A DNA stretch of 64,000 nucleotides from a virus: positions 9,254 to 73,253 of IMG/VR virus record IMGVR_UViG_3300033156_000392. One strand, given 5' to 3'. The notes under the pieces were generated by a model. The model did not search any database, was not told the origin of the DNA, and saw only the letters and a program-made list of their open reading frames with translations. A program made the translations under genes and the position numbers. The stretch's first letter is position 1. Every line of letters starts with the position of its first letter. This document shows positions 1 through 64,000 of this stretch, piece after piece.

Positions 1-28
1 GAGTGGGACTGAGTGGAGAGTCAAGTGG

Positions 29-487
29 GTGGCTAAGAGACCTTTCAAGAGGTATAGATACAGGACGAGAGGAGAAATGTCACTGGAAGTGGAGGGACTC
101 CTTCCCATAACAGACATCTCACACTTGGACAGGATGGTCAGAGCTTCATCAATAGTTTCGTATGGGACAGGAGGTGTAGACATAGGAGCTGTTTTACGAT
201 TCAGATACTTCGACCCAGAAACTGTTCCTGGGTTCGTGAGTAAGGAGGGTGCAATTGTGACTTTCTCCACGCTCTCAAACTATCCGACTGTTCCAGATGA
301 CGAGGAGAACTCCTATCTGAGAGGAATACTGGGTGTAGACGCTAGGTTCTGGTTCGTATGCTCCAAGAGAACCACTCTGGAGCCTCTCAACAGGTGGGTG
401 AGTATAGACGGAACGAATACTCGTCTTGGGAAGTACACTTTGAGAGGAGAGATGATATACTATGGTCAAGACGGACAGCTTATTTAA
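29..487 (+). CDS. Hypothetical protein, probable tail component
   Basis: ORF co-oriented with the tail cluster; product inferred from context only. Confidence 0.5.
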   Translation: MAKRPFKRYRYRTRGEMSLEVEGLLPITDISHLDRMVRASSIVSYGTGGVDIGAVLRFRYFDPETVPGFVSKEGAIVTFSTLSNYPTVPDDEENSYLRGILGVDARFWFVCSKRTTLEPLNRWVSIDGTNTRLGKYTLRGEMIYYGQDGQLI

Positions 488-499
488 GGAGGTGAGAAA

Positions 500-787
500 G
501 TGATAGGAGACTCCAAGTCCGGTGTGGCAACTCTTACTCCCTCCGAGACGTATGACATCAAGCCTTCGGGAGTGAGAGAAGAGTGGATAGTGACCAATCT
601 GTACACCACTGGTGCATCGACGTTCGAGGTGACCGATGGGACCGACTCCGTTCCCTTCTGGGAGCCTACAGGCAGTGACAGGCTGAAGGGAGAGAGCTTT
701 CACCTGTCTAGCAGCTACTGGATCAAGGTCACCAACACCGGGTCGACGGAGATCAAGATAGCCTGGGACGGAGTGCAGAGCAGGTAG
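500..787 (+). CDS. Small beta-rich virion protein, paralogue of 55921..56211
   Basis: GGAGGTGA RBS; shares DIKP..EEWIV.N.Y, TDGT, FH and DG(V/I).S(R/K) with 55921..56211. Confidence 0.7.
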   Translation: MIGDSKSGVATLTPSETYDIKPSGVREEWIVTNLYTTGASTFEVTDGTDSVPFWEPTGSDRLKGESFHLSSSYWIKVTNTGSTEIKIAWDGVQSR

Positions 788-799
788 GGGGAGAGAACT

Positions 800-1219
800 A
801 TGCCTGACATGCTCTCCGAGACCGGGAAGAGAGTTTGGACACTCTCTGAGACTGGAGAATGGCTCTTCACCTCCATACTGGAAACTGGAGAAACTGCCTT
901 TCCTCTTGGCACTCTCGTTTCTCTCTACATGGAAGCTCATCTCCATGGCTGGGAGACTAGATCCACTTCTCTCTCTCTCGAGGCTCATATGGACAAGTTC
1001 GAGGTCCTGACACTGGACATACCTCTTGAGACGTCTCTGGAGACTCTCCCACCTCAGCTCGTCCTTTCGCCTTTTGGAGAGCTCTTCTTCGGAGCAGTGT
1101 CTGAGAGAGGGAGAGAGATGATACACACACTTGCTGAGACTGGAGAGAGACTGAGAATACCAGTTCCGGTTCCCTCAGTCGGGATGCCAAGTCCCACAGT
1201 TCTGGTGGTGAGGAGGTGA
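800..1219 (+). CDS. ETG-repeat virion protein, short relative of 59366..60955
   Basis: Repeated (S/L/A)ETG motifs and LEAHMDKF resembling LEAHLDWF of 59366..60955. Confidence 0.6.
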   Translation: MPDMLSETGKRVWTLSETGEWLFTSILETGETAFPLGTLVSLYMEAHLHGWETRSTSLSLEAHMDKFEVLTLDIPLETSLETLPPQLVLSPFGELFFGAVSERGREMIHTLAETGERLRIPVPVPSVGMPSPTVLVVRR

Positions 1220-1223
1220 GAAA

Positions 1224-4046
1224 GTGCCAGTAACACCAGGATACTACATCCCGGAAGATTCCATAGTCTACGTTCTCTCGGAAAGAAAAATAGACGAAGT
1301 TCCGAGGTTCGAGATAAGAGTCTGGGATCCCATCAAGAAGGGAGGGTCGATGGGAGAGATAGAGGCTGACATAGAGATCGGGGAGCCAGTGGAGATTAGA
1401 CTGGCTTCTCCAGAGGAGAGTCCGAGACCACTTGTGAAAGGACTGGTGTACTCCATAAAGAGAGAGGATGAGGAGATTATAGTTTCTGGCTATGGCTTCG
1501 AGAAGATGCTGACTAACTTGACAATTACTTTTGATGACGAGGAGAAGGAAGCGGAGCACTTCTGGAACAAGGACTACTCATATTTGTTGGAGTTTTTGAT
1601 AGAAGTCTGGGTGAACGGGAGAAACTTGAACGACTGGGTGGCCTATAAGAACGGAGAAGGAAGTGAGCCTCCTGCAGAGCATTACGTAATAGACACCACG
1701 GAGCTTGGAGCACAGCCTTTGGGAACAAAAGGATATTTCAAGATAAAGAAGGACGATAACCTGTGGGAAACCATTCTGTCACTGTGTAAGGAGCTGAAGG
1801 CTATTTTCTACTTAGACACCGTGATAGAATGGAACGAATCAGAGAACAAGTACGAGTTCAATCACACGGCCAGACTCAGATTCTACAGAGGTGGACCAAA
1901 CTTTGACGTAGAAGGTACAAGACTGGTTGAGGGAGACTGGGAGATTACGGACTTGGTTTTATCAAAGAGTCTTGAAAGGAGTCAGGATGATCCATATTCC
2001 ATCATCATAGTGAGTGGAGGGACTGACGGCTTCGCTGAGGAGTTCAATAAGGGTATTCTTGACTCTAGATGGTCATATCAAGAAGGGAGTGTCGAGTGGA
2101 GGAAGGATCCTACTTTCTCTTCTGAGGGAGAGTATGGTGTCCAAGGTACTTCTGAGGGACTCTCTCTCTTCCAGACGAAAGGAGTGTATGGCTACGGAAC
2201 CTATGAGTTTGAGGCTGTTCTCGATGCTGGAGCTCCTTCATGGGACTGGAAGACACCGCTAATAGTCATTTCTCCTCTCTTCAGTCTGTACATCCAAGGG
2301 AGAGGAATTCCTGGATCTTCTCCTCCAGCATACCAGTGGAGATTCACTTTCTCCCGCTCCGTCTACACCTCACTTGAAGAGCATACGTTCGGAGAGGAGT
2401 CAAGGACTCGGGAAGTGACGAGATATTCCTCGACTTCAAAGGTGAAAGTAGTTCTCCAGGTCAAGAGGAAAGAGGTCAGCTACCAGCTCTACATAGACGG
2501 CTCAAAAGACTTGGAGGATTCTTTCACTCTGCAGGAGGAGCCGGAGAGTCCGAGTGAAACGTTAAAGTTCTATTTGACGGACAAGTCCTTCCTCGATAGA
2601 GTCGTGGTTGCCAGTGACGAATCTATCATCTACACGATCATCGACTCCTATGCACTCGAAAGGTTCGGTCCCACCACCAAGAGAATATACATCCCCTCAG
2701 TGAGCACTCTGGAGGAAGCCAAGGAGCTGGCACAGTGGTATCAGGAGAGAGCCAGAGAGGGATTCTGGTCTGGGACTTTCGTCATTCCAGGCTCCCTCGA
2801 CGTCAAGCTTGGAGACACTGTCTATTATCAAGGAAGAGGATACTTCGTGACCGGGATCAAGCACACTCTCGATCCTTCTTTCGAGACCACTCTGGAGGTG
2901 GAGGAAGCACGTCCAGACTTGGTGAAAGAAATAAAAGACACCAATCAAGCTACTCTTGACAGACTATCCACCGATGAGTTCAAGAGAGACACTGTGATAG
3001 TTTCTCCAAAGATAGAGTCTGGAAGCTCTCTTCCGTCTACCGGAAGGCCGGGAGAGGTGTACTACAACGACTCTGACAGCAAGCTCTACGTCTACAAGAA
3101 GCAGGAAGATGGAAGCTATGCTTGGACGGAGATATTCGACACAGAGTCAACCTACTCAGTTCCTGGGACTTCTACAGTCGATCCGAACACCGTCCCTCTC
3201 TCAGTAGTCTCTTCTCCCACTAACATTTCCATCCAAGACTCAACCACCAACGTCAGTAACGTTTCTAATAACACTGGCTTGGGAGTAGGCAGTTCCAGTC
3301 TTCCTTCAGCCCAGACGGTGTCCTCTGCTACAGGTCTTACCTCGGTCTGGGTGCCTCAAAGTATTTACAAGAATCCCTCTCTCACTCTCTCTGGTTGGAA
3401 CGAGTACACGGGAGCGATTTCCTCTCTCTACTGTAACAAAGTTCTGGATTTCTTTGTCAGAGTTTCAGGAGTTGGCTCTGATACCAAAAAGAGATGGTTC
3501 CATATGGCTTTCCTTGGCACGTCTTTTACCGTTTCCAAGAAGCCTATCGTCCTGGGTATTCTGATACGCAGCACCGACTCCTCCGGAACCCTTGGGAGCA
3601 TAGCTCTCAGCGAGCAAAAGATGGTTTCTTCCTACGAAACTTCTCAGGAGCCAGATGGCACAGTCAGTCTGTCAGATTTCTCCTGGATAGTCCCCGTTAG
3701 TTGCAAGGACGGTGACTATTTCGTGGTAAGACTCCTTGCTAGAGACAAAGACGCCGTCGGAATGTCGTACACAGGAACTTCGGTAGTTTCTTTTTCAATA
3801 GCAAGTGGAGCACACGACCACAACATAGGTCCTATATCCGTCACTAATACCTCTCATGGACATGGTACGTCAGATCCTGGACACTCACACGGTGTCAACG
3901 ATCCTGGACATACTCACACCCCTTCTGATCCCGGACATTACCACTCTCTGGATCAGGAGGCTCACACTCACACGGTCTCAACTTCTGGTGGCGGTCTTGA
4001 AACAAAGAAGAGAAAGTATCTCAACATGGAGGTGTATTTGAAATGA
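1224..4046 (+). CDS. Large tail/baseplate hub-like protein with His-repeat fibre tip
   Basis: 940 aa; hub-like segment LDVKLGDTV...YFVTGIKHTL; C-terminal DPGHxH repeats typical of tail-fibre tips. Confidence 0.7.
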   Translation: MPVTPGYYIPEDSIVYVLSERKIDEVPRFEIRVWDPIKKGGSMGEIEADIEIGEPVEIRLASPEESPRPLVKGLVYSIKREDEEIIVSGYGFEKMLTNLTITFDDEEKEAEHFWNKDYSYLLEFLIEVWVNGRNLNDWVAYKNGEGSEPPAEHYVIDTTELGAQPLGTKGYFKIKKDDNLWETILSLCKELKAIFYLDTVIEWNESENKYEFNHTARLRFYRGGPNFDVEGTRLVEGDWEITDLVLSKSLERSQDDPYSIIIVSGGTDGFAEEFNKGILDSRWSYQEGSVEWRKDPTFSSEGEYGVQGTSEGLSLFQTKGVYGYGTYEFEAVLDAGAPSWDWKTPLIVISPLFSLYIQGRGIPGSSPPAYQWRFTFSRSVYTSLEEHTFGEESRTREVTRYSSTSKVKVVLQVKRKEVSYQLYIDGSKDLEDSFTLQEEPESPSETLKFYLTDKSFLDRVVVASDESIIYTIIDSYALERFGPTTKRIYIPSVSTLEEAKELAQWYQERAREGFWSGTFVIPGSLDVKLGDTVYYQGRGYFVTGIKHTLDPSFETTLEVEEARPDLVKEIKDTNQATLDRLSTDEFKRDTVIVSPKIESGSSLPSTGRPGEVYYNDSDSKLYVYKKQEDGSYAWTEIFDTESTYSVPGTSTVDPNTVPLSVVSSPTNISIQDSTTNVSNVSNNTGLGVGSSSLPSAQTVSSATGLTSVWVPQSIYKNPSLTLSGWNEYTGAISSLYCNKVLDFFVRVSGVGSDTKKRWFHMAFLGTSFTVSKKPIVLGILIRSTDSSGTLGSIALSEQKMVSSYETSQEPDGTVSLSDFSWIVPVSCKDGDYFVVRLLARDKDAVGMSYTGTSVVSFSIASGAHDHNIGPISVTNTSHGHGTSDPGHSHGVNDPGHTHTPSDPGHYHSLDQEAHTHTVSTSGGGLETKKRKYLNMEVYLK

Positions 4047-4279
4047 CGTGGAAGTGTCCAAACACGGGGAGTGAGTACGATCAGGAAACGCAGGACAAGA
4101 TAGACTCAGCTGGACCAGGAGCGACCGTCAGAGTCGACTGCTCCTTCTGTGGAGAGACACACTTCTTCACTCCTCCCCTTCCTTGGGAGATCGGAGACAG
4201 AGGGAAAGTGAAGGAAACGTACACTTTCAAGACAGTTCTCGTCATGGAGTCATTTCTTAAGGACAATGAGGACGCCTGA
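4043..4279 (+). CDS. Small Zn-ribbon-like protein
   Basis: ATGA overlap with upstream gene; CPNTG and CSFCGETH motifs. Confidence 0.55.
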   Translation: MTWKCPNTGSEYDQETQDKIDSAGPGATVRVDCSFCGETHFFTPPLPWEIGDRGKVKETYTFKTVLVMESFLKDNEDA

Positions 4280-4504
4280 GTGCTCTCTCCCACTTTCGTC
4301 ACTCTGCTTGATCGTCTCTATAGAGGAGAGAGTCACTCCGAAGAGTCTCTTAGCTCTCTCAGCCAGCTCATAGGCTTTCTCCATCCCGGTTCCGAAGGCT
4401 GTCACTCTCACCTCATCGTACTTCCCGAGCTTCACTGCTACAGCCGTCAAGTAGTTCCCTATGGGCTTCCTGGCTACTCTCACCAAGTTGTCATCACTCC
4501 TCAT
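4250..4504 (-). CDS. alba: Alba family DNA/RNA-binding protein
   Basis: VRVARKPIGNYLTAV...EVRVTAFG...KAYELAE...S.VLIVLKK follows the Alba pattern; start taken at ATG 4504. Confidence 0.8.
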   Translation of the reverse strand: MRSDDNLVRVARKPIGNYLTAVAVKLGKYDEVRVTAFGTGMEKAYELAERAKRLFGVTLSSIETIKQSDESGREHSGVLIVLKK

Positions 4505-5768
4505 TTTCCTCACCTTCCTCATCTTTGGAGAAGAACCTCATGCTTGGGTGTCCTCTGGCTAGCTTGTCTCTCTTCTCCCTCTCTTCCTCAGTGTTCGGTA
4601 TCTGAGGTAGTCCCTCTAGAGATCTTATCAGGTTCTCAGTCTCTATGTCTCTGGTCAGGAGACCAGCTCTGGTCAGAATACCAAGCCTTCTGGCCATCGA
4701 GAGTCTCGTGGTGGGAGAGTACTCTACAAAGCTTATCCTCGGTATGCTCTTGAGATTGTAGACAGGTGATATCTTCTCGAATATTTGCTCCTCTATCTGC
4801 TCCGCTAACTCGTTCTGTAGAGCTCTTATGGTTCTCTCGTAGTCAATGAGAGTGGTGTCTCTCCCTTTTTCCTCTGTTTCTATCCTTGGAAAACCAAGAC
4901 ACTCTCTTATGATGTTGGAGAAGTAGTGCAAGTACGTCTCCACTCTCTCTGGCTTTCCAAGCTCCATTGCTCTCATGTTTATCCAGTAAGGAAAGATGAA
5001 AGCACTCTTCGACGTCAGATTCTTCAAGTCTCCCTCCAGCTTGGTTACCAGTTCCTCTGATGGAGGGTGCTTGTCGTCTCCCACCGAGAGTATGATGGGT
5101 GGGAAGCCAATCCTCCAGACAGACTCTCCCACTCCCTCTTCCATGTTGAGCTTGAAGAGAATGGGCTTGTAGAGGATTTCGAGTGGAGATATGCCCATTC
5201 TTCCCTCCTCAAGGCTGTAGAGTGTGAAGAAAGCAACCTTTGAGACAGGGAGAGTTATTTTCTTCCCTCTCGAAGTAGTCTGGACGAACTCCGTCGGATA
5301 TCCGTACTCGTCCTGCTTTATACTCCCATTCGGCTCTCTTCCGTAGTCTATGGTCTTCGGATCCACTCTCAGTATCTTCAGGACCTCTGTGTTGGCTCTG
5401 TTGGGTATTATCTCGTATATGGCGAACCCGTATATCAAACAGTCTCTTATGACGGTTCTAAGGAACTTACCGAACCCTCTCTTCCTGTCTCTACAGAAGT
5501 TCTCCACTATTCTCCTGCTCTCTTCATCCTCAGAGGTTATTGTGTATCCTCCAGACACTACGTCTCTGGCGTACTTGTTGACAAGTCCGAAGACCAGTCC
5601 GTCCATCCTGTATATTTTTTCCAAAAGAGAGAGTCTCGCCTTTGGGGTTTCTCCTCTCTTCGAGAGAACTTCACCGCTACCTTCCACAGCAAGGCTTCTG
5701 ACGAGTCTCCTTACTTCTCCTTCAGTTTCAACCCTCTTGGTGGGGACTTCCTCTCTCCTGAATCCCAC
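4494..5768 (-). CDS. Portal protein
   Basis: 424 aa; RDCLIYGFAIYEI, RVDPKTI, GISPLE and E..IRSLEGLP motifs of HK97/SPP1-like portals. Confidence 0.85.
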   Translation of the reverse strand: MGFRREEVPTKRVETEGEVRRLVRSLAVEGSGEVLSKRGETPKARLSLLEKIYRMDGLVFGLVNKYARDVVSGGYTITSEDEESRRIVENFCRDRKRGFGKFLRTVIRDCLIYGFAIYEIIPNRANTEVLKILRVDPKTIDYGREPNGSIKQDEYGYPTEFVQTTSRGKKITLPVSKVAFFTLYSLEEGRMGISPLEILYKPILFKLNMEEGVGESVWRIGFPPIILSVGDDKHPPSEELVTKLEGDLKNLTSKSAFIFPYWINMRAMELGKPERVETYLHYFSNIIRECLGFPRIETEEKGRDTTLIDYERTIRALQNELAEQIEEQIFEKISPVYNLKSIPRISFVEYSPTTRLSMARRLGILTRAGLLTRDIETENLIRSLEGLPQIPNTEEEREKRDKLARGHPSMRFFSKDEEGEENEE

Positions 5769-5773
5769 TCACA

Positions 5774-5890
5774 TCACCCTGTCCTTGAGCAGAGAGGGCA
5801 CTCTTGGAGAGTTCCTACTATCTCCGTACCTTCTGAAACTTGAATTCTCCAAGTTGCTCCACAGCTTTGACACTTTATGTCTGTTTCCAT
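5774..5890 (-). CDS. 38-aa Zn-ribbon microprotein (not in ORF track)
   Basis: METDIKCQSCGATW...QECPLCSRTG; AGGTGA RBS upstream. Confidence 0.6.
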   Translation of the reverse strand: METDIKCQSCGATWRIQVSEGTEIVGTLQECPLCSRTG

Positions 5891-5926
5891 TCTTTCACCT
5901 CTTCACACTTCTCTCTACTTCTCGGT

Positions 5927-6109
5927 TTAAATACGTTTCTTGCATTTGTCACACATAACCGTTCTCTTTATACCTAACAGAGTGCTCTCCTTGTCCCTGG
6001 AGAGCCATAGAAGCTTCTGGTACTCTTGCCACTCGTGAAGTGTCATGGTGGCTTCTCTCACTTTCCCACATACTGGACAGGGCTTCAGTCTGACCTTCAC
6101 CTCAGTCAT
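5927..6109 (-). CDS. Small Zn-finger protein
   Basis: CPVC...CDKC; GAGGTG RBS. Confidence 0.6.
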   Translation of the reverse strand: MTEVKVRLKPCPVCGKVREATMTLHEWQEYQKLLWLSRDKESTLLGIKRTVMCDKCKKRI

Positions 6110-6111
6110 TT

Positions 6112-7047
6112 CTACACCTCCTTCGGTCTTCTATATCGGACTTGAGTGGTTCTCCCGAACCTGTCTAGAATCAGCCATCCGACCTGTGCTACATATCCCT
6201 TCCCAAGCAGATATGAGGACTCTTTCTGCAGGCATCCAGCCTCTATCAGCAGCTTGTTTCTCTCCGGAGTGAGAGCCAGGAGCTGATGTCTGTGTCCTGT
6301 GACAAGTATGTCTGGCTTGGGCTCGGGGAGCCTTCTGAATATGTTGAGAAGAGTGGAGCCTATCGAAACGGATACGCCTGCAGAGTGCATCATCATCAGC
6401 CTCCACCTTCCGTTTACTTTCAGGTTGGCCACTGAGCCGTAGTATCTGACGTTTCTAACCGAGTTTGCCACTGTCTTGAGAGGATCCAAGCCTACCTGAT
6501 ATCTACCTTTTATTTTCTCCTCATGCCCCCCTATTACCATGTGGACTCTACATCTTCTAGGAAGCATCTTCAGATGCTCTATCATCTCCTCTATCTGGTA
6601 CTCTATCTTTGGCTCTTTAAGGTCCATTAGCTCTATCCTGTACACACCAAGACCCTGAAGCAGATCTCCAGCAGCTAGTATGTCTCTGATTCTTTCTCTT
6701 CTCACGTCCCTGACGAGTTCTCTCCAAGCCATCTCCGAGAAGTATGTGCTTCCTATGTGCCAGTCAGACGTGATCAGAAAGGGAGTGGAAACCTTTCCTT
6801 GGATGTTGTAGGAGAAACCTGATCTGAGCATGGAGAGCTTTCGAACTCCACTGTCGACATGCTCTTGGATGTCATATCCAGCGTCTCTCAGATTCTTCAC
6901 TGTCGTTCTGATGCTCCTCTTGCTCACTCTCACTCCTATTTGATGGAAGAGTCTTCTCTGTATTTCTCTCTCAGCCATAGGTCCGGGATTGTCTTTTAGA
7001 ATTCTTATAATGAGACTCTCCAGAGACGGTAATTGAGACAGACGCAT
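6112..7047 (-). CDS. Calcineurin-like metallophosphoesterase with N-terminal HTH
   Basis: SDWH, GDLLQG, GGHE, H, GHRH motifs; N-terminal helix-turn-helix-like segment. Confidence 0.85.
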   Translation of the reverse strand: MRLSQLPSLESLIIRILKDNPGPMAEREIQRRLFHQIGVRVSKRSIRTTVKNLRDAGYDIQEHVDSGVRKLSMLRSGFSYNIQGKVSTPFLITSDWHIGSTYFSEMAWRELVRDVRRERIRDILAAGDLLQGLGVYRIELMDLKEPKIEYQIEEMIEHLKMLPRRCRVHMVIGGHEEKIKGRYQVGLDPLKTVANSVRNVRYYGSVANLKVNGRWRLMMMHSAGVSVSIGSTLLNIFRRLPEPKPDILVTGHRHQLLALTPERNKLLIEAGCLQKESSYLLGKGYVAQVGWLILDRFGRTTQVRYRRPKEV

Positions 7048-7052
7048 CTTAT

Positions 7053-7310
7053 CTATCCTCTCAGCTTCTTTCTAGCCCTTTTAATAGTCTCCGGTAGTCC
7101 ATATAAAACCCACCTAGATAGCTTCAGACTCTCTATTTTTCCTTCTTTCACGAGCTTTCTTGCAGTAAGAGAAACGTGTCCCTGACTTCTACCAAGACGT
7201 CTGGAGAGCTCCGAGCCAGTAAAAACCTCATTTTTGTGTTTCCTGATATACTTCAATATTTGCTTCTCCAGAGGATCTTTCCATAGTTTCTTTACTTCTT
7301 GGAGTTTCAT
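7053..7310 (-). CDS. Winged-helix DNA-binding protein
   Basis: ILKYI...TGSELSRRLGRSQGHVSLTARKLVKEGKI wHTH pattern. Confidence 0.75.
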   Translation of the reverse strand: MKLQEVKKLWKDPLEKQILKYIRKHKNEVFTGSELSRRLGRSQGHVSLTARKLVKEGKIESLKLSRWVLYGLPETIKRARKKLRG

Positions 7311-7333
7311 ACATTTTTCACTTCCTTTGGTTC

Positions 7334-7361
7334 CTTTTAAAGGTATCGGAAATTTATAAAA
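7334..7361 (-). promoter_or_regulatory. TTTATAAA box + N10 + TATA promoter for the 7310 operon
   Basis: Minus strand TTTTATAAAT-ttccgatacc-TTTAAAAG, ~24 nt before the ATG. Confidence 0.6.
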
Positions 7362-7393
7362 AGGAGAAAATCTAACGATATATTAGTGGGAGA

Positions 7394-7597
7394 ATGAGCA
7401 AAAAGTACACTCTGGAGAACGTCTTGAAGCAGCTCGAGAAGATATCTGAGAAGCAGGACAACGTTCTGGAGAGACTCACCAGACTCGAGGTAGGATTCAA
7501 TAATCACCTTGCCACACACGACAAAATATTCAAAGTCTTCCTAGCCTTCTTTTCCGTCGTCCTTGGTTTTGTTCTCAAGGTTCTTCTCTTCCCCTAG
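7394..7597 (+). CDS. Small coiled-coil protein with C-terminal TM helix (holin-like candidate)
   Basis: Heptad-rich N-terminus then hydrophobic IFKVFLAFFSVVLGFVLKVLLF. Confidence 0.55.
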   Translation: MSKKYTLENVLKQLEKISEKQDNVLERLTRLEVGFNNHLATHDKIFKVFLAFFSVVLGFVLKVLLFP

Positions 7598-9886
7598 ATA
7601 CATGAACAAAGACGTCTGACCGTCTCTTATGCTCTCAAAAGGCTTGTCTATCAGCTTCAGAAGCTCGTCAACTATGTTGGCGAACCTTTTCTTGTAGAAG
7701 TCCACGTCTACTCTCTTTTTCAGCTTCTTTCTGATCTTCTTCTCAAGTGCTTCGTTGAGAGCTATCCAGTTCACGTATCCGAACTCTCTACACGGTCTGA
7801 CTCTCACTATCACGGGCTTCGACCCTTTTCCGAACCTCGTCTTGAAGAGAGTGTTGGACGCCTCTATGGCTCTCAGGTGTGCTGGCTTCCTACTTGGTAT
7901 GTACTCCGATGGAGGCTTCTTCACCTGTACTGGTCTCCCTAGATCCATCAGAGAGGAGAAGGAGAGCTTCTTGAGCTTCTCGTACCTCTCTAGGACTAAA
8001 GAAACTATTTCTTTAGGCTCTTTCTTCTGCAGAATAGCTTGAGAGAGGAGCTCCTGAGTCCCTGCAAGAAACTCCTCAGAGTCCGATCTAACGAACTGTA
8101 TTCCTTTCTTCCAGACTCTTCCCTCAGAGTCTATTCCAGCGTATCTCTTCTTGGTGAGGAAGAAAATTCTCTTGAAGACCGTCTGAGCTTCAAGGAGCAG
8201 GCCAGGTGGGGAGTTCTTCTCCACTAGAGAGACGATTTCCTCATATTGTTTCTCTGGAGCGTATAAGAAAGCAGAGTCCGTGTCTGCATAGAGAACTCTC
8301 ACACCCTCACTCTCCACTTTCTCGATGAACTCCTTGATGTGCTTTCTTCCAGCAGCCGTTATAGATTCTGCTATCCAGGGCATTCTAGCTCTCAGATTGT
8401 GTCTTGTAGCTCCATAGAAGCTGTTCAAGACTCTTTTTACCGCCTCATGTTTCGTTTTGAGTCTCTGATACTCTTCTCCGGTGCTCTTTCTCATCTTTCT
8501 CTTGAGGCTCTCTTTTAGTCTCTTCACTTTCTCTACTGCTTGGGGGAGCAGACCTTTTGGCTTCGAGACGAAGGAGTAGTTCTCTATTCTGAGGTCTCCA
8601 TCATGGTCATACGTCTCCGGAGAGATGTTATAGAGGATGATGAGTGAGGGATAGAAGCCTGAGAAGTCCACCAGCACTACGTTCTCGAAGATTCCGACCT
8701 CTGGCTCTCTCACGTAAGCTCCCTCGTATCTGTCTTCTTCCTCTTCTTTCTTCGGCTTGTTCTCCAGGACTTTTCCTTTCTCCTTTGCCAGTCTCAGAAG
8801 AACTATGTCCACGAGAGTAGACTTGTGGAAGACGTCTTCCCACTGAGACCCAGTCACTCCTCTCACCTCGTCAAAGAAGTCGAATATTCCGAGTATTTCT
8901 TCAAGCTCTAAGAGTCCTTTCACGTCGTTCTCACACCTCTTTACTAGCTTCTCTGGGTTCTTTTTCCACGTTTCCTCGAACGTTCCTTCAATCTCTATTT
9001 TCTCCACCGGGACGGAGTGTCTCTTCAATATCTCTCCGAGAGCCTCGTTCCAAGAGCTCCTCAGCTCTCTCCCAACCCATTCTCGGTAGATTCTCGAGTA
9101 GTCTAGAACTGTTCTTCCCTTCACGGTCCATCTTCCTTCCTCGTCTCTCCTGACGAATCTCAGAGGAGAGAGAGCCCTGACGTAAGGGACTTTCAGCTTC
9201 CTGCATCTCTCGACCAAGTAGGGAAGGTCGAAGTTCTCTACGTTGAACCCTGTTATAATGTCTGGATCTATTCTGTCTATCTCCTGTATGAACTTTCTGA
9301 GCATTTGCTTCTCACTCTTGAAGTCCGTTAGCTTGAGCGTCCTCACTTTCCTCTCCCAGTTGTCCACGTAGGAAATCACGACTATCGGCCTCTTCTTTTC
9401 CTCCATGAGAGTGTCTATCCCTTCCTCTCCTGCAGGAACTTCTATGTCGAAATAGAGGACTTTAAAGAGAGATTTTCCGTTATTGACTGGTCTGAACCGT
9501 CTTTTCTCCAAATCAAGCTCTATAAACTTATGTATTCCGGAATCAATCATATATCTCCTAGTAAATGGAATATCAGACTCATATGTGGCTACTTTCCTCT
9601 GCAGAGAGTTGTTTCTGAGCCTCTTTATGTCTGTAGGATTACGTGTGAATATCTTTATGAGCTCGTCACTGGAGGTGAGAAGCTTCTCTCTGCATATCTC
9701 TGACGCCGTTATGTAGACTCTCGGCACTCTCCCCGAGATGTAGTCTCTCTTCTTCACGTAGCAGTAGGGTCTGAAGTCGTCTACTTTTATGACTACTCTC
9801 TCTTTCTCCTCTGACCATCCAAAAAGAAAAAGAAAAGGTCTCTCCTGACGTGTGACGTACTCCACTCTGTTCACACAGACTCTCAT
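7541..9886 (-). CDS. polB: Family B DNA polymerase
   Basis: Exo motifs FDIE, GFNVENFDLPYL; pol motifs DFSGFYPS, K...NSFYG, YADTDS, KKRY; C-terminal PIP-like QTSLFMY. Confidence 0.96.
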   Translation of the reverse strand: MRVCVNRVEYVTRQERPFLFLFGWSEEKERVVIKVDDFRPYCYVKKRDYISGRVPRVYITASEICREKLLTSSDELIKIFTRNPTDIKRLRNNSLQRKVATYESDIPFTRRYMIDSGIHKFIELDLEKRRFRPVNNGKSLFKVLYFDIEVPAGEEGIDTLMEEKKRPIVVISYVDNWERKVRTLKLTDFKSEKQMLRKFIQEIDRIDPDIITGFNVENFDLPYLVERCRKLKVPYVRALSPLRFVRRDEEGRWTVKGRTVLDYSRIYREWVGRELRSSWNEALGEILKRHSVPVEKIEIEGTFEETWKKNPEKLVKRCENDVKGLLELEEILGIFDFFDEVRGVTGSQWEDVFHKSTLVDIVLLRLAKEKGKVLENKPKKEEEEDRYEGAYVREPEVGIFENVVLVDFSGFYPSLIILYNISPETYDHDGDLRIENYSFVSKPKGLLPQAVEKVKRLKESLKRKMRKSTGEEYQRLKTKHEAVKRVLNSFYGATRHNLRARMPWIAESITAAGRKHIKEFIEKVESEGVRVLYADTDSAFLYAPEKQYEEIVSLVEKNSPPGLLLEAQTVFKRIFFLTKKRYAGIDSEGRVWKKGIQFVRSDSEEFLAGTQELLSQAILQKKEPKEIVSLVLERYEKLKKLSFSSLMDLGRPVQVKKPPSEYIPSRKPAHLRAIEASNTLFKTRFGKGSKPVIVRVRPCREFGYVNWIALNEALEKKIRKKLKKRVDVDFYKKRFANIVDELLKLIDKPFESIRDGQTSLFMYLGEEKNLENKTKDDGKEG

Positions 9887-10836
9887 CCTATCACACGTGG
9901 GATGGAGAGCTCCGGTATAGGATAGATGCCTATGGTTTCCATGTAGAATCTGTCTCCAGACGACCAGAGTCTTCCTGTGGCAACCACCGTCGAGTCTTCG
10001 TCAACGGTCAGAGGTACCCACGGATAGAGTCTGCATCTGAGAGAGATGTCAGGCTCTTCCACGTCTACCAGATCCACGGAGAATCTTCCGTTCTCTCCTC
10101 TAGGCTCTCGGATCCTGTAGATCACACCCTCCACGAAGGTGTATCTCTGGTTCCTTCGAGCCTTCGTGTGCTCGGGGAGCTGGTATATGGGCACCAGCAC
10201 TTTCTGGTTGCTCAGAATGTCTCTGACGTCCGGCACTGCCCCTTCCTTAGCCGTAAACTCGGTGTGCTCAGAGGAGTCCAGACGGAGAACGCCGTTCACG
10301 ACGTTTCCCTCCAGTGCCTTGAAGGAATAGAGACCGTTGGGCTTCGGTCCTTCCTCTGAAGCCTTCTCACCGTACATGGTCAGCCAGAAAGGCATCCACG
10401 CTCCTCCTCTCTTCAGGGCACCGAGTATGTCTCTGACGTACTCGTACCCGGAGAGAGGCTGTCCGTGGTTGGGATTGGGTCTTCCACGTACGTACGGCCT
10501 CCAGTCGATGGGAGTACCGTCTGGATCGACCATCCCTCTCTTTATGGCTGCCTGTAGGTCTTTCTTCGAGAAGCCTTCTGCTATTCTCTTCATCTCTTCT
10601 ATCACGTTCCTGAGCTCCGAAACACCGAGAATCACACCCTCGAAGTCCACTGCAGTTCTCCTTGCCATTCTCTCTCTTCGCAGCTTGTTCACTGTCTTGT
10701 TCAGAGCAAGCTTCTCCTTGTTCCCTGACTCTGGGAGAGTGGACAGCACCTCGTTGTAGATTTTCTCCACTTCGTCAAGAGAGACACCAAACTTGTTGGA
10801 GACTTTCTCCAACTTTGTTTTCACTTTTTCATCCAT
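9883..10836 (-). CDS. OB-fold ssDNA-binding (RPA-like) protein
   Basis: Helical N-terminus then beta-rich OB-like segments (FVEGVIYRIRE...VVATGRLW); coupled to polB. Confidence 0.6.
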   Translation of the reverse strand: MDEKVKTKLEKVSNKFGVSLDEVEKIYNEVLSTLPESGNKEKLALNKTVNKLRRERMARRTAVDFEGVILGVSELRNVIEEMKRIAEGFSKKDLQAAIKRGMVDPDGTPIDWRPYVRGRPNPNHGQPLSGYEYVRDILGALKRGGAWMPFWLTMYGEKASEEGPKPNGLYSFKALEGNVVNGVLRLDSSEHTEFTAKEGAVPDVRDILSNQKVLVPIYQLPEHTKARRNQRYTFVEGVIYRIREPRGENGRFSVDLVDVEEPDISLRCRLYPWVPLTVDEDSTVVATGRLWSSGDRFYMETIGIYPIPELSIPRVIG

Positions 10837-10866
10837 ATGTTCACCACTCCTTCTTGGGAACTTCTC

Positions 10867-10912
10867 TTTTAAAGCCTTTCTGAAATTTATAAAGAAAGGA
10901 CACCTTTAAATA
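10867..10912. promoter_or_regulatory. Symmetric bidirectional promoter
   Basis: Central ATTTATAAAG (10885-10894) with a TATA box exactly 10 nt away on each side, between divergent operons. Confidence 0.75.
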
Positions 10913-10935
10913 TCCTTCTGCTCTATCTAATACGG

Positions 10936-11892
10936 ATGAACATGAAGAAAGAAGTTAGCACAATAAGTAAGGAAGAAGCGGAAGAGCTCCTGGGAGGGAA
11001 GGCACACAACGTTTCTTCACACTCCGATGCGGACGGTATTTCTGCAGCAGTTCTCTTCAGTTTGGCTTGGAAAGTCAACTCCATAAGGTTTCCAGAGAGG
11101 TTCGGTGACGTGAAGAACGGAGAGACTGTCCTGGATATGACTCCTCTGGAGGAGGGATTTGAGGGGATTATCATAGATCACCACATCCCAAGGTGTGAGT
11201 ACCCGAACGCCGTCTATCTGCACGGTGACGAGCCAGCCACCTATTTGGTCTACTCACTCTCCAAGGAGAGAATACCACCGGAGCAGAGATGGAAGGTAGT
11301 CATCGGGTGTGTGGGTGACGGATCGGAGGAAGTCGTTCCTCCAGACGTGTGGATAAAAAACAAAGACTTGATAGTCGAGATGTCACAGGTGTACAGTGGG
11401 AGAGGAGGGATAGATCTCTATCCAAGACCTCTCTTCGAGAAGCTCTCACCAGCTCTCAATGCCTTCGCAAGGACTGGACATCCTGATATAGGATACAGAG
11501 TCCTTATGCAGTCTGCTACTCCTAGAGACTTCTTGTCACACACTCTGGTAGACGAGCACAAGAAAATGCTCCAGCAGGAGGAGAGCAGAGTCCTTAAAGA
11601 ATACCCGGTGAGAGAGGTGGGTCCCGTCTACTACTGGGAGATCAACACTTCTTTCCACATGTCGTACTTGGCTTCCAAGCTCCTCTCCAAGAAGCACAAG
11701 ACAGTCATTCTGGTGAACGCCTACAACAACAGTCTGTCTATAAGAGGTCCTCTTGCGGAGGTAGCCAGAGTCTTTCTCTCCGACATATGTGATCTCGGTG
11801 GCCACAGAGGGTTCATAGGAGGGAGCATAAAGGCTGGAGTAGATAGAAAAGAAGTTCTACGTACCTTCATCCGTAAATGGTGGAGCACTTGA
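10936..11892 (+). CDS. DHH family phosphoesterase (RecJ/GAN-like)
   Basis: HSDADG, IIDHH, GD and C-terminal GGH motifs. Confidence 0.85.
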   Translation: MNMKKEVSTISKEEAEELLGGKAHNVSSHSDADGISAAVLFSLAWKVNSIRFPERFGDVKNGETVLDMTPLEEGFEGIIIDHHIPRCEYPNAVYLHGDEPATYLVYSLSKERIPPEQRWKVVIGCVGDGSEEVVPPDVWIKNKDLIVEMSQVYSGRGGIDLYPRPLFEKLSPALNAFARTGHPDIGYRVLMQSATPRDFLSHTLVDEHKKMLQQEESRVLKEYPVREVGPVYYWEINTSFHMSYLASKLLSKKHKTVILVNAYNNSLSIRGPLAEVARVFLSDICDLGGHRGFIGGSIKAGVDRKEVLRTFIRKWWST

Positions 11893-12113
11893 GAGTGGAG
11901 AAGGTAGCGTATAGAGTTTGGTCAGTGAGTGATGAGAATGGGGAGCACTACGTCACCGTGGAGAGGGGAAACTGGAAGTGCATCTCGTGCCTGGAGTTTC
12001 TCCGGAAGAGATCCTGTCCTCACATTAGGAGAGTGTGGGAGTACCTTAAGGAGGAGAGAAAGTGGGACGGAAGTGTAGTGTCTGCGGAAGGAGAAAGGAA
12101 GGAGCAGAGGTGA
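11877..12113 (+). CDS. SWIM zinc-finger protein
   Basis: Y.V....WKCISC...F..KRSCPHI. Confidence 0.7.
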   Translation: MVEHLRVEKVAYRVWSVSDENGEHYVTVERGNWKCISCLEFLRKRSCPHIRRVWEYLKEERKWDGSVVSAEGERKEQR

Positions 12114-12301
12114 ACGGTGTGTACTACTGCATGAGCCATCTGCAGGGTCTAAGGGTCGTCTGTCCTCTCTGCAAGGAGTCTTTCATAGTCGCCAACTCGG
12201 AGAAGTACAGACATCTGGTTTACTCTAAGAACGGAGTTCTCAAGATAGTTTGTCCTCTTAAAATAAGAAAGAAAGGAGGTGAGAGAAAGTGCCTTCGCTG
12301 A
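12062..12301 (+). CDS. Small double Zn-finger protein
   Basis: CSVC, C..H, CPLC and C; lies in operon just before radA. Confidence 0.55.
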   Translation: MGRKCSVCGRRKEGAEVNGVYYCMSHLQGLRVVCPLCKESFIVANSEKYRHLVYSKNGVLKIVCPLKIRKKGGERKCLR

Positions 12302-13260
12302 AGGACATAAAAGGGCTAGGGCCGAAGAGCATAGCAAAGCTTGAGGAGAACGGTATAACCAGCATAGACCAGATAGCGGGGATGGATCCTACTGAACTCA
12401 TGAGAATCACTAGCTGGGGAAAGGCTCTGTGTGAGAGAGTGATAAAGGACGCAAAAGCTCTCTCCATAGACAACCTTATCCCACTACGGACAGCTGCAGA
12501 GGTCGAGGAAGAGAGAAAGAGCAAAGTCAAGTACTACTCCACTGGCTGTGTAGACCTGGACAAGATTCTCGGTGGTGGAGTGGAGACGGACTGCATACTC
12601 GGAGTAGCAGGACATTTGGGCTCTGGGAAGACCAACTTCTGCTTCTCAGTGGGAGTTTCATGCATCCAAGAGGGAAGAAAAGTCGTCTACATCGAGACTG
12701 AGCCTGGGATATTCAGGCTCGACAGAGTCCTGGAGATAGCAAAGAACAGGAACGTCGACATGGATCCCAACGACTTTCTTGTGGTCGATGCAAAGGTCAT
12801 AGACAACGACCCAGAGAAGCTCCTTCTCTCGTATGACAGAGTGGAGAAGGCAGTGAAGAACGGAATGGACATAGGTCTTCTCTGTGTGGACTCCTTTGCG
12901 GCTCCCATCAGGTCTTTCTACGTCGGAAGACAGTCTCTCGGAGACAGATCAAAGATGATATCGAGGCACATCAGATCTCTGCAGAAGCTGGCTGCCAAGC
13001 ACAATCTGGCCGTCATCCTGACCGACCAAGTGATGTCCCAGCCAGTGGCGGAGCCTGCTCTGCAAGCAATGACCGAGGCTATCTACGGCACACATAAGAT
13101 ACCAGTGCTCGGAGACACTCTCCTGCACTCAGTGACCATATGGCTCTCTCTTGAGAGAAGAGGAAAGAAGAAGTGGAGAGGGATAGCCTTCGATGCACCA
13201 CACTTGCCCATTGGAGAGGCTTTCTTCTGCATAGGTCCAGCCGGAATACAGAAAATATAG
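12289..13260 (+). CDS. radA: RadA/Rad51-type recombinase
   Basis: N-terminal HhH (IKGLGPK), STG..DLD.ILGGG, Walker A GHLGSGKT, Walker B LLCVDS. Confidence 0.92.
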   Translation: MPSLKDIKGLGPKSIAKLEENGITSIDQIAGMDPTELMRITSWGKALCERVIKDAKALSIDNLIPLRTAAEVEEERKSKVKYYSTGCVDLDKILGGGVETDCILGVAGHLGSGKTNFCFSVGVSCIQEGRKVVYIETEPGIFRLDRVLEIAKNRNVDMDPNDFLVVDAKVIDNDPEKLLLSYDRVEKAVKNGMDIGLLCVDSFAAPIRSFYVGRQSLGDRSKMISRHIRSLQKLAAKHNLAVILTDQVMSQPVAEPALQAMTEAIYGTHKIPVLGDTLLHSVTIWLSLERRGKKKWRGIAFDAPHLPIGEAFFCIGPAGIQKI

Positions 13261-13261
13261 A

Positions 13262-13912
13262 GTGGCGGGTGAGAGAGTGCAGATACTGGTGGACGTCAAG
13301 GAGCCTCCAGTGATGAGAGAGAGGCTCGTGGAGCTGGGCTTCGACGTTAAGGTGGAGAAGCTCCAAGTGGGAGACTACCAAGTCGGAGAGTACGTGGTGG
13401 AGAGAAAGACAGTAAAGGACTTTCTCTCGTCCATACTGGACAGAAAGAGACCCGACAGATTCAGAGTGCAGCTGATGAACTTGGCAGACGTGGAGAAGAG
13501 AGCTCTGATCATAGAGGGGTACAGACCTTCCAGAAGGGAGAAGATATACAAGACGTACATAGGATGGATGGTGGGAATAGAGGACGGATGGAAGATACCA
13601 GTGTACGAGACGAGAGACGAGACGGAGACGGCTCTCCTCCTCCATTTCTTGTACAGGAGATCAAAGAAGAAAGAGTTCCTGAGACCAGTCAGGAAGAGAG
13701 GTACGTCTCTCAGAGAGAGGAAGGAGGACATTCTCTGCTGTGTCCCGGGAATAGGGAGGAAGCAAGCTAGAGCTCTCTTGGCTAGGGAGCCCGTCATAGG
13801 GAAGCTTCTCTCCCTCCCGAGAGAGGAGCTGGAGAAAATAGAGGGTGTGAGAAAGAGGTCCATAGACGAGCTCTTGAAGCACTTCTGGGAGAGTGGTGAA
13901 GATGATAGTTAA
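13262..13912 (+). CDS. xpf: ERCC4/XPF-type structure-specific nuclease with HhH
   Basis: VD.KE, GDY, VERKT..DF nuclease motifs; VPGIG and IEGV HhH pair; short form without helicase domain. Confidence 0.9.
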   Translation: MAGERVQILVDVKEPPVMRERLVELGFDVKVEKLQVGDYQVGEYVVERKTVKDFLSSILDRKRPDRFRVQLMNLADVEKRALIIEGYRPSRREKIYKTYIGWMVGIEDGWKIPVYETRDETETALLLHFLYRRSKKKEFLRPVRKRGTSLRERKEDILCCVPGIGRKQARALLAREPVIGKLLSLPREELEKIEGVRKRSIDELLKHFWESGEDDS

Positions 13913-14039
13913 GTACGTCTGTGGAGTCTGTGGATACACAAGTCCCGAAGTCAGGACAGACTCTCTCCTCACCGAGAGCAAGACGTGTCCAATTTGCTTC
14001 AGTCCTCTTGAGGTGGAGGTGGTGGAGGTGACGTCATGA
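13902..14039 (+). CDS. 45-aa Zn-ribbon microprotein (not in ORF track)
   Basis: MIVKYVCGVCGY...CPICFSPLEV; GGTGA RBS; ATGA overlap with next gene. Confidence 0.6.
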   Translation: MIVKYVCGVCGYTSPEVRTDSLLTESKTCPICFSPLEVEVVEVTS

Positions 14040-15181
14040 AGATACTCCTTCTGGCAGCCTCTCCCTTCCTCCAGACGGCGTATGGGTACATAGGGAGGTG
14101 TCTCGGGAAGACTCTCGCTCTGAAGCACGAGGTGTACTACTTCGGAGCAAAGTACTACGGTCTCCCCTACTCGAGAGACGGGTACGTCCTTCTTCCCACT
14201 GCTCTCTCTTCCTCTGGCCAAGAGATAAAGACAGGGACGGAGAGAGCCATAGCAGCCATCAACAGAATAAAGCCTGACATCTTAGTTACTCTCGGGGACC
14301 TTCTCTTCCTCAAGTATCTTGAGGTCGTGAGAGAGAGGCCGTACTGGATAGGATACTTCCCGGTGGAGTCCGATCCCTTCAGACCCTCAGAGATAGGAAC
14401 CGCTAGAAAGATGGACTTAGCCGTTGTCCCGACTAAGTGGGGGCAGAGAGTGCTCAAGAGAGACGGTGTGGAGGCTGAGTACATACCACATCCCTTGAAT
14501 CCCTCTTTCTACCACGTACGGAAGGAGAAAGCTAGGTCTATGCTCCTCACTACGGAGGACAGAGACCTAAAGAAACAGTTTATTTTCGGGTACTGTGGGA
14601 CCAACGTCGAGAGGAAGAGAATAGACAGGCTGATGGAGGCTTTCAAGAGTGCTTTCAAAGGGGAGGAGGACGTTCTTCTCTGGCTGAACACTCCCACAAC
14701 GGATCCTCTTGGCTGGGATCTGCCGTACATGTCAAAGGTGCTGGGGATAGAGAAGCAGGTAGTCTTCACCTCATACATCGACTTCTTCCCTCCCTCTGAG
14801 GAGGAGCTGAACACCATCTACAACTCGTGGGACGTCCACGTCACAGCATCCTCCGGAGAGGGATTCTGCCTCCCCGTCCTCGAGACTATGTCTCTCGGGA
14901 AGCCACAGATAGGGACGAAATACTCCTCTCTCCCGGAGCTGATAGGAGACTCCGGGATACTGGTTCCTCCTAGAGAGATAGTCTTCGGAAATCTTGGGCA
15001 CAGAGCTCTGGTCGACATAGACCTTCTCGCAGAGGCTATGAGAAAGATGTACGAGAACGAGGAAGCAAGGAGAGTTTTCTCTGCCAGAGCAGAGGAGAGA
15101 GGGAAGGAGTACGAGTACAAGAGAGTGATGACGCAGTGGCTCTCTCTCCTTGACAGAGTGGAGGAGGATCTCTTTGGCTAG
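14036..15181 (+). CDS. GT-B glycosyltransferase (GT4-like)
   Basis: N..RKR, EGFCLPVLETMSLG motif. Confidence 0.9.
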   Translation: MKILLLAASPFLQTAYGYIGRCLGKTLALKHEVYYFGAKYYGLPYSRDGYVLLPTALSSSGQEIKTGTERAIAAINRIKPDILVTLGDLLFLKYLEVVRERPYWIGYFPVESDPFRPSEIGTARKMDLAVVPTKWGQRVLKRDGVEAEYIPHPLNPSFYHVRKEKARSMLLTTEDRDLKKQFIFGYCGTNVERKRIDRLMEAFKSAFKGEEDVLLWLNTPTTDPLGWDLPYMSKVLGIEKQVVFTSYIDFFPPSEEELNTIYNSWDVHVTASSGEGFCLPVLETMSLGKPQIGTKYSSLPELIGDSGILVPPREIVFGNLGHRALVDIDLLAEAMRKMYENEEARRVFSARAEERGKEYEYKRVMTQWLSLLDRVEEDLFG

Positions 15182-16328
15182 GATACTGGTTCTCTCCAAC
15201 TCTCCCTTGAACCCCTCCGGGTTCGGGACTGCATGTGACGTCATATGTAGGTCTCTGGCTGACAGACATGAGGTGATGGCTCTCCCCCTCTTCCTCCCTT
15301 CTCCGTCTCCTCTCTCCTTCAACGGCTACCAGGTCCTTCCTACAAGACAGGGATTCTACTCTCTCATGAGAGAGAAGGAAGGAAAGTACCTGCTGGACTA
15401 CTACTCTCCGGACTTGGTCATAACCATGTGTGATCTCTATCTCTTCTCCGGATTCAGACCCAAAGTTCCTTGGATAGCATGCTTCCCGGTCGACGGTGAC
15501 CCTCCGAGACCCTCAGAGAGAGAAGTCTCAAAGATTCCAGACGTACTGGTAGCCATATCCAAGTTCGGGAAGAGAATGGTCAGGAAGTACTGGGGAGAAG
15601 ACGCCGTCTACATTCCTCACGCCGTCTTGGACGACTTCAGGCCAGTACGGAAAAAGAGAGCAAAGGAGGCGTTCGGAATAGACGCTGAGAAGATAGTATT
15701 CGGCTACAACGGGTCGAACGACGTGAGGAAGCTCCTGAACGTCCTTCTCCAAGCTTGGAAGAGAGCGTTCGGTGACAGTGATGACACTCTCCTCCTCCTG
15801 AACACTCCTCGTGTCAGGAACTCTCCGAGATCTTTCGACACCACTGCTCTCATAGAGGGACTCCAAGTAGAGAACTGTCTGATACCTTTCGAGACTCTCG
15901 TCAGACCTCCCTCAAGAGCAGAGATCAATCTTTTCTACAACGCTCTGGACGTCCACGTGATGGTGACTGGAGGAGAGGGATTCGGACTACCGATAGCCGA
16001 GAGCATGGCCTGTGGAGTCCCCAACATAGGGACGAACTTCTCTGCCATCCCCGAGATCATGGGTGGAGGAGGGGTCAAGGTGAGAGTCAGAACCGTTCTC
16101 TTGGACACTTTCGGATCGGGGAAAGCCATACCGGAGGTCTCTGACGTAGCCAGGAAGATGAAGCTCCTGAAGGAGAGAGAGGAGCTGAGAAAGGAGCTCG
16201 GAAACTGTGCTCTCATGGAGGCTGACAGGTACAGAATGGAAAAGGTAGCTCCTCTCTGGGAGGACTTGGTGGAGAGAGTCCTCCAAGAAAAGTATATAAG
16301 GGGTAAGAGAAAGACTCTTCATAGGTGA
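15150..16328 (+). CDS. GT-B glycosyltransferase (GT4-like), paralogue of the upstream gene
   Basis: SGFG, N..RK, EGFGLPIAESMACG; true start probably slightly downstream (TTG ~15174). Confidence 0.9.
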   Translation: MTEWRRISLARILVLSNSPLNPSGFGTACDVICRSLADRHEVMALPLFLPSPSPLSFNGYQVLPTRQGFYSLMREKEGKYLLDYYSPDLVITMCDLYLFSGFRPKVPWIACFPVDGDPPRPSEREVSKIPDVLVAISKFGKRMVRKYWGEDAVYIPHAVLDDFRPVRKKRAKEAFGIDAEKIVFGYNGSNDVRKLLNVLLQAWKRAFGDSDDTLLLLNTPRVRNSPRSFDTTALIEGLQVENCLIPFETLVRPPSRAEINLFYNALDVHVMVTGGEGFGLPIAESMACGVPNIGTNFSAIPEIMGGGGVKVRVRTVLLDTFGSGKAIPEVSDVARKMKLLKEREELRKELGNCALMEADRYRMEKVAPLWEDLVERVLQEKYIRGKRKTLHR

Positions 16329-16329
16329 T

Positions 16330-16491
16330 ATGATGGAAGAAATAACAGAAAAGAAAGTCGTACTAGGGAGCGTTCTGGCTGGCTTCGCTCTAGTGGGGTA
16401 CGTTCTGAACTTCCACGAGCTGACAGCCATCATGATAGCTCTCTTGGCTGGTCTCTTCGGCTTGGAAGGGTACAACAAGCTCAAGAAATAG
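16330..16491 (+). CDS. 53-aa two-TM membrane protein (not in ORF track)
   Basis: AGGTGA RBS; two hydrophobic segments and basic tail YNKLKK. Confidence 0.55.
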   Translation: MMEEITEKKVVLGSVLAGFALVGYVLNFHELTAIMIALLAGLFGLEGYNKLKK

Positions 16492-16509
16492 ACAGAGAGA
16501 GGACTACAA

Positions 16510-18102
16510 ATGCCTTTTCGGATAGTCGTCGTCAATGCGTCTGGATACGGAAACGCAGGTGACGATGCTCTGAACGAGGCTATTTTTTCCTACTTAAGAG
16601 AGCAGTTTCCAAGAGACTTTGTGGAGATAGAGAGGAAACACCCTGCTGATCCCTTGCCGGACTGTGACTTTCTCATCATAGGTGGAGGAGGACTGATATA
16701 CGAGGAGCCCTTTGCCAACGTGGAGAACTACACCGGATACGCCTTTGAGGCGAAGAAGAGAGGAGTTCCATACTGCTACTTCGGCATAGGTGTCCAGTCT
16801 CCCATCAGGAAGTCGAGAGCGGTAGAAGCGTACAGAAAGGCTCTCTCCTCTGCCTTATTTGTCTCAGTAAGGAATCCTCACAGCCTGAATAGGCTAAAGG
16901 AGATAGGAATTCACTCCTTTCTTGGAGAGGACACTGGATGGCTCCTGAATCTCGGAAATAAGGGAGTAGAGAGCTCCAACGGTGTAAGAGTGGGTCTAGC
17001 GGCTAGAAACTTTCCGGAAGCAGAGTCTATAATGGAGAAGCATCTGAGGGGAATCGTCTCTTCTCTGAAAGGATACGACCTTCTTCTCTTCTCTCAGTCA
17101 AGAGTAGACGATGACGAGGTGATGGAGAGGCTCTCCGAGGAGCTCGGTGCCCCTCTCTTCAAGTACTCCGAGATGGAGGGGAGGCCGAGTGACTTTTTCT
17201 CTCTCCTGGGGAGCGTCGACGTCTTGGTTTCTTCTAGATTCCACTCCGCCCTCTACGCTCTGAAGATGGGTGTTCCCGTGGTCGGGATGACTGGTGGAGG
17301 AGGGAAGCTCTTCTCGCTCCTCTCGAGAGTCGGACTCGACGACTACATGGTCAGGAAGACGGAGACGGAGAGAGTGGGTGAGAAAGTGGAGAAGATGCTG
17401 AGAGAGAGGAGCACCGCCAGACAGAGAATTGCTTCTTCTCTCCCTCTTCTCATGGAGAAGTGTAGAGAGAACTATCGTCTTCTGATGGAGTATTTGTATC
17501 CCTCGTATTTGGAGAAGGCGTACTCGTCCTCGTACTATAACGAGAGGAGCACCGGATGGTCTGGAGGATACAGGGAGGAGAGCCTGAGAGGAGCTATGGA
17601 GAGCTTCCTGGACGAGTGCAGAGAGAAGGGAATGCACCCGGAAGGTAAGACTCTGGTGGTGGGGTGTGCCAAAGGACTGATGGTCAAGATCCTGAAGGAG
17701 AGAGGTGTGGAAGCGACTGGTGTGGAAGTCTCTGCCGACGCTGTCAGAGAGAAAATGACGGAGCGGGTCGTGCAGGGGAGTATTCTCTCCGTTCCCTTCG
17801 GAGACTCGTCTTTCTCATGCACCGTCTGCTCAGACGTCTTGGAGCATGTCCCAAGAGTCTTCTTACAGAGAGCTCTGGGTGAGCTTTCAAGAGTGACGGA
17901 GAGCTTGGTTATAGTCAAAGTCCCTGGGCCCAGAGTCACCTTTGATCCTACTCACATTTCCCTCTTTGACAGAGACGAGTGGCTCTCTCTTCTATCATCT
18001 AAGTTCTTCCTCCTGGGAGAGACGGAGTGGGCAGGGAACTTTGTCTTCTTTTTAAAGCCCAGAAAGGTTTTATACCACCCGGGGAGAGCTTTAGAGAGGT
18101 AG
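16510..18102 (+). CDS. Polysaccharide pyruvyltransferase-like domain fused to class I SAM methyltransferase
   Basis: YGNAGDDA, GGGG, SVRN, RFHS in N-terminal part; LVVGCAKG and DVLEH in C-terminal part. Confidence 0.82.
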   Translation: MPFRIVVVNASGYGNAGDDALNEAIFSYLREQFPRDFVEIERKHPADPLPDCDFLIIGGGGLIYEEPFANVENYTGYAFEAKKRGVPYCYFGIGVQSPIRKSRAVEAYRKALSSALFVSVRNPHSLNRLKEIGIHSFLGEDTGWLLNLGNKGVESSNGVRVGLAARNFPEAESIMEKHLRGIVSSLKGYDLLLFSQSRVDDDEVMERLSEELGAPLFKYSEMEGRPSDFFSLLGSVDVLVSSRFHSALYALKMGVPVVGMTGGGGKLFSLLSRVGLDDYMVRKTETERVGEKVEKMLRERSTARQRIASSLPLLMEKCRENYRLLMEYLYPSYLEKAYSSSYYNERSTGWSGGYREESLRGAMESFLDECREKGMHPEGKTLVVGCAKGLMVKILKERGVEATGVEVSADAVREKMTERVVQGSILSVPFGDSSFSCTVCSDVLEHVPRVFLQRALGELSRVTESLVIVKVPGPRVTFDPTHISLFDRDEWLSLLSSKFFLLGETEWAGNFVFFLKPRKVLYHPGRALER

Positions 18103-18103
18103 A

Positions 18104-19084
18104 ATGAGAGACTCTGAGATCAAGAAAGTCCTTCTCCGCTACCAGAAGGAGCTCATGTCCTATCCGAACGTGGTGGGAGTCTGTGTGGCAAGGAAGGTGG
18201 TGAGGGGAAAGAGGACGAGAGAAAAAGCCATCCAGGTTCTGGTGAGAGAGAAAGTCCCCGAGAAGTACCTGAGACCAGCACATGTTCTCCCGAAGAGGGT
18301 GGAGGAGGTGCAGACGGACGTTCTGGAGGTGGGTGAGATAAGAGCTCTTGGTCTCAGCGTCAGACCGTACTTGGAGAGAAAGAGAAAGTACAGACCCGTC
18401 GTCGGTGGAGTCTCGTGTGGGAATCCGTACATCACGGCTGGAACTCTTGGAGGATTCGTGGAGAAAGGAGGAAAGACATACATTCTCTCGAACTGGCACG
18501 TCCTTGGAGACGGTGCGAAGAAAGGGGATCCTATCCTGCAGCCTGGGAGATACGACTCTGGGACTCTTGCTGACGAAGTAGCCGTCCTGTCGGAGAAGAT
18601 AGACGTGAGAACGAGGAGAGGACTTCTCTCTCTGATTCTCAGAAGGAAGGTGGAGAACAGGATAGACGCTTCCATAGCCGAGATGGTTACAGAGTACGAT
18701 CCTAAGATTCTTGAGATAGGGTATCTGACGTCCGATCCTGTGAGAGCCAGAATAGGCGACAAAGTCCGGAAGTCCGGGAGAACCACTGGATACACGGAGG
18801 GAGAGGTGCTGTCAGACTCAGCCACCGTGAGAGTGAGCTATGACGACGGTACGGCTCTCTTCACTGAGCAGATAATGACCTCTCCCATCCTGAAGCCTGG
18901 AGACTCAGGCTCATGGCTGGTGAGGGGGAAGAGCGTCTGTGGCTTGTGCTTTGCAGGATCTGACAGAGTGGGTCTCGCTAATCATGTCTCTGACGTCTTC
19001 ACTGCCTTCAAGATAGAGAGAGTAGCTACTGGAGCGGACGTCCCAAAGAGGAGAAGAGTCGATCTCAGATTCTGTCCAGAGTGA
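18104..19084 (+). CDS. Trypsin-like serine protease with N-terminal prodomain-like region
   Basis: GTLG, SNWHV (His), DAS (Asp), PGDSGS (Ser). Confidence 0.85.
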   Translation: MRDSEIKKVLLRYQKELMSYPNVVGVCVARKVVRGKRTREKAIQVLVREKVPEKYLRPAHVLPKRVEEVQTDVLEVGEIRALGLSVRPYLERKRKYRPVVGGVSCGNPYITAGTLGGFVEKGGKTYILSNWHVLGDGAKKGDPILQPGRYDSGTLADEVAVLSEKIDVRTRRGLLSLILRRKVENRIDASIAEMVTEYDPKILEIGYLTSDPVRARIGDKVRKSGRTTGYTEGEVLSDSATVRVSYDDGTALFTEQIMTSPILKPGDSGSWLVRGKSVCGLCFAGSDRVGLANHVSDVFTAFKIERVATGADVPKRRRVDLRFCPE

Positions 19085-19296
19085 GGTACTTCTCGCTCGC
19101 TCTTATCTCTCTCACCATCCTCTGGAGCTCATGAGAGAGGAGCTCTGCCTTGTGTACGGGTAGAAAGAGAGTTTCTCTCCCCACCCCTATCTTTATTCCT
19201 GTGTCGAGCTTGGTGACCGTCACTATCTTTGTAAGTGCTTTCCCTTCCTTGTAGAAGACTCCTCTGTACTTCTTCCTGTCCCTATCATCTCTCTTC

Positions 19297-19581
19297 TTAG
19301 GTTTCTTCGGAAGCATCTTCACCACCGGAGGAGAGGAGGTGTGTAGCCAGTGCTCCAAACACCTCTTTCTCTATCTTCTCCCAGCACTCCTCACACATTC
19401 TGATCTCCATGCTCAGGGACTTTCCCTCCAGAAGGACTCTGACCGTTCCTTGCTTCCCACACTTGCACTTGAACGCCCTGTTCTCGGTGTCAGCAAGCTT
19501 CCATTTGACGTCTGTAGACCAAGAATACCAAGGGTAGTGCTCGTAGGTGGTAGAGGGAATGTCTGTGCTCTCAGAAGTCAT
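19297..19581 (-). CDS. Small Cys-containing hypothetical protein
   Basis: CKC...CEEC; ATGA overlap with upstream gene. Confidence 0.5.
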   Translation of the reverse strand: MTSESTDIPSTTYEHYPWYSWSTDVKWKLADTENRAFKCKCGKQGTVRVLLEGKSLSMEIRMCEECWEKIEKEVFGALATHLLSSGGEDASEET

Positions 19582-20477
19582 TTTTTACTCCTCCTCAGAG
19601 GCTTGTACACGCTTTGGAGCCAGTTACTCTTCAAGGGTAACACACGTATCTTGTGGTGAGCCTTCCCAAGGTCGTTTTCTTTCGGAAAGAGAACCCATCT
19701 TGGTGTCCTAGCTATGTTCTGCATCTTCTCATAGACTCTAAGGAGTACTCTCCTGTCTCCTTTTCCGTTATTCTCCTTGATATAGTCTTTTATCTGGTGT
19801 TTAAGGTCTATGAAGAGTCTTCTTGCGTATAACCACTTGTTAACACCTCTGATCAGTAAAATCTCCCTTACTAGCTCCTCTTCCTCCGTACTGAGAGAAA
19901 AGAGATCGGATATGTCTCTCACGACCAGCTCGGGGTGGTTCTGGGCGTAGCTGTCTATGGTGGAGGGAGAGGCTCTCGACAGCTCGTCAAGAACTCTCTT
20001 TCTCCTGTAAACTATGCTTTCTATTTTCTTCTCTATCTCACTGTCTTCCTTCTTCAAGTCTTCTGAAGTGAGGATGAGAACGCTCAGACCGAGTCTTGAG
20101 AGCCATTTCTGCCTCCTTCTGTCTTTCTCCTCTGCGTCTCCAAGTCTATGCCATATCTTTGGTGAAACTTCTATCACGAGTCTCCAGTAGGGGAGAAGAA
20201 AGTCGAGAGAGTAGTATCCAGTCTGTTTCTCGTTCTGTATCTTGAAGTTGTGGTAGAAGTCCTCCCCTTCCACCAGACCCATTCTCTCTAGTATTCTCTT
20301 TATTCTCTTCTCCTCGGAGCTCCACTTCCCGTTCCGTTCGAAGCGGTGCATCACCTCCCCACACAGAACTCTGAAGTTTGCTCTCTTGATTCTCCCTTTC
20401 TTGACGTCTTCTATCACTCTCTTCTCCAGACGTCTGATTCTCTCTCTCAGCCTCTGAATCTCTTTTTCTTTCTTCAT
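19578..20477 (-). CDS. DUF559/Vsr-like endonuclease domain protein
   Basis: S.EE, Y.LDF, LVIEV...WH, D..R..WL...G..VL pattern. Confidence 0.78.
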   Translation of the reverse strand: MKKEKEIQRLRERIRRLEKRVIEDVKKGRIKRANFRVLCGEVMHRFERNGKWSSEEKRIKRILERMGLVEGEDFYHNFKIQNEKQTGYYSLDFLLPYWRLVIEVSPKIWHRLGDAEEKDRRRQKWLSRLGLSVLILTSEDLKKEDSEIEKKIESIVYRRKRVLDELSRASPSTIDSYAQNHPELVVRDISDLFSLSTEEEELVREILLIRGVNKWLYARRLFIDLKHQIKDYIKENNGKGDRRVLLRVYEKMQNIARTPRWVLFPKENDLGKAHHKIRVLPLKSNWLQSVYKPLRRSKK

Positions 20478-20605
20478 TCAGCCTTCACCCTCTTCACTCT
20501 CTCCTCTCTCGTCTTCCAGAATATCCTTCCCCCACAGTAGGGACATATGGGCTTCTCGAGCTTCTCGAACTTTCTCCAGCATCTTTCACACTTGTACACC
20601 TTCAT
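20474..20605 (-). CDS. rpoP: RNA polymerase subunit P (Rpo12/RPB12) homologue, 43 aa, not in ORF track
   Basis: MKVYKCERCWRKFEKLEKPICPYCGGRIFWKTREERVKRVKAE; GAGGAGG RBS; ATGA overlap with next gene. Confidence 0.8.
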   Translation of the reverse strand: MKVYKCERCWRKFEKLEKPICPYCGGRIFWKTREERVKRVKAE

Positions 20606-20624
20606 CCCTCCTCCTCACAGAAGT

Positions 20625-20645
20625 CTAAAAAAATAGTTACTTTAG
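20625..20645. repeat. 21-bp palindrome copy (degenerate)
   Basis: CTAAAAAAATAGTTACTTTAG, 3 mismatches to CTAAAATAACAGTTATTTTAG. Confidence 0.65.
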
Positions 20646-20756
20646 GAGTGTCTGTGTCACTTTTCATGAGTAACATTCTTCTGTTCTTGGACTTTGTCAC
20701 TTCGTCACTCTCCCAAGTTTCTTTTTTTTCACCCAGTTTTTAAGTCTAGTGATTGT

Positions 20757-20942
20757 TTATAAACTCTTGAAGAGTTCTCTGAGGTAGGAGAGCCTGAACC
20801 TCCGTTCCTTTCCACAGTGTGAGCAGTAGAGAAGAGTCGTCTTTCCGTTTCCTTCTTTCAGAGTCTCTTCTCTCGTCAGAATGTTGGTCGAGACTCTCAT
20901 GCATCTCTTGCATACCCACTTCAGAGCTATCATGTTTTTCAT
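20757..20942 (-). CDS. Small Zn-ribbon protein
   Basis: CKRC...CSHC. Confidence 0.55.
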   Translation of the reverse strand: MKNMIALKWVCKRCMRVSTNILTREETLKEGNGKTTLLYCSHCGKERRFRLSYLRELFKSL

Positions 20943-20944
20943 AT

Positions 20945-21334
20945 CTACTCCTCCCTTTTTCCTTTATCCGAGGACCAGAACGAAACGTACTTCCATCCTT
21001 TCTTCAGAAGCTTGGAGAGATTTACCTCCGTTTCCCACTTCAGCTCGACATCGTATCCGTATTTCTTGAAGATGTAGAGGACGAGATAGGGCTCTCTCAG
21101 CCACTCATCTCCGAGAGGCCAGAGATTGTCGGCTATGAGAAGAAGGGTCTTCAAGTCAGTCATAGTCAGATCCTTGTACTTCTTCTCCATCACGTCCAGT
21201 GCATCTTCGGAGGCTCTTTCGAAGGTGGAGAAGGAGTTCAGGACTCTCTCCCACTCTTCTTCCTCAATATGGATGTTTCCGAGATCCCATACCAGTTTCA
21301 GAGTGGGAACCAAGAGGTACTGATGAGTGCTCAT
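20945..21334 (-). CDS. Hypothetical protein
   Basis: Purine-rich coding strand, operon context. Confidence 0.55.
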   Translation of the reverse strand: MSTHQYLLVPTLKLVWDLGNIHIEEEEWERVLNSFSTFERASEDALDVMEKKYKDLTMTDLKTLLLIADNLWPLGDEWLREPYLVLYIFKKYGYDVELKWETEVNLSKLLKKGWKYVSFWSSDKGKREE

Positions 21335-21435
21335 GCTTCATGCACCTCGTCCTCAAAGGACGAACTCTGTTCTCTTGCTTCTGTCTTCTCCATCGGGTAA
21401 ACCTCTCCCAAGAGTAATAAAAGGGTTGTGGTTGT

Positions 21436-21996
21436 TTATAAACTGGGAAAGGACCATACGTCGGAATAACGGAGAAAGAGAGTCGTATAGTAGAGAGCGT
21501 CGTCCAGAGCTCTGTGTCTTCTTCCTTGCATCGGTACTTCTCGGTAGACAACACTGTTTATTTCTCTCGGTCTTACTCCTCTTGACGAGGCCAGCTGGTG
21601 CTTCAGACTTATGTGTCTATCCAAGAGGCGAAGAATGGATCCCTCATATCCTTTCATCTTTGCTTCTCGGAGAATTTGTTTCTTGTCATAGAAGCCCCAA
21701 GAGCACATGACGGTTTTCTCTTTCCCTATCCATTTCTCGAACTCTTGCATGGCCTCGTGGAATACTTTTCCTCCGTCCACGTCCTTCTGCTCTATGCCAG
21801 TGAGCCTAGTGCAGTACTCGGAAAGTACCGGATTGAGAACTGGTCTGACTAGGAGATTGAAGGTGTCCGCTCGCTCTGGTGGAGAGCCCAGCACTCTCAC
21901 GGCTCCTATCTCTATGATTTCGCTGCTGTGCCTTTGTTTTTCTTTATCCGCCCAGCACGTCGCCTCCAGATCGAATATTATGTACTGTGTCATCAT
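21436..21996 (-). CDS. DEDDh 3'-5' exonuclease (ERI1/KapD-like)
   Basis: FDLEATC, EIIEIGAV, WG.YD, HRALDDA. Confidence 0.9.
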   Translation of the reverse strand: MMTQYIIFDLEATCWADKEKQRHSSEIIEIGAVRVLGSPPERADTFNLLVRPVLNPVLSEYCTRLTGIEQKDVDGGKVFHEAMQEFEKWIGKEKTVMCSWGFYDKKQILREAKMKGYEGSILRLLDRHISLKHQLASSRGVRPREINSVVYREVPMQGRRHRALDDALYYTTLFLRYSDVWSFPSL

Positions 21997-22243
21997 ATCA
22001 CCTTTTGGTTCGGACCTGTATAAAACAGTGTCTGAAGATTTATAAACTTCTCTCTTTTTCTCTTCTAAGGAGAGAGGCTATCCTGTCGCAGATAGTACAG
22101 GGCAGGAGTCCTCTCTTTTTCCCTTCCTTGTTCAGAGACTCGTATCCGTGCTCAATGAGAGCGGCCATGTGAGAGAATTCTACCGAGTCAAGCTTCAGGA
22201 CGTAGTTCCCGAACAGAGTTCTTTTTATCTTCATGTCCTCACT

Positions 22244-22606
22244 TCAAGACTTTTTCTTGCCTCCCTCATACTTGAGTCTTAGAAGAGCGTTGGTCAGCTG
22301 GAAAACTATTCTGTTTCTCTCCTTCCAGCTCTCAGAGAGGAGAAGGAGTTCGAGAAGCTCGTGCACCAGGACTCTCTCGTTTGACGCCCCCACGATAAAG
22401 TGTCTCTCGTTCACTCCCTCTCTGACGTACCCCTCCCAGCCCTCTGTTCTCTCAAGCTCCACTCCGAGATCACAGAGCCCGAGTCTGTGCTGCCACTCCT
22501 CAAGGAGATACATGAGCTCCTCCATCGTCACTTCTCCCTCGCTCTTCTTGCACCACTCAGGCTTGTTACTCTTGATGAGTAACTTTCTCTTTTTGGCTCT
22601 ACTCAT
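22244..22606 (-). CDS. Hypothetical protein with degenerate zincin-like motif
   Basis: EWQHRLGL...VLVHELLE (second His of HExxH replaced). Confidence 0.45.
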   Translation of the reverse strand: MSRAKKRKLLIKSNKPEWCKKSEGEVTMEELMYLLEEWQHRLGLCDLGVELERTEGWEGYVREGVNERHFIVGASNERVLVHELLELLLLSESWKERNRIVFQLTNALLRLKYEGGKKKS

Positions 22607-23042
22607 GCTCCTCTCCTCTCTTCTTCTTTTTCAGACGAACTATCTTTGAGGCTATCAGGTAGACTATGGCCGCCTTGTGCTGTATCTCTTTCTCTTCCGG
22701 CTTCCTTGGATAGCAGGTGCCCATGACGTACAGAGCACTGGCGTACGCCACTATCTTGGAGAGACCCTTAACTTTTTTCTCACTTATCTCTAAACATCTC
22801 TTGAAGAGATCTATGTTCCCTAGATAGTACAGGTTCTTTCTCTTTCTCTTGATCTCTCCCTCTCTGACCATGTCTTCCAAGAGAGTCCCGAAGTACTGAC
22901 ACTCTCTGTCACCACATATCCAGCACTTTCTCTTTCTCACTTTCTCACCAGCTTGTTCCAGAACCTCTTTCCGACCTTCTTCAGGAGTCTGGCCGAGGGC
23001 TTCTTTCTCGAGACGGAGACGTATCCGTTGTACCAGCCCCAC
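22599..23042 (-). CDS. Hypothetical protein; true start probably internal
   Basis: CWIC..C motif; 5' part overlaps 22937..23119. Confidence 0.45.
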   Translation of the reverse strand: MGLVQRIRLRLEKEALGQTPEEGRKEVLEQAGEKVRKRKCWICGDRECQYFGTLLEDMVREGEIKRKRKNLYYLGNIDLFKRCLEISEKKVKGLSKIVAYASALYVMGTCYPRKPEEKEIQHKAAIVYLIASKIVRLKKKKRGEEHE

Positions 23043-23115
23043 AGGTACGTCTCTAGCAGTGTCTTGTCAATAGTGAGGAGAAGGATGGCTAGCTCTTTCT
23101 CTTCCCCGCTCTTTC

Positions 23116-23421
23116 TCATGCAGAGAGCACCTCCATCTTCTTGTTTCTCTCTCTGCAGTACCTTCTCAGCTCTCTCAGATAGTACGACTTGATGTCTTTC
23201 TCGATCCTTATGATCTCATCCTCCACGAAGTGAACACCCCTGACCGTGAGCACCATGAGAGTTCTGGTGTACGAGAGCTTTCTCGGTCCTCTGAACCTGG
23301 CTCTGAAGGAAACGTTTCTATTTTCCTTCTTCTCCAGGTAGGACTTTAGCTTCTTCTTGAAAGTCTTGAAGAAGCCTTTTGGACCGTACTTCATGTACAG
23401 ATACACGTCTACGACAAACAC
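23116..23421 (-). CDS. Hypothetical basic protein
   Basis: Tight operon packing. Confidence 0.5.
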   Translation of the reverse strand: MFVVDVYLYMKYGPKGFFKTFKKKLKSYLEKKENRNVSFRARFRGPRKLSYTRTLMVLTVRGVHFVEDEIIRIEKDIKSYYLRELRRYCRERNKKMEVLSA

Positions 23422-23423
23422 TC

Positions 23424-23849
23424 TCAGACCTCCAGAACCGTCACTCTGTCAACGAAGAGGCGACAGGAGAGAGGAGTCGTGAAAGATCTCTTCCTTCTTC
23501 CCGTATAGACGTCCAGTGGGTGCAGGAGTTTCTCTAACATTCTCTCTCCCTCTGGGAGGACGTTTCTCTTCTCCTTCACTATCTTCATGGTGTATCCGTT
23601 GTTGACACTCGCCGTAACTAGGTAGGCAGTTCTGCAAGGAAGATCGAAGTCGATGCATACGTTCAGATAGGAAGTGGTATCGAAAGAAACTGACTTGTTC
23701 TCTCTCAGGAGAGAGCTGTACGCCTTGCTCTTCTCTCTTATCCACTTCTCTCTAGCAGTCTTAGAGCCTATCAAGAAGTAGTACTCCGCCTTGCCGTTGA
23801 CCGTCACAGTCACCAGAGAGTACTCACCCTTCTCCAATCTTCTGGTCAT
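23424..23849 (-). CDS. Hypothetical protein
   Basis: Tight operon packing, RBS. Confidence 0.55.
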   Translation of the reverse strand: MTRRLEKGEYSLVTVTVNGKAEYYFLIGSKTAREKWIREKSKAYSSLLRENKSVSFDTTSYLNVCIDFDLPCRTAYLVTASVNNGYTMKIVKEKRNVLPEGERMLEKLLHPLDVYTGRRKRSFTTPLSCRLFVDRVTVLEV

Positions 23850-24183
23850 GCAGCTCCCCCTTTCCGTGCCTTTCTCTCTTATGCTCTCTCACTTCCTCCC
23901 ATGTTAAGAATTCTTTCCCACACTCTCCACATACAAAGACGCTCTCTATGTGGAGCTTCAGAAGGTAGATGAAGTAGAGAAAGGTGAGAAGGATGAGAAA
24001 GAGAAAAGAGAATCCTAGTACGTACGCACCATTCCCGAGCATGAAGCAAGAAGCGATAAGTGAAAGGGCAAGTCCTATCGAATAGAAGAACTGAAGGCAC
24101 TTCATGGGGTTTAGGATGTGGAGAAAGTCTTTTTTAAAACCTTTCCACAGCCACTTCCAGAATCCTCTCTCCATGCTACTCAC
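23824..24183 (-). CDS. Two-TM membrane protein with C-terminal C2H2 zinc finger
   Basis: Two hydrophobic helices then CGECGKEF......REHKRERH. Confidence 0.65.
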   Translation of the reverse strand: MSSMERGFWKWLWKGFKKDFLHILNPMKCLQFFYSIGLALSLIASCFMLGNGAYVLGFSFLFLILLTFLYFIYLLKLHIESVFVCGECGKEFLTWEEVREHKRERHGKGELHDQKIGEG

Positions 24184-24583
24184 CTCCTTTCTTTGAAGTC
24201 TGGTTTCGTGACTTCTTTGCTCTCTCGCTCTTCTCTCTCACTTTCAGGAGTTCTCTGAGCATGAGCTTCCATACTTCGCAGAGAATGTAGAATTTCTTTA
24301 TAAACAGTCTTTTTACGACAGAAGCTTTCTCACTGTATCCGATCACGTACACCTTTCCGTTCTTCTCTCGATAGAAGCCGACAAAGAAGATTTCCTCCGG
24401 CTCGAGAGTGACTCTGAACGTCATTTCCTTCCCTCGATCACTGACATGTGAGCATACTTTCTTCTTTCTATTGACTCTAACTTTCGATCTCTTGGTGTTT
24501 CTCCCACTTCTTTCTGGTGGACAGATTGTAGCGGGGAGAGGACAGGACTTCTTCTTGCATCCTTTACATCTTGAGTGTATCAT
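24176..24583 (-). CDS. Hypothetical basic Cys-rich protein
   Basis: GAGGTGA RBS; CKGC...C...C. Confidence 0.5.
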   Translation of the reverse strand: MIHSRCKGCKKKSCPLPATICPPERSGRNTKRSKVRVNRKKKVCSHVSDRGKEMTFRVTLEPEEIFFVGFYREKNGKVYVIGYSEKASVVKRLFIKKFYILCEVWKLMLRELLKVREKSERAKKSRNQTSKKGGE

Positions 24584-24770
24584 TCGTTCACCTCTCTCAG
24601 CTTCTCAGCAGCTTTGCATAGCAGAAAGACTAGTGCGAAAACCGGGAGGAAGAAGTAGTATACGAAAGTCTCCCACTTTGAAGGATAGTATACTCTGAAA
24701 GGATGGTCTACGGCCAACAGACCAGCTAGGAAGTATGCCACAAGACCAGTGACGATCCAGTCGATCCAGC

Positions 24771-25079
24771 TCACACGTTCACCTCCTCATTTTCTTGAAT
24801 GAATTTCTGAATCTTCTTATGACTCTTCATTCGCTTCCAGTGTTTTTCAAGAACTTCAAGAATTTTCGAGGCAAGATTGGCACTTCTCATATCTTTTGTT
24901 AATAAAGCGGTCGCCTGAAGTTGGGCGTAAATCAAATTCAACTCATGTAAGTTCAGTTCAATTCTCACAGTAGTTTGTTTCTGCTCATTCTCAAATTCAG
25001 ATAGAAGTTTTGCATACTCCTTGCCTAACTGAAACTCTTTTTGAATTTGTTTCCAATCTTCAAGATTTATTCCATTCAC
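24771..25079 (-). CDS. Hypothetical protein in AT-richer cassette
   Basis: GGAGGTGA RBS; codon usage differs from neighbours. Confidence 0.55.
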   Translation of the reverse strand: MNGINLEDWKQIQKEFQLGKEYAKLLSEFENEQKQTTVRIELNLHELNLIYAQLQATALLTKDMRSANLASKILEVLEKHWKRMKSHKKIQKFIQENEEVNV

Positions 25080-25245
25080 CCGCTCACCTCCTCATCTTCC
25101 ATCATTTGTTCAATTTCATCTTCACTGAAAGTCGTTCGGCATCGAGGACAAATTCCTCTGCCACTCGGAAGTTGCTCGATGTATGAATTTTGGCAGTTGG
25201 GACAGATTAGAGTTAATTCAGCCATCACCGCTCACCTCCTCATCT
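25080..25245. repeat. 18-bp direct repeat at consecutive gene junctions
   Basis: CCGCTCACCTCCTCATCT at 25080-25097 and 25228-25245. Confidence 0.8.
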
Positions 25246-25565
25246 CCTAACCTTTCCACAACTTCAACTATGAAAAACGGAACTGTTTTGTAGTGGCTTC
25301 TGAAAAATGCTTCAGCACAAAGCTTTGCGTCGTCCAAATTATCATACGCTCCTATCAGTTCTAAAGAGGTGCATTTTGAACAAGTTTCTTTGACAACCCA
25401 ATATTTCCGTTTTATGAGTTCACTCACGACGGTTCACCTCTTCGTAGTCCATACACTCACCTTCGTCGTTTATAGTAATTACACGTTTCTCACAGAATTT
25501 CCTCTCTCCAGTGAGTGATAGAGCAGTTCTGTGTACACACTTTTCTCGATAGCATCTGATACTCG

Positions 25566-26087
25566 TCATTTCTCAACCTCCACTACCTTTACCTTGTCAG
25601 CCCAATCAAGACACATCCCCATCTTGAAGGCTTCTTCGAGAATCTTCTGAATAGTCGCTGGAGCAACAAAGCTCATGAAGATCCTGAACTTCTCCTCATC
25701 GGAGCGTAGGAACTTGTCAGTGAACTGTCTCGCCTCTATCTCCAGCTGTCTGACGTAGGATGTGGAGTATCTTCCCTTTCGTTCTTTTCTCTCTGTCCTC
25801 TTGACTTCGTGGATGTAGCCCCAGTCGCTCTCTCTCATACCGAGTTCTCGGATAGCCTCTTTCCATTCTCTCAAAGACTTGAAACCGGAGTCTTTCACGA
25901 ACAGATGGAGCATAGAGGGACTTGCCTCCGTCCTCCAAACGACCTCGATGTCACATATCTTTTTCCCTCCTCTCCTGTCAGTCGCCCAGTCTCTTCCGTA
26001 CTTGTGGGGCTTCTTTCTGAACGTGTAGACCACACCCTTCTCGAGGAGCTGTCTTCTGGCTTTCTCGTTCTGGAATATCATCACCAT
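25566..26087 (-). CDS. ASCH/PUA-like domain protein
   Basis: G...T.R near N-terminus and SGFKSL.EW motif. Confidence 0.6.
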   Translation of the reverse strand: MVMIFQNEKARRQLLEKGVVYTFRKKPHKYGRDWATDRRGGKKICDIEVVWRTEASPSMLHLFVKDSGFKSLREWKEAIRELGMRESDWGYIHEVKRTERKERKGRYSTSYVRQLEIEARQFTDKFLRSDEEKFRIFMSFVAPATIQKILEEAFKMGMCLDWADKVKVVEVEK

Positions 26088-26310
26088 TTGTCACTACCTC
26101 CTCTCACCGATCACGACTGTTATTTCTTCACCGTTCTTTACTGGAAAGTTGTTCTTTTCCACGAAGGCAGTCCATTCCTTCGTTTCTTTCGACCAAAAGA
26201 AGTTCACAAGTCTCTTTGCCAGTTCCTTCCTGTATTCAATCGGTATTCTCCCACTGAACTCGAGAACCACTTTTATTTGAAGCTTATTGTGATCCATGAG
26301 AGTACCTCCT

Positions 26311-26496
26311 TCAATCAACTCCGAGGAGTGACTTTAGTACCTGGAAGAGAATTACTATCGTCTCGTCTCTGTCTATCTCCACACTCGTTCTCTCTCCTTC
26401 GTCTTTCAGTACGATGGAGTAGCAGATTCCTCTCTCCGGTCCTCCATAGAAGCGGTGTATTTCTATTTTGTCGGTATCGTACACCTTCATCTTCAT
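26311..26496 (-). CDS. Small protein, paralogue of 27779..27982
   Basis: KIEIHRFYGGPERGICYS vs KITIKRFWGGIQRGTCYS. Confidence 0.7.
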   Translation of the reverse strand: MKMKVYDTDKIEIHRFYGGPERGICYSIVLKDEGERTSVEIDRDETIVILFQVLKSLLGVD

Positions 26497-26638
26497 CAGA
26501 CTCTATTACTCACATGGTTTTATAAGCGTATTCAAAGTTTATAAACAAGGAGAAGTGTTATAAGGCGTTATGCTTTCTTTCTCTCTCCCCTGAAAAGTAT
26601 TTAAGGACTGAATCAAGAAGTTAGAGAGGTGAGTACAA

Positions 26639-26944
26639 GTGCCAAAGAACGACATTCTCGCCTGGGACAGAAAGTCTGGAGCGGGAAGCATAACGGCTTC
26701 TGTGAACTGCTTGGACGTCACCAACAACCGAGTCTTTCCCCATCTTGAGGTCTTTGTAGCTTCTACCACGGCTAACGACTTCTACGTCGAGTGCTCCACC
26801 GACAACAGTGTCTGGAGACTGGCTGAGACCATATCTGTGTCTGGTACGTCTGAGATGAGAGGATACTTGAACGCCTACCCGTTCGTAAGAGTCAGATCTG
26901 GGAGTCAGGGAACCAACGAGGTGGAAGTCGTAGCCTCGGGGTGA
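26639..26944 (+). CDS. Beta-sandwich virion-like protein
   Basis: GAGGTGA RBS; VE.S.D...W and YPFVRVR pattern; S/T/V-rich. Confidence 0.6.
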   Translation: MPKNDILAWDRKSGAGSITASVNCLDVTNNRVFPHLEVFVASTTANDFYVECSTDNSVWRLAETISVSGTSEMRGYLNAYPFVRVRSGSQGTNEVEVVASG

Positions 26945-26948
26945 TGCT

Positions 26949-27323
26949 TTGCCGTTTAGCTTCATAAGGAGAAGAGGAGACAAGATAGTGGGACAGATAG
27001 AGATGGTCACCACTGACCCAGTGATACAGATGACGAACGATGACGGAGTCTCTGGTGGCATAGCAGTCACCTCTGAAGGGTTCAACATGAGCTCTGGAGA
27101 CACTTCTGTCCAAGTCTCTGAAGATGGTCCAGTCCTGCTCACTCCCGCTCCAAGTTATGGGATCAAGTTCGACACGTCTGGTACTATGCCGACTGCTGAA
27201 GAAACGTACAGAGGGCAGCTCTTCATAGTCTACGATGACCAGCCTGAGGGAAAAGACAGAGTGTACATTTGCCTGAAGTCTGCATCTGACAACTTCAACT
27301 GGGTCGAGATAGCAAGAGGATAG
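26949..27323 (+). CDS. Tail-fibre-like protein
   Basis: C-terminal D.VYICLKS..DNFNWVEI motif. Confidence 0.55.
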   Translation: MPFSFIRRRGDKIVGQIEMVTTDPVIQMTNDDGVSGGIAVTSEGFNMSSGDTSVQVSEDGPVLLTPAPSYGIKFDTSGTMPTAEETYRGQLFIVYDDQPEGKDRVYICLKSASDNFNWVEIARG

Positions 27324-27334
27324 GAGGTGTTAGG

Positions 27335-27601
27335 ATGGGTGTTACTCCTAAAGGATTCAGGACTCCTGACGAGAAGGTCATCATAGAGGACGGTAAAGTC
27401 CTGAGTAGGGGTGTACAGGTCAAGGACGAGGCTGAAGTGACTGTCTTTGAAGTAACGGGAGAAGGAAGTGTTTTCCATGGTAAGTCCAAGCATGAGCAAG
27501 ATCCCTCGGTACTCGGTGGAATCGTCATGTACTCACCGACGAAGAAGTGGAGACTTACGGTTTCCGATACTGGACAGATCGTCACGACTCAAATCGAGTA
27601 G
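27335..27601 (+). CDS. Tail-fibre-like small protein
   Basis: C-terminal GIVMYSP.KKWRLTVSDTGQI motif. Confidence 0.55.
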   Translation: MGVTPKGFRTPDEKVIIEDGKVLSRGVQVKDEAEVTVFEVTGEGSVFHGKSKHEQDPSVLGGIVMYSPTKKWRLTVSDTGQIVTTQIE

Positions 27602-27604
27602 GAG

Positions 27605-27793
27605 GTGAGTGAAGTGCCTGACATGGTTGAGAGGACTGGTGGAGAAACATGGGGAAAGAAAGACGTCACCCTCAATGAGGGACAGACCATAGAAATCCGT
27701 GTCGACGGAGTAGCTACAATCACCGCTACTGTCCCTACAGGGAAGAAGTTTGTCGGAACCTACGGCTACTGGGGCGTCCTAGCTTCTCTCTGA
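27605..27793 (+). CDS. Small beta-rich protein
   Basis: GGAGGTG RBS; last gene of the + strand island. Confidence 0.55.
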   Translation: MSEVPDMVERTGGETWGKKDVTLNEGQTIEIRVDGVATITATVPTGKKFVGTYGYWGVLASL

Positions 27794-27982
27794 GCCCTTC
27801 AGTCCCTCCGTCCAGTTCAGCTCGTGCAACAATCTTAGGACAATCTGGAACAGCTCATCCTTTCTGAACTCTGTGTATCTTCTCGAGTCCTTCACCGTCA
27901 GAGAGTAGCATGTTCCTCTCTGTATGCCTCCCCAGAAACGCTTTATTGTTATTTTCTCGTTATCTATGATTTCTGTTCCCAT
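27779..27982 (-). CDS. Small protein, paralogue of 26311..26496
   Basis: RFWGG..RG.CYS motif; GGAGGTG RBS. Confidence 0.7.
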   Translation of the reverse strand: MGTEIIDNEKITIKRFWGGIQRGTCYSLTVKDSRRYTEFRKDELFQIVLRLLHELNWTEGLKGSERS

Positions 27983-28004
27983 GCTCTACACCTCCTTCTT
28001 TTTT

Positions 28005-28487
28005 TTATCTCTCCACTTTCAGCTTCTCAGCCACACTTTTCTTTTCGGTGGAGAGAAAGACCAAGATCATTCCGAAGACCGATCCAGCCATTGAAGCCAT
28101 TCCTAGGTCCACCCCTCCCACCCAGAAGTGAATTCCCTCCAGTATCCCGTACGCCAGCTGAGTTCCAAGCCAGTACAGGCATGCCAGTCTTGCGTAGTAG
28201 TCCGGAGCCTCGTCAAGCCACCACAGGTAGAAATACAGGAAGAGAAGGAAGCATCCAAGACCTCCTATAAATGCTACTGCCACCAGTGTCGCTCCTGAGA
28301 GTCCGTCTATGACCGTGTATCCGGAGAAGAAGAGATACTTCACCTCTGCAGTTCCTCCAAGGGCTCTTGTTAGAGTTGCGTGTCCGTACTCATGGAAAGC
28401 TACAGTGACCATGGAGAAGACCAGAAACGCAGTGAGGAAATCGACAAGGTGAATTATTCGCTCTTTGTTCTTCTTGCTGAGTTTCAT
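28005..28487 (-). CDS. Membrane zinc metalloprotease-like protein (M50-like)
   Basis: HEYGH next to a TM helix; four hydrophobic segments. Confidence 0.65.
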   Translation of the reverse strand: MKLSKKNKERIIHLVDFLTAFLVFSMVTVAFHEYGHATLTRALGGTAEVKYLFFSGYTVIDGLSGATLVAVAFIGGLGCFLLFLYFYLWWLDEAPDYYARLACLYWLGTQLAYGILEGIHFWVGGVDLGMASMAGSVFGMILVFLSTEKKSVAEKLKVER

Positions 28488-28902
28488 AACATCACCTCTC
28501 GGTAGCTACTCTTCTCTTTCTCTTATAAGAGCTATGATTGTTTATAAACTTCTCGTACTGCTTGGCTGTCCAGCATGCTCCGCAGAGAGGACCTTTCTCG
28601 TCTCTGAAGGCATAGACGCCTCCCGGAAGGTCGGAGTGGCACTTATTACACTTGTATCCTGTCACAATGCACCCCATCCCTTTCTCTCCATCTCTCTGAG
28701 AGCTATTCTCAGACACTTCCTGCACTCCTTCTCGTCACCGTTCGCCAGTGCCTCTATCGACCAAGCCAGCCACTCTATGCTCTCGGAGTACCAGTCCTTG
28801 TCAGCGACTCTCTCTGGGTCAGAGAGTCTTGCTATGAGTCTTGCCAGACCAGCTATCAGCTCTCTTCTCTCCCTGTCAGAGTGTAGCTTCATCCTCCTCT
28901 CC

Positions 28903-29209
28903 TCAGAATCTCTTTCCGTGCTTGTACTCTCTCTTCTTGTTTCTCTCCATCTTCTCCAGAATAGCTTTCTCTATGTCCATCTTCCATGCATGGCAGAAGT
29001 CCAGAATCCGTATGATGCAGTCAGCAAACTCCTCAGCTATTCTCTCTTTCCTGTACAATGGTCTTCTGAACTTCTCCAGAGCCTCTGAGAGCTCTGAGTG
29101 CATCAGAGCTATGCACTCACCAGGGGCTTCTCTCCGATTCCCAGAAACCTTTCTCTACAGCTATTCTGTGTGCCTCCTCCGCAAGCTCTGTGATGCTTTT
29201 GTATGTCAT
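28903..29209 (-). pseudogene. MazG-like NTP pyrophosphohydrolase, frameshifted as sequenced
   Basis: HSELSEALE...EEFADCIIRILD...KHGK; N-terminus MTYKSITELAEEAH...KGFW from ATG 29209 is one base out of frame at the G4 run near 29123-29126. Confidence 0.7.
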
Positions 29210-29296
29210 AAACTCACCTCCTTGAGTGGATAGTGAACATTCTTCGCTTCTTCCCTTTCCCCACCCAGAACCTGACTTTCTTTCCTTTCTCTCTCC

Positions 29297-29566
29297 TCAC
29301 TTCTTCACCTTCTTTATTATTTCTCTGAAGAGAGTGGAGTTGTCAAGCAGGTACTCAGACCCTTTCTCGTCGACAAGTACGGTCCACTTTATTCCTATGT
29401 ACTTTATTCTCCCTCTCACTCCCATAGCTTCTATGACGTCTCCCGGGAGGAGCAAAGGATGCATCATCAGTATTAAGCCAGTTAGGAAGTCCACTATTAC
29501 GTCTTTCAGGACGTACAGGAGAGCTCCAGCAAGAGCGAGAGCCAAGACGTCGCTCAAGAGAGTCAC
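29297..29566 (-). CDS. Minimal MscS-family mechanosensitive channel-like protein
   Basis: LKDVIVDFLTG...GDVIE..G..G.I..IG...T.L....G.....N pattern. Confidence 0.7.
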   Translation of the reverse strand: MTLLSDVLALALAGALLYVLKDVIVDFLTGLILMMHPLLLPGDVIEAMGVRGRIKYIGIKWTVLVDEKGSEYLLDNSTLFREIIKKVKK

Positions 29567-29577
29567 CTCTTGGAGAG

Positions 29578-29707
29578 TGGAGATCGGTGAAAGGAAAAGT
29601 GACTGAGGCTCATAGAGACGGAATCACCTCCAATGTCTGTGCCGTCTCTCACCAAAGGGTGGTGATGTGAAACGGTAACCCACGCATTTACCATCCACCG
29701 ACCTCCA
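29578..29707 (-). ncRNA. Candidate structured RNA (multi-stem junction)
   Basis: 14-bp closing stem with 2 G-U pairs, three internal hairpins; TATA TTTTAAGA at 29735-29728 predicts a start at the stem's 5' end. Confidence 0.55.
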
Positions 29708-29799
29708 GAGAATGTATGTCTTTCCTCTCTTAAAAGGTTACTGTTGTTTATAAACTCTGAGTAGTTACTCTTTTATTTCCATGAAAAGAGTATAATCTG

Positions 29800-29940
29800 A
29801 TGGAAGAGAAAATATGCTACATATGGCGGTGTCCGAGAAGGGCTGTAGCTTCTGTAAGAGGTATCTATCTCTGTGAGGAGCACCTAAAGGAGCTCTCTGA
29901 GGGCTTCAGAACGGTAGAGCCTAAGAAGAAGGGAAAGTAG
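29800..29940 (+). CDS. 46-aa Zn-finger microprotein (not in ORF track)
   Basis: MEEKICYIWRCPRRA...YLCEEH. Confidence 0.5.
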   Translation: MEEKICYIWRCPRRAVASVRGIYLCEEHLKELSEGFRTVEPKKKGK

Positions 29941-30020
29941 CTTCCTGTGCCTGTAGCTCCAGACCAGTCCTCTTGGAGTGAGTATACTTCTCAGCATCCC
30001 TCTGAACTCAGCAGTAGTCC

Positions 30021-30317
30021 TTATAAGTCTTTTCCCTTCGTCTCTACGTCTGTAAGCTGTAGCTGTTGCGGTTTCTTCTTCTGCTCCATGAGGAAGGAGA
30101 AGAGGTTCCTCAAGTCTTCCTTGTCAACTGGCTCCATCGTCACTTTCAGGGCTCCGAGGAGCTTTGTCACGTACGCCACTCCCGCTGGGCACTGCTTTCT
30201 GAGTGTTTCTATCTCTTCTATGCTCTCTTTCTTAAGAGGGAAGTATATAAGGAATCTGTTCTTGTCGTTCTTCAGTGTTATCTCCCAGTCTATAATTTCC
30301 TTCAGCTTCTCCTTCAA
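30021..30317 (-). CDS. Hypothetical protein
   Basis: GAGGTGA RBS; operon context. Confidence 0.55.
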   Translation of the reverse strand: MKEKLKEIIDWEITLKNDKNRFLIYFPLKKESIEEIETLRKQCPAGVAYVTKLLGALKVTMEPVDKEDLRNLFSFLMEQKKKPQQLQLTDVETKGKDL

Positions 30318-30784
30318 GTGGAATCACCTCCCAGTCTTGCTATCACCAAGCTGTTCACGGATTCTTGGAGTGAGAGAGTTTCTTCTTCCACCCTGAAGTA
30401 GAAGGGTGGGTTCCATTTTTCCATGCTCTCGTATCTGAAGGAGTAGACCATCTGCCACGCCCCTCTGGCTACTCCGTATAGGAGAAGATACTTCGGGCCT
30501 GGACTCTTCAGTGAGAGGAGCTTCATCAGTATCTCTGAGAAAGTGGAGAGGTCCTCTGGGACGGTGTGCAGAGGAATCTCTATCTTGAACTCACTGGAGG
30601 TATAGTTCTTGTTAGCTATCTTGAGAACTACGGGGAGAGTTATGACGTCTTCGTAGCTCTTCATCTCTTCCTTTCTGACGAAGTCTTTCTTGTCCCTGCT
30701 GTAGAGAGCCACTCCCTGTAGCATCTGCTTTCTCACTTTCTCTCCTCCATCCATCTCTTGAGATCGTACTTGATGTCTCCACAC
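30314..30784 (-). CDS. Hypothetical protein; true start probably internal
   Basis: Operon context. Confidence 0.5.
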   Translation of the reverse strand: MWRHQVRSQEMDGGEKVRKQMLQGVALYSRDKKDFVRKEEMKSYEDVITLPVVLKIANKNYTSSEFKIEIPLHTVPEDLSTFSEILMKLLSLKSPGPKYLLLYGVARGAWQMVYSFRYESMEKWNPPFYFRVEEETLSLQESVNSLVIARLGGDST

Positions 30785-30937
30785 TTCACACAGTGGAAGT
30801 ATCCTATGCTCTCCATTGGCAGATAGTCATGCTGGCACATGAGTCTACTTTTTCTGTAGCTGAGAACGCTCTCAACCTCTCTCTGACACTCCGTACACAG
30901 ACTGTACAGACTGCAGCTCCCTCTCCTTCCACACCCG

Positions 30938-31219
30938 TCACACTCTTCCGTCATCTCTCTTCTCCTCCTCTTTTTTCTTCTCTCTTCTCACCTTCTCGAC
31001 CTCCTCTGGGAAGAGCTCTGCGAGTACTCCCTGTATCGAGACTGGCTGGCCACACTTGTCACACTCCAGAGACATGGCCATGCTCTCTCCAAGCTTGTAT
31101 CCCACGGCCTTGACTCTCTTTGATCCACATCTCTTGCACTTGTACACCCTTCTCTCTCCGTGTCTGAAGTCCACCAGCTTGAGCTTCTCTTTCGGTACGT
31201 TCAATATCACCATACACAT
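30938..31219 (-). CDS. Zn-ribbon protein
   Basis: CKRC...CDKC; GGAGGTGA RBS. Confidence 0.6.
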   Translation of the reverse strand: MCMVILNVPKEKLKLVDFRHGERRVYKCKRCGSKRVKAVGYKLGESMAMSLECDKCGQPVSIQGVLAELFPEEVEKVRREKKKEEEKRDDGRV

Positions 31220-31229
31220 TCACCTCCTT

Positions 31230-32330
31230 TCACTCCTCACTCTCGAAGACCATAGGAATTTCTATGTTCAGCATAGTTTCTCCCTCCTCTTCCTCCTCTA
31301 TAGTCTCCTCATCCAAGTCGTCTAAAGAAATTGTTTTTTTATCTTCTCTCTCCCTTCTGTCTCCGAGTACGGCAATCTCGTACGAAGTCCATTTCTGCTC
31401 AGCCATAAATCTTCTCAGCTTGAAGACGAAGACAACGGGAATAGGAAGGAGAGAGTATGCTCCGAGAAAGGGTAGAAGGACGTAGATGAATCCTGATATA
31501 AGAGTTCCGTAGAAGATTGCTGATATGAAGGCGTAGGGAAGCTCCTTTAGAAGTATCTCGAACATCTGGAGAGGCGTCTTCTTCTTGACTACTTTCTTCC
31601 ATCCAACGACGTCGTACTCCTCGTCTCCCTTTTTGAGAGTCCCTATGCTCTCCTCTCTCACCTCCGTCAGGTAGTTTCTCTCCGCCATCCCTGTCTTCAA
31701 CCACTTCACGTCTCCGGTCTTGTTTATGACCATTGAGTACTGGTAGAGCTCTCTGTTCAGGAGCTTGTTCTGATCTATTCTGGCCAGTGTCTGTATGGCT
31801 CTCTCTCCGGCGTACTGCTTCAGAAAGTCTCTGTCATACTTGTTGTCTGGACAGCTCTTGCAGACTATGAAGTCGAAGTTGGTTCTCATCTCTACTGGTA
31901 ATCCATGAAATCTATGTAATCCCATTATAGTGAGAATGTATCCATTAGTCCTATTACCTAATTCTCTGAATTCATGTCTTATTCTGAAGAACTTGGCCAA
32001 GGCTTCCTTCTCCTGTGGGACGAGAGTGACGTCGTCCACGAAGACTATCTGGATGGGTTTCTCGTTCAGTGCTCCGTAGCACAGATCGAGTCTTCCAGCC
32101 TTTATCTCGAGAGCGTTGACGTTCTTCTCTCCGTATATCTTGCATGCTTCCTCCACCAGCTTCCTAACTAGCTCCGACTTTCCAGCTCCTTGTCCACCGT
32201 AGAGAATGACGTTTCTCCAAATTATGTTGTTGGGCTTGTACGGGAGATCGTCTCTTACTGGTATCACCACTTTGTTGTAAGGGGGAAATATCTCTCTCAG
32301 AATCTCTCTGTTTCTCGGCTTAGGAGGCAC
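31230..32330 (-). CDS. P-loop ATPase (FtsK/HerA/A32-like) with C-terminal TM helices
   Basis: Walker A GGQGAGKS, Walker B IVFVDD, LP.EMRTNFD Arg-finger-like segment; two hydrophobic helices; acidic tail. Confidence 0.7.
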   Translation of the reverse strand: MPPKPRNREILREIFPPYNKVVIPVRDDLPYKPNNIIWRNVILYGGQGAGKSELVRKLVEEACKIYGEKNVNALEIKAGRLDLCYGALNEKPIQIVFVDDVTLVPQEKEALAKFFRIRHEFRELGNRTNGYILTIMGLHRFHGLPVEMRTNFDFIVCKSCPDNKYDRDFLKQYAGERAIQTLARIDQNKLLNRELYQYSMVINKTGDVKWLKTGMAERNYLTEVREESIGTLKKGDEEYDVVGWKKVVKKKTPLQMFEILLKELPYAFISAIFYGTLISGFIYVLLPFLGAYSLLPIPVVFVFKLRRFMAEQKWTSYEIAVLGDRREREDKKTISLDDLDEETIEEEEEGETMLNIEIPMVFESEE

Positions 32331-32806
32331 CTCAAGTCACCCACAACTCTTTGTCGTCCCTCTCTATCTCCAAGATGAGGGACTTTATTTTTGTTCTCCG
32401 TCCTTTCTTGTCGACAGCCTCCACTCTCTTTATTTCTCCGAGGCTGGAGAGAGAAGTCTCTTGGAGAAGCTCCTTAAGCTCTCTCTCAGTGAGGACGGTC
32501 TTCATCTCACCACATGTTTCACTCTTCCTTCCAGATTTATAAACCTTCACACCATCCACTCTCCGGGAGTCCCTATTTCTCTCCATTTCTTCTTGAGTGA
32601 CCGTGCCTTTTCCACGGCCTCTTTCTCCTCCCCGAAGACGTGTCTCTCCTCGTATCTGGCTACCCCTTTCTCGGTCAGACCAGTGGCAACGAGAGTGACT
32701 ATGCTTCTCTCACCGAACTTCTCTCTCTCTTTCTCGACGTATATTCTGTAGTGTATACTTTCTGGAAACGCCTTGAAGAGGAAGTCGTCTTCCACGTCAA
32801 GAGCCT

Positions 32807-32827
32807 CTAAAATAACTGTTATTTTAG
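32807..32827. repeat. 21-bp perfect palindrome
   Basis: CTAAAATAAC-T-GTTATTTTAG; contains the stop codon of 32819..33040. Confidence 0.9.
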
Positions 32828-33036
32828 CACCTCCTTCTTTCTCTTTCTCACGTGTATCACCAGTGTTTTCTTCTCTCTGTCGACTACTATTCTCCCCTCA
32901 AGATCGTCTTCCTTCTTGAATCCGAGCTGTCTCAAGTAGAACCAAGCTATGGGGAAGATTCTTGACGCCTTCACTCTCACGAACTTCTTCCACTGCTTCT
33001 CTTCATATTTGTTTGTGGAGTCTGTATCCATTCCTA

Positions 33037-33387
33037 TCACGACCCAGACTTAACTACTCCGAGTATTCCCAAGTTGAGGATGACGCCAGCTATGAAGGCG
33101 AAGGCGAAGAGAACTGCCGTGAGATTGGTAGCCCATATGCCAGTGAGAGAGAAGACAAAAGGCTCCGCTACCTTCCAAGCGACTAAGAGCTGTAGGAGAA
33201 CTCCTATGAGAGGGATTAGAGCAAGCAAGACCGTCAAGCTCAAGAAGAAGCTGTAGAGAAGGGTTGCGAGAAAGCCCGAGACTCCTCCGTATACGAAGTA
33301 TCCAAGGGAGCCGAGAACTATCCATATTGGTGTGGCTTCCCAACTCTCCCATATTTTTTTCACTTTTGTCCACTCTCCTACGTTCAT
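33037..33387 (-). CDS. Multi-pass membrane protein
   Basis: Largely hydrophobic; TATA ~23 nt upstream of ATG. Confidence 0.65.
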   Translation of the reverse strand: MNVGEWTKVKKIWESWEATPIWIVLGSLGYFVYGGVSGFLATLLYSFFLSLTVLLALIPLIGVLLQLLVAWKVAEPFVFSLTGIWATNLTAVLFAFAFIAGVILNLGILGVVKSGS

Positions 33388-33408
33388 CAGACACCTATCG
33401 TCTTCTTG

Positions 33409-33456
33409 GTTTATAAACCTATTCTTTGTTTATAAACTTCCGTACTTCTTTTATAC
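33409..33456. promoter_or_regulatory. Bidirectional GTTTATAAAC-centred promoter
   Basis: GTTTATAAAC 33428-33437 with TTTATAAA 10 nt to the left and TTTTATAC 11 nt to the right. Confidence 0.65.
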
Positions 33457-33473
33457 GAGAAGCTGGATGCGAA

Positions 33474-33614
33474 GTGACCTTCTTGTAACGTGTGCGGGAG
33501 GAAGGATGAGAGAGATGGTGAGGAGAGGTCTCCAGCACTCTCTCCTGCACTGTATGAAAGCCGTGTGGAGCCTCTCCTTACCCTTCTTTCTCTCCCAGCT
33601 GGCATGTATGTCAC
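33474..33614 (+). ncRNA. Candidate structured RNA (long hairpin)
   Basis: 33517-33534 pairs with 33566-33582 (17 bp, one G-U, one bulge); GTGAC/GTCAC closing pair; TATA at 33449. Confidence 0.45.
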
Positions 33615-33642
33615 CCTCTCTCACCTCTACTCAGAGGCGTTC

Positions 33643-34011
33643 TCAGTAGTATTCCTTACCGTCTCCGCTCTGGTCGGCTATGTCCTGTGGCGTAAGGCCG
33701 TAGAATCTCACCAAGTCTCTGAGAACGTGTACCTTTGCCTCGTCTCTGATTAGCTGTTCCACTGGCAGGGTGAAGAAGCCCATGAATATTGATCTCGCCA
33801 GCACGTACTTCTTTCTCTCGTCGATGTTCATCTTCTTTATTCTGTCCAGCACTCTGAACAGCTTGTGTACGAACTCTGAGCAGGCTTTTCCTGTTTCATC
33901 GACTAGCTTCCTGATGTCGTCCCTGTCCTTCTCCTCCACTTTCAGGTCGTTCAGAACCAAGTCCAGAGGGTCTACTCTCTCCTCTGTCTTCTTTTCCTCC
34001 ACTTCTGTCAC
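33643..34011 (-). CDS. Hypothetical protein
   Basis: GGAGGTGA RBS. Confidence 0.6.
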   Translation of the reverse strand: MTEVEEKKTEERVDPLDLVLNDLKVEEKDRDDIRKLVDETGKACSEFVHKLFRVLDRIKKMNIDERKKYVLARSIFMGFFTLPVEQLIRDEAKVHVLRDLVRFYGLTPQDIADQSGDGKEYY

Positions 34012-34181
34012 TTTCTCTCACCTCCTTTTTCTTTCTCCTTCTCAAGACTTTCTTGAGACAGTCCTCGTGGTAGATGCCCACTATTCTCATTGGATTGTAT
34101 CTGTTTCTTGAGAAGGTTGCCTGAACGAGAGCGTATCCTCTCTCCGTCTTCTCACCACAGACGGTGCAGAGGAGATTGCTC

Positions 34182-34520
34182 TCAGACTTCACTTCTCTCT
34201 TTCTTGACATCCATCAACCACCTCCTTATTCTGTTGTGCTCTCTTGACAGATTGAGAAGTGAGAGTGCCGCTCTTTCACTCTTCCTCTCCACCATCATCA
34301 TTATCTTGTCCAGATACTCTTTATACGCTTTCACGACGTTCTCCAGGATTTCCTCAGTAGAGCTTCCCTCAGTTTCTATCCGCACCGGAGGCACACTCTC
34401 CAGTCCAAGAGTCTGCATATATCTCGGCTCTGGATACCATATCGAGATGTATTTCTTGAGTGTACGAGCTATCTCTTTCACTTCTTCTCCAAGCTCTTTG
34501 AGACTCTCTCTTTTTTTCAT
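34182..34520 (-). CDS. Hypothetical protein
   Basis: ATGA overlap, RBS. Confidence 0.55.
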   Translation of the reverse strand: MKKRESLKELGEEVKEIARTLKKYISIWYPEPRYMQTLGLESVPPVRIETEGSSTEEILENVVKAYKEYLDKIMMMVERKSERAALSLLNLSREHNRIRRWLMDVKKERSEV

Positions 34521-34747
34521 TCTTCCTCCTCCCAGATTCTTCTGATGGTCGTGACCATGTACTTCAAGAGAGCCTTTGCCGGATTCTTTCTGACCTCGTC
34601 CTCGTTGACGTCCGCTAGAAGCTCTCCGAGAGTGTAGAGAGACTCTGCCTGATCGGAGGCTCTGACTATGTCTCTCTCTGAAAGACCTCCATTGAAAGCC
34701 TCCACTGCCTCTCTCACTAGGTCTAGAACTAGCTCTTCTATCTCCAT
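34517..34747 (-). CDS. Hypothetical protein
   Basis: Operon context. Confidence 0.55.
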   Translation of the reverse strand: MEIEELVLDLVREAVEAFNGGLSERDIVRASDQAESLYTLGELLADVNEDEVRKNPAKALLKYMVTTIRRIWEEEE

Positions 34748-34788
34748 CTCTCTCTCTTTCCTCCTCTCTCTTTGTTACTCTTCATGGC

Positions 34789-35562
34789 TCACTCCGTCTT
34801 CGGTAGGAGAAGGTCGAGAGCCACCGTCTCCAGAATTCTCTCTGCCAGTAGGTCCAGCTTCTTCTGCTTGTGTATCTCTGACTTGTACTTTCTACTGGTT
34901 ATGGCTGAAACTATCCTCTGGAAGCAGTCCCAGACAGTCATGTCCTCTATTTCCTTCTTTTGATGGTCTACGGCTATTCTCTGCTCTATTTTCTCTTTAA
35001 GTCTCTCTCCAGCCTTTATTCTCTGAAGAATGGCTGTATACTCCTCGTAATCAAGTTTTCTCTGTGCTAGCTTCTCCACTATCGGTTTCCAGAGCTCTAC
35101 GACCTTGTTTACCACCTTGAAGTAGTCCTGTACAGCGACGTCTATCTTTCCTCTGTGGGTCTTTCTGAAGGGTCTGGTGGCGGCCTTTGGGAGCTTGTAG
35201 TGGAAGCCTGTTACTCTGTGCACGAAGTCTATTTTGAGAGCGTTCTTGCCGTCAGCGGTGTTCATGACCTTTATCCCGACGTCGCTCTCCAGTGGGTACA
35301 CCGTCATCTGCCCTCTTCCTTCCCAATATATCACTCTCCCCTCGATCTCCTCCGGAAGGTTCTTGAGTGCCTCTCTGTAGAGATCTCTGAACTGCACCAG
35401 CTTGTAGTACTTCGAGACCACCGATATGGCTTTCTTCTTCCCTTTCTCTCTTATGGCTCTGAGCTCCTTCTGCCTCTCCCAGCTTCCGTTGTCGTCTATG
35501 GCTATGTCCGTCATCTCAAGCTCCGGTAGCTCTGCAACTCTCTCCAGTAGCTCTTTCTTCAC
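34789..35562 (-). CDS. DUF932-like protein
   Basis: SVVSKYYKLVQ, N..DG...L and H.G motifs. Confidence 0.6.
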   Translation of the reverse strand: MKKELLERVAELPELEMTDIAIDDNGSWERQKELRAIREKGKKKAISVVSKYYKLVQFRDLYREALKNLPEEIEGRVIYWEGRGQMTVYPLESDVGIKVMNTADGKNALKIDFVHRVTGFHYKLPKAATRPFRKTHRGKIDVAVQDYFKVVNKVVELWKPIVEKLAQRKLDYEEYTAILQRIKAGERLKEKIEQRIAVDHQKKEIEDMTVWDCFQRIVSAITSRKYKSEIHKQKKLDLLAERILETVALDLLLPKTE

Positions 35563-35575
35563 TTTCTACCACCTC

Positions 35576-36226
35576 CTAATTTAATAGTTTCTTTAGCTCA
35601 TCTTTAGGGATGAGAGCAATCTTGTCTGAGAACTTCTTCTTACTCTTCAGGATGAAGGCCTCTCCCTTCCTCAAGACACGTCTGTACTCTCCGAGAAGCT
35701 TCTTTCTCCTCTCTACAGCCCTATCGAAGTCCAGCAGGATGTTGAGTATCTTTCTATCACTAAGGTCTTCTATGTCCCTTCCACAATTCAGAGACCAGTA
35801 GAACTTTTGTACTTTCTTCATAATCTTTATCCCTTCCAATATCACGTCACCGAACTCCTCCAGTCCTTTCTCTCTGAGCCCGAAGAAGAACGTGTCTGGA
35901 AGTCCTTCTGAGAGAACATCTATCCTCTGGACGGTCCGGTACTTGTATATTCCACCACGTCTCAGAGTGTACTCTGAGTAGATGGATATTCTATTCTCCC
36001 AAGCAATGGCAGAGGCTATGAGATGTACAGTTTCTTCCATTCTCTCCATAAGGTCTCTGAGAACGGCTGGACTGATCTCTTTCTCTATCTCTTTCAGTGT
36101 CACCACTTTCTCTCTCCTCTCCGATACCAGCCTCTTGTACTCCTTCTCTTTGAAGAGGTTCACACGTTTCTGGAGGAGGCTTAGAGCCTTCAGCCTCTTC
36201 TTGAGCTCTTGGTCAATCATCCTCAT
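35576..36226 (-). CDS. Array paralogue 8 (coiled-coil family)
   Basis: DQELKKRLKAL...MEETVHLIASAI...RRGGIY...KKFSDKIAL. Confidence 0.75.
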   Translation of the reverse strand: MRMIDQELKKRLKALSLLQKRVNLFKEKEYKRLVSERREKVVTLKEIEKEISPAVLRDLMERMEETVHLIASAIAWENRISIYSEYTLRRGGIYKYRTVQRIDVLSEGLPDTFFFGLREKGLEEFGDVILEGIKIMKKVQKFYWSLNCGRDIEDLSDRKILNILLDFDRAVERRKKLLGEYRRVLRKGEAFILKSKKKFSDKIALIPKDELKKLLN

Positions 36227-36863
36227 CTCTCCCAAGTGAGTTCAGAGCTATCTCTGTTGAGAACTTATCGATGATCTCCTCTCTCAGCTCGTCTATCTTC
36301 TGTTTCAGAGGGAGTGTTCGTCTGTCTATCTTTCTGAGCTCTCTGAGCAGCTTCTCCCCTTCTATGAGCGTTTCAAGAGTGTTGTCGAGTGTGTCAACCT
36401 TGAAGTAGATAGAGTCCTTCCATACCTTCTTGAAGAGCGTGTCCACGTGCTTTCTGAGCTTGAGAGAGTATCTGAGAAGCTCTTTCATCCTCTTCATCTT
36501 CGTCTTTCTGAGCAGCTCTCGCAAATCTTCTTCATCTATTACGAGAAGATGTACTCTCTCTGGAGAGTCAGACCAGAATATCCCTTCTCTCGGGACGTAT
36601 GTGATAGCGTAGTCATCTAACTCCACTTTCACTTTCTCCGTGACCATAGCACCAGCCACTCTGTGTATCAGACCTTCTATGGCGTCTGGAAGAGGTGTAA
36701 CTCTTTCCATCAGCTTCCTCCTGAGTGCAACCAGTTCATCAAGGAGCTCTCTCTTCTCCTCTTTCATTCTCTTCTTCTCGTCCTCTACGTACTTCTGGAA
36801 CTCCTTCTCAAGCCTCTGGAGAGTCTTGACTCTCCTCTGTAAATTCCTGTCCGTTTCTCCCAC
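36213..36863 (-). CDS. Array paralogue 7
   Basis: DRNLQRRVKTL...IEGLIHRVAGAM...VPREGIF...DKFSTEIALNSL. Confidence 0.75.
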   Translation of the reverse strand: MGETDRNLQRRVKTLQRLEKEFQKYVEDEKKRMKEEKRELLDELVALRRKLMERVTPLPDAIEGLIHRVAGAMVTEKVKVELDDYAITYVPREGIFWSDSPERVHLLVIDEEDLRELLRKTKMKRMKELLRYSLKLRKHVDTLFKKVWKDSIYFKVDTLDNTLETLIEGEKLLRELRKIDRRTLPLKQKIDELREEIIDKFSTEIALNSLGRDEDD

Positions 36864-36870
36864 CTCTCTA

Positions 36871-37125
36871 TCAGAGTACGTCGGGGTACCTCTCCAGGAG
36901 GTACGATGCTGGGTATGGTCTCCCGTCGACTTTCTTCCCGTCTCTCAGGAGTATTATCACAGCTATTTCGTTGACGTTGTCCAAGAGTATGACGTCACTG
37001 GCCAGCTCTGAGGCAATGTTCTCAAAGACCTCCTCTCTAAGCTCTGCACCATATCTTTCCAACATTCTCTGGTCCACTCTCATCTCGGTTAGGATGCCCA
37101 TTCGCAGGCCTTCTATCTCTCTCAC
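36871..37125 (-). CDS. Hypothetical protein interrupting the array
   Basis: No array motifs. Confidence 0.5.
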   Translation of the reverse strand: MREIEGLRMGILTEMRVDQRMLERYGAELREEVFENIASELASDVILLDNVNEIAVIILLRDGKKVDGRPYPASYLLERYPDVL

Positions 37126-37296
37126 TCACTCTACCTCTGTGGTCCATAAATAGATGCAAGCGTTTCCACGTTCCATTTCTTCTCTGTACCCACGTTTGAG
37201 TTTCTTTCTCTTTTTCTCTGCATCCTTCCTTCTCTTGAATACATAGACCTCTTCAACGAGCCCTCTCCACTCCAGAATTACTGCGTACACTTTCAA
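37126..37296 (-). CDS. 56-aa hypothetical protein (not in ORF track)
   Basis: GGAGGTGA RBS, TTG start, MKVYAVILEW...EVYVFKRRKDAE. Confidence 0.55.
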   Translation of the reverse strand: MKVYAVILEWRGLVEEVYVFKRRKDAEKKRKKLKRGYREEMERGNACIYLWTTEVE

Positions 37297-37991
37297 ACTA
37301 TCACCTCCTTTTTTTCTCGTTCTCGTCTTGAAGGAAGAAGAGCCAAGATGTGAGAGAATTTCTCCAAGCTCCTCCTGATGAACTCGTCCGCCTCTCTAAT
37401 AGCTTTCTTCCCTTTCTCCCTCCTTTTCAGCAGCTTCTCTCTCAGTTCATCATAGTGTATCAGGATGTCTACTATTCGGTCCTCTCCGAGGTCCACTCCA
37501 AGAGTCGTTAAGTCCAAATTCTCCAAGGGAGCGAAACGTTCGTGTAAGGAAGTGTAACGTGCTAGCCCCTTCAGCTTCCTTGCTATCTTTCTTCCTCTCT
37601 TGATGCATTGACCATACTGTATCAGGAGTTCGTCGTCCACAGTCCCAAGAAGGTACAGCTCTGGAAACTCTCTCTCGTCGGAGAGAATGTCCACTGCGTA
37701 ACGTGCTCCGTACCGATATATCCCATCTTTTCTTATACTGTAGCTCCTGCCGAGAATGACTTTGCCCTTCACTAAGAAAATGGCAGAAGCTATGACGTCC
37801 ATCGTCTCTTCCATCTCCTCCAGCTTCTCTGCAAACAGAGTCGTTTCACTCTCTCTGTAAAGAGCTCTGAGAGCTCTCAGGTCTTCTCTTCTCTCTCTGA
37901 TGATCCGTTTGTGCTCCCTCTCGATCATTCTCTCCACTCTCCTCCGGAGCTTTTCAAGAGCCTCTACTCGCTTCTTCAGCTCTCTGTCCAT
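37293..37991 (-). CDS. Array paralogue 6
   Basis: MDRELKKRVEAL...MEETMDVIASAI...RKDGIY...EKFSHILAL. Confidence 0.75.
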   Translation of the reverse strand: MDRELKKRVEALEKLRRRVERMIEREHKRIIRERREDLRALRALYRESETTLFAEKLEEMEETMDVIASAIFLVKGKVILGRSYSIRKDGIYRYGARYAVDILSDEREFPELYLLGTVDDELLIQYGQCIKRGRKIARKLKGLARYTSLHERFAPLENLDLTTLGVDLGEDRIVDILIHYDELREKLLKRREKGKKAIREADEFIRRSLEKFSHILALLPSRREREKKEVIV

Positions 37992-37992
37992 G

Positions 37993-38619
37993 TTACGACA
38001 CTCTCCCTCTCTTGAGCGTTGACAGAGCAAGCTCCTCCGAGAACTCCTCCATCATTCTCTCCTTCAGCTTCTCCAGTCTCTCTTCTATCTCTCTTCTCTT
38101 CTCTAAGTGTGCGTTGAGCTTCTCGAGAATTGTGTCGGCGTTCTGGAGTGCCTCTATCTGGCCGTGTAGGTAGCCAAGAGATGGTATGTCTGAAGGTTGT
38201 CCGGAACTTCTGTAGCTCCGATAGTTCGCCATTATCCTTTGGTACTCTTCCAAGCACTCTCCGAGTACTTCAAGTTTCCTCTCTCCGGACTCCTTGAGAT
38301 ATTTCAACACTGGTGAGGAGAAGTATTTCAAGTAGATTGGGTACTTATGTCTGTAGTAGAAAATCCCTCTCCCGGGTCTGAGGCTAATCTGCTGGCTCAC
38401 TGTCTTCGTCTCTGTATACATGTTTCCGGCTATCTGATGGAACATTCGTTCTATGTCTTCTCCCAAGTCTTTGTACACCTCTGCTTTCTTCTCCTCTATT
38501 TCCTTCAGGACGTCTTCTCTCTCCTTGACCAGCTCCATCTTCCTCTTCTCTATGAACTCCTCAACCCTCTCTCTGAGAGTTTCAAGCCTCTTGAGCTCCT
38601 CATTCAGCTTCTCATCCAT
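37993..38619 (-). CDS. Array paralogue 5
   Basis: MDEKLNEELKRL...IERMFHQIAGNM...LRPGRGIFY...EEFSEELALSTL. Confidence 0.75.
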   Translation of the reverse strand: MDEKLNEELKRLETLRERVEEFIEKRKMELVKEREDVLKEIEEKKAEVYKDLGEDIERMFHQIAGNMYTETKTVSQQISLRPGRGIFYYRHKYPIYLKYFSSPVLKYLKESGERKLEVLGECLEEYQRIMANYRSYRSSGQPSDIPSLGYLHGQIEALQNADTILEKLNAHLEKRREIEERLEKLKERMMEEFSEELALSTLKRGRVS

Positions 38620-39265
38620 TCTTCTTCCTCCTCAACGAGTACATACTCGCTTCCTCAGAGAATTTCTCCAGCATTTCTCCTCTCAGCTTCTCGATTTCTC
38701 TCTCAATCCTGTCTTTCTCTCTCAGAGCTTCTTCCAGTCTCTCTTTCTCCTCGTCTATCGTCGACAAGTACTCTATCATCTCTATCCCGTGGTAGTCCGG
38801 TCCAGCGTAGTATGGAGGGCTCTCAAAGCTATGATACAGAGCCCGTAGTCCCTCGTACAAGCAGGAGAGTCTGTGTATGTAGAAGCCGAGAGCTCTCACT
38901 CTCTCGTTCTCAGAGCTCATCATACTTCTTCCAGCTCCATCGTCATAGAATATCGGTGCTCTGTGTTTCTTTCTGTGGTAGAAAATTCCTCCGTTCGGTC
39001 TTATCACTAAGTATTCGGAGTTCAGATAGGGCTTCTGTAGAGGTATCTTGATGAGCTTGTTGCTCATCTCTCCAGCTATTCCGTGTATCAGTTCTTCCAT
39101 CTCGTTTGTCGAGGGTGGAGAGAGTTCTTTATATAGCTCTCTCACCCTCATTAGCTCTTCGTGCTTGGAGTTCACGATTGTGTCTATCCTGCTGTATATG
39201 AAGTTTCTCACTCTCACCTTCAGTGTCTTCAGCCTTTCAGCCTCTTTGACAAGCTTAACGTCCAC
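38612..39265 (-). CDS. Array paralogue 4
   Basis: MDVKLVKEAERL...MEELIHGIAGEM...IRPNGGIFY...EKFSEEASMYSL. Confidence 0.75.
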   Translation of the reverse strand: MDVKLVKEAERLKTLKVRVRNFIYSRIDTIVNSKHEELMRVRELYKELSPPSTNEMEELIHGIAGEMSNKLIKIPLQKPYLNSEYLVIRPNGGIFYHRKKHRAPIFYDDGAGRSMMSSENERVRALGFYIHRLSCLYEGLRALYHSFESPPYYAGPDYHGIEMIEYLSTIDEEKERLEEALREKDRIEREIEKLRGEMLEKFSEEASMYSLRRKKNG

Positions 39266-39266
39266 A

Positions 39267-39884
39267 CTATCTCCTCCTCTCCTTCAGGAAGTAGAAGGTG
39301 GCCTCGGTACTCATCTTCTCCAGAAGTCGTCCTATCTCTCTCCAGATTTCTCTGAACGTCTTCTTCTTGAATTTTAGGACTTCTCTTCCGTACTTCAGGT
39401 GACTGTCCAAGCGAGCAATGAAGTACAACCTCTCTCTCTTCTGCTCAGGGACGGCTGGAAGAAGGTTTCTTACCGAGAAATAGGAGTCCAGCAGTCCACG
39501 GACTCTTCCAAGAGTCTTAGCAATCTCTCTTACCTTCTCGTTCTTCGAGTTCAGCATCCCAGCTATCCCAATCAACGAGAGTACGTCGACTCTCAAAATC
39601 TTCTCTCTCTTCTTTCCTCCGTACAGTCCTTTCCCCGGACGTATGACCAATTTTCCACACCGGACTGGCTTCTCTGCTATCTGCCCAAGCAAGCCCTGTA
39701 TGAGGTCCTCCACCTTTAATATCTCAGGATAAGGGTTTGTTTTATCTATTAGCTCTGTGTATTTCTTGAGCTTCCTCATTCTCCTTCTCTCCAGCTTCTC
39801 CATCTCTTTCTCCACAAAGGTAAACATGGCTGTCTCAAGCTTCTCCAGAGACTTAACTCTCGCAAGGAAGTCCTCATCTCTCAC
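39267..39884 (-). CDS. Array paralogue 3
   Basis: DEDFLARVKSL...VEDLIQGLLGQI...IRPGKGLY...EKMSTEATFYFL. Confidence 0.75.
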   Translation of the reverse strand: MRDEDFLARVKSLEKLETAMFTFVEKEMEKLERRRMRKLKKYTELIDKTNPYPEILKVEDLIQGLLGQIAEKPVRCGKLVIRPGKGLYGGKKREKILRVDVLSLIGIAGMLNSKNEKVREIAKTLGRVRGLLDSYFSVRNLLPAVPEQKRERLYFIARLDSHLKYGREVLKFKKKTFREIWREIGRLLEKMSTEATFYFLKERRR

Positions 39885-40503
39885 GTTTCTCCCTCGACAG
39901 CAGATAGAGAGGAAGGTCTTCTGAGAACTCGCTATAGACCTCTCTCTCGATCTCTCTAATCATCTCCTCAATTTTTCTTTTCCTTCTCAGCTTTCTTTTG
40001 AGTTCTCTCAGTACGGTCTTGTGGTTGAGAGCCAAAGACGCTTTCTCCTCCTCCGAAGTATTCTCTATCAACCAGACTCCGTACAGACAGGCATCCAGTT
40101 TCTCGTACAAAGCAGAAATTCTCTCCGAGAAGTCCGCCACCCTTATCGCTCTCTTCTCACCAGTTTCTCTGAGCTTCTTTATGAGCGTCTTAGAGGGGTA
40201 GTACGTAAGCAACATTCCTCCCTCATCCGAGAGTCTGACTCCTCTCCCCGGAACGATGAGTAGACTCAGACCGTTTATCTCTCCAAGATACACAATTTCT
40301 CTCAGGTCGGCAGAGAGAACGTACTGCAGGAAGTCCTCCAAGTTTCTCCTGACTCTCCATAGGTGTCCGTCCAATAGCTCGTGTGCGACTCTCTCTATCT
40401 TTCTAAGCTCTACTCTGTGCTCTCTCAGTATCCTCTTTATTTCAGCTTTCTTCCTGTAGACGTACTCTTCAAAAGTTAGTCCCTTCTCACGCTTCAAAGT
40501 CAT
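39874..40503 (-). CDS. Array paralogue 2
   Basis: LEDFLQYVL...IVPGRGV...SEFSEDLPLYLL. Confidence 0.7.
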   Translation of the reverse strand: MTLKREKGLTFEEYVYRKKAEIKRILREHRVELRKIERVAHELLDGHLWRVRRNLEDFLQYVLSADLREIVYLGEINGLSLLIVPGRGVRLSDEGGMLLTYYPSKTLIKKLRETGEKRAIRVADFSERISALYEKLDACLYGVWLIENTSEEEKASLALNHKTVLRELKRKLRRKRKIEEMIREIEREVYSEFSEDLPLYLLSREKRER

Positions 40504-41170
40504 CCCTCCTTCTGAGAGCGTACATAGAAATCTCTGTGGGGAACTCGCTCGTGAGTTTCTCCACTAGCTTCGCTAGCTCCATTCTCAAGTGTCTCGCTTC
40601 CTCAGCCGCCTTCTCTGCTCTTTCCATCTTGAAGTCTATGAAAGCCAAGAACCAGAGTCGTTCGACTGTGTCAGAGGGTATCTCTGGCACTGAGCCCCTT
40701 ATTTCTCTGTATCCCTGGACGATCTCGAGGAACGTATCCAGTCTCTCTCCCAGTTTTTTCTGCTTCTTGTCCTTACTTCCGTATAGCTCTATGATGACGT
40801 TTGTGATTTCTCTTATCGGAAGAGTCAGCAGAACGTACTTTATTCCCAAGTTTATCCCTACTTCGGGACTCTCTGCCGTCTTCACCATCCTCTCCAGCCG
40901 TATTTTGCCTCTCGTCACCTCTGTCAACAGTTCTCGTAGGAGAGATTCAACAAGACATAGCTCGTCTCCGAGTTTCTCCAAGTCTTTCAGAGTGTCGATG
41001 TACTCTCTCATTTTCTTCTCTCCTTCTTTCAGCATTCTCTCCTTCTCGCTGAGTATGAAGCCTCTCATTCCTCTCTCAAGCCTCTCAAGGGCGACCAGTG
41101 TTTTCATAATACTCCTCTCCGGCATTTGTTCTTTTTTCTCCATTCTACCAGCCACTACTTCAGAAGCCAT
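40487..41170 (-). CDS. Array paralogue 1
   Basis: MKTLVALERLE...VESLLRELL...SPEVGI...SEFPTEISMYAL. Confidence 0.7.
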   Translation of the reverse strand: MASEVVAGRMEKKEQMPERSIMKTLVALERLERGMRGFILSEKERMLKEGEKKMREYIDTLKDLEKLGDELCLVESLLRELLTEVTRGKIRLERMVKTAESPEVGINLGIKYVLLTLPIREITNVIIELYGSKDKKQKKLGERLDTFLEIVQGYREIRGSVPEIPSDTVERLWFLAFIDFKMERAEKAAEEARHLRMELAKLVEKLTSEFPTEISMYALRRRDDFEA

Positions 41171-41700
41171 ATACAGAGCCTCTCTGAGTGCTTCATAACG
41201 AAGTCCTTGAGAATTTCTTCCGCCTCCTCCGCTTTCTCTCTCGTTTCCATCAGCATCTTCGCTAGCTCTCTCTCTATTCTCTTCCTATGTCTATAGAAGC
41301 ACTCATAAGAGGTTGGGTCCTCCGGGTTAATAAATCTCTCTCCTCTCTTTATTCGGAGTTTAGAGTCTATAATGAGGGTAAATTCACTATTTAGTCGTTT
41401 CTCTCTCTTCTTTAGAGTAAATATCTTGTTTATTTTTCTGTATATGGAAAATAGTCCCTTTATGACCTCTATTTTGTCTTTACTGAGAGAATATATATCT
41501 ATTCGTTCGCCTTCCCAAGTGTAGATGCCGTTTCTCCTAAGTAGCACCTCTCTCTCCAGCTCACTCTCTATCAACTTGAGTACTTTGGCTACTATATTCC
41601 TGTGTGCTCTTCTCCAGATGCCCTCCACGTACAGGTGGAGCTCGCTCAGATGTTGGTAGACGCTCCATTCTCTCAACCAGAAGGCTTCTTCTCTTCTCAC
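41155..41700 (-). CDS. Probable divergent array member
   Basis: LRRNGIY...RIDI as in paralogues 6 and 8; ends KHSERLCIWLLK. Confidence 0.6.
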   Translation of the reverse strand: MRREEAFWLREWSVYQHLSELHLYVEGIWRRAHRNIVAKVLKLIESELEREVLLRRNGIYTWEGERIDIYSLSKDKIEVIKGLFSIYRKINKIFTLKKREKRLNSEFTLIIDSKLRIKRGERFINPEDPTSYECFYRHRKRIERELAKMLMETREKAEEAEEILKDFVMKHSERLCIWLLK

Positions 41701-41710
41701 ACAATCTCAC

Positions 41711-42100
41711 CTATCTTCTTTTCAGGAGCTTCCAGAGTCCAAGCTTCCCTATGAAGGTCCAGTACTTTTCTCTCCCCAAGAATCTCTCTCCCCATCTCTC
41801 GGAGAAGGCTTTGGGGCAGTCTATGACGTGCTTCGGGAGAGTTTCTATGATGTATTTCTTCAGTTTCTCCTCGCTCTCGAAGCTCAAGTAGAAGCTCTTG
41901 TCTTTTCCGGCTACTCTGACTATCTCTGCTTTCTTGTCCAGAGCACCTCTCAGTATCTCTGACGCTATCGAAGGGTCTATGGACTTGAAGGGGAAGCTGA
42001 GTATCCTCCACTCTCCCTCGTAGGCTCTGTGAACCCAGAGAGCCTCTCTCCACGTGGGGAGGAGTCCCTCTATGTAGCACAGCAGTTTCTTCCTACTCAT
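41711..42100 (-). CDS. Hypothetical protein
   Basis: Follows a palindrome; ends KLGLWKLLKRR. Confidence 0.55.
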   Translation of the reverse strand: MSRKKLLCYIEGLLPTWREALWVHRAYEGEWRILSFPFKSIDPSIASEILRGALDKKAEIVRVAGKDKSFYLSFESEEKLKKYIIETLPKHVIDCPKAFSERWGERFLGREKYWTFIGKLGLWKLLKRR

Positions 42101-42122
42101 ACTTCTTCCTCGCTCTGTAATC

Positions 42123-42143
42123 CTAAAATAATCATTATTTTAG
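42123..42143. repeat. 21-bp perfect palindrome
   Basis: CTAAAATAAT-C-ATTATTTTAG. Confidence 0.9.
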
Positions 42144-42147
42144 CTCT

Positions 42148-42519
42148 CTACTGCTGGCTCGCTCCCTCTGACAGGATCTCAATCGCTATGTTCTGGTATA
42201 TCTCGTCCCAGTCCTCATCAGTCATTCCAAGCACTGTTTTGCTCTCTCTTATGAACTTCTTCGTGTACTTCTTCATATATTTGGAGAGGTACTTGATGAA
42301 CTCTATCATTTTCTTTCTCCTCTTGAATATGAAGAATATGTACGATTTCTTCACAAGCGGAATTTCTATTTCTCCCCTCAGTGCTATTCCTCTCTTCACT
42401 ATCTCCGTAAGCGTCTCACTCCTAAAGCCGTACGCTTTGAAAAACACTCCGTTAAAGCCGGAATTGTACCACAAGAGAGTCCCGAATATCTTCATTTCTC
42501 CTATCACTTTGTCCACCAT
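42148..42519 (-). CDS. Hypothetical protein, paralogue of 42562..42936
   Basis: LTEIVKRG, F.R..K..EF..YLS, LG...E shared; flanked on both sides by palindromes. Confidence 0.7.
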   Translation of the reverse strand: MVDKVIGEMKIFGTLLWYNSGFNGVFFKAYGFRSETLTEIVKRGIALRGEIEIPLVKKSYIFFIFKRRKKMIEFIKYLSKYMKKYTKKFIRESKTVLGMTDEDWDEIYQNIAIEILSEGASQQ

Positions 42520-42538
42520 CTCACCTCTCTTTCTTTTG

Positions 42539-42559
42539 CTAAAATAACAGTTATTTTAG
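42539..42559. repeat. 21-bp perfect palindrome
   Basis: CTAAAATAAC-A-GTTATTTTAG. Confidence 0.9.
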
Positions 42560-42561
42560 GA

Positions 42562-42936
42562 CTACTGAGTCCTCTCAGCAAGCCTGTTTACGACGACGTT
42601 GCTCTCTATAGTCTGGTACTCCTCCTCACTCAGTCCAAGTTTCTCTCTTCCTTCGAGTCTGAACTTCCTCGTAAGACTCCTCAGAACGGTGCTGAGGTAG
42701 AGGAGAAACTCTCTCAATTTCTCCATACGTTGAAACCGGAGAACCAGCGTCGCTCTCGACTTAGACCGAAACGCTGACGTGAACAGCAGGAGAGTCGCTC
42801 CTCTCTCCACACCCTCTTTCACTATGTCCGTGAGAGCCTGTGCCGGAAGGGTGTCTGCTCTGAAACTTATGTCTCTCTCCATCTCGAACCAGACCGGAAT
42901 CTTCTTCTCGGTCATTCTGCCTATCATCAGAGTCAT
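42562..42936 (-). CDS. Hypothetical protein, paralogue of 42148..42519
   Basis: LTDIVKEG...FQRMEKLREFLLYLS...LGLSEEEY; start taken at ATG 42936. Confidence 0.7.
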   Translation of the reverse strand: MTLMIGRMTEKKIPVWFEMERDISFRADTLPAQALTDIVKEGVERGATLLLFTSAFRSKSRATLVLRFQRMEKLREFLLYLSTVLRSLTRKFRLEGREKLGLSEEEYQTIESNVVVNRLAERTQ

Positions 42937-42955
42937 ATGCTCGCCTCTCTCTTCC

Positions 42956-44215
42956 TCACTCTTCCTTCCGTATTCTGGTAGTTCTCCCAAATGGTACTTC
43001 TTCCTCTGCCTTACCGTCTGGTGTCAGTATCCAGAGTGTCTCGTGTCTTCCTCTCCTCTCTGGGAAGTCTCCGTACCCGTCGGTGAAGTAAATCAGCAGT
43101 TTCGCTCTCTTCTTATGCTCTCTTATCCACTCGAAGACTGGTCTGAAGTCCGTCCCACCGTATCCAGTCCTCTTGAAGACTCTCTTTCTGGAGACCTTCT
43201 CAAGAGGTTCTGCCATCTTGATGCTGGCGTCGCACTCTATGTATGTCCCTCTCAGTGTGTCTCTGTGTATGTCGAATATTCTCCTAATCTCTCCCATAAA
43301 CTGAGAGTAGTCCTCGTCAGATATTGACCCAGACGTGTCCACCGCTATCACTATGTCTATCTTCTCCTTGAGTACTGATGGGAAGTATGTCCCGAGTGTC
43401 TGAGAACGTTTGTGCGGTCTTCGCCAAGTGTAGTCTTTTGGTATCTCTTTCGTGATGTATCTCCATAGCATCTGCTTCCACCCAAGTTTAGACGGTAGTA
43501 TCTTGTCTATCAGTTTCTGTAGTCCTGCTGGCAGTTTTCCCTGTACCTTAGCGAATGTGGCGGCCTTGATGGTGATGTCCTTCCAGAACTCTCCTATGTC
43601 CGTCTCCGGATGTTTAAAAGGCTCTTCGTTGCCTCCGGAGCCCTTCTCGTCCTTCTTTCCCTCGTTGTCTTCTCCCTCTTCGCCATAGAACCCTTCTTTC
43701 TTGTCGTTGTGGGTGTCGAACTGCTTCTGGAGTATTCCCTTTCCTTCTCTGTCTCCCTTTCCGTCTCCACCACTTCCAGAGACGGGTATGTGTATCTTCT
43801 TTGCGTTCTTCATCAAGTAGTCGTAGACCGCCTCTACCACCTTGCCTCTGAACGTCTCCAGCGGCTGTATTGCGAAGTCTGGCACTGGACTCCCAGACTC
43901 GTAGAGCATAGTGTTCACGACGTAGTCTCCCGCTATATTCCAGACGACTGGCTCTCTCCCCTGTCTCCTCAACAAGTGCTCAAGTATCAGATGGAGTATC
44001 TCGTGCTTTATGACGAACTGTAGTTCTATGTCTCCCAGCTTCTTCACGAAGTCTGGATTGTACGGTACGTTTCCGTATCTGTCTACTCCCATCGTCGGTA
44101 TCTTCTTGTTCTCTCTGAACTTCAGGTATGTGGCTATGTAGGAGAAGAACGGCTCTTCTTCCTGTAGGAGAACTATGGCTCTCGTTATTCTCTCTCTTGG
44201 AGTCAGTTGAAACAC
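42956..44215 (-). CDS. DUF2201-type HExxH metallopeptidase-like + vWA domain protein
   Basis: TMGVD, HEILH, WNIAGD..VN; vWA MIDAS DTSGS, GGTDF, YFTDG. Confidence 0.9.
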   Translation of the reverse strand: MFQLTPRERITRAIVLLQEEEPFFSYIATYLKFRENKKIPTMGVDRYGNVPYNPDFVKKLGDIELQFVIKHEILHLILEHLLRRQGREPVVWNIAGDYVVNTMLYESGSPVPDFAIQPLETFRGKVVEAVYDYLMKNAKKIHIPVSGSGGDGKGDREGKGILQKQFDTHNDKKEGFYGEEGEDNEGKKDEKGSGGNEEPFKHPETDIGEFWKDITIKAATFAKVQGKLPAGLQKLIDKILPSKLGWKQMLWRYITKEIPKDYTWRRPHKRSQTLGTYFPSVLKEKIDIVIAVDTSGSISDEDYSQFMGEIRRIFDIHRDTLRGTYIECDASIKMAEPLEKVSRKRVFKRTGYGGTDFRPVFEWIREHKKRAKLLIYFTDGYGDFPERRGRHETLWILTPDGKAEEEVPFGRTTRIRKEE

Positions 44216-44292
44216 TTTCTACCACCTCCTTATCTTTCTCTCTCAAACTATGTATGGGGATCGCTAATAAAGTGTATGGGAGAGAGACGTTC

Positions 44293-45027
44293 TTACTTGT
44301 CTCTCTCCAGAAGTTTCACGGAGACGTATGGTGCGGCTATCATATAGGCCGCCCTCACTCTTTCCTCTAAGTCGTCTCTGAACTTCCTGAACTCCTCTAC
44401 TCTCTTTCTGACTTCCTGTCTGATGAACTCCTCGTGTATGTAGAAGAGAGTCAGAGAGTCGAGGTCGCTGTAGAGTCGTGTCCTTATACCGTAAAGTTTG
44501 CTCTGAACCTCTATGCTTGTGTACGGAAACGCTATCCACAGTTCGACTGTCTCTGTCTCCACTGTATACTTCGTCTTCCACTCCACGCCCTTCACTTGCT
44601 TCAGACACTCTATCAGAGTCTTCAGCATTTCCTTCTTTGTGGGTCTGACGTTCGCTCTCGCTTCCTCTGTCTGGAGAAGGTCTATGAACTTCTCTATCTT
44701 ATATGACCTCGCATAGACGCTGTCGTCGTATACCTTGAACTCAAACACACTCCCTCGCCCACTGTTGTAGTACCCTTTGTAGACGAGTCCCGTGTTCGTT
44801 ATGGCGACGTCGTCAAGGTCTGCTCTCTTCCTCATCAGCCCTCTCGACAGTGTTCTTATCAGTTTCTCGTAGTTTGTACAGAGAGTATGTACGTCTTGGG
44901 AAATCTTCGTCACCTCTTTGTCCACCTCGCTCTTCCACTCCGTCAGTTCGTCTCTGAGTTCGTCTACCTCTCTCCAGAACTCGAAGTTCTGGGGCTGTGT
45001 GTACTCCTGCTCAGGCATCTCCACCAC
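44293..45027 (-). CDS. Coiled-coil protein between AAA+ and vWA genes, possible distant array member
   Basis: Helical termini; YEKLIRTL...ITNTGL; ends PYVSVKLLERDK. Confidence 0.6.
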   Translation of the reverse strand: MVEMPEQEYTQPQNFEFWREVDELRDELTEWKSEVDKEVTKISQDVHTLCTNYEKLIRTLSRGLMRKRADLDDVAITNTGLVYKGYYNSGRGSVFEFKVYDDSVYARSYKIEKFIDLLQTEEARANVRPTKKEMLKTLIECLKQVKGVEWKTKYTVETETVELWIAFPYTSIEVQSKLYGIRTRLYSDLDSLTLFYIHEEFIRQEVRKRVEEFRKFRDDLEERVRAAYMIAAPYVSVKLLERDK

Positions 45028-45033
45028 TCTGTC

Positions 45034-46131
45034 TCAGAAGGTGTACTTGACTATCGTCTTTGAAATCTCCTTCCACTCCGGTATCTTTGCTGAGACTCTC
45101 CGTACGTACTTCTGGTGTCTGAGTACCAAGTTTCTCATCAGGACTATTCCGAACTCTGGTTTTTCCCACGCTGTCTCTGTCAACTGTGCTATCTTACAGT
45201 ATGCTCTGAAGAACTTCTCGTCCTCTTTGAAGAAGTGTATCAGAGCAGATGTCAGAGCCCATCTCTCGTTGAGAGCAGTTATGTCTCTCACTCTGTTGGG
45301 GTCTCTCACGAAGTCCTCCACCTTGTACTTCTTGACCAGTCGTGAGAACTCTATGAACTCCTTCGCTATGCCGTTGCCCACCGATGACGCCACGAGTATC
45401 TCTATCTCTTTCTCGTCCTCTACGTCAGAGATTAGTTTAGAGGCTCTCCACCAACTCCTCGGAGTCGGGAAGGCTCTCTCCTCAGTGTTCTCTTCCAACT
45501 TGAAGAGATAGTCTGCTCTGAAGTTCAGAAATGCCTGTATCCTGTGGTCTACACCGTTCTTCATAGCCCACCGTGTCCAGATGTTTATGTGTGGCACTCT
45601 GAGTTCAACCCAGTCAAATCTGTTCTCAAGTGGCTTGGCCATCTCGAAGGTGTGTGCTCTGTCTTCCTCTTTGTTTCCAGCACCTATCACCACGTATCCC
45701 TCTGGGAGTACGTAGTCTCCGAGTTGTCTGTCCAGAATCAACTGGTAGCACGCACTCTGTATGCTCGGTGGGGCTAAGTTTATCTCGTCTAAGAAGATAA
45801 TCCCTGCCCCTGTCTTTGGGAACCAAGATGGGGGTATCCACTTGGTTATTCCACCGTGTCCGTTCTCCATTATCTTAGGCAGTCCGAGAAGGTCGCTTGG
45901 CTCTAACTGAGAAACTCTCCTGTCTATAAGGCAGAAGTGCTTCTCAGAGTTTATGTCCTCTGGTCGCTCTGAGTACTCGAGTTTCATAGACTCCGCTATC
46001 TCTTTGGCAGTCTTCCTGACTGTGTCCGACTTGCCTATCCCTGTCCTCCCCTGTATACAGAGAGGTATCCTCTTCTCATAGTGTCTCCGTATGACTCTCT
46101 CGAGTTCTTCGTGGTTCACTTCTCTCACCAT
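45034..46131 (-). CDS. MoxR/dynein-related AAA+ ATPase
   Basis: Walker A GRTGIGKS, Walker B IIFLDE, AGN sensor, L.NRF Arg finger, FPTPRSW. Confidence 0.92.
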   Translation of the reverse strand: MVREVNHEELERVIRRHYEKRIPLCIQGRTGIGKSDTVRKTAKEIAESMKLEYSERPEDINSEKHFCLIDRRVSQLEPSDLLGLPKIMENGHGGITKWIPPSWFPKTGAGIIFLDEINLAPPSIQSACYQLILDRQLGDYVLPEGYVVIGAGNKEEDRAHTFEMAKPLENRFDWVELRVPHINIWTRWAMKNGVDHRIQAFLNFRADYLFKLEENTEERAFPTPRSWWRASKLISDVEDEKEIEILVASSVGNGIAKEFIEFSRLVKKYKVEDFVRDPNRVRDITALNERWALTSALIHFFKEDEKFFRAYCKIAQLTETAWEKPEFGIVLMRNLVLRHQKYVRRVSAKIPEWKEISKTIVKYTF

Positions 46132-46548
46132 TTCACATCACCTCACTTTCTTTCTCCTCCTTCTTGTATGCCCGTATCATCGAGGCTGTGCCTCTCTATG
46201 GCCGTGAAGTCTACTCGTTCTTATCCTCTCCCTACTCTGCTGTACTCTCTCCAGCACTCCAAGTGTGTCATAGGTAACTCTCTTCTCTCGTACTTGAAGG
46301 TGTCTCTCCGGACTCTCCCTCTGTCTATGACCACCACTCTGTCGCCTTCCTTGAGTCTTCCTCCACATACGGGACAACGTATATCTCCCAAACTCATCAC
46401 TCTCCTTTCTACTCTCGTTTAAATGTGTGCTCACCAGTCATCGGTCTTAGCACACTTTGAGCAGTAGTTTCCGTATCTCTCTTTCTCGTACTCCGTCAAG
46501 TGCTCTCCACAAGTCAGACATTTTTTCACCTTTCCACCTCTTTCTCTC

Positions 46549-46809
46549 TCAGTCTATTATTTTGATGTCTTTCTCCCACTCTCTCACGAGTTCTTCGACC
46601 GACTTGTTCTCTCCAAAAAACTCTGGATATTTCTTAATCTGTTCGATGATGGAAGTCGTCTTAGGCTTCTCTTCCGTCTCTATGTGGACGTTCGCTGGGA
46701 CTTTGTATTTCAGCGTTCCAGTGTCATCAACTACTGGGACTGTTTTCTCTTTGTCGATGTAAGGGAGTTCTTCGTACTCTCTACAGGAGATTAGTTTCCA
46801 TTCCGTCAC
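46549..46809 (-). CDS. Hypothetical protein sharing an N-terminal module with 47951..48706
   Basis: EW..I..REY..L.......P.VD..G.L...VPA. Confidence 0.6.
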   Translation of the reverse strand: MTEWKLISCREYEELPYIDKEKTVPVVDDTGTLKYKVPANVHIETEEKPKTTSIIEQIKKYPEFFGENKSVEELVREWEKDIKIID

Positions 46810-47074
46810 TTCTTCTTCACCTCCTATCTCTTTCTTTGTATGTCATTGAGGCTATGCCTCTCCATACTCGTGATGCTTCAGTCTGCTCTTCAGTATTCTC
46901 TCGGTCTGCTTCATATACTCCAGACGCCTGAGAACCCGCTTCTTCTTCTCTCTCAGTTTCTCCACTATGTCGTCAATCACTTCTACGAGTCTCTCTGCGT
47001 TCTTCTTGTACTCTTCTATGCTCTCCAGAACAGACTCTATTGTTTCTCTCTCCTTCTTGTTCAGAGAATCACCA

Positions 47075-47239
47075 CTACAAGCCACAAGCCTTTCTGAATC
47101 TCTCTTCGTCGAAGTTCGGGTTGTCGTAGGCGAAGAGATTGCTGAAGGCTCTAACTGCTCTCTCCTTGACACTCTGTACGTCTATCGTCTTCAGAATCTC
47201 TGCCACCTGCTTGTAGTGTCTCCTTTGGAAGTCAGGCAT
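47075..47239 (-). CDS. 54-aa small viral protein (not in ORF track)
   Basis: GAGGTGA RBS; MPDFQRRHYKQVAEIL...DNPNFDEERFRKACGL. Confidence 0.65.
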   Translation of the reverse strand: MPDFQRRHYKQVAEILKTIDVQSVKERAVRAFSNLFAYDNPNFDEERFRKACGL

Positions 47240-47439
47240 TTGCTCTCACCTCTCTTTATTTTCTATTCACAGGGTCTATCTTGTATATCTTCCTGAGCCT
47301 GTGTAGGAGTTGCTTCTCATTCCTTGCGTGTATCTCTCCCACTTTGTTTCCTCTGTCCCATATCTCCACGTCTCTAAGGCTCAGGCAGACCAACACGTAG
47401 TTTCTCACGGTTTCACCTCTCTCTTCCTCTCTCCGGATC

Positions 47440-47613
47440 TCACTCCATCGCTATCTCCAGCAGGAGAGTGATGAGCGTCCCTGCCACAACTCCTCTCAAG
47501 AGGGCTGTGGGGCTCTCTCTCCAGCCGAGCACAAGTTGTATTCCCAGCACCAAGACCAGAGCCGCCACCAGTAGCACCGTCTCTCTAAGAGTCGGTTTCT
47601 CTCTCTTTTTCAT
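47440..47613 (-). CDS. 57-aa two-TM membrane protein (not in ORF track)
   Basis: MKKREKPTLRETVLLVAALVLVLGIQLVLG...; follows a palindrome. Confidence 0.55.
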   Translation of the reverse strand: MKKREKPTLRETVLLVAALVLVLGIQLVLGWRESPTALLRGVVAGTLITLLLEIAME

Positions 47614-47624
47614 ATCTCTATCTC

Positions 47625-47645
47625 CTAAAATAACTGTTTCTTTAC
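47625..47645. repeat. 21-bp palindrome copy
   Basis: CTAAAATAACTGTTTCTTTAC. Confidence 0.75.
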
Positions 47646-47897
47646 GACCATCTCAACTCTCCGAACATCACTATCTCAGGCGTTATGAGAGGCGTTATGG
47701 AGAGTGGTATGCCGGAGTGTCTCATAACGTCTATACCGTCAAATGAGCACTCTATCAGCACCAGAGTGGACGAGGAGAATAGTGTATTCCTCACCTCTCT
47801 CCTCTCTCCCTCTACTCCTACTCCACTCTCTCTAACGCCTCTAACGCCTCTCTTTCCTTCTTTTCTCACTATATCTCCTCTTTTCTCTCTACGAATG

Positions 47898-47918
47898 CTA
47901 AAAAAACAATTGCTTTAG
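47898..47918. repeat. 21-bp palindrome copy (degenerate)
   Basis: CTAAAAAAACAATTGCTTTAG. Confidence 0.6.
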
Positions 47919-47950
47919 GCTTCTCTCAGGCAGTTTCTACCGTAGGGCGG

Positions 47951-47971
47951 CTAAAATAACTGTTTCTTTAG
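47951..47971. repeat. 21-bp palindrome copy
   Basis: CTAAAATAACTGTTTCTTTAG. Confidence 0.8.
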
Positions 47972-48706
47972 TCTCCGTTTGCTATGAAAATGACTCTGTG
48001 CCATCGCTTCAGATGTATCTCCGGGTGCTGTGGGTGCTTTATTTTTTCCTTTTACGTAGATGCCTGTCAGTCTGTATTCTTCCAGATGTTCTATGTCTTG
48101 GACGGCTCTCACTCTGATTTCCTCCGCCTTGTGGTATCCGAGTTGCCACTTCACCGACTTTCTCAAATGAAGTCTCACTGCCTTCGGAATTCTCTGTCTC
48201 GGTGGTCTCTCCGGTACGAGGTACAGGTCTCCCTGTCTCTTTACTTCCTTCTCTCTCTTCAGGACTTCCTCTGGGAAGAGTTTCTTTAGTATCTCTGACG
48301 GCTTGTCTTTCTTTCCCTTCTCCCTGAAGTAGAGTCTGCTCTCTGTGTACTGCTCTCCGTCTTTCAGTACGACGAGACACACCGGGGTTGTTGTCTGGAA
48401 GTAATAAATCTCCAGACCGAACTTTCGGAAAATCTTTCCCTCTTTTGCTGATTGTAGTGTCTGGTAGTTTTTCACAAGGTATCCAGCGAGTACTCTCTGC
48501 GTCTCCTCGTCCACGTCTTTGAACAACTCTCTCACTTTCGTTAGAGCCCTCTCTCCGATGCTCTGCTTCTCTGAGACCCACTCTGCTGGCACTCTCCACC
48601 TCAGTTTCCCTTTCTCGTCCACGAAGGGTATTGCTCTCTCTTGCTTGCTCCAGTTTAGTCTATTGTACTCTCTCCTCCCTATCGTAGTCCACTCCATCGC
48701 TTTCAC
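47951..48706 (-). CDS. RQGD-motif hypothetical protein, probable frameshift near C-terminus
   Basis: RQGDLYLVP, H.A; adjacent frame after the T6 run (48042-48047) reads KIKHPQHPEIHLKRWHRV. Confidence 0.6.
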   Translation of the reverse strand: MKAMEWTTIGRREYNRLNWSKQERAIPFVDEKGKLRWRVPAEWVSEKQSIGERALTKVRELFKDVDEETQRVLAGYLVKNYQTLQSAKEGKIFRKFGLEIYYFQTTTPVCLVVLKDGEQYTESRLYFREKGKKDKPSEILKKLFPEEVLKREKEVKRQGDLYLVPERPPRQRIPKAVRLHLRKSVKWQLGYHKAEEIRVRAVQDIEHLEEYRLTGIYVKGKNKAPTAPGDTSEAMAQSHFHSKRRLKKQLF

Positions 48707-49516
48707 CTCCTCCCACTCTCTCTTGGAGTGAGTATGAACTCGCTCTCTCTCATCTGTAGCACTCTCTCAAGGCTCTCAAGGCTCTTCGTCGCTACTCCCT
48801 CTCCGTCTATCACGACTGCCAAGACGACTCTATCTCTGTCTCTCACGATCTCCCTCTCTCCGTTTCTTCTCTCATCAGAGCCTTGCTCTCTGGAGGTATC
48901 TTGATATTTGCTCCAGAGTGCTCTCACGGTCTCTATCCATCCACCTCACCTGTGTGCTATCTGTATCCTTCTCAGACACAAGGGACAGACCGGACGTCCT
49001 CTCCAGTCTCTCATAGAGTCTGCAGTCCAGACTCTCTCGCAGGTGGGACACTTCACTATCTCTATCCGTCTGCCCGTGAGTCTCTCGCTCTCGTTAAGAA
49101 GTTCTCCTTCCATATCTCTCACCTCTCTACTCCCATATATCGTGGTTGTTAACACAGTCGCAACAGTTCTGTACTATCCAGTCTTCGTCCGTCTCGCTTG
49201 CTCTGTACTCATTCCCACATACCGGGCACGTCCACACTTCTTCTTTCTCCATTTATCTCACTCCTTCTCTCACAGTCTCTTCTTCTCCACCTTCTCCATC
49301 AGACTGTCTCCGACTTTGATTTCCTCGCTCCCGACGTAGTTTATCCAGAGTTTGCCCCGTACCTCTTCCACGAATACCAGCCCTATATGTTCACTGCTGA
49401 AGGCGTTCTCTCTTCTCACCTCAAGACAGACGTAGTTCCCTTTCTTCATCTCGTCTATCCGAATCTCTAAACCCATTCACATCACCTCTCTATCTCTTCG
49501 TCTCTCTAAGAAGTTG

Positions 49517-49537
49517 CTAAAATAACAGTTATTTTAT
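49517..49537. repeat. 21-bp palindrome copy
   Basis: CTAAAATAACAGTTATTTTAT. Confidence 0.85.
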
Positions 49538-49903
49538 CTCTTTCTCTTCTTCTCTCTCGTCGCTCTCTCCACCAGCATCGCTATCTCCCACGCTATCGCT
49601 ACCGCCAGACTCGGAGAGTCCACATAACCCATCTCTAAGACCTTATCACTTTCCATCTCAATACCTCTCCCTCGTCTATGCTCGCTGGTGGTCTATAAGG
49701 CTTTCTCCCTCTCCCTCTGTGGGGCTTTGCGTGTCCTTCTCCTCCTCCCCACGTCCTGAGTTGCTTCTTTGCTTGCTTTCTCCTCGCTCTCTCTTCGTCT
49801 ATCTCCATCTTCTTTATTGTCTTCTGTACTATGTCTATCATAAAAGAGCAGTTAATCTTTCTGTAATACTCTAACTTCTCTTTCAGTAGGTCTTTAAGGT
49901 CTT

Positions 49904-50221
49904 TCATTCCAAACACCGAAATAGATAAGGAAGACAAAAGTAGTCTGGACACGTCCTTATATAGCGGTCTATCTCTCTTATGTTCTCGTACTCTACTTTG
50001 AAGTCTCTTATGGTCTTCTGTCTTCCGTGAGATAACTCCCTCATCAGTTTGAGATATGGGTTAACGGACTCTACGGATAAGACTATCTCCTCTCTTCTCC
50101 TCTCCTCTCTCCTCTCATCATCGGTCTGGAATATGGGAGAGAGGTTAAGGGGTCTCTCGACTATGAAGTCTGTTATTCTCGTCTGCCGTGTCTTTCCCGT
50201 TCTCATCATCATCATCTCCAT
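49904..50221 (-). CDS. Small protein with two PIP-box-like motifs
   Basis: QTRITDF and QKTIRDF. Confidence 0.6.
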   Translation of the reverse strand: MEMMMMRTGKTRQTRITDFIVERPLNLSPIFQTDDERREERRREEIVLSVESVNPYLKLMRELSHGRQKTIRDFKVEYENIREIDRYIRTCPDYFCLPYLFRCLE

Positions 50222-50275
50222 TTCAAACTAACACAAAAAATAAAGGAAAGGGAGAGGTTGGGGCGTGTTCTCTCC

Positions 50276-50581
50276 CTATAACTTCTTAGGTCTCACTAAG
50301 ACTTGGGCGGGGTTCTGTTTGTATGACACTCGCCAGTTTGGATATTTTCTCTTCAACTGTTGTGCTACACTCCTCACGTTCTCTGTTTTGATTGGTGCGG
50401 TTGTGTGTTCTTTGAAAACGTCAAAAGGAATAGCCACGAACTCATCAGTTTTCTTGACGTTCTGTATAGCGTTGTTTATGGCAGTCTTCAGCGTCTCATC
50501 AATATCCCACTTTGTCGAGATTGGTTTAACGACAACCTCGAGCGTCAACTGAACCCCTTCATTTTTGTTGTTGTTCTTCAT
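50276..50581 (-). CDS. Hypothetical protein, candidate regulator
   Basis: GGTGA RBS; BRE/TATA GAAAGA-CTTAAATA upstream; T-tract downstream. Confidence 0.6.
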   Translation of the reverse strand: MKNNNKNEGVQLTLEVVVKPISTKWDIDETLKTAINNAIQNVKKTDEFVAIPFDVFKEHTTAPIKTENVRSVAQQLKRKYPNWRVSYKQNPAQVLVRPKKL

Positions 50582-50627
50582 TTTCGTCTCACCGAGTAGG
50601 TATCGACACGTGAGTATTTAAGTCTTT

Positions 50628-50648
50628 CTAAAATAATAATTTCTTTAG
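50628..50648. repeat. 21-bp palindrome copy abutting a BRE/TATA
   Basis: CTAAAATAATAATTTCTTTAG directly upstream of the 50581 promoter. Confidence 0.75.
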
Positions 50649-50869
50649 GCAATTGTCGAAGTGTGCCTTCTTTATATACTCTCGTAAAATAAGACTAATG
50701 TTATGTTCTAACGCCTTTATAACGCCTTTAACGTTTTGTCTGGGTTTGGGGGAAAATGAGACAAAACCCCTCTTTAAATACTCTTTAGACAGTTGTCGAC
50801 ATTACGCTTTATGGGTGAATTGAGCAAAAGACTTTTAACCCTACACGAGAAGGGTTAGCGGTGATGTGA

Positions 50870-51529
50870 ATGGTAAGGCCACGAAAAGACGCAACAATCG
50901 GGGTCTTGGAAGCGTACGAGATTTACAGAACCAACCCAACCCGAGCCATAGAGGGTTTGGGTGGGTTGTCGGCGAAGACGTGGTTGAGAAGATTTCGAGA
51001 GAACGGATTAAAGATAAGACAACAGCGTAAGCGGAAGGTACACAATAACGACTATGTGAACGTTGAGGAGTTGGAGAAGTGGGTTAGCGTTGATATAGAC
51101 GAGATAACCTTTAAGCCCCTCCACACCAAGCATCAACGTGTTGTTAAAGAACTCGATGCCCAACTCGTAAAGGTCGGACTACACGAAGACGATGAGCATA
51201 AAGCGTTTGTGTTGATTACGCCGAGAACGTTAAGCAAACGAATAGCACAACGGATTTTAGAGATTTACAGAGAGAAGGGTTTTAGCACAGTAGCGGATAA
51301 GGAGTTTGAAGCAGAGTTTAACGTTCGACACGGCACACGTGGGAAAGCACTTGTAGAAAACATAACGGCACGAATTAAAAACCTTGTCTATATGAACCTG
51401 CGACTCTTCAAGAAGGACGAGAGAAGCAGAGTTATCCAAGACTTATACGAGAACGCAATAAAGACACTATGCGATGAGCCACCAGCCGAGATTAAACGAT
51501 TAGTTGAAGACCCCCGAGCACTCTTTTAG
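50870..51529 (+). CDS. HTH-containing hypothetical protein
   Basis: GLSAKTWLRRFRENGLKIR HTH-like; AAAAGACTTTTAA promoter and GGTGA RBS upstream. Confidence 0.6.
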   Translation: MVRPRKDATIGVLEAYEIYRTNPTRAIEGLGGLSAKTWLRRFRENGLKIRQQRKRKVHNNDYVNVEELEKWVSVDIDEITFKPLHTKHQRVVKELDAQLVKVGLHEDDEHKAFVLITPRTLSKRIAQRILEIYREKGFSTVADKEFEAEFNVRHGTRGKALVENITARIKNLVYMNLRLFKKDERSRVIQDLYENAIKTLCDEPPAEIKRLVEDPRALF

Positions 51530-51532
51530 CAC

Positions 51533-51561
51533 TTCTTTTTTTCTTTTTCTTTTTTTCTTTT
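51533..51561 (+). terminator. Archaeal oligo-T terminator
   Basis: Long T-tracts directly after the 51529 stop. Confidence 0.7.
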
Positions 51562-51629
51562 CTCTCCTCTAACTCTCTACACGTCATAACACTTCATAAC
51601 ACCCCTTATCTTCTCCTACACTAAAAAAA

Positions 51630-51650
51630 TTCAAATAATGATTATTTTAA
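51630..51650. repeat. 21-bp palindrome copy (degenerate)
   Basis: TTCAAATAAT-G-ATTATTTTAA. Confidence 0.65.
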
Positions 51651-51824
51651 CAGTCCACCCCCGGTTCTAGTCACGACACACAATCATAACACACTGATCA
51701 CAACAGATTATCATACACCTTCTAGAACGAGAACTTTCAAAGAAAGCAGACGGCATGCATAAAAGTGTGTATTTAGAAAAAACTTCCAGAAAGGAGTGTT
51801 AGACCCTCTCTCTGTTCCATCTTT

Positions 51825-51852
51825 GTTTATAAACAACAGAGAAGATATATAA
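51825..51852 (+). promoter_or_regulatory. GTTTATAAAC-N10-TATA promoter of the terminase operon
   Basis: GTTTATAAAC-aacagagaag-ATATATAA, ~25 nt before the start codon. Confidence 0.7.
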
Positions 51853-51874
51853 GAGAGGTGTTATAAAGCGTTAT

Positions 51875-52417
51875 GTGATGCCGTACCTCTGTAACTGTCA
51901 GTGCAAGATAGGAAAGTCTCCCAATAGAGATCTCTACCACGATCTGAGAGTCAAGGAGAGATACTCCTACGAGAGGCTCTCGCAGGTGGCTAGAGAGAAA
52001 GGGGAAGATATTTCTCCCATGGCCTTCCACAGACACTTCACCAAGCACGTCAAGCCTGCACTGGAGGAGTACGTAAAGATGAATGCGTCAGAGGCTTGGC
52101 TCAGGGAGAGAGCCAGAGAAGAGGTCAACTTGTACCACGAGATTCTATCTAACCTAGTTCTGCTCAGAGAGAAGGTCGAGGAAGCGTGTAGACTCCCTCT
52201 CTCATCCTCCAACATCACTGCACTCACCAATCTTCTGGGTGAGATAAGAAAGACTATCGTATACATCGCACAGCATAAAGACCAGCTTGTCGGGATAAGA
52301 GGAGAGATGAGTGAAGACATAACTCTCTCCTATCTCTTCGAGATCATAGACGAGCTTCCGGAAGACAAGAGACAGAAGCTGAAGGCGAAGCTTCAGGCTC
52401 TGGTGGGTCTGACATGA
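51875..52417 (+). CDS. terS: Terminase small subunit (putative)
   Basis: Directly upstream of TerL with ATGA overlap; Cys cluster, HTH-like SYERLS...IS..AFHRH, helical C-terminus. Confidence 0.65.
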   Translation: MMPYLCNCQCKIGKSPNRDLYHDLRVKERYSYERLSQVAREKGEDISPMAFHRHFTKHVKPALEEYVKMNASEAWLRERAREEVNLYHEILSNLVLLREKVEEACRLPLSSSNITALTNLLGEIRKTIVYIAQHKDQLVGIRGEMSEDITLSYLFEIIDELPEDKRQKLKAKLQALVGLT

Positions 52418-53697
52418 ACATAGCGTGGAAGGCATATAAAATATGGGAATGGTACAGTGCTCCGTCCATCTACTTCAAGGACGTGACGGGACAGGATCCC
52501 ATAAAAGGACAGAAGCATATAATGGACTTTCTACCGACCAACGAGAACAGGTTGCTGGTGTGTGCCGCCTCTGGAGCCGGGAAGACGAGAGTGCTGGCTG
52601 CTGCAGCTCTCTGGGAGTGTACGGTACTACCTACCATCATCAGGAGGCCAGTCAAGGCACTGGTTCTTTCTGGATCTTTGGAGCAGTCAAAAGTTCTCTA
52701 CGACTACACCTCAGAATACATCAAGAGGTGCAGCATAGTCGGTGACATGGTACAGACCAGATTGAAGACTGAAACGAGATTCAAGAACGGCTCTCTTTTG
52801 AAGGCTCTTCCCTGCTCCGAGAGAGCCTTCTACGGTAAGCATGTAGACCTACTGATCATAGACGAGGCAGCTCTAAAAGACATACCAGAAACGATCATAG
52901 ACCATGCTCTGTCCATAGTGGCTCCAGTAAAAGGCTCCAAGCTCATGATGTCTTCGACTCCCTATGAGCCTTCCTCAAGGTTCGTGAAGATGTGGGAGAA
53001 GGCACCAGAGGAGGGGTGGCTGAGGATAAACTGGTCGGCTGAGGAGTGCAACTGGATTCCGAAGAGTGTGATAGAGGAGGCACGGAGGACTCTCTCAGAG
53101 ACGGAGTTCAGAATAAGGTGGAAGGGAGAGATAGTTACACCTTCAGACACGTACTTCAGACGGGAGAGTATAAAGCAGTGTTTGATCAGTCAAAAGCCAA
53201 GGAGGGGAGAAGGAGAGATATTTGGAGGACTTGACTGGGGCTTCAAACATTCGACTGTTCTTACTCTTGTCCAGTCTGAGGGTGAAGAAATTAACGTATT
53301 ACTCACGAAGGAGTGGAAGAGAGAACGAATAGACAAAATATACGCCGATATTCTCACTATTTGTAACGAGTATCATCCGAGACTCATCAATGCAGACTCT
53401 TCTCACGTCTTCGAGAACAACAAGTTAAAGGAGCTTGGAGTCCCTTTGGAGCCTATATCCTTTGCTAAGGAGAAGGAGAATATGCTGAACAATCTCGCCT
53501 CTCTTTTGGAGCACGGGAAGCTCTCCATCTGGGAAGAGGAAACTACTCTCATCTCCCAACTGAGGGACTACAAGAAGGGACTTCGTGGAGGGGACGACTT
53601 CGTTGACTCTCTCATGCTTGCGGTGAAAGACGTCTACAGTCCCACATATTCCGTACCAGCTGAGAAAGTACCTTTCAAGGTGGTAAAATACTTATAG
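52414..53697 (+). CDS. terL: Terminase large subunit
   Basis: Walker A AASGAGKT, Walker B LIIDEAA, SSTP motif III, nuclease GLDWG and DDFVDS. Confidence 0.93.
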   Translation: MNIAWKAYKIWEWYSAPSIYFKDVTGQDPIKGQKHIMDFLPTNENRLLVCAASGAGKTRVLAAAALWECTVLPTIIRRPVKALVLSGSLEQSKVLYDYTSEYIKRCSIVGDMVQTRLKTETRFKNGSLLKALPCSERAFYGKHVDLLIIDEAALKDIPETIIDHALSIVAPVKGSKLMMSSTPYEPSSRFVKMWEKAPEEGWLRINWSAEECNWIPKSVIEEARRTLSETEFRIRWKGEIVTPSDTYFRRESIKQCLISQKPRRGEGEIFGGLDWGFKHSTVLTLVQSEGEEINVLLTKEWKRERIDKIYADILTICNEYHPRLINADSSHVFENNKLKELGVPLEPISFAKEKENMLNNLASLLEHGKLSIWEEETTLISQLRDYKKGLRGGDDFVDSLMLAVKDVYSPTYSVPAEKVPFKVVKYL

Positions 53698-53709
53698 ATA
53701 GGAAGGAGA

Positions 53710-54879
53710 GTGTCTTTGATGACAAGAGTTAAAGTTCTTGGGTCAAGAGGTCTCATAGACGAGAAAGACAGACTGATTAGAAGGCACTCTGGCCTCTTGA
53801 TAGACGAGAGAATACTGGTCGACTGTGGAGAAAAAGAGTTTCTGGGTACTAAGCCAGATGTCTGTTTTCTTACTCATGCACACCCAGATCACTGGTTCCC
53901 TGTTAAGGAAAAAGTAGAGAAAGTTCCTCTCTCAGTGTACTGCTCTGGGAGAACTGCACAATTGCTGAATACTGAAATAGAACAAATTAGAGTATTCAAG
54001 AGGTTATCTATTTCTAGAATCAGAAGTCCTGACTACACTGTCTACACCTACCCTGTCGTCCATTCGATAAAGGCACCTGCGAACGGATACGTTCTGAGTC
54101 TCGGTAGCTCAAAGATAGTCATTCCGGGTGACGTACTTTCAGTGAAGGAGAGGATAAGAGAGAAGCTGTGGACAGATGCTCTAGTCTACGTGGGTGACGG
54201 TTCATCCATAGAGAGGGAGCTAGTTCGTAGAAAGGAGGGAGAGATATACGGACACGCCTCTGTCATGAGACAGCTTGGATGGTGTAACCAAGGAAAGATA
54301 GAAGTAGCCGTACTCAGACACTGGGGCTCTGAAACTGTCAAGAAGGGAATCAGATGGGCGAGAAGAAGGATAGAGCAGTTACTGGATGAGAAAGACTGGA
54401 GTTACCCATCAAGAGTAATTTTGGCTACCGACGGTGCGACTCTGGACATCGACAGCCTCCAAGTGAAGACTCCAGACGTTTCTCCGGTGGAGCCTAAGAG
54501 ATTCATAAAAAGAGTACCAAGGGCTGGCTTGTATCTCACTCCTCCACACGGAGAGTTGATTTGGGAGAGGAAAAAGACTTTGATAGTCAAGAGCAAGAAG
54601 TTCGAGAAGTACGTTGGAGAGCCTCTCTACCTTCTCTCTGACGGAAAGTGCTATGGAATTCTGAGTCTTCGCTCTCCCTACAAGATAGATAGGAATGAGT
54701 TTGAGAAGCTGAGAGACAAGCACAGGATCTCTGATGAGGAAGTTAAAAAGTGGGGATGGAAAGGAACTCTGTGGGCCTACGACTTTGACCTCCTCAGAAG
54801 ATTTGACCCTCCTCTGAGAGTACGAATTCCGAGAGGAGTACAGGTTTTCGTTGACTCTGAGAACATTAAGTTTGAGTAG
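53710..54879 (+). CDS. Metallo-beta-lactamase-fold hydrolase fused to ASCH/PUA-like domain
   Basis: VDCG, THAHPDH, HS, GD, GHAS, RHW; C-terminal L..PHG.LIW..KKT...LWAY...FDPP. Confidence 0.8.
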   Translation: MSLMTRVKVLGSRGLIDEKDRLIRRHSGLLIDERILVDCGEKEFLGTKPDVCFLTHAHPDHWFPVKEKVEKVPLSVYCSGRTAQLLNTEIEQIRVFKRLSISRIRSPDYTVYTYPVVHSIKAPANGYVLSLGSSKIVIPGDVLSVKERIREKLWTDALVYVGDGSSIERELVRRKEGEIYGHASVMRQLGWCNQGKIEVAVLRHWGSETVKKGIRWARRRIEQLLDEKDWSYPSRVILATDGATLDIDSLQVKTPDVSPVEPKRFIKRVPRAGLYLTPPHGELIWERKKTLIVKSKKFEKYVGEPLYLLSDGKCYGILSLRSPYKIDRNEFEKLRDKHRISDEEVKKWGWKGTLWAYDFDLLRRFDPPLRVRIPRGVQVFVDSENIKFE

Positions 54880-54892
54880 TAAGACTTATAAA
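54880..54892 (+). promoter_or_regulatory. BRE/TATA promoter of structural operon
   Basis: AAGA-CTTATAAA followed by GGAGGTG RBS and ATG 54929. Confidence 0.55.
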
Positions 54893-54928
54893 TCCATCAC
54901 GAGTAGATTATCTTAGGAGGTGTAAAGA

Positions 54929-55486
54929 ATGACAGCTACGGTTACTGTAGAGGAGGGAAACGGCTCTACTCCCACTTGGACGACTGTCACTACTATAAGG
55001 TTCTGCAGCTCTGACACCTATGATCCACAGCTGAACTACCCGATTCTGATTCCCACATCTGGGAGCAACTACTCCTACTGGAAGAACGTCAGACTGGCCT
55101 GGACCGGAGACTACACACAGATCACCAACATCAAAGTCTATCCAGCTGATACTACTCTGGACTGGACCGGGTGTACTCTGTGGATAGGATGTACAGAGGG
55201 AACCTTCAATGCTGACAACGTTGGCTTGACAGACGCTCAGTACGTCCAAGCGACTGGGACTCAGGGAACCACTGGTGACGAGATGGTAGCCAATCACACC
55301 AACGTAGCTAGCAGAGACAGCTTGTTCAGCTACTCTTCGTCAAGTCCTCTGACGGTGGACACCACTCAGTACGGAACTGGTGGAGGACACTCCAAGCACA
55401 TAGTCCTCCAACTGGAAGTCAGCTCTACAGCCACGTCTGGTGTGAAGACGGGAGAGACTCTCACTTTCCAGTGGGATGAGATTTAG
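54929..55486 (+). CDS. Virion structural protein (T/S/G-rich, beta)
   Basis: SYWK.VRL and LTFQWDEI termini; composition. Confidence 0.6.
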   Translation: MTATVTVEEGNGSTPTWTTVTTIRFCSSDTYDPQLNYPILIPTSGSNYSYWKNVRLAWTGDYTQITNIKVYPADTTLDWTGCTLWIGCTEGTFNADNVGLTDAQYVQATGTQGTTGDEMVANHTNVASRDSLFSYSSSSPLTVDTTQYGTGGGHSKHIVLQLEVSSTATSGVKTGETLTFQWDEI

Positions 55487-55522
55487 ATAAGATGGGAGCC
55501 TCCATCCAAGGAGGATGTAAGA

Positions 55523-55924
55523 ATGGGATACAACCCTCAGTTGAAGTACGTCTGGAAGGCCGTGTATGCTGACGGGACCGTTCTCAAGCAGTTCGACGAG
55601 AACGGTAGGGAGAGGAAGTTCTCCGAGATAGACCAATCTAGATTGAAAATCTTCTCTTGGGAACCTGTATACAACGGGGGAAGGCCAGTGTCGGTGACGC
55701 TGAAAGAGGGACAGAGGCTGATAGCGTTCAGGAGAGTGAAGTGGAGACCTTTCTTGCCCGGCTCAACTCCCGTCATTCTGTACGCTATAGGTTGGCAGAG
55801 CACCGTCAATGGAAGAAACGTGAAGTCCATCACTTGGATCCTTCCAGACGACTCGGTGGTGGTTTCCGAGGACGTAGATACTCTTTTTAACGATAACAGT
55901 AGAAAAGAGAATGGAGGTGCTTGA
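55523..55924 (+). CDS. Hypothetical virion-associated protein
   Basis: W.A.Y.DG..L.Q motif; structural operon. Confidence 0.6.
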   Translation: MGYNPQLKYVWKAVYADGTVLKQFDENGRERKFSEIDQSRLKIFSWEPVYNGGRPVSVTLKEGQRLIAFRRVKWRPFLPGSTPVILYAIGWQSTVNGRNVKSITWILPDDSVVVSEDVDTLFNDNSRKENGGA

Positions 55925-56211
55925 GAATGGTAGGAGAAGCTGTAGGTATCTTGTCAGCCACGGCTGCCTCGGGTACTCTGGACATAAAGCCTCCCGCCGG
56001 GGAGGAATGGATAGTCCACAACGTATACCACGATGGGCCAGCCACACTCTACAAGACAGACGGAACGAACACGGTTACGATAGATACAGACACCTCTGGA
56101 GGAGTGTGGTCGGGGTTCTTCTTCCACGTCACAAACTCCCACTACCTACAGGTGAAGAACGACGACAGCTCCTCGAAGGTGCTCGGGTACGATGGAATCA
56201 GAAGCAAGTGA
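55921..56211 (+). CDS. Small beta-rich virion protein, paralogue of 500..787
   Basis: DIKPPAGEEWIVHNVY...TDGT...FHVTNSHY...YDGIRSK. Confidence 0.7.
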   Translation: MRMVGEAVGILSATAASGTLDIKPPAGEEWIVHNVYHDGPATLYKTDGTNTVTIDTDTSGGVWSGFFFHVTNSHYLQVKNDDSSSKVLGYDGIRSK

Positions 56212-56222
56212 GGTGACTATCT

Positions 56223-56876
56223 TTGACGATACTTACGCCTAGGCTACGAATGTTCAGAGAGCACTCTCACTCTGGAGGTGTAGACGGTTCGGTCGTCCAC
56301 TACAAGGCTCTACCGATCAGACCTGGTATGTTCATAAACGATGACTGGGGCGATGACAGAATATCCAGCAGAGTCCAGAGATCCGACAGATACAGACCGG
56401 AGTGGCAGGCTGTGAACGGCTCTTGGCAAGCCTCTGGTGGTGAGCTGAGAGAGACCACCATTACGGCTAACTGGGCAGAGATACAGACTCCTTCCAGCTT
56501 CACCGTCGGTTCCTGGGTGGTGAGAGGGAGTCTTGGGAACACCGGGAGCAACAACGATCTGGCTCTCAGATTCATGTACATAGACTCTCAGAACTTCTAT
56601 CAGTTGCAACTCGGAGGAACTGGTAACTTCATTCTGGTCAAAGTGGTCGGTGGCTCTGCCTATCAGATAATATCCGATCCGTGGACGGTTGACACCAACT
56701 GGCACGTGATGAAAGTCACCAGAGACGAAGACGGGAACTTTGACATCTATCTCGATGGAACGTCCAGAGGGAGCACTCAAGACACGACTTTCTCGACTTC
56801 CAACTACATGAGATTCGCCATAGTGCAGTCGAGCACCGCTTCTCCCACTCGGATAGACTATGTGAAGGTGTATTGA
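56223..56876 (+). CDS. Concanavalin A-like lectin-fold virion protein (paralogue A)
   Basis: HSHSGG..G N-terminus; YRPEW...NGSW; WH.MKVTRDEDG; DY.KVY end. Confidence 0.7.
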   Translation: MTILTPRLRMFREHSHSGGVDGSVVHYKALPIRPGMFINDDWGDDRISSRVQRSDRYRPEWQAVNGSWQASGGELRETTITANWAEIQTPSSFTVGSWVVRGSLGNTGSNNDLALRFMYIDSQNFYQLQLGGTGNFILVKVVGGSAYQIISDPWTVDTNWHVMKVTRDEDGNFDIYLDGTSRGSTQDTTFSTSNYMRFAIVQSSTASPTRIDYVKVY

Positions 56877-56877
56877 G

Positions 56878-58209
56878 ATGAGGACGAGATTTCCTTTCAC
56901 GTATATAGATGCTAGGCACTCCCACTCCGGTGGACTGGACGGCCCAAGCTTGAACTACAAGGCTCTCCCCTTCAGAGGGAAGTACTACATATACGACGAC
57001 TTCGGAGACTTGGTCAACCTGGATGAGGGTCTGGTCGGATACTGGAAGTTTGATGAAGGAAGTGGGACAACCGTCCAAGACAGCTCACCAGAGTCCAATG
57101 ATGGGAACATATTCGGGAGTACGTGGACCTCAGATGCGGTGCTGGGCAACGCTCTGGACTTTGACGGATCCGATGACTACGTTTCCGTCCCGAACTCTTC
57201 TTCTCTAAATCCCTCAAGAGAAATAACTCTCACGGCTTGGATAAAGATCCCTTCTTATAACCATCAGGGAGTAATTTCAAAAGGAGTTGAGGCTGGTGCA
57301 GCTCTACCGTATTTTCTGAGTATCCAAGACGCTGGAGAGTTACGTCTCGGAGTCTGTAATACCAGCCCACAGGGCTTTCATGATGTCTGGGGCAGCACTG
57401 TACCTCTGAATCAGTGGGTTTTCGTCGCTGGGACGTTCTCCACCGACGGAAGACTGAGTGTCTACATCAACGGAGAGCATGACAACTCAGCCTTCACTTC
57501 AGCGACTGGGATACGCTCTAATACAGAGAAGGTGTACATCGGCTGCATGTATGATGCAGAAGGAGGGACTTACGGATTCTCGAACGGGATCATTGATGAA
57601 GTCCGTATCTACAACAGAGCTCTTTCTCCAAGAGAGATACTCCATCTCTACTCACATCCTTCCGGAACTCCCTCAGTGGTCAATAGCTTGCAGAGCAGAG
57701 AAATCTCCTCAGACGTGTTCAGGCCGTCATGGTCTCTCACTTCCGGCAGCACGGTTACTGGGGGTGGTCTTCTCACTCTCAGCAGCGGGAACACTATCAT
57801 CTCTACATCTAGTGAGGCGTCATTTGGTGTCTGGGAGCTCAAATGGAGGTGGGACTCGATCCCCACCACGAAATGGCTGACTTTTCTCTTCCTGTATGAG
57901 GACTCACAGAACAACTGGAGAGTCGAGTGCACCTACGACGGCTCTGTCAAGCTCCAGAAGGTCGTTGGAGGAGTTTCTTCGTATCTTGTGACGGGTAGTT
58001 ATACGGTGGACACCTCCTTTCACACTCTCAGAGTGGAGAGAGATGAGGGGAGTGACACCTGGAACCTCTACTTCGATGACACTCTCATTGGAACGGCGAC
58101 TGACAGTGACGTCAAGACATCTACAGAGATGAGAATATTGAACGATGGTACGGATGCTGACGTCAAGCTGGACTACTTGAAGGTGTATCCTCTGGAGGTG
58201 GATGGATGA
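56878..58209 (+). CDS. Lectin-fold virion protein (paralogue B) with inserted LamG domain
   Basis: HSHSGG; GLVGYWKFDEGSG...ALDFDG...IDEVRIYNRALS LamG signature; DYLKVY. Confidence 0.82.
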   Translation: MRTRFPFTYIDARHSHSGGLDGPSLNYKALPFRGKYYIYDDFGDLVNLDEGLVGYWKFDEGSGTTVQDSSPESNDGNIFGSTWTSDAVLGNALDFDGSDDYVSVPNSSSLNPSREITLTAWIKIPSYNHQGVISKGVEAGAALPYFLSIQDAGELRLGVCNTSPQGFHDVWGSTVPLNQWVFVAGTFSTDGRLSVYINGEHDNSAFTSATGIRSNTEKVYIGCMYDAEGGTYGFSNGIIDEVRIYNRALSPREILHLYSHPSGTPSVVNSLQSREISSDVFRPSWSLTSGSTVTGGGLLTLSSGNTIISTSSEASFGVWELKWRWDSIPTTKWLTFLFLYEDSQNNWRVECTYDGSVKLQKVVGGVSSYLVTGSYTVDTSFHTLRVERDEGSDTWNLYFDDTLIGTATDSDVKTSTEMRILNDGTDADVKLDYLKVYPLEVDG

Positions 58210-58886
58210 CGATAGTACTACCAAGATTCTACTCGAAGAGGCGACATGACCACTCTGGTGGGAAGGAAGGACTGCAGACAGACGTCACTTCTCTCCCATA
58301 CAGAGGGAGATACTACGTATTTGACACCTGGGGCGACAACCGAATGAGTGAGAGAGTCCAGATGGGAAACGAGTACAGACCGGACTGGATAGTCAGGAAC
58401 GGCTCTTGGTCAGCTTCCTCTGGCTACTTAGAGAACTCCGTGAGTGACGGGTCAGCTGACATCTACACCACCTCCACCAAGTCGAGTGGAGTCTGGGAGC
58501 TCTCCATAAACAACTACACTCTCACCAACAACAACGATACTTCCTTCTTCATAATGAGCAGTAACTTAACTCCCACTATCGACGGAAACGGATACTGCTA
58601 CCGACTTAACCCCAACCATGCCGATCACTACTTGTACAAGTACGTCGGCGGCAGTCCGACTGCTCTTCTCTCCTTCTCATACACGTTCACTTCCAACAAG
58701 TGGTACAAGCTGAAAATCGTCAGGGACGAAGATGGAACTTTTGAAGTCTACCTTGGTGACGAACTTGGATACGACTTGAAGGGAACCGTGACGGACAAGA
58801 CTTTCATGAGCTCGAAGTACATGCTCATCATTCACTCCACTATCGGACTTCAGACTACTTATTACGATAACTTGAAAGTGTATTGA
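58206..58886 (+). CDS. Lectin-fold virion protein (paralogue C)
   Basis: HDHSGG; YRPDW...NGSW; RDEDG; DNLKVY. Confidence 0.7.
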   Translation: MTIVLPRFYSKRRHDHSGGKEGLQTDVTSLPYRGRYYVFDTWGDNRMSERVQMGNEYRPDWIVRNGSWSASSGYLENSVSDGSADIYTTSTKSSGVWELSINNYTLTNNNDTSFFIMSSNLTPTIDGNGYCYRLNPNHADHYLYKYVGGSPTALLSFSYTFTSNKWYKLKIVRDEDGTFEVYLGDELGYDLKGTVTDKTFMSSKYMLIIHSTIGLQTTYYDNLKVY

Positions 58887-58893
58887 ACAGGAG

Positions 58894-59364
58894 GTGGAAG
58901 AAGTGAAGATCTGGAGCACCGTGAGCTGGACTGGGGCTGGAACTTCAGACGATCCGAGGAGACCAGACATCAGTGGAGTTTCCTATGCCGTCCTCGAGGT
59001 TCCACACACTTCTCCAGAGACTGGGACGTACTGTCTAGTGAAGGCTGCCGGACTCCCTGGAGACGTTTCCGCTCTGACTTCTATCGATGACCAGCAAGCC
59101 ATAGCTCTGATGACTCCCGTGAACCCGTCTCTCACTTGGTCTTCTCTGGAGGTCGCTGATCCGGAGTTGGAGTCTATCGGAGACACACTTGGTGTCGATG
59201 TAAAGGAAGTCAGGAACAGAGCTTCTGGGAACTTGTCCTACAGGGAGTGGGAAGTCGTAAGAGCTCTTGCCAACAAGAAGGGCGTGGACGTTTCTCAGTA
59301 CGAGTGGGACGTTAAGCAAGGGAAGTGTGTCCAGTTCGAGTCTGCTCTCAAGCTTCTGAGGTAG
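58894..59364 (+). CDS. Hypothetical virion protein
   Basis: GAGTSDDPRRP motif; structural operon. Confidence 0.55.
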   Translation: MEEVKIWSTVSWTGAGTSDDPRRPDISGVSYAVLEVPHTSPETGTYCLVKAAGLPGDVSALTSIDDQQAIALMTPVNPSLTWSSLEVADPELESIGDTLGVDVKEVRNRASGNLSYREWEVVRALANKKGVDVSQYEWDVKQGKCVQFESALKLLR

Positions 59365-59365
59365 G

Positions 59366-60955
59366 GTGAGAGAGGTGCTTTTGGATGAGACAGGCTCTCT
59401 CGGCTTCGATACTCTTCTCGAGACTGGATACGTCGTCTTTCCACCTCTCACGGAGACTGGGACAAGGCTGCTGGTGAGGACCTACTCGACTGACGCTTCT
59501 CTCTGGGTCAGTACGTACGTAAGCTCCTCCGTGTCGGCTGCTCTCTCCGCTCTTCTCTCCCAGAGAAAGACGACGGATGTTGGAATGGAAGCTCCCTTGC
59601 TTGCGGAGAAGGTGAAAGACGCTTCTCTGGAGAGCGTGCTAATGCAGACGTACATCACCTCTGGGCGGAGAGCGACTGAGACTGGAGAGGTGTTCTGGGG
59701 CGTTTCAGAGTCTGGGCTTACCGGAGATCCGATACTCGAGGATGGAGAGATCCTTCTTGGAGCTTATGGTCTGGTCATGGAGAGTGTCCTTAAAGGGGTG
59801 CTCTCTGCCTCAGCCTTACTTGAGGGGGTCATGAAGAGTGCTTTGAGCACCACCGCCACTCTCTCCTCCGTTCTCGGCCTCTCCGAGACCGTGAGTGCTT
59901 CGGTAGAGAGCGTTCTCAAGGCTCTTGCCTCAAAAGACGCTGCTCTTGAGGGACTTCTCCTCGGGACCTATCAGAAGGGAGTCGGACTGGAGGCCGAGAT
60001 CGAAACACTCTACAACAAAGTCGCCTCTCTAGAGGCAGTCTTGTTCACTCCGATGACTCTATCAGCCACTCTCGACGTCGCTCTTTCTGCTCTCAGAAAC
60101 GTCGGTCTTGCTCTCGAAACTGTCACGGCCTCGAGGCTCTCTCTCGGATCTTCTCTGGAGGGAGTCATACTCGGAGTCTACACTCTTGGCACGCCTCTCT
60201 CCGCTCCTCTCTACAAGTTTCTTACAACGACTCTGAGCATGGATGTCGCTCTCGGGTTGAGGAAAGCCGTTACGTCAAGCTTAGATTCTGTTCTCTTAAA
60301 TAGGAGGGTTTCTTCTGCACTTCTCGAGGGAGTCATCTTGGGCACTTACACGCTATCGACTCCCATGGACGTAGCTATCTACTCCGTAATGGAAACTTCA
60401 ACAGCCCTGGATGCTCCTCTGTACAACCTAGAGAGTGTACAAGCACAGATGGAAGTGGCACTCAAGTACATGCTGACCACTTCGGTTTCTCTTGACGCTC
60501 CTCTCTTCTCAAGGAGAGTCACCGCTCCGACTCTCTTCGCCCCTCTGTACTCCGTGGAGAGCACACAGACGTTTCTCTCGTCCTCTCTCTATAGGCGACT
60601 ATCAGATTCTCTCTCTCTTACAACTGCTCTGAAGTATTCTCTATCTTCTTCCGTATCTCTCTCCGCCGCTATCTACTCGACGCTGCAGAAAGGTACTCTG
60701 ATGGAGAGTCCTCTGTACACCCTTCTCTCTCTCGGAGCGTCAATGGAGACACCACTCTACAGAGTTCTCAGTGCCTCGTCCACTCTAGAAAGCTCACTGT
60801 ACTACTTGCTTACGGAGAGTCTTTCTCTTGAAGGGTGCATCTCTGCCAGGAAGAGCTCCACAGCCTCACTGGAGGCACATCTGGACTGGTTCGCTAAGGA
60901 GAGAGTGGTTATCTACTTCACACAACCTGGGAGGCTGATAGTTTCCTTTGAATAG
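59366..60955 (+). CDS. Repeat-built fibre-like protein (ETG motifs + ~27 x 14-aa repeats)
   Basis: [LM][ED]xx[LI] recurring every 14 residues. Confidence 0.7.
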   Translation: MREVLLDETGSLGFDTLLETGYVVFPPLTETGTRLLVRTYSTDASLWVSTYVSSSVSAALSALLSQRKTTDVGMEAPLLAEKVKDASLESVLMQTYITSGRRATETGEVFWGVSESGLTGDPILEDGEILLGAYGLVMESVLKGVLSASALLEGVMKSALSTTATLSSVLGLSETVSASVESVLKALASKDAALEGLLLGTYQKGVGLEAEIETLYNKVASLEAVLFTPMTLSATLDVALSALRNVGLALETVTASRLSLGSSLEGVILGVYTLGTPLSAPLYKFLTTTLSMDVALGLRKAVTSSLDSVLLNRRVSSALLEGVILGTYTLSTPMDVAIYSVMETSTALDAPLYNLESVQAQMEVALKYMLTTSVSLDAPLFSRRVTAPTLFAPLYSVESTQTFLSSSLYRRLSDSLSLTTALKYSLSSSVSLSAAIYSTLQKGTLMESPLYTLLSLGASMETPLYRVLSASSTLESSLYYLLTESLSLEGCISARKSSTASLEAHLDWFAKERVVIYFTQPGRLIVSFE

Positions 60956-60996
60956 GAGGGATTATATACCATGAGAGGCTTAGGAAGTTCTGGAGG

Positions 60997-61281
60997 ATGG
61001 TTGCCTTGTCGGTAGAGTTTCTTGTGGGAGAGACCGTCACCATCCAGGGAAGGATGATGGACATGTACAGGAACATTCTCCTGGATGCAGACTCTGGGAC
61101 GGTGACTGTCAAGCTTGGAGACGTCACGAAGGTGGATGAGCAGCCCATGACCAAAGTTCAAGACGGAGTCTTCGAGTACTACTACGTCCCAGACGAGACT
61201 GGCTTCCACGAGGCCATCGTGACTCTCGTTAAGTCTGGAAAGATACTCAAGGAGAAGTCGTACTTCCGGGTGGTCGAGTGA
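60997..61281 (+). CDS. Small Ig-like/BppU-like structural protein
   Basis: GETV.I...D.D...M.K..DGVFEYYY.P...G...F.V pattern. Confidence 0.55.
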   Translation: MVALSVEFLVGETVTIQGRMMDMYRNILLDADSGTVTVKLGDVTKVDEQPMTKVQDGVFEYYYVPDETGFHEAIVTLVKSGKILKEKSYFRVVE

Positions 61282-64000
61282 GAGTGGAGGAGCTTCTGGA
61301 GCCGGAACGCTTCAAGGCTGAAGGGATAGATAAAGACATGGAGAACAAAGAAGAGAGATGGAGAGAGCTAATAGCAGATTTGAGATACTTGGGAAATAGT
61401 GCCTTTCCGAGACTCAAAGAAGGAAAGAAATGGGGTGACTGGGATCTTCCTCTGGTCAGAAAGTACTTTGCCAAGATAGTCGACACTCTGAGGAGCATCT
61501 ATTTTCCTATCATTCCTCCTTGGCCTCCTTTTTCCGATTTGTATGAGAAAACGACAGGAAAGTCCGCTGGACGAGCTCAGAGAGCTTCTTTCTGGCTGCT
61601 CTACAGAGAGGCTGAGAAGTACATGGAGAGGAACCCTCCAAAGAGCATAGAAGAAGTTAAGGAGTGGGAGAAGAAGCGTAAAGAAATAATTAAATTAGGA
61701 CGTTTTCCTCCACTTGATAAGATTGATCCTCCGTACGTACAGAAGCTTACGGACAAAGAACTAGTTACTCTTTATAGGTATCTACATCACCTATACAGGG
61801 TAAGAGGTAAAGTGTGGGAAGACTTGCACAACGCTCACGTCTTTGTGGGAATAGAGATGGTGAAGAGAGGAATATACAATCAGAACAAGATAGAGGATGC
61901 TCTGACGGAAGCTACCAAGCTCGAGATTCTCGAGTATCCCACTCCAAAAGGGATACAGCACACTCTCTCAGACGTTCCAAGGGAGCTTGTGGAGAAAGGA
62001 TACGTCACAGTCGAAGACGTCTTGAAGTACTTCCCGAAGGAGATAGAGATACGTGTTCCTCCCTCTTCTCTCTATCTCACGGGAAGACTAGTCAACGAAG
62101 GGAAGATCCCTGTGGAGTACCTCTCTCCTGACTCCAAGCACGATATCGACGTCATCCACAGGGGACAGTACGACAGGAGAATTCCAGAGGCTCTTGCCAT
62201 GCTCCTCCCTCCCTGGCTGGCTAGGAAGATACACTATCATCCAGATCCAGACGGACCTCTTGAGGGGTGGGGCATCCCTCTCTACAATCTCTCCTTCAAA
62301 CGCCTTCCTCTGTCGAAAACTAGGAGAATTTCTCCCTGGGAGGTGTACGATCTCTCTCTCGTGGTGGGCAAGCCTTTCGTCCCGGTCAAGCCGAAGTCTG
62401 GGTTCGGAAAGACGGAGTTCTGGGACCCAGAGGAGATGTGGGAGAAGTGGGGGAAGGAGAGGATAGAGAGAGGAATAGTTGTACAGAGAAAGTATGACGG
62501 TCGAAGGTTCACGTTCCACTTCGACAGGAAGAGAGGGATCCTGAAGCTCTTCACCGAGGACAGGCAGAGGGACAGGTCTGATGAGCTGAAGGCTGCTGTC
62601 CAGGAGTTCATGAAGGAGTTCAAGGGGGACAGCATCATTCTGGACTTAGAAATAGAGGCGTACAGACTTCCTCCCAACGTCAAGGTGAAGAGTGCTGAGG
62701 GGAAGGTGAAGCTCGGTACACTCATCCCTAGAGAGGACACTGCCGCCTACACGGTGGGAAAGGTCTCTGAGGATCTTCTAGACAAGGCTGTTTTTGAGGT
62801 CTACGACATTCTCTATCTTGACGGCAGAGATCTGACGAAGGAAGGGTACTTGGAGAGAATCAAGACAATACACAAAGTGCTCCCCAAGAATATGTACTGG
62901 TGGAGAGCCACACCCTTCGGTCTGGCAAGGAGCAAGAAAGAGTTCCTCTCACTGGTGGAGAAGTTCAGGAGCATACCCGGCTCTGAAGGTGTGGTGTGTA
63001 AAACTGCTGACGCTGTCTATCCGGTGAAGTACTCCGGGGAGAACAGAACTGACCAGTTCTGCAAGCTGAAGAATCTCAAGGAAATAGACGTCATGGTCTA
63101 CAAGGTAGTACGTAAGAAAACGAGAGAAGGGAAGCCTCTCAATCAGTACATGTACGAGTGTGCATACTTGATTCCGGGAGACAGAAGGGACGAGTTCTGG
63201 AACTCCTTTGAGTACAAGGGAAGATGGTATGCACCGATAGGAAGATCCTACTCGACTAACGTAAAGTGTGACGTAAGTGACATTATAACGGTCATGCCTA
63301 TCAGAATAAGAAAGTACGAGAGAAACGGAAAGACAGCTTTCACTTGGATGTTTCCTCTCTTTAAAGAGAAAAGAGAGGACAAGAAGGAGCCGGACACTCT
63401 CACCACAGTCGAGAGGATAGCGAAGGTTGGAACTGCTCCTCTCTCCGTAATGTCTGAGGAGGAAATAGTGCACAGATTGGAGAGGTGTCCGTTCTGGAGA
63501 AATCCCTCAATATGTCCTTTTGCACTCAAGTTCGCTGCTCCGATGGACAATCTCTCAAAGGAGTACAGAGAGGTACTTAGATTCCCTGTTAGATGCAGAT
63601 TCGCCTACATCTATAAGTGCAGATACTGCAAGCCGTACTATTACGGGATTGTTCCGATAGATTCAAGCATGGTCGAGGACTCTCTCCTCTCTGACGACTG
63701 GAGGATGATAAGGAAGGTGGACATGGTTGCTAAGTACATGGAGTATCCTCCCAAGCAGCCAGTTCCCTTCGTCATCCAGAGGCACCAAATAGGAAACTCT
63801 CAGCACTTCGACTTCAGGCTGAAGGTGGACGGATACTTAGTGGGCTGGTCGATTGTTGGTTTCTCCACCGAGAAGCCAGCCACCATCGAGTATTTGCTCA
63901 AGAATATCGGAAAAGGATTCAGAGCAGAAGAAAAAAGTCGTCAACCCCCTTCTTGGATTAGTGTCTCCGGGGTGGTCAAACCTGGTGAGGTGGGTGCAGG
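61278..64000 (+). CDS. Multidomain protein: nucleotidyltransferase + ATP-dependent DNA ligase + LigD-type 3'-phosphoesterase; truncated by the window edge, absent from ORF track
   Basis: Open frame from GTG 61278; LYLTGRLV..G..HDID (NTase); KYDG (62490), ILDLE, YDILY, EGVVCK, KLK (ligase); FVIQRH...HFDFRL..DG.L.GW (63768+). Confidence 0.88.
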   Translation, partial: MRVEELLEPERFKAEGIDKDMENKEERWRELIADLRYLGNSAFPRLKEGKKWGDWDLPLVRKYFAKIVDTLRSIYFPIIPPWPPFSDLYEKTTGKSAGRAQRASFWLLYREAEKYMERNPPKSIEEVKEWEKKRKEIIKLGRFPPLDKIDPPYVQKLTDKELVTLYRYLHHLYRVRGKVWEDLHNAHVFVGIEMVKRGIYNQNKIEDALTEATKLEILEYPTPKGIQHTLSDVPRELVEKGYVTVEDVLKYFPKEIEIRVPPSSLYLTGRLVNEGKIPVEYLSPDSKHDIDVIHRGQYDRRIPEALAMLLPPWLARKIHYHPDPDGPLEGWGIPLYNLSFKRLPLSKTRRISPWEVYDLSLVVGKPFVPVKPKSGFGKTEFWDPEEMWEKWGKERIERGIVVQRKYDGRRFTFHFDRKRGILKLFTEDRQRDRSDELKAAVQEFMKEFKGDSIILDLEIEAYRLPPNVKVKSAEGKVKLGTLIPREDTAAYTVGKVSEDLLDKAVFEVYDILYLDGRDLTKEGYLERIKTIHKVLPKNMYWWRATPFGLARSKKEFLSLVEKFRSIPGSEGVVCKTADAVYPVKYSGENRTDQFCKLKNLKEIDVMVYKVVRKKTREGKPLNQYMYECAYLIPGDRRDEFWNSFEYKGRWYAPIGRSYSTNVKCDVSDIITVMPIRIRKYERNGKTAFTWMFPLFKEKREDKKEPDTLTTVERIAKVGTAPLSVMSEEEIVHRLERCPFWRNPSICPFALKFAAPMDNLSKEYREVLRFPVRCRFAYIYKCRYCKPYYYGIVPIDSSMVEDSLLSDDWRMIRKVDMVAKYMEYPPKQPVPFVIQRHQIGNSQHFDFRLKVDGYLVGWSIVGFSTEKPATIEYLLKNIGKGFRAEEKSRQPPSWISVSGVVKPGEVGA

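Follow-up and report, generated by a model that had tools for sequence, protein, structure and literature searches.

Do otherwise unrelated products of one viral operon share a C-terminal hydrophobic helix, and would such a helix be a portable tag? The window is a 64,000-nucleotide stretch of a 73-kb contig from a heat-adapted tailed virus, and it holds an operon built around a MoxR-vWA gene pair. The original prediction was that neighbours of the operon's gene array end like the array members, in a tag that the AAA+/vWA machine could read. The features concerned are:

45034-46131, minus strand: MoxR-type AAA+ ATPase, 365 aa (Pfam AAA_5, 25.9 bits, cut-off 22; phrog_1297, E 1.4e-80)
44293-45027, minus strand: 244-aa ORFan flanked by the AAA+ and vWA genes; motif YVSVKLL (44308-44328), tail ERDK
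42956-44215, minus strand: metallopeptidase-like plus vWA protein, 419 aa, DUF2201_N and DUF2201 (Pfam, 136 and 71 bits; phrog_1314, E 5.8e-85)
42562-42990, minus strand: small protein s142, paralogue of s123; motif NVVVNRL (42580-42600), tail AERTQ
42148-42519, minus strand: small protein s123; motif NIAIEIL (42172-42192), tail SEGASQQ
41711-42100, minus strand: small protein s129; motif KLGLWKL (41726-41746), tail LKRR
35576-41700, minus strand: tandem array of nine diverged paralogues, from alignment and hmmsearch; members at 41155-41700, 40487-41170, 39874-40503, 39267-39884, 38612-39265, 37993-38619, 37293-38030, 36213-36863 and 35576-36235
37126-37296, minus strand: 56-aa protein within the array, ending NACIYLW plus TTEVE; motif-like stretch at 37144-37164
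34789-35562, minus strand: 257-aa, "DUF932-like" protein; motif TVALDLL (34807-34827), tail LPKTE
34182-34520, minus strand: 112-aa protein 3' of the operon; array-like KSERAALSLL stretch (34254-34274), 23 residues from the C-terminus

All nine endings originally quoted are found in the translations of the genes named for them. Those of the non-array proteins are ETVALDLLL followed by PKTE (34789-35562), KLGLWKLL by KRR (41711-42100), NIAIEIL by SEGASQQ (42148-42519), NVVVNRL by AERTQ (42562-42990) and PYVSVKLL by ERDK (44293-45027); those of the array are EIALNSL followed by GRDEDD, ELALSTL by KRGRVS, EISMYAL by RRRDDFEA and DLPLYLL by SREKRER. The tails are in general mostly charged, as had been stated, except SEGASQQ (one charged residue in seven) and AERTQ (two in five). 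The central pair does not carry the motif: the ATPase ends in ..TIVKYTF and the vWA-peptidase in ..RIRKEE. As a real observation, the shared ending is partly confirmed.

The proteins had been called otherwise unrelated, and this is correct for only some of them. Nine form one paralogous array, and s142 and s123 are paralogues of each other (blastp E 4e-12), so that four or five independent cases are left. The array profile recovers eight members at E 8e-11 or better in hmmsearch. The 181-aa product of 41155-41700 is a diverged, N-terminally shortened ninth member, with E 2.1e-29 to a profile that includes it and a collinear, non-significant match (E 0.045) to one built without it. Two small genes, 37126-37296 and 36871-37125, break up the array. 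The product of the former, missed in the original prediction, ranks 3-6 of 115 with 6- and 7-column profiles fitted to the array only. Hmmsearch detects no relation of s129 to the s142/s123 profile (E 1.3) or to the array profile (E 1.7). Searches of 1.84 billion representative proteins recovered the nine array members alone, and s142, s123 and s129 were without relatives elsewhere in our searches. The 244-aa protein matches no Pfam or PHROG family, finds only itself among 5.8 billion proteins and yielded nothing usable from the ESM Atlas. The 257-aa protein scores 17.2 bits against Pfam DUF932, below the cut-off of 23, and has one homologue, P0011 (32% identity), which ends in ..NYAIALEI without a tail; the hydrophobic helix is kept there, the Leu register and the tail are not.

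Array members end in (K)FSxE-Phi-small-Phi-x-x-L. This C-terminal stretch is the best-conserved 10-column window of the family (1.64 vs a mean of 0.13), which fits a functional site and a structural core alike. The motif is degenerate: two array members have Pro inside it, and it lies 1 to 11 residues from the carboxyl end, or 23 in the array-like 112-aa protein. In an AlphaFold2 model of 38612-39265 (mean pLDDT 88.2, with helices at 170-201 and 203-216) the motif is the last helix, past a kink after the long C-terminal helix, and pLDDT is 95 at residues 201-210 and 82 at 211-217. Judged from these pLDDT values, the end helix probably packs against the helical body.

The explanation that we favour, with about even confidence, is that these ends are for the most part just the final amphipathic helix that small, helical and highly charged proteins ordinarily have, and not a transferable tag. 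In the nine array proteins the ending would be inherited, as the best-conserved piece of a fast-diverging ORFan family, and two further cases would be the paralogous pair s142/s123. In the four or five unrelated neighbours the likeness to the array would be limited to hydrophobic residues at i, i+2 and i+5 close to the ends, a likeness that may come from a common structural class together with some ascertainment. The helix would then be buried, with no partner outside its own protein.

The charged tails may have a separate origin. In translationally coupled gene arrays the ribosome-binding site lies inside the end of the preceding gene. Likewise, a GGAG, GAGG or AGGA core is present within the last 27 nt of 8 of the 9 array genes, a few nt 5' of the next start, and junctions range from a 38-nt overlap through a 13-nt gap; packing is alike in another virus, L001 (..ATG GAG GGT GCA TGA). 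The next gene's purine-rich Shine-Dalgarno-like core, often with its start codon, falls inside the last codons of the gene before, which imposes Arg, Lys, Glu and Gly codons (AGG, GAG, AAG, GGA). The array's charged tails would thus be largely a by-product of gene packing, and the cores probably work as ribosome-binding sites. The likeness to coupled arrays covers the charged tails only and not the hydrophobic helix. Nor does it extend to the tails of four neighbours, the 244-aa, s142, s123 and 257-aa genes; their next starts are 41-77 nt away and none is adjacent, so Shine-Dalgarno overlap cannot account for those tails.

How far the ending exceeds expectation depends on its definition. A strict regular expression fitted after the fact, [AILVMF][AGSCTVP][ILVMF]..L.{1,8}$, matches 12 of 18 operon proteins vs 4 of the 106 other proteins called on the contig, with 0.4 and 3.9 expected from the internal rate. 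The strict pattern is therefore not equally frequent elsewhere on the contig, and on this point the idea stands. A looser definition, a hydrophobic cluster plus a short charged tail, matches 12/18 operon proteins, 17/48 others of the leftward arm and 15/58 of the rest; with 32 of 106 outside the operon, the generic pattern is common. A profile of the array only, for which the neighbours' sequences were not used in fitting, scores the ends of the eight non-array families above those of the 106 other proteins (Mann-Whitney p 2e-4, 9e-4 and 9e-3 with 7, 6 and 10 columns) and above the 48 leftward-arm proteins (p 6e-4 to 1.4e-2). The operon set ranks first among 107 sliding nine-gene sets, and s129 is the top neighbour. 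Measured against all windows of its own protein, the terminal match is among the best 5% in 4 of 9 neighbours vs 9 of 101 others (7 columns), or 5 of 9 vs 7 of 101 (6 columns), with Fisher p 0.011, 0.0006 and 0.07. This end-specific match in four to five of nine neighbours means that a plain "helical class" effect is insufficient. Single end scores are weak, at 2-7 bits, and are equalled by several proteins from outside the operon. No array-neighbour pair exceeded the threshold when the last 14 residues were compared pairwise.

This excess brings in a docking role, which is possible but doubtful: the Phi-small-Phi-x-x-L helix would be a docking element selected on several unrelated operon products that share one partner. 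As originally proposed, the vWA or peptidase domain would capture the end and the ATPase would release or remodel the client; alternatively, the operon products may bundle together through the end helix. A portable tag read by the AAA+/vWA machine is a candidate reading. Docking agrees with enrichment by family, by sliding sets and against each protein's interior, with the confinement of the excess to the C-terminus in neighbours that are not enriched in the other array motifs, and with the end being the most conserved array window. The machine itself appears intact, with Walker A (GRTGIGKS) and Walker B (IIFLDE) in the ATPase, and HExxH (HEILH) and MIDAS-type DxSxS (DTSGS) in the vWA-peptidase. 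Against docking, the families have no residue in common beyond hydrophobicity, the neighbours do not retain the array's acidic residue before the helix, and the helix is predicted with confidence in a single chain with no partner present. The register also floats. Degrons of the ssrA type are COOH-anchored tags whose spacing from the free carboxylate is fixed. The endings here resemble them as short hydrophobic C-terminal elements on diverse proteins with a proposed AAA+ reader; they differ in their variable distance of 1-11 residues and in sharing no COOH-anchored suffix on the contig, where three such patterns match 3, 0 and 0 of 124 proteins.

Other loci give a mixed picture. Among 50,697 phage records, 577 hold relatives of the vWA-peptidase, the best with 29.7% identity across 98% of its length, and relatives are also present at 78 IMG/VR loci. 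Phage MoxR (PHROG 1297, AAA_5) and DUF2201_N/DUF2201 vWA (PHROG 1314) pairs occur, for example, in Bacillus phage G (gp576) and Pseudomonas phage PA5oct. As in those pairs, both genes are present here, side by side in one orientation, and their ATPase, HExxH and MIDAS motifs are all intact; the difference lies in the genes that come next, which here are a helical array of nine ORFan members and small ORFans. Conserved array ends do occur at other DUF2201-vWA loci, L077 (11 copies, LFKIEHDIA), L001 (31 copies, ..ALLMMEG) and L012 (4 copies), in keeping with docking. However, the L001 ends overlap the next copy's Shine-Dalgarno site and start, the conserved ends of L038, L039 and L044 belong to paralogues, and a suffix common to body-unrelated proteins is found in 1 of 60 non-duplicate loci (L077). 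Neither this operon's pattern nor the L001 end recurs at other loci, and the fitted pattern is not enriched around the 78 loci (53 of 1860 genes vs 41.8 expected). The genes called there have no blastp or array-profile match. The accessory families that are common beside the pair in other viruses (A5, A6 and the small "FK-end" proteins) do not detectably resemble the operon proteins; comparing the 244-aa and 257-aa proteins with A5 and A6 gave profile-profile probabilities of at most 0.4%.

Hidden kinship is an unlikely source of the likeness. The neighbours would be much-diverged or truncated array derivatives in which the family's best-conserved piece is the sole remnant, or recipients of an array-type 3' end through junction recombination. 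The 181-aa protein is an array member shortened at its N-terminus, and residues 3-93 of the 112-aa protein align with positions 123-214 of the array profile, in its C-terminal half (E 1.5e-4, in a small database of 21 proteins). Weak reciprocal matches link s123 to 40487-41170 and 37993-38619 (E 0.018, 0.0043 and 0.0073), but they fall in the middle of the array proteins and not end to end, and the profile-profile probability between the array and the small family is 0.1%. Operon genes are 4.4-fold enriched for the word GCTCT over their final 48 nt (7 genes; p 0.001, 18 words tested), although the motif codons differ widely from gene to gene. The other array motifs, GIY, N1 and N3, are not enriched among the neighbours (p 0.16-0.57), which leaves hidden paralogy unsupported.

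A nucleic-acid signal, in which pyrimidine-rich motif codons (GCUCU, CCUUC) pair with a downstream Shine-Dalgarno site to gate coupled translation or end transcripts and the peptide likeness is a side effect, is highly improbable: 3' ends are enriched in pyrimidine words, CUUCUACUUCCU pairs with AGGAGAGGAGGAG at 39267-39884 (z -1.56) and a hairpin bridges the stop codon of the 244-aa gene (z -2.34), but mean folding z in 81-nt windows (operon ends -0.38, leftward arm -0.41, rest -0.13; p 0.26) does not set the operon apart, four neighbours have no adjacent downstream start, and motif codon choice is heterogeneous.

A published comparison is with vWA-MoxR ternary systems that include a peptide-processing module (Kaur, Burroughs, Iyer, Aravind 2020, PMC7159879). 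As described in the available text of that paper, the module has a zincin metallopeptidase and small diverging proteins with a C-terminal peptide that is FxSxx-COOH, RxD or acidic. Capture of substrate peptides by the vWA domains of MoxR pairs is proposed there, and the zincin peptidases are described as cutting small, fast-diverging proteins with a conserved C-terminal peptide; both points would favour docking. The operon likewise combines MoxR and vWA, a zincin-like HExxH and fast-diverging small proteins that are best conserved at the C-terminus. It differs from the systems as outlined there in having peptidase and vWA fused in one protein, encoded by a virus, in showing no radical-SAM, VMAP or effector genes among its own, and in that the segment under conservation is helical, set back 1-11 residues from the end and not COOH-anchored, with cleavage putative.

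A second comparison is with Acidianus two-tailed virus (ATV), a thermophilic archaeal virus with a MoxR/vWA chaperone pair, p618/p892, that takes several products of its own virus as binding partners (PMC4124505). According to the accessible part of that review, p618 (MoxR) interacts with p892 (vWA) and with three proteins of the virion, a further point for docking. The clients in ATV come from the virion and tail; that part does not present p892 as a peptidase fusion of the DUF2201 type, and it reports no shared terminal motif. A weak but true excess of the ending persists in the unrelated neighbours of the array, and it could be the mark of a putative docking site. ATV p618/p892, likened to this pair by gene description, is a precedent for a viral MoxR-vWA machine with multiple viral clients.

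The window belongs to a single contig of 73,253 bases, treated as a virus record, and has 18 tightly packed genes on its minus strand at 34789-46131. Genes were called with a simple caller (minimum 40 aa), and one long ORF near 59366-60955 was missed. The operon contains the following features.

45034-46131, minus strand: MoxR-type AAA+ ATPase (AAA_5, 25.9 bits against a cut-off of 22; phrog_1297, E 1.4e-80, residues 4-363)
44293-45027, minus strand: 244-aa ORFan
42956-44215, minus strand: DUF2201_N/DUF2201 metallopeptidase-vWA protein (Pfam, 136 bits against a cut-off of 23.2 and 71.2 bits against 26.4; phrog_1314, E 5.8e-85)
42562-42990, 42148-42519 and 41711-42100, minus strand: three small proteins (s142, s123 and s129)
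41700 down to 35576, minus strand: nine diverged paralogues of about 181-245 aa (the array)
37126-37296 and 36871-37125, minus strand: two small genes interrupting the array
34789-35562, minus strand: 257-aa protein

The ATPase and vWA assignments are firm. Both rest on Pfam scores above the cut-offs, on PHROG 1297 and 1314, and on signature motifs. Walker A GRTGIGKS and Walker B IIFLDE are present in the translation of 45034-46131 (criteria GxxxxGK[ST] and hhhhDE), and HEILH and DTSGS of the vWA protein, the predicted HExxH zinc site and MIDAS DxSxS, are invariant in an alignment with L001, another virus locus that has DUF2201-vWA genes. A Pfam scan of ten operon proteins found no VMAP, iSTAND, FtsH or effector domains. 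The label "DUF932-like", which the original prediction attached to the 257-aa protein, is not established, because the score is below threshold (17.2 bits against a cut-off of 23 for Pfam PF06067, E 0.0046, with no single stretch passing), the homologue P0011 has no Pfam match at E 0.01, and the AlphaFold2 model (pLDDT 53) is too poor for comparison. Two starts are probably called too far upstream. The 245-aa ORF at 37293-38030 (minus strand) probably starts at the ATG that directly follows the 37993-38619 stop codon (MDRELKK.., 232 aa, the form given in database entry P0006), and the 142-aa ORF at 42562-42990 (minus strand) at the ATG of MTLMIGRM (124 aa; its paralogue has 123 aa).

The original prediction held that a common hydrophobic helix with a short, mostly charged tail ends otherwise unrelated proteins of this operon, and all the endings it quoted are found in the translations. 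A strict form of the pattern, Phi-small-Phi-x-x-L near the C-terminus ([AILVMF][AGSCTVP][ILVMF]..L.{1,8}$), matches 12 of the 18 operon proteins and 4 of the 106 other called proteins of the contig (expected from the internal core frequency, 0.4 and 3.9), counts that are descriptive only because the expression was fitted afterwards to the same proteins. Under a looser definition, a hydrophobic cluster followed by a short tail with at least 40% charged residues, the matches are 12/18 in the operon, 17/48 in the rest of the leftward arm and 15/58 elsewhere, so that a helix plus charged tail as such is common in this very charged proteome. One of the only four strict matches outside the operon is a 156-aa protein on the same arm (30314-30784, minus strand), which ends ..SLVIARL+GGDST.

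The distances from the motif to the end are 1, 4, 4, 5, 5, 5, 5, 6, 6, 6, 7, 7, 8, 8 and 11 residues; there is no fixed distance to the free carboxyl end of the kind expected for ssrA-type or FxSxx-COOH-type tags. Three COOH-anchored suffix patterns occur in 3, 0 and 0 of the 124 proteins of the contig; by these patterns, no COOH-anchored suffix tag is present on it.

Many of the motif-bearing proteins are related to one another. Eight of the array members come up in blastp and profile searches with E values of 8e-11 or better. The 181-aa protein at 41155-41700 is a ninth, N-terminally shortened member, collinear from the GIY strand to its ..KHSERLCIWLL end (E 2.1e-29 against the nine-member profile, itself included). 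The products of 42562-42990 and 42148-42519 are likewise paralogues (E 4e-12), and that of 41711-42100 has no detectable kinship to these two (E 1.3) or to the array. These paralogies reduce the 14 motif-bearing proteins to about five cases: the array, s142/s123, s129, the 244-aa protein and the 257-aa protein. The C-terminal pattern is real but smaller than claimed, about two thirds of the cases being paralogues and the generic pattern being common; "otherwise unrelated" applies to the five or so independent cases.

Circularity was avoided by building position-specific profiles (10, 7 and 6 columns) from the nine array ends only and scoring them on the ends of all other proteins. The eight non-array operon families outscore the 106 other proteins (Mann-Whitney p 9e-3, 2e-4 and 9e-4 for 10, 7 and 6 columns) and also the 48 leftward-arm proteins (p 1.4e-2, 6e-4 and 1.5e-3). 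When nine consecutive non-array genes at a time are taken as a set, the operon comes first of 107 such sliding sets, whichever of the three profiles is used. The terminal match falls in the top 5% of a protein's own windows for 4/9 neighbours with 7 columns and 5/9 with 6 columns, against 9/101 and 7/101 of the others; Fisher p values for end-specificity are 0.011 (7 columns), 0.0006 (6 columns) and 0.07 (10 columns). Of the other conserved array motifs, one helix motif has p 0.02 in the neighbours; the rest show no enrichment there (p 0.16-0.57). Single matches to the array-only profiles score 2-7 bits, several non-operon proteins score equally high, and pairwise comparison of the last 14 residues gave no array-neighbour pair above threshold. 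The check named in the original prediction, enrichment of the last residues over other ORFs of the contig, gave a weak end-specific excess in the profile ranks and the own-window test. The excess in the neighbours appears to be real but weak, and it has to be discounted further because the pattern had been picked out of the whole window.

An ordinary terminal helix, inherited or structural, could account for the shared end, and we consider the chances of this reading about even. An AlphaFold2 model of the array protein 38612-39265, made from the nine-sequence alignment, has a mean pLDDT of 88.2 and a pTM of 0.77. Its N-terminal part is made of long helices, and there is a small sheet of three strands. 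Residues 170-201 form another long helix, which a kink at F202 separates from the last one (203-216), where the motif sits (pLDDT 95 for 201-210 and 82 for 211-217). The terminal helix is presumably buried, and FSxE probably serves as a helix cap. Conservation within the array peaks in the C-terminal ten columns (mean pairwise BLOSUM 1.64, against 0.13 overall) and is next highest in the RPxxGI strand and the ExxIxxIAG helix. This conservation peak fits a structural core or a functional site alike. At an E threshold of 0.001, Foldseek found no match for the array protein in PDB or BFVD, and the best match in a wide VIA-align search (Z 8.1) was among generic helical bundles, which makes it uninformative on the fold.

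A real shared interaction helix on the operon products is possible, with the balance tilted against it. The end-specific excess is in its favor. Searches with the array profile recover no proteins beyond the window's own, either among 5.8 billion proteins (word index) or among 1.84 billion representatives (full HMMER; nine members). The 244-aa protein finds only itself in the 5.8 billion proteins, with no usable match in the ESM Atlas. For the 257-aa protein there is a single homologue (32% identity), ending ..NYAIALEI; the terminal hydrophobic helix is kept, the tail is absent and the register is different.

That the helix is read by the vWA-peptidase/MoxR pair, the candidate reader in the original prediction, is unlikely. 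Relatives of the vWA protein are encoded in 78 IMG/VR loci, taken as about 10 kb either side of the vWA gene. None of these encodes relatives of the other operon proteins, and the window's pattern is not enriched in them (53 of 1860 genes, 41.8 expected). Several have arrays of their own. L001 has 31 tandem zinc-ribbon mini-ORFs of about 70 aa (1100-8667, plus strand), all ending ..PEE(L/I)ALALLM(M/L)EG(A), upstream of its AAA (8713-9774) and vWA (9920-11197) genes. Their ends (..EELALALLMMEG) were considered as a motif shared with the window's ..EELALSTL and rejected, the profile of the 31 ends being not significant elsewhere or in the window (best E 0.2). In L012 (14386-17820; the same in L076) the vWA gene, one of the closest to that of the window, is followed 3-7 kb downstream by four paralogues of 209-236 aa that contain Cys. 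Their ends read LLSLxxVLxDPP followed by a polar tail; they were rejected as array homologues (probability 0.1%).

Two further loci have conserved ends on small proteins and on larger neighbours, in these regions.

L077, 13349-16749 and 16759-18364: eleven small paralogues and larger neighbours
L072, 13759-16837: two small copies and larger neighbours

Directly behind the vWA/AAA pair of L077 lie eleven paralogues of about 95 aa, strongly diverged except for an LFKIEHDIA carboxyl end that hardly varies, and L072 has two copies of this type; the endings in the two loci are LFKIEHDIA or LFKLEHDIS. Once the last 16 residues are removed, blastp fails to recognise most of the copies as relatives. 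Larger neighbours in these loci end ..MFKLEFEDENDNY and ..IMQKLEREDENAS, with a similar Phi-Phi-x-K-L-E-x-E-D stretch. Among 60 non-duplicate loci, only L077 has one suffix on proteins with unrelated bodies. In L038, L039 and L044 (around 9100-11550) the order is AAA, a 131-143-aa protein (..MFKMAW), a 93-100-aa protein (..FFKLHNDIA), vWA and a 96-99-aa protein (..FKLGQD). The first two groups of small proteins are paralogues (hhalign probability 97%); the third aligns over the last ~30 residues only (probability 1-2%).

A family of 34 genes near the pair in the 78 loci, A5 (mostly 283-325 aa, range 220-354; for example L004:1431-2345, L024:1287-2144 and L001:6975-7919), has TLPW, DYP, PVPD and FRDSL in its consensus and may be a common third component beside the AAA/vWA pair. 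In Pfam, the three members tested gave no significant family, only one Apolipoprotein match below threshold. With probabilities of at most 0.4%, A5 and a second accessory family, A6, were rejected as relatives of the 244-aa and 257-aa proteins of the window. Conserved array ends in the other loci are mostly on paralogues, and those of L001 overlap the putative ribosome-binding site of the next copy. In these loci arrays recur beside the gene pair, with no common tag among them.

Hidden descent or exchange of 3' ends, either of which could place one end on dissimilar bodies, is improbable. The 112-aa protein at 34182-34520, just downstream of the operon, matches the C-terminal half of the array profile, and its motif KSERAALSLL sits 23 residues from the end. 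Comparison of the array and the small family s142/s123 by hhalign, profile to profile, gave a probability of 0.1%; with weak HMM matches that are not end-to-end, the small family was rejected as a hidden array homologue. 

At the charged tails of the array, coding sequence overlaps Shine-Dalgarno-like cores placed for the next gene's start. Array gene junctions range from a 38-nt overlap to a 13-nt gap. In 8/9 array genes the final 27 nt include a GGAG, GAGG or AGGA core, a few nt upstream of the next start, and in several the next start codon is itself inside the tail. The purine codons of tails such as KERRR (AAG GAG AGG AGG AGA) and RRKKNG (AGG AGG AAG AAG AAT GGA TGA) therefore overlap with ribosome-binding-site-like cores. 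L001, an unrelated high-GC virus, has the same design: each of its 31 mini-genes ends ..ATG GAG GGT GCA TGA, which combines GGAGG with an ATGA stop/start overlap. After the 244-aa, s142, s123 and 257-aa genes the next gene is 41-77 nt away, and Shine-Dalgarno overlap is not applicable. A signal in the nucleic acid is very improbable as the source of the shared ends. RNA structure was rejected as a general cause, since the 81-nt folding z at gene ends is -0.38 for 18 operon genes, -0.41 for 48 leftward-arm genes and -0.13 for the 58 others (p 0.26). Within the final 48 nt of operon genes the words GCTCT and ACCTTC are over-represented, and the motif codons vary; the enrichment is the look of hydrophobic and small codons in a purine-rich message.

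Single hairpins exist at operon gene ends. A hairpin of ten base pairs (GGAGAGAGAC / GUCUCUCUCC; 44279-44308, minus strand; z -2.34) spans the stop codon of the 244-aa gene, with the next gene 77 nt on, and may serve as a terminator-like element or in regulation. The spacers 42100-42147 and 42520-42561, after s142 and s123, contain palindromes that are almost the same (TAAAATAACTGTTATTTTAG and CTAAAATAATGATTATTTTAG).

Once paralogy and the Shine-Dalgarno-like overlap are set aside, a weak end-specific likeness appears to be left in four or five unrelated neighbours. In its fullest form, the interaction reading would make the Phi-small-Phi-x-x-L end-helix the virus's own C-terminal address label, tied to phage MoxR/vWA-metallopeptidase pairs and with clients, capture and release; we doubt that this is correct and give it only a minor share of the probability. 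At least 14 operon products would be clients (nine array, three small, the 244-aa and the 257-aa proteins). The vWA-peptidase would capture the last helix of a client, perhaps with removal of the charged residues beyond the Leu, and the ATPase would then free the client, now altered or assembled. Diversification and contact with targets would fall to the variable helical bodies of the array proteins.

Passages of PMC7159879 propose that vWA domains of MoxR pairs capture a substrate peptide, which the ATPase then releases, and describe zincin peptidases with small, fast-diverging proteins in which a C-terminal peptide is the conserved part. Compared with the vWA-MoxR ternary system (Kaur et al. 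2020), the window has a HExxH domain fused to vWA and an array whose C-terminal window is the most conserved; its array proteins are about 210 aa and not small peptides. A viral MoxR/vWA pair, p618/p892 of ATV, is reported in PMC4124505 to bind several virion proteins, and AAA/vWA pairs occur in haloarchaeal siphoviruses, with no function stated in the passages of PMC7911831 consulted. The MoxR / DUF2201 vWA-metallopeptidase pair itself is present in 577 of 50,697 sequenced phage records. The literature searched on DUF2201, MoxR/vWA, phage and archaeal virus describes no shared C-terminal motif beside the phage pair, and no client or role for the phage pair was found in it.

If the shared end is only a structural helix with an overlapping ribosome-binding site, the operon is a warning that translational coupling and paralogy in tandem arrays can mimic protein tags. 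If the end-helix is a recognition element of the pair, the operon would supply candidate clients in a compact set that can be tested and that, coming from a thermostable system, suits biochemistry and structure work; it would also tie in with the published proposal that a conserved C-terminal peptide is what vWA-MoxR systems use to act on small, fast-diverging proteins.
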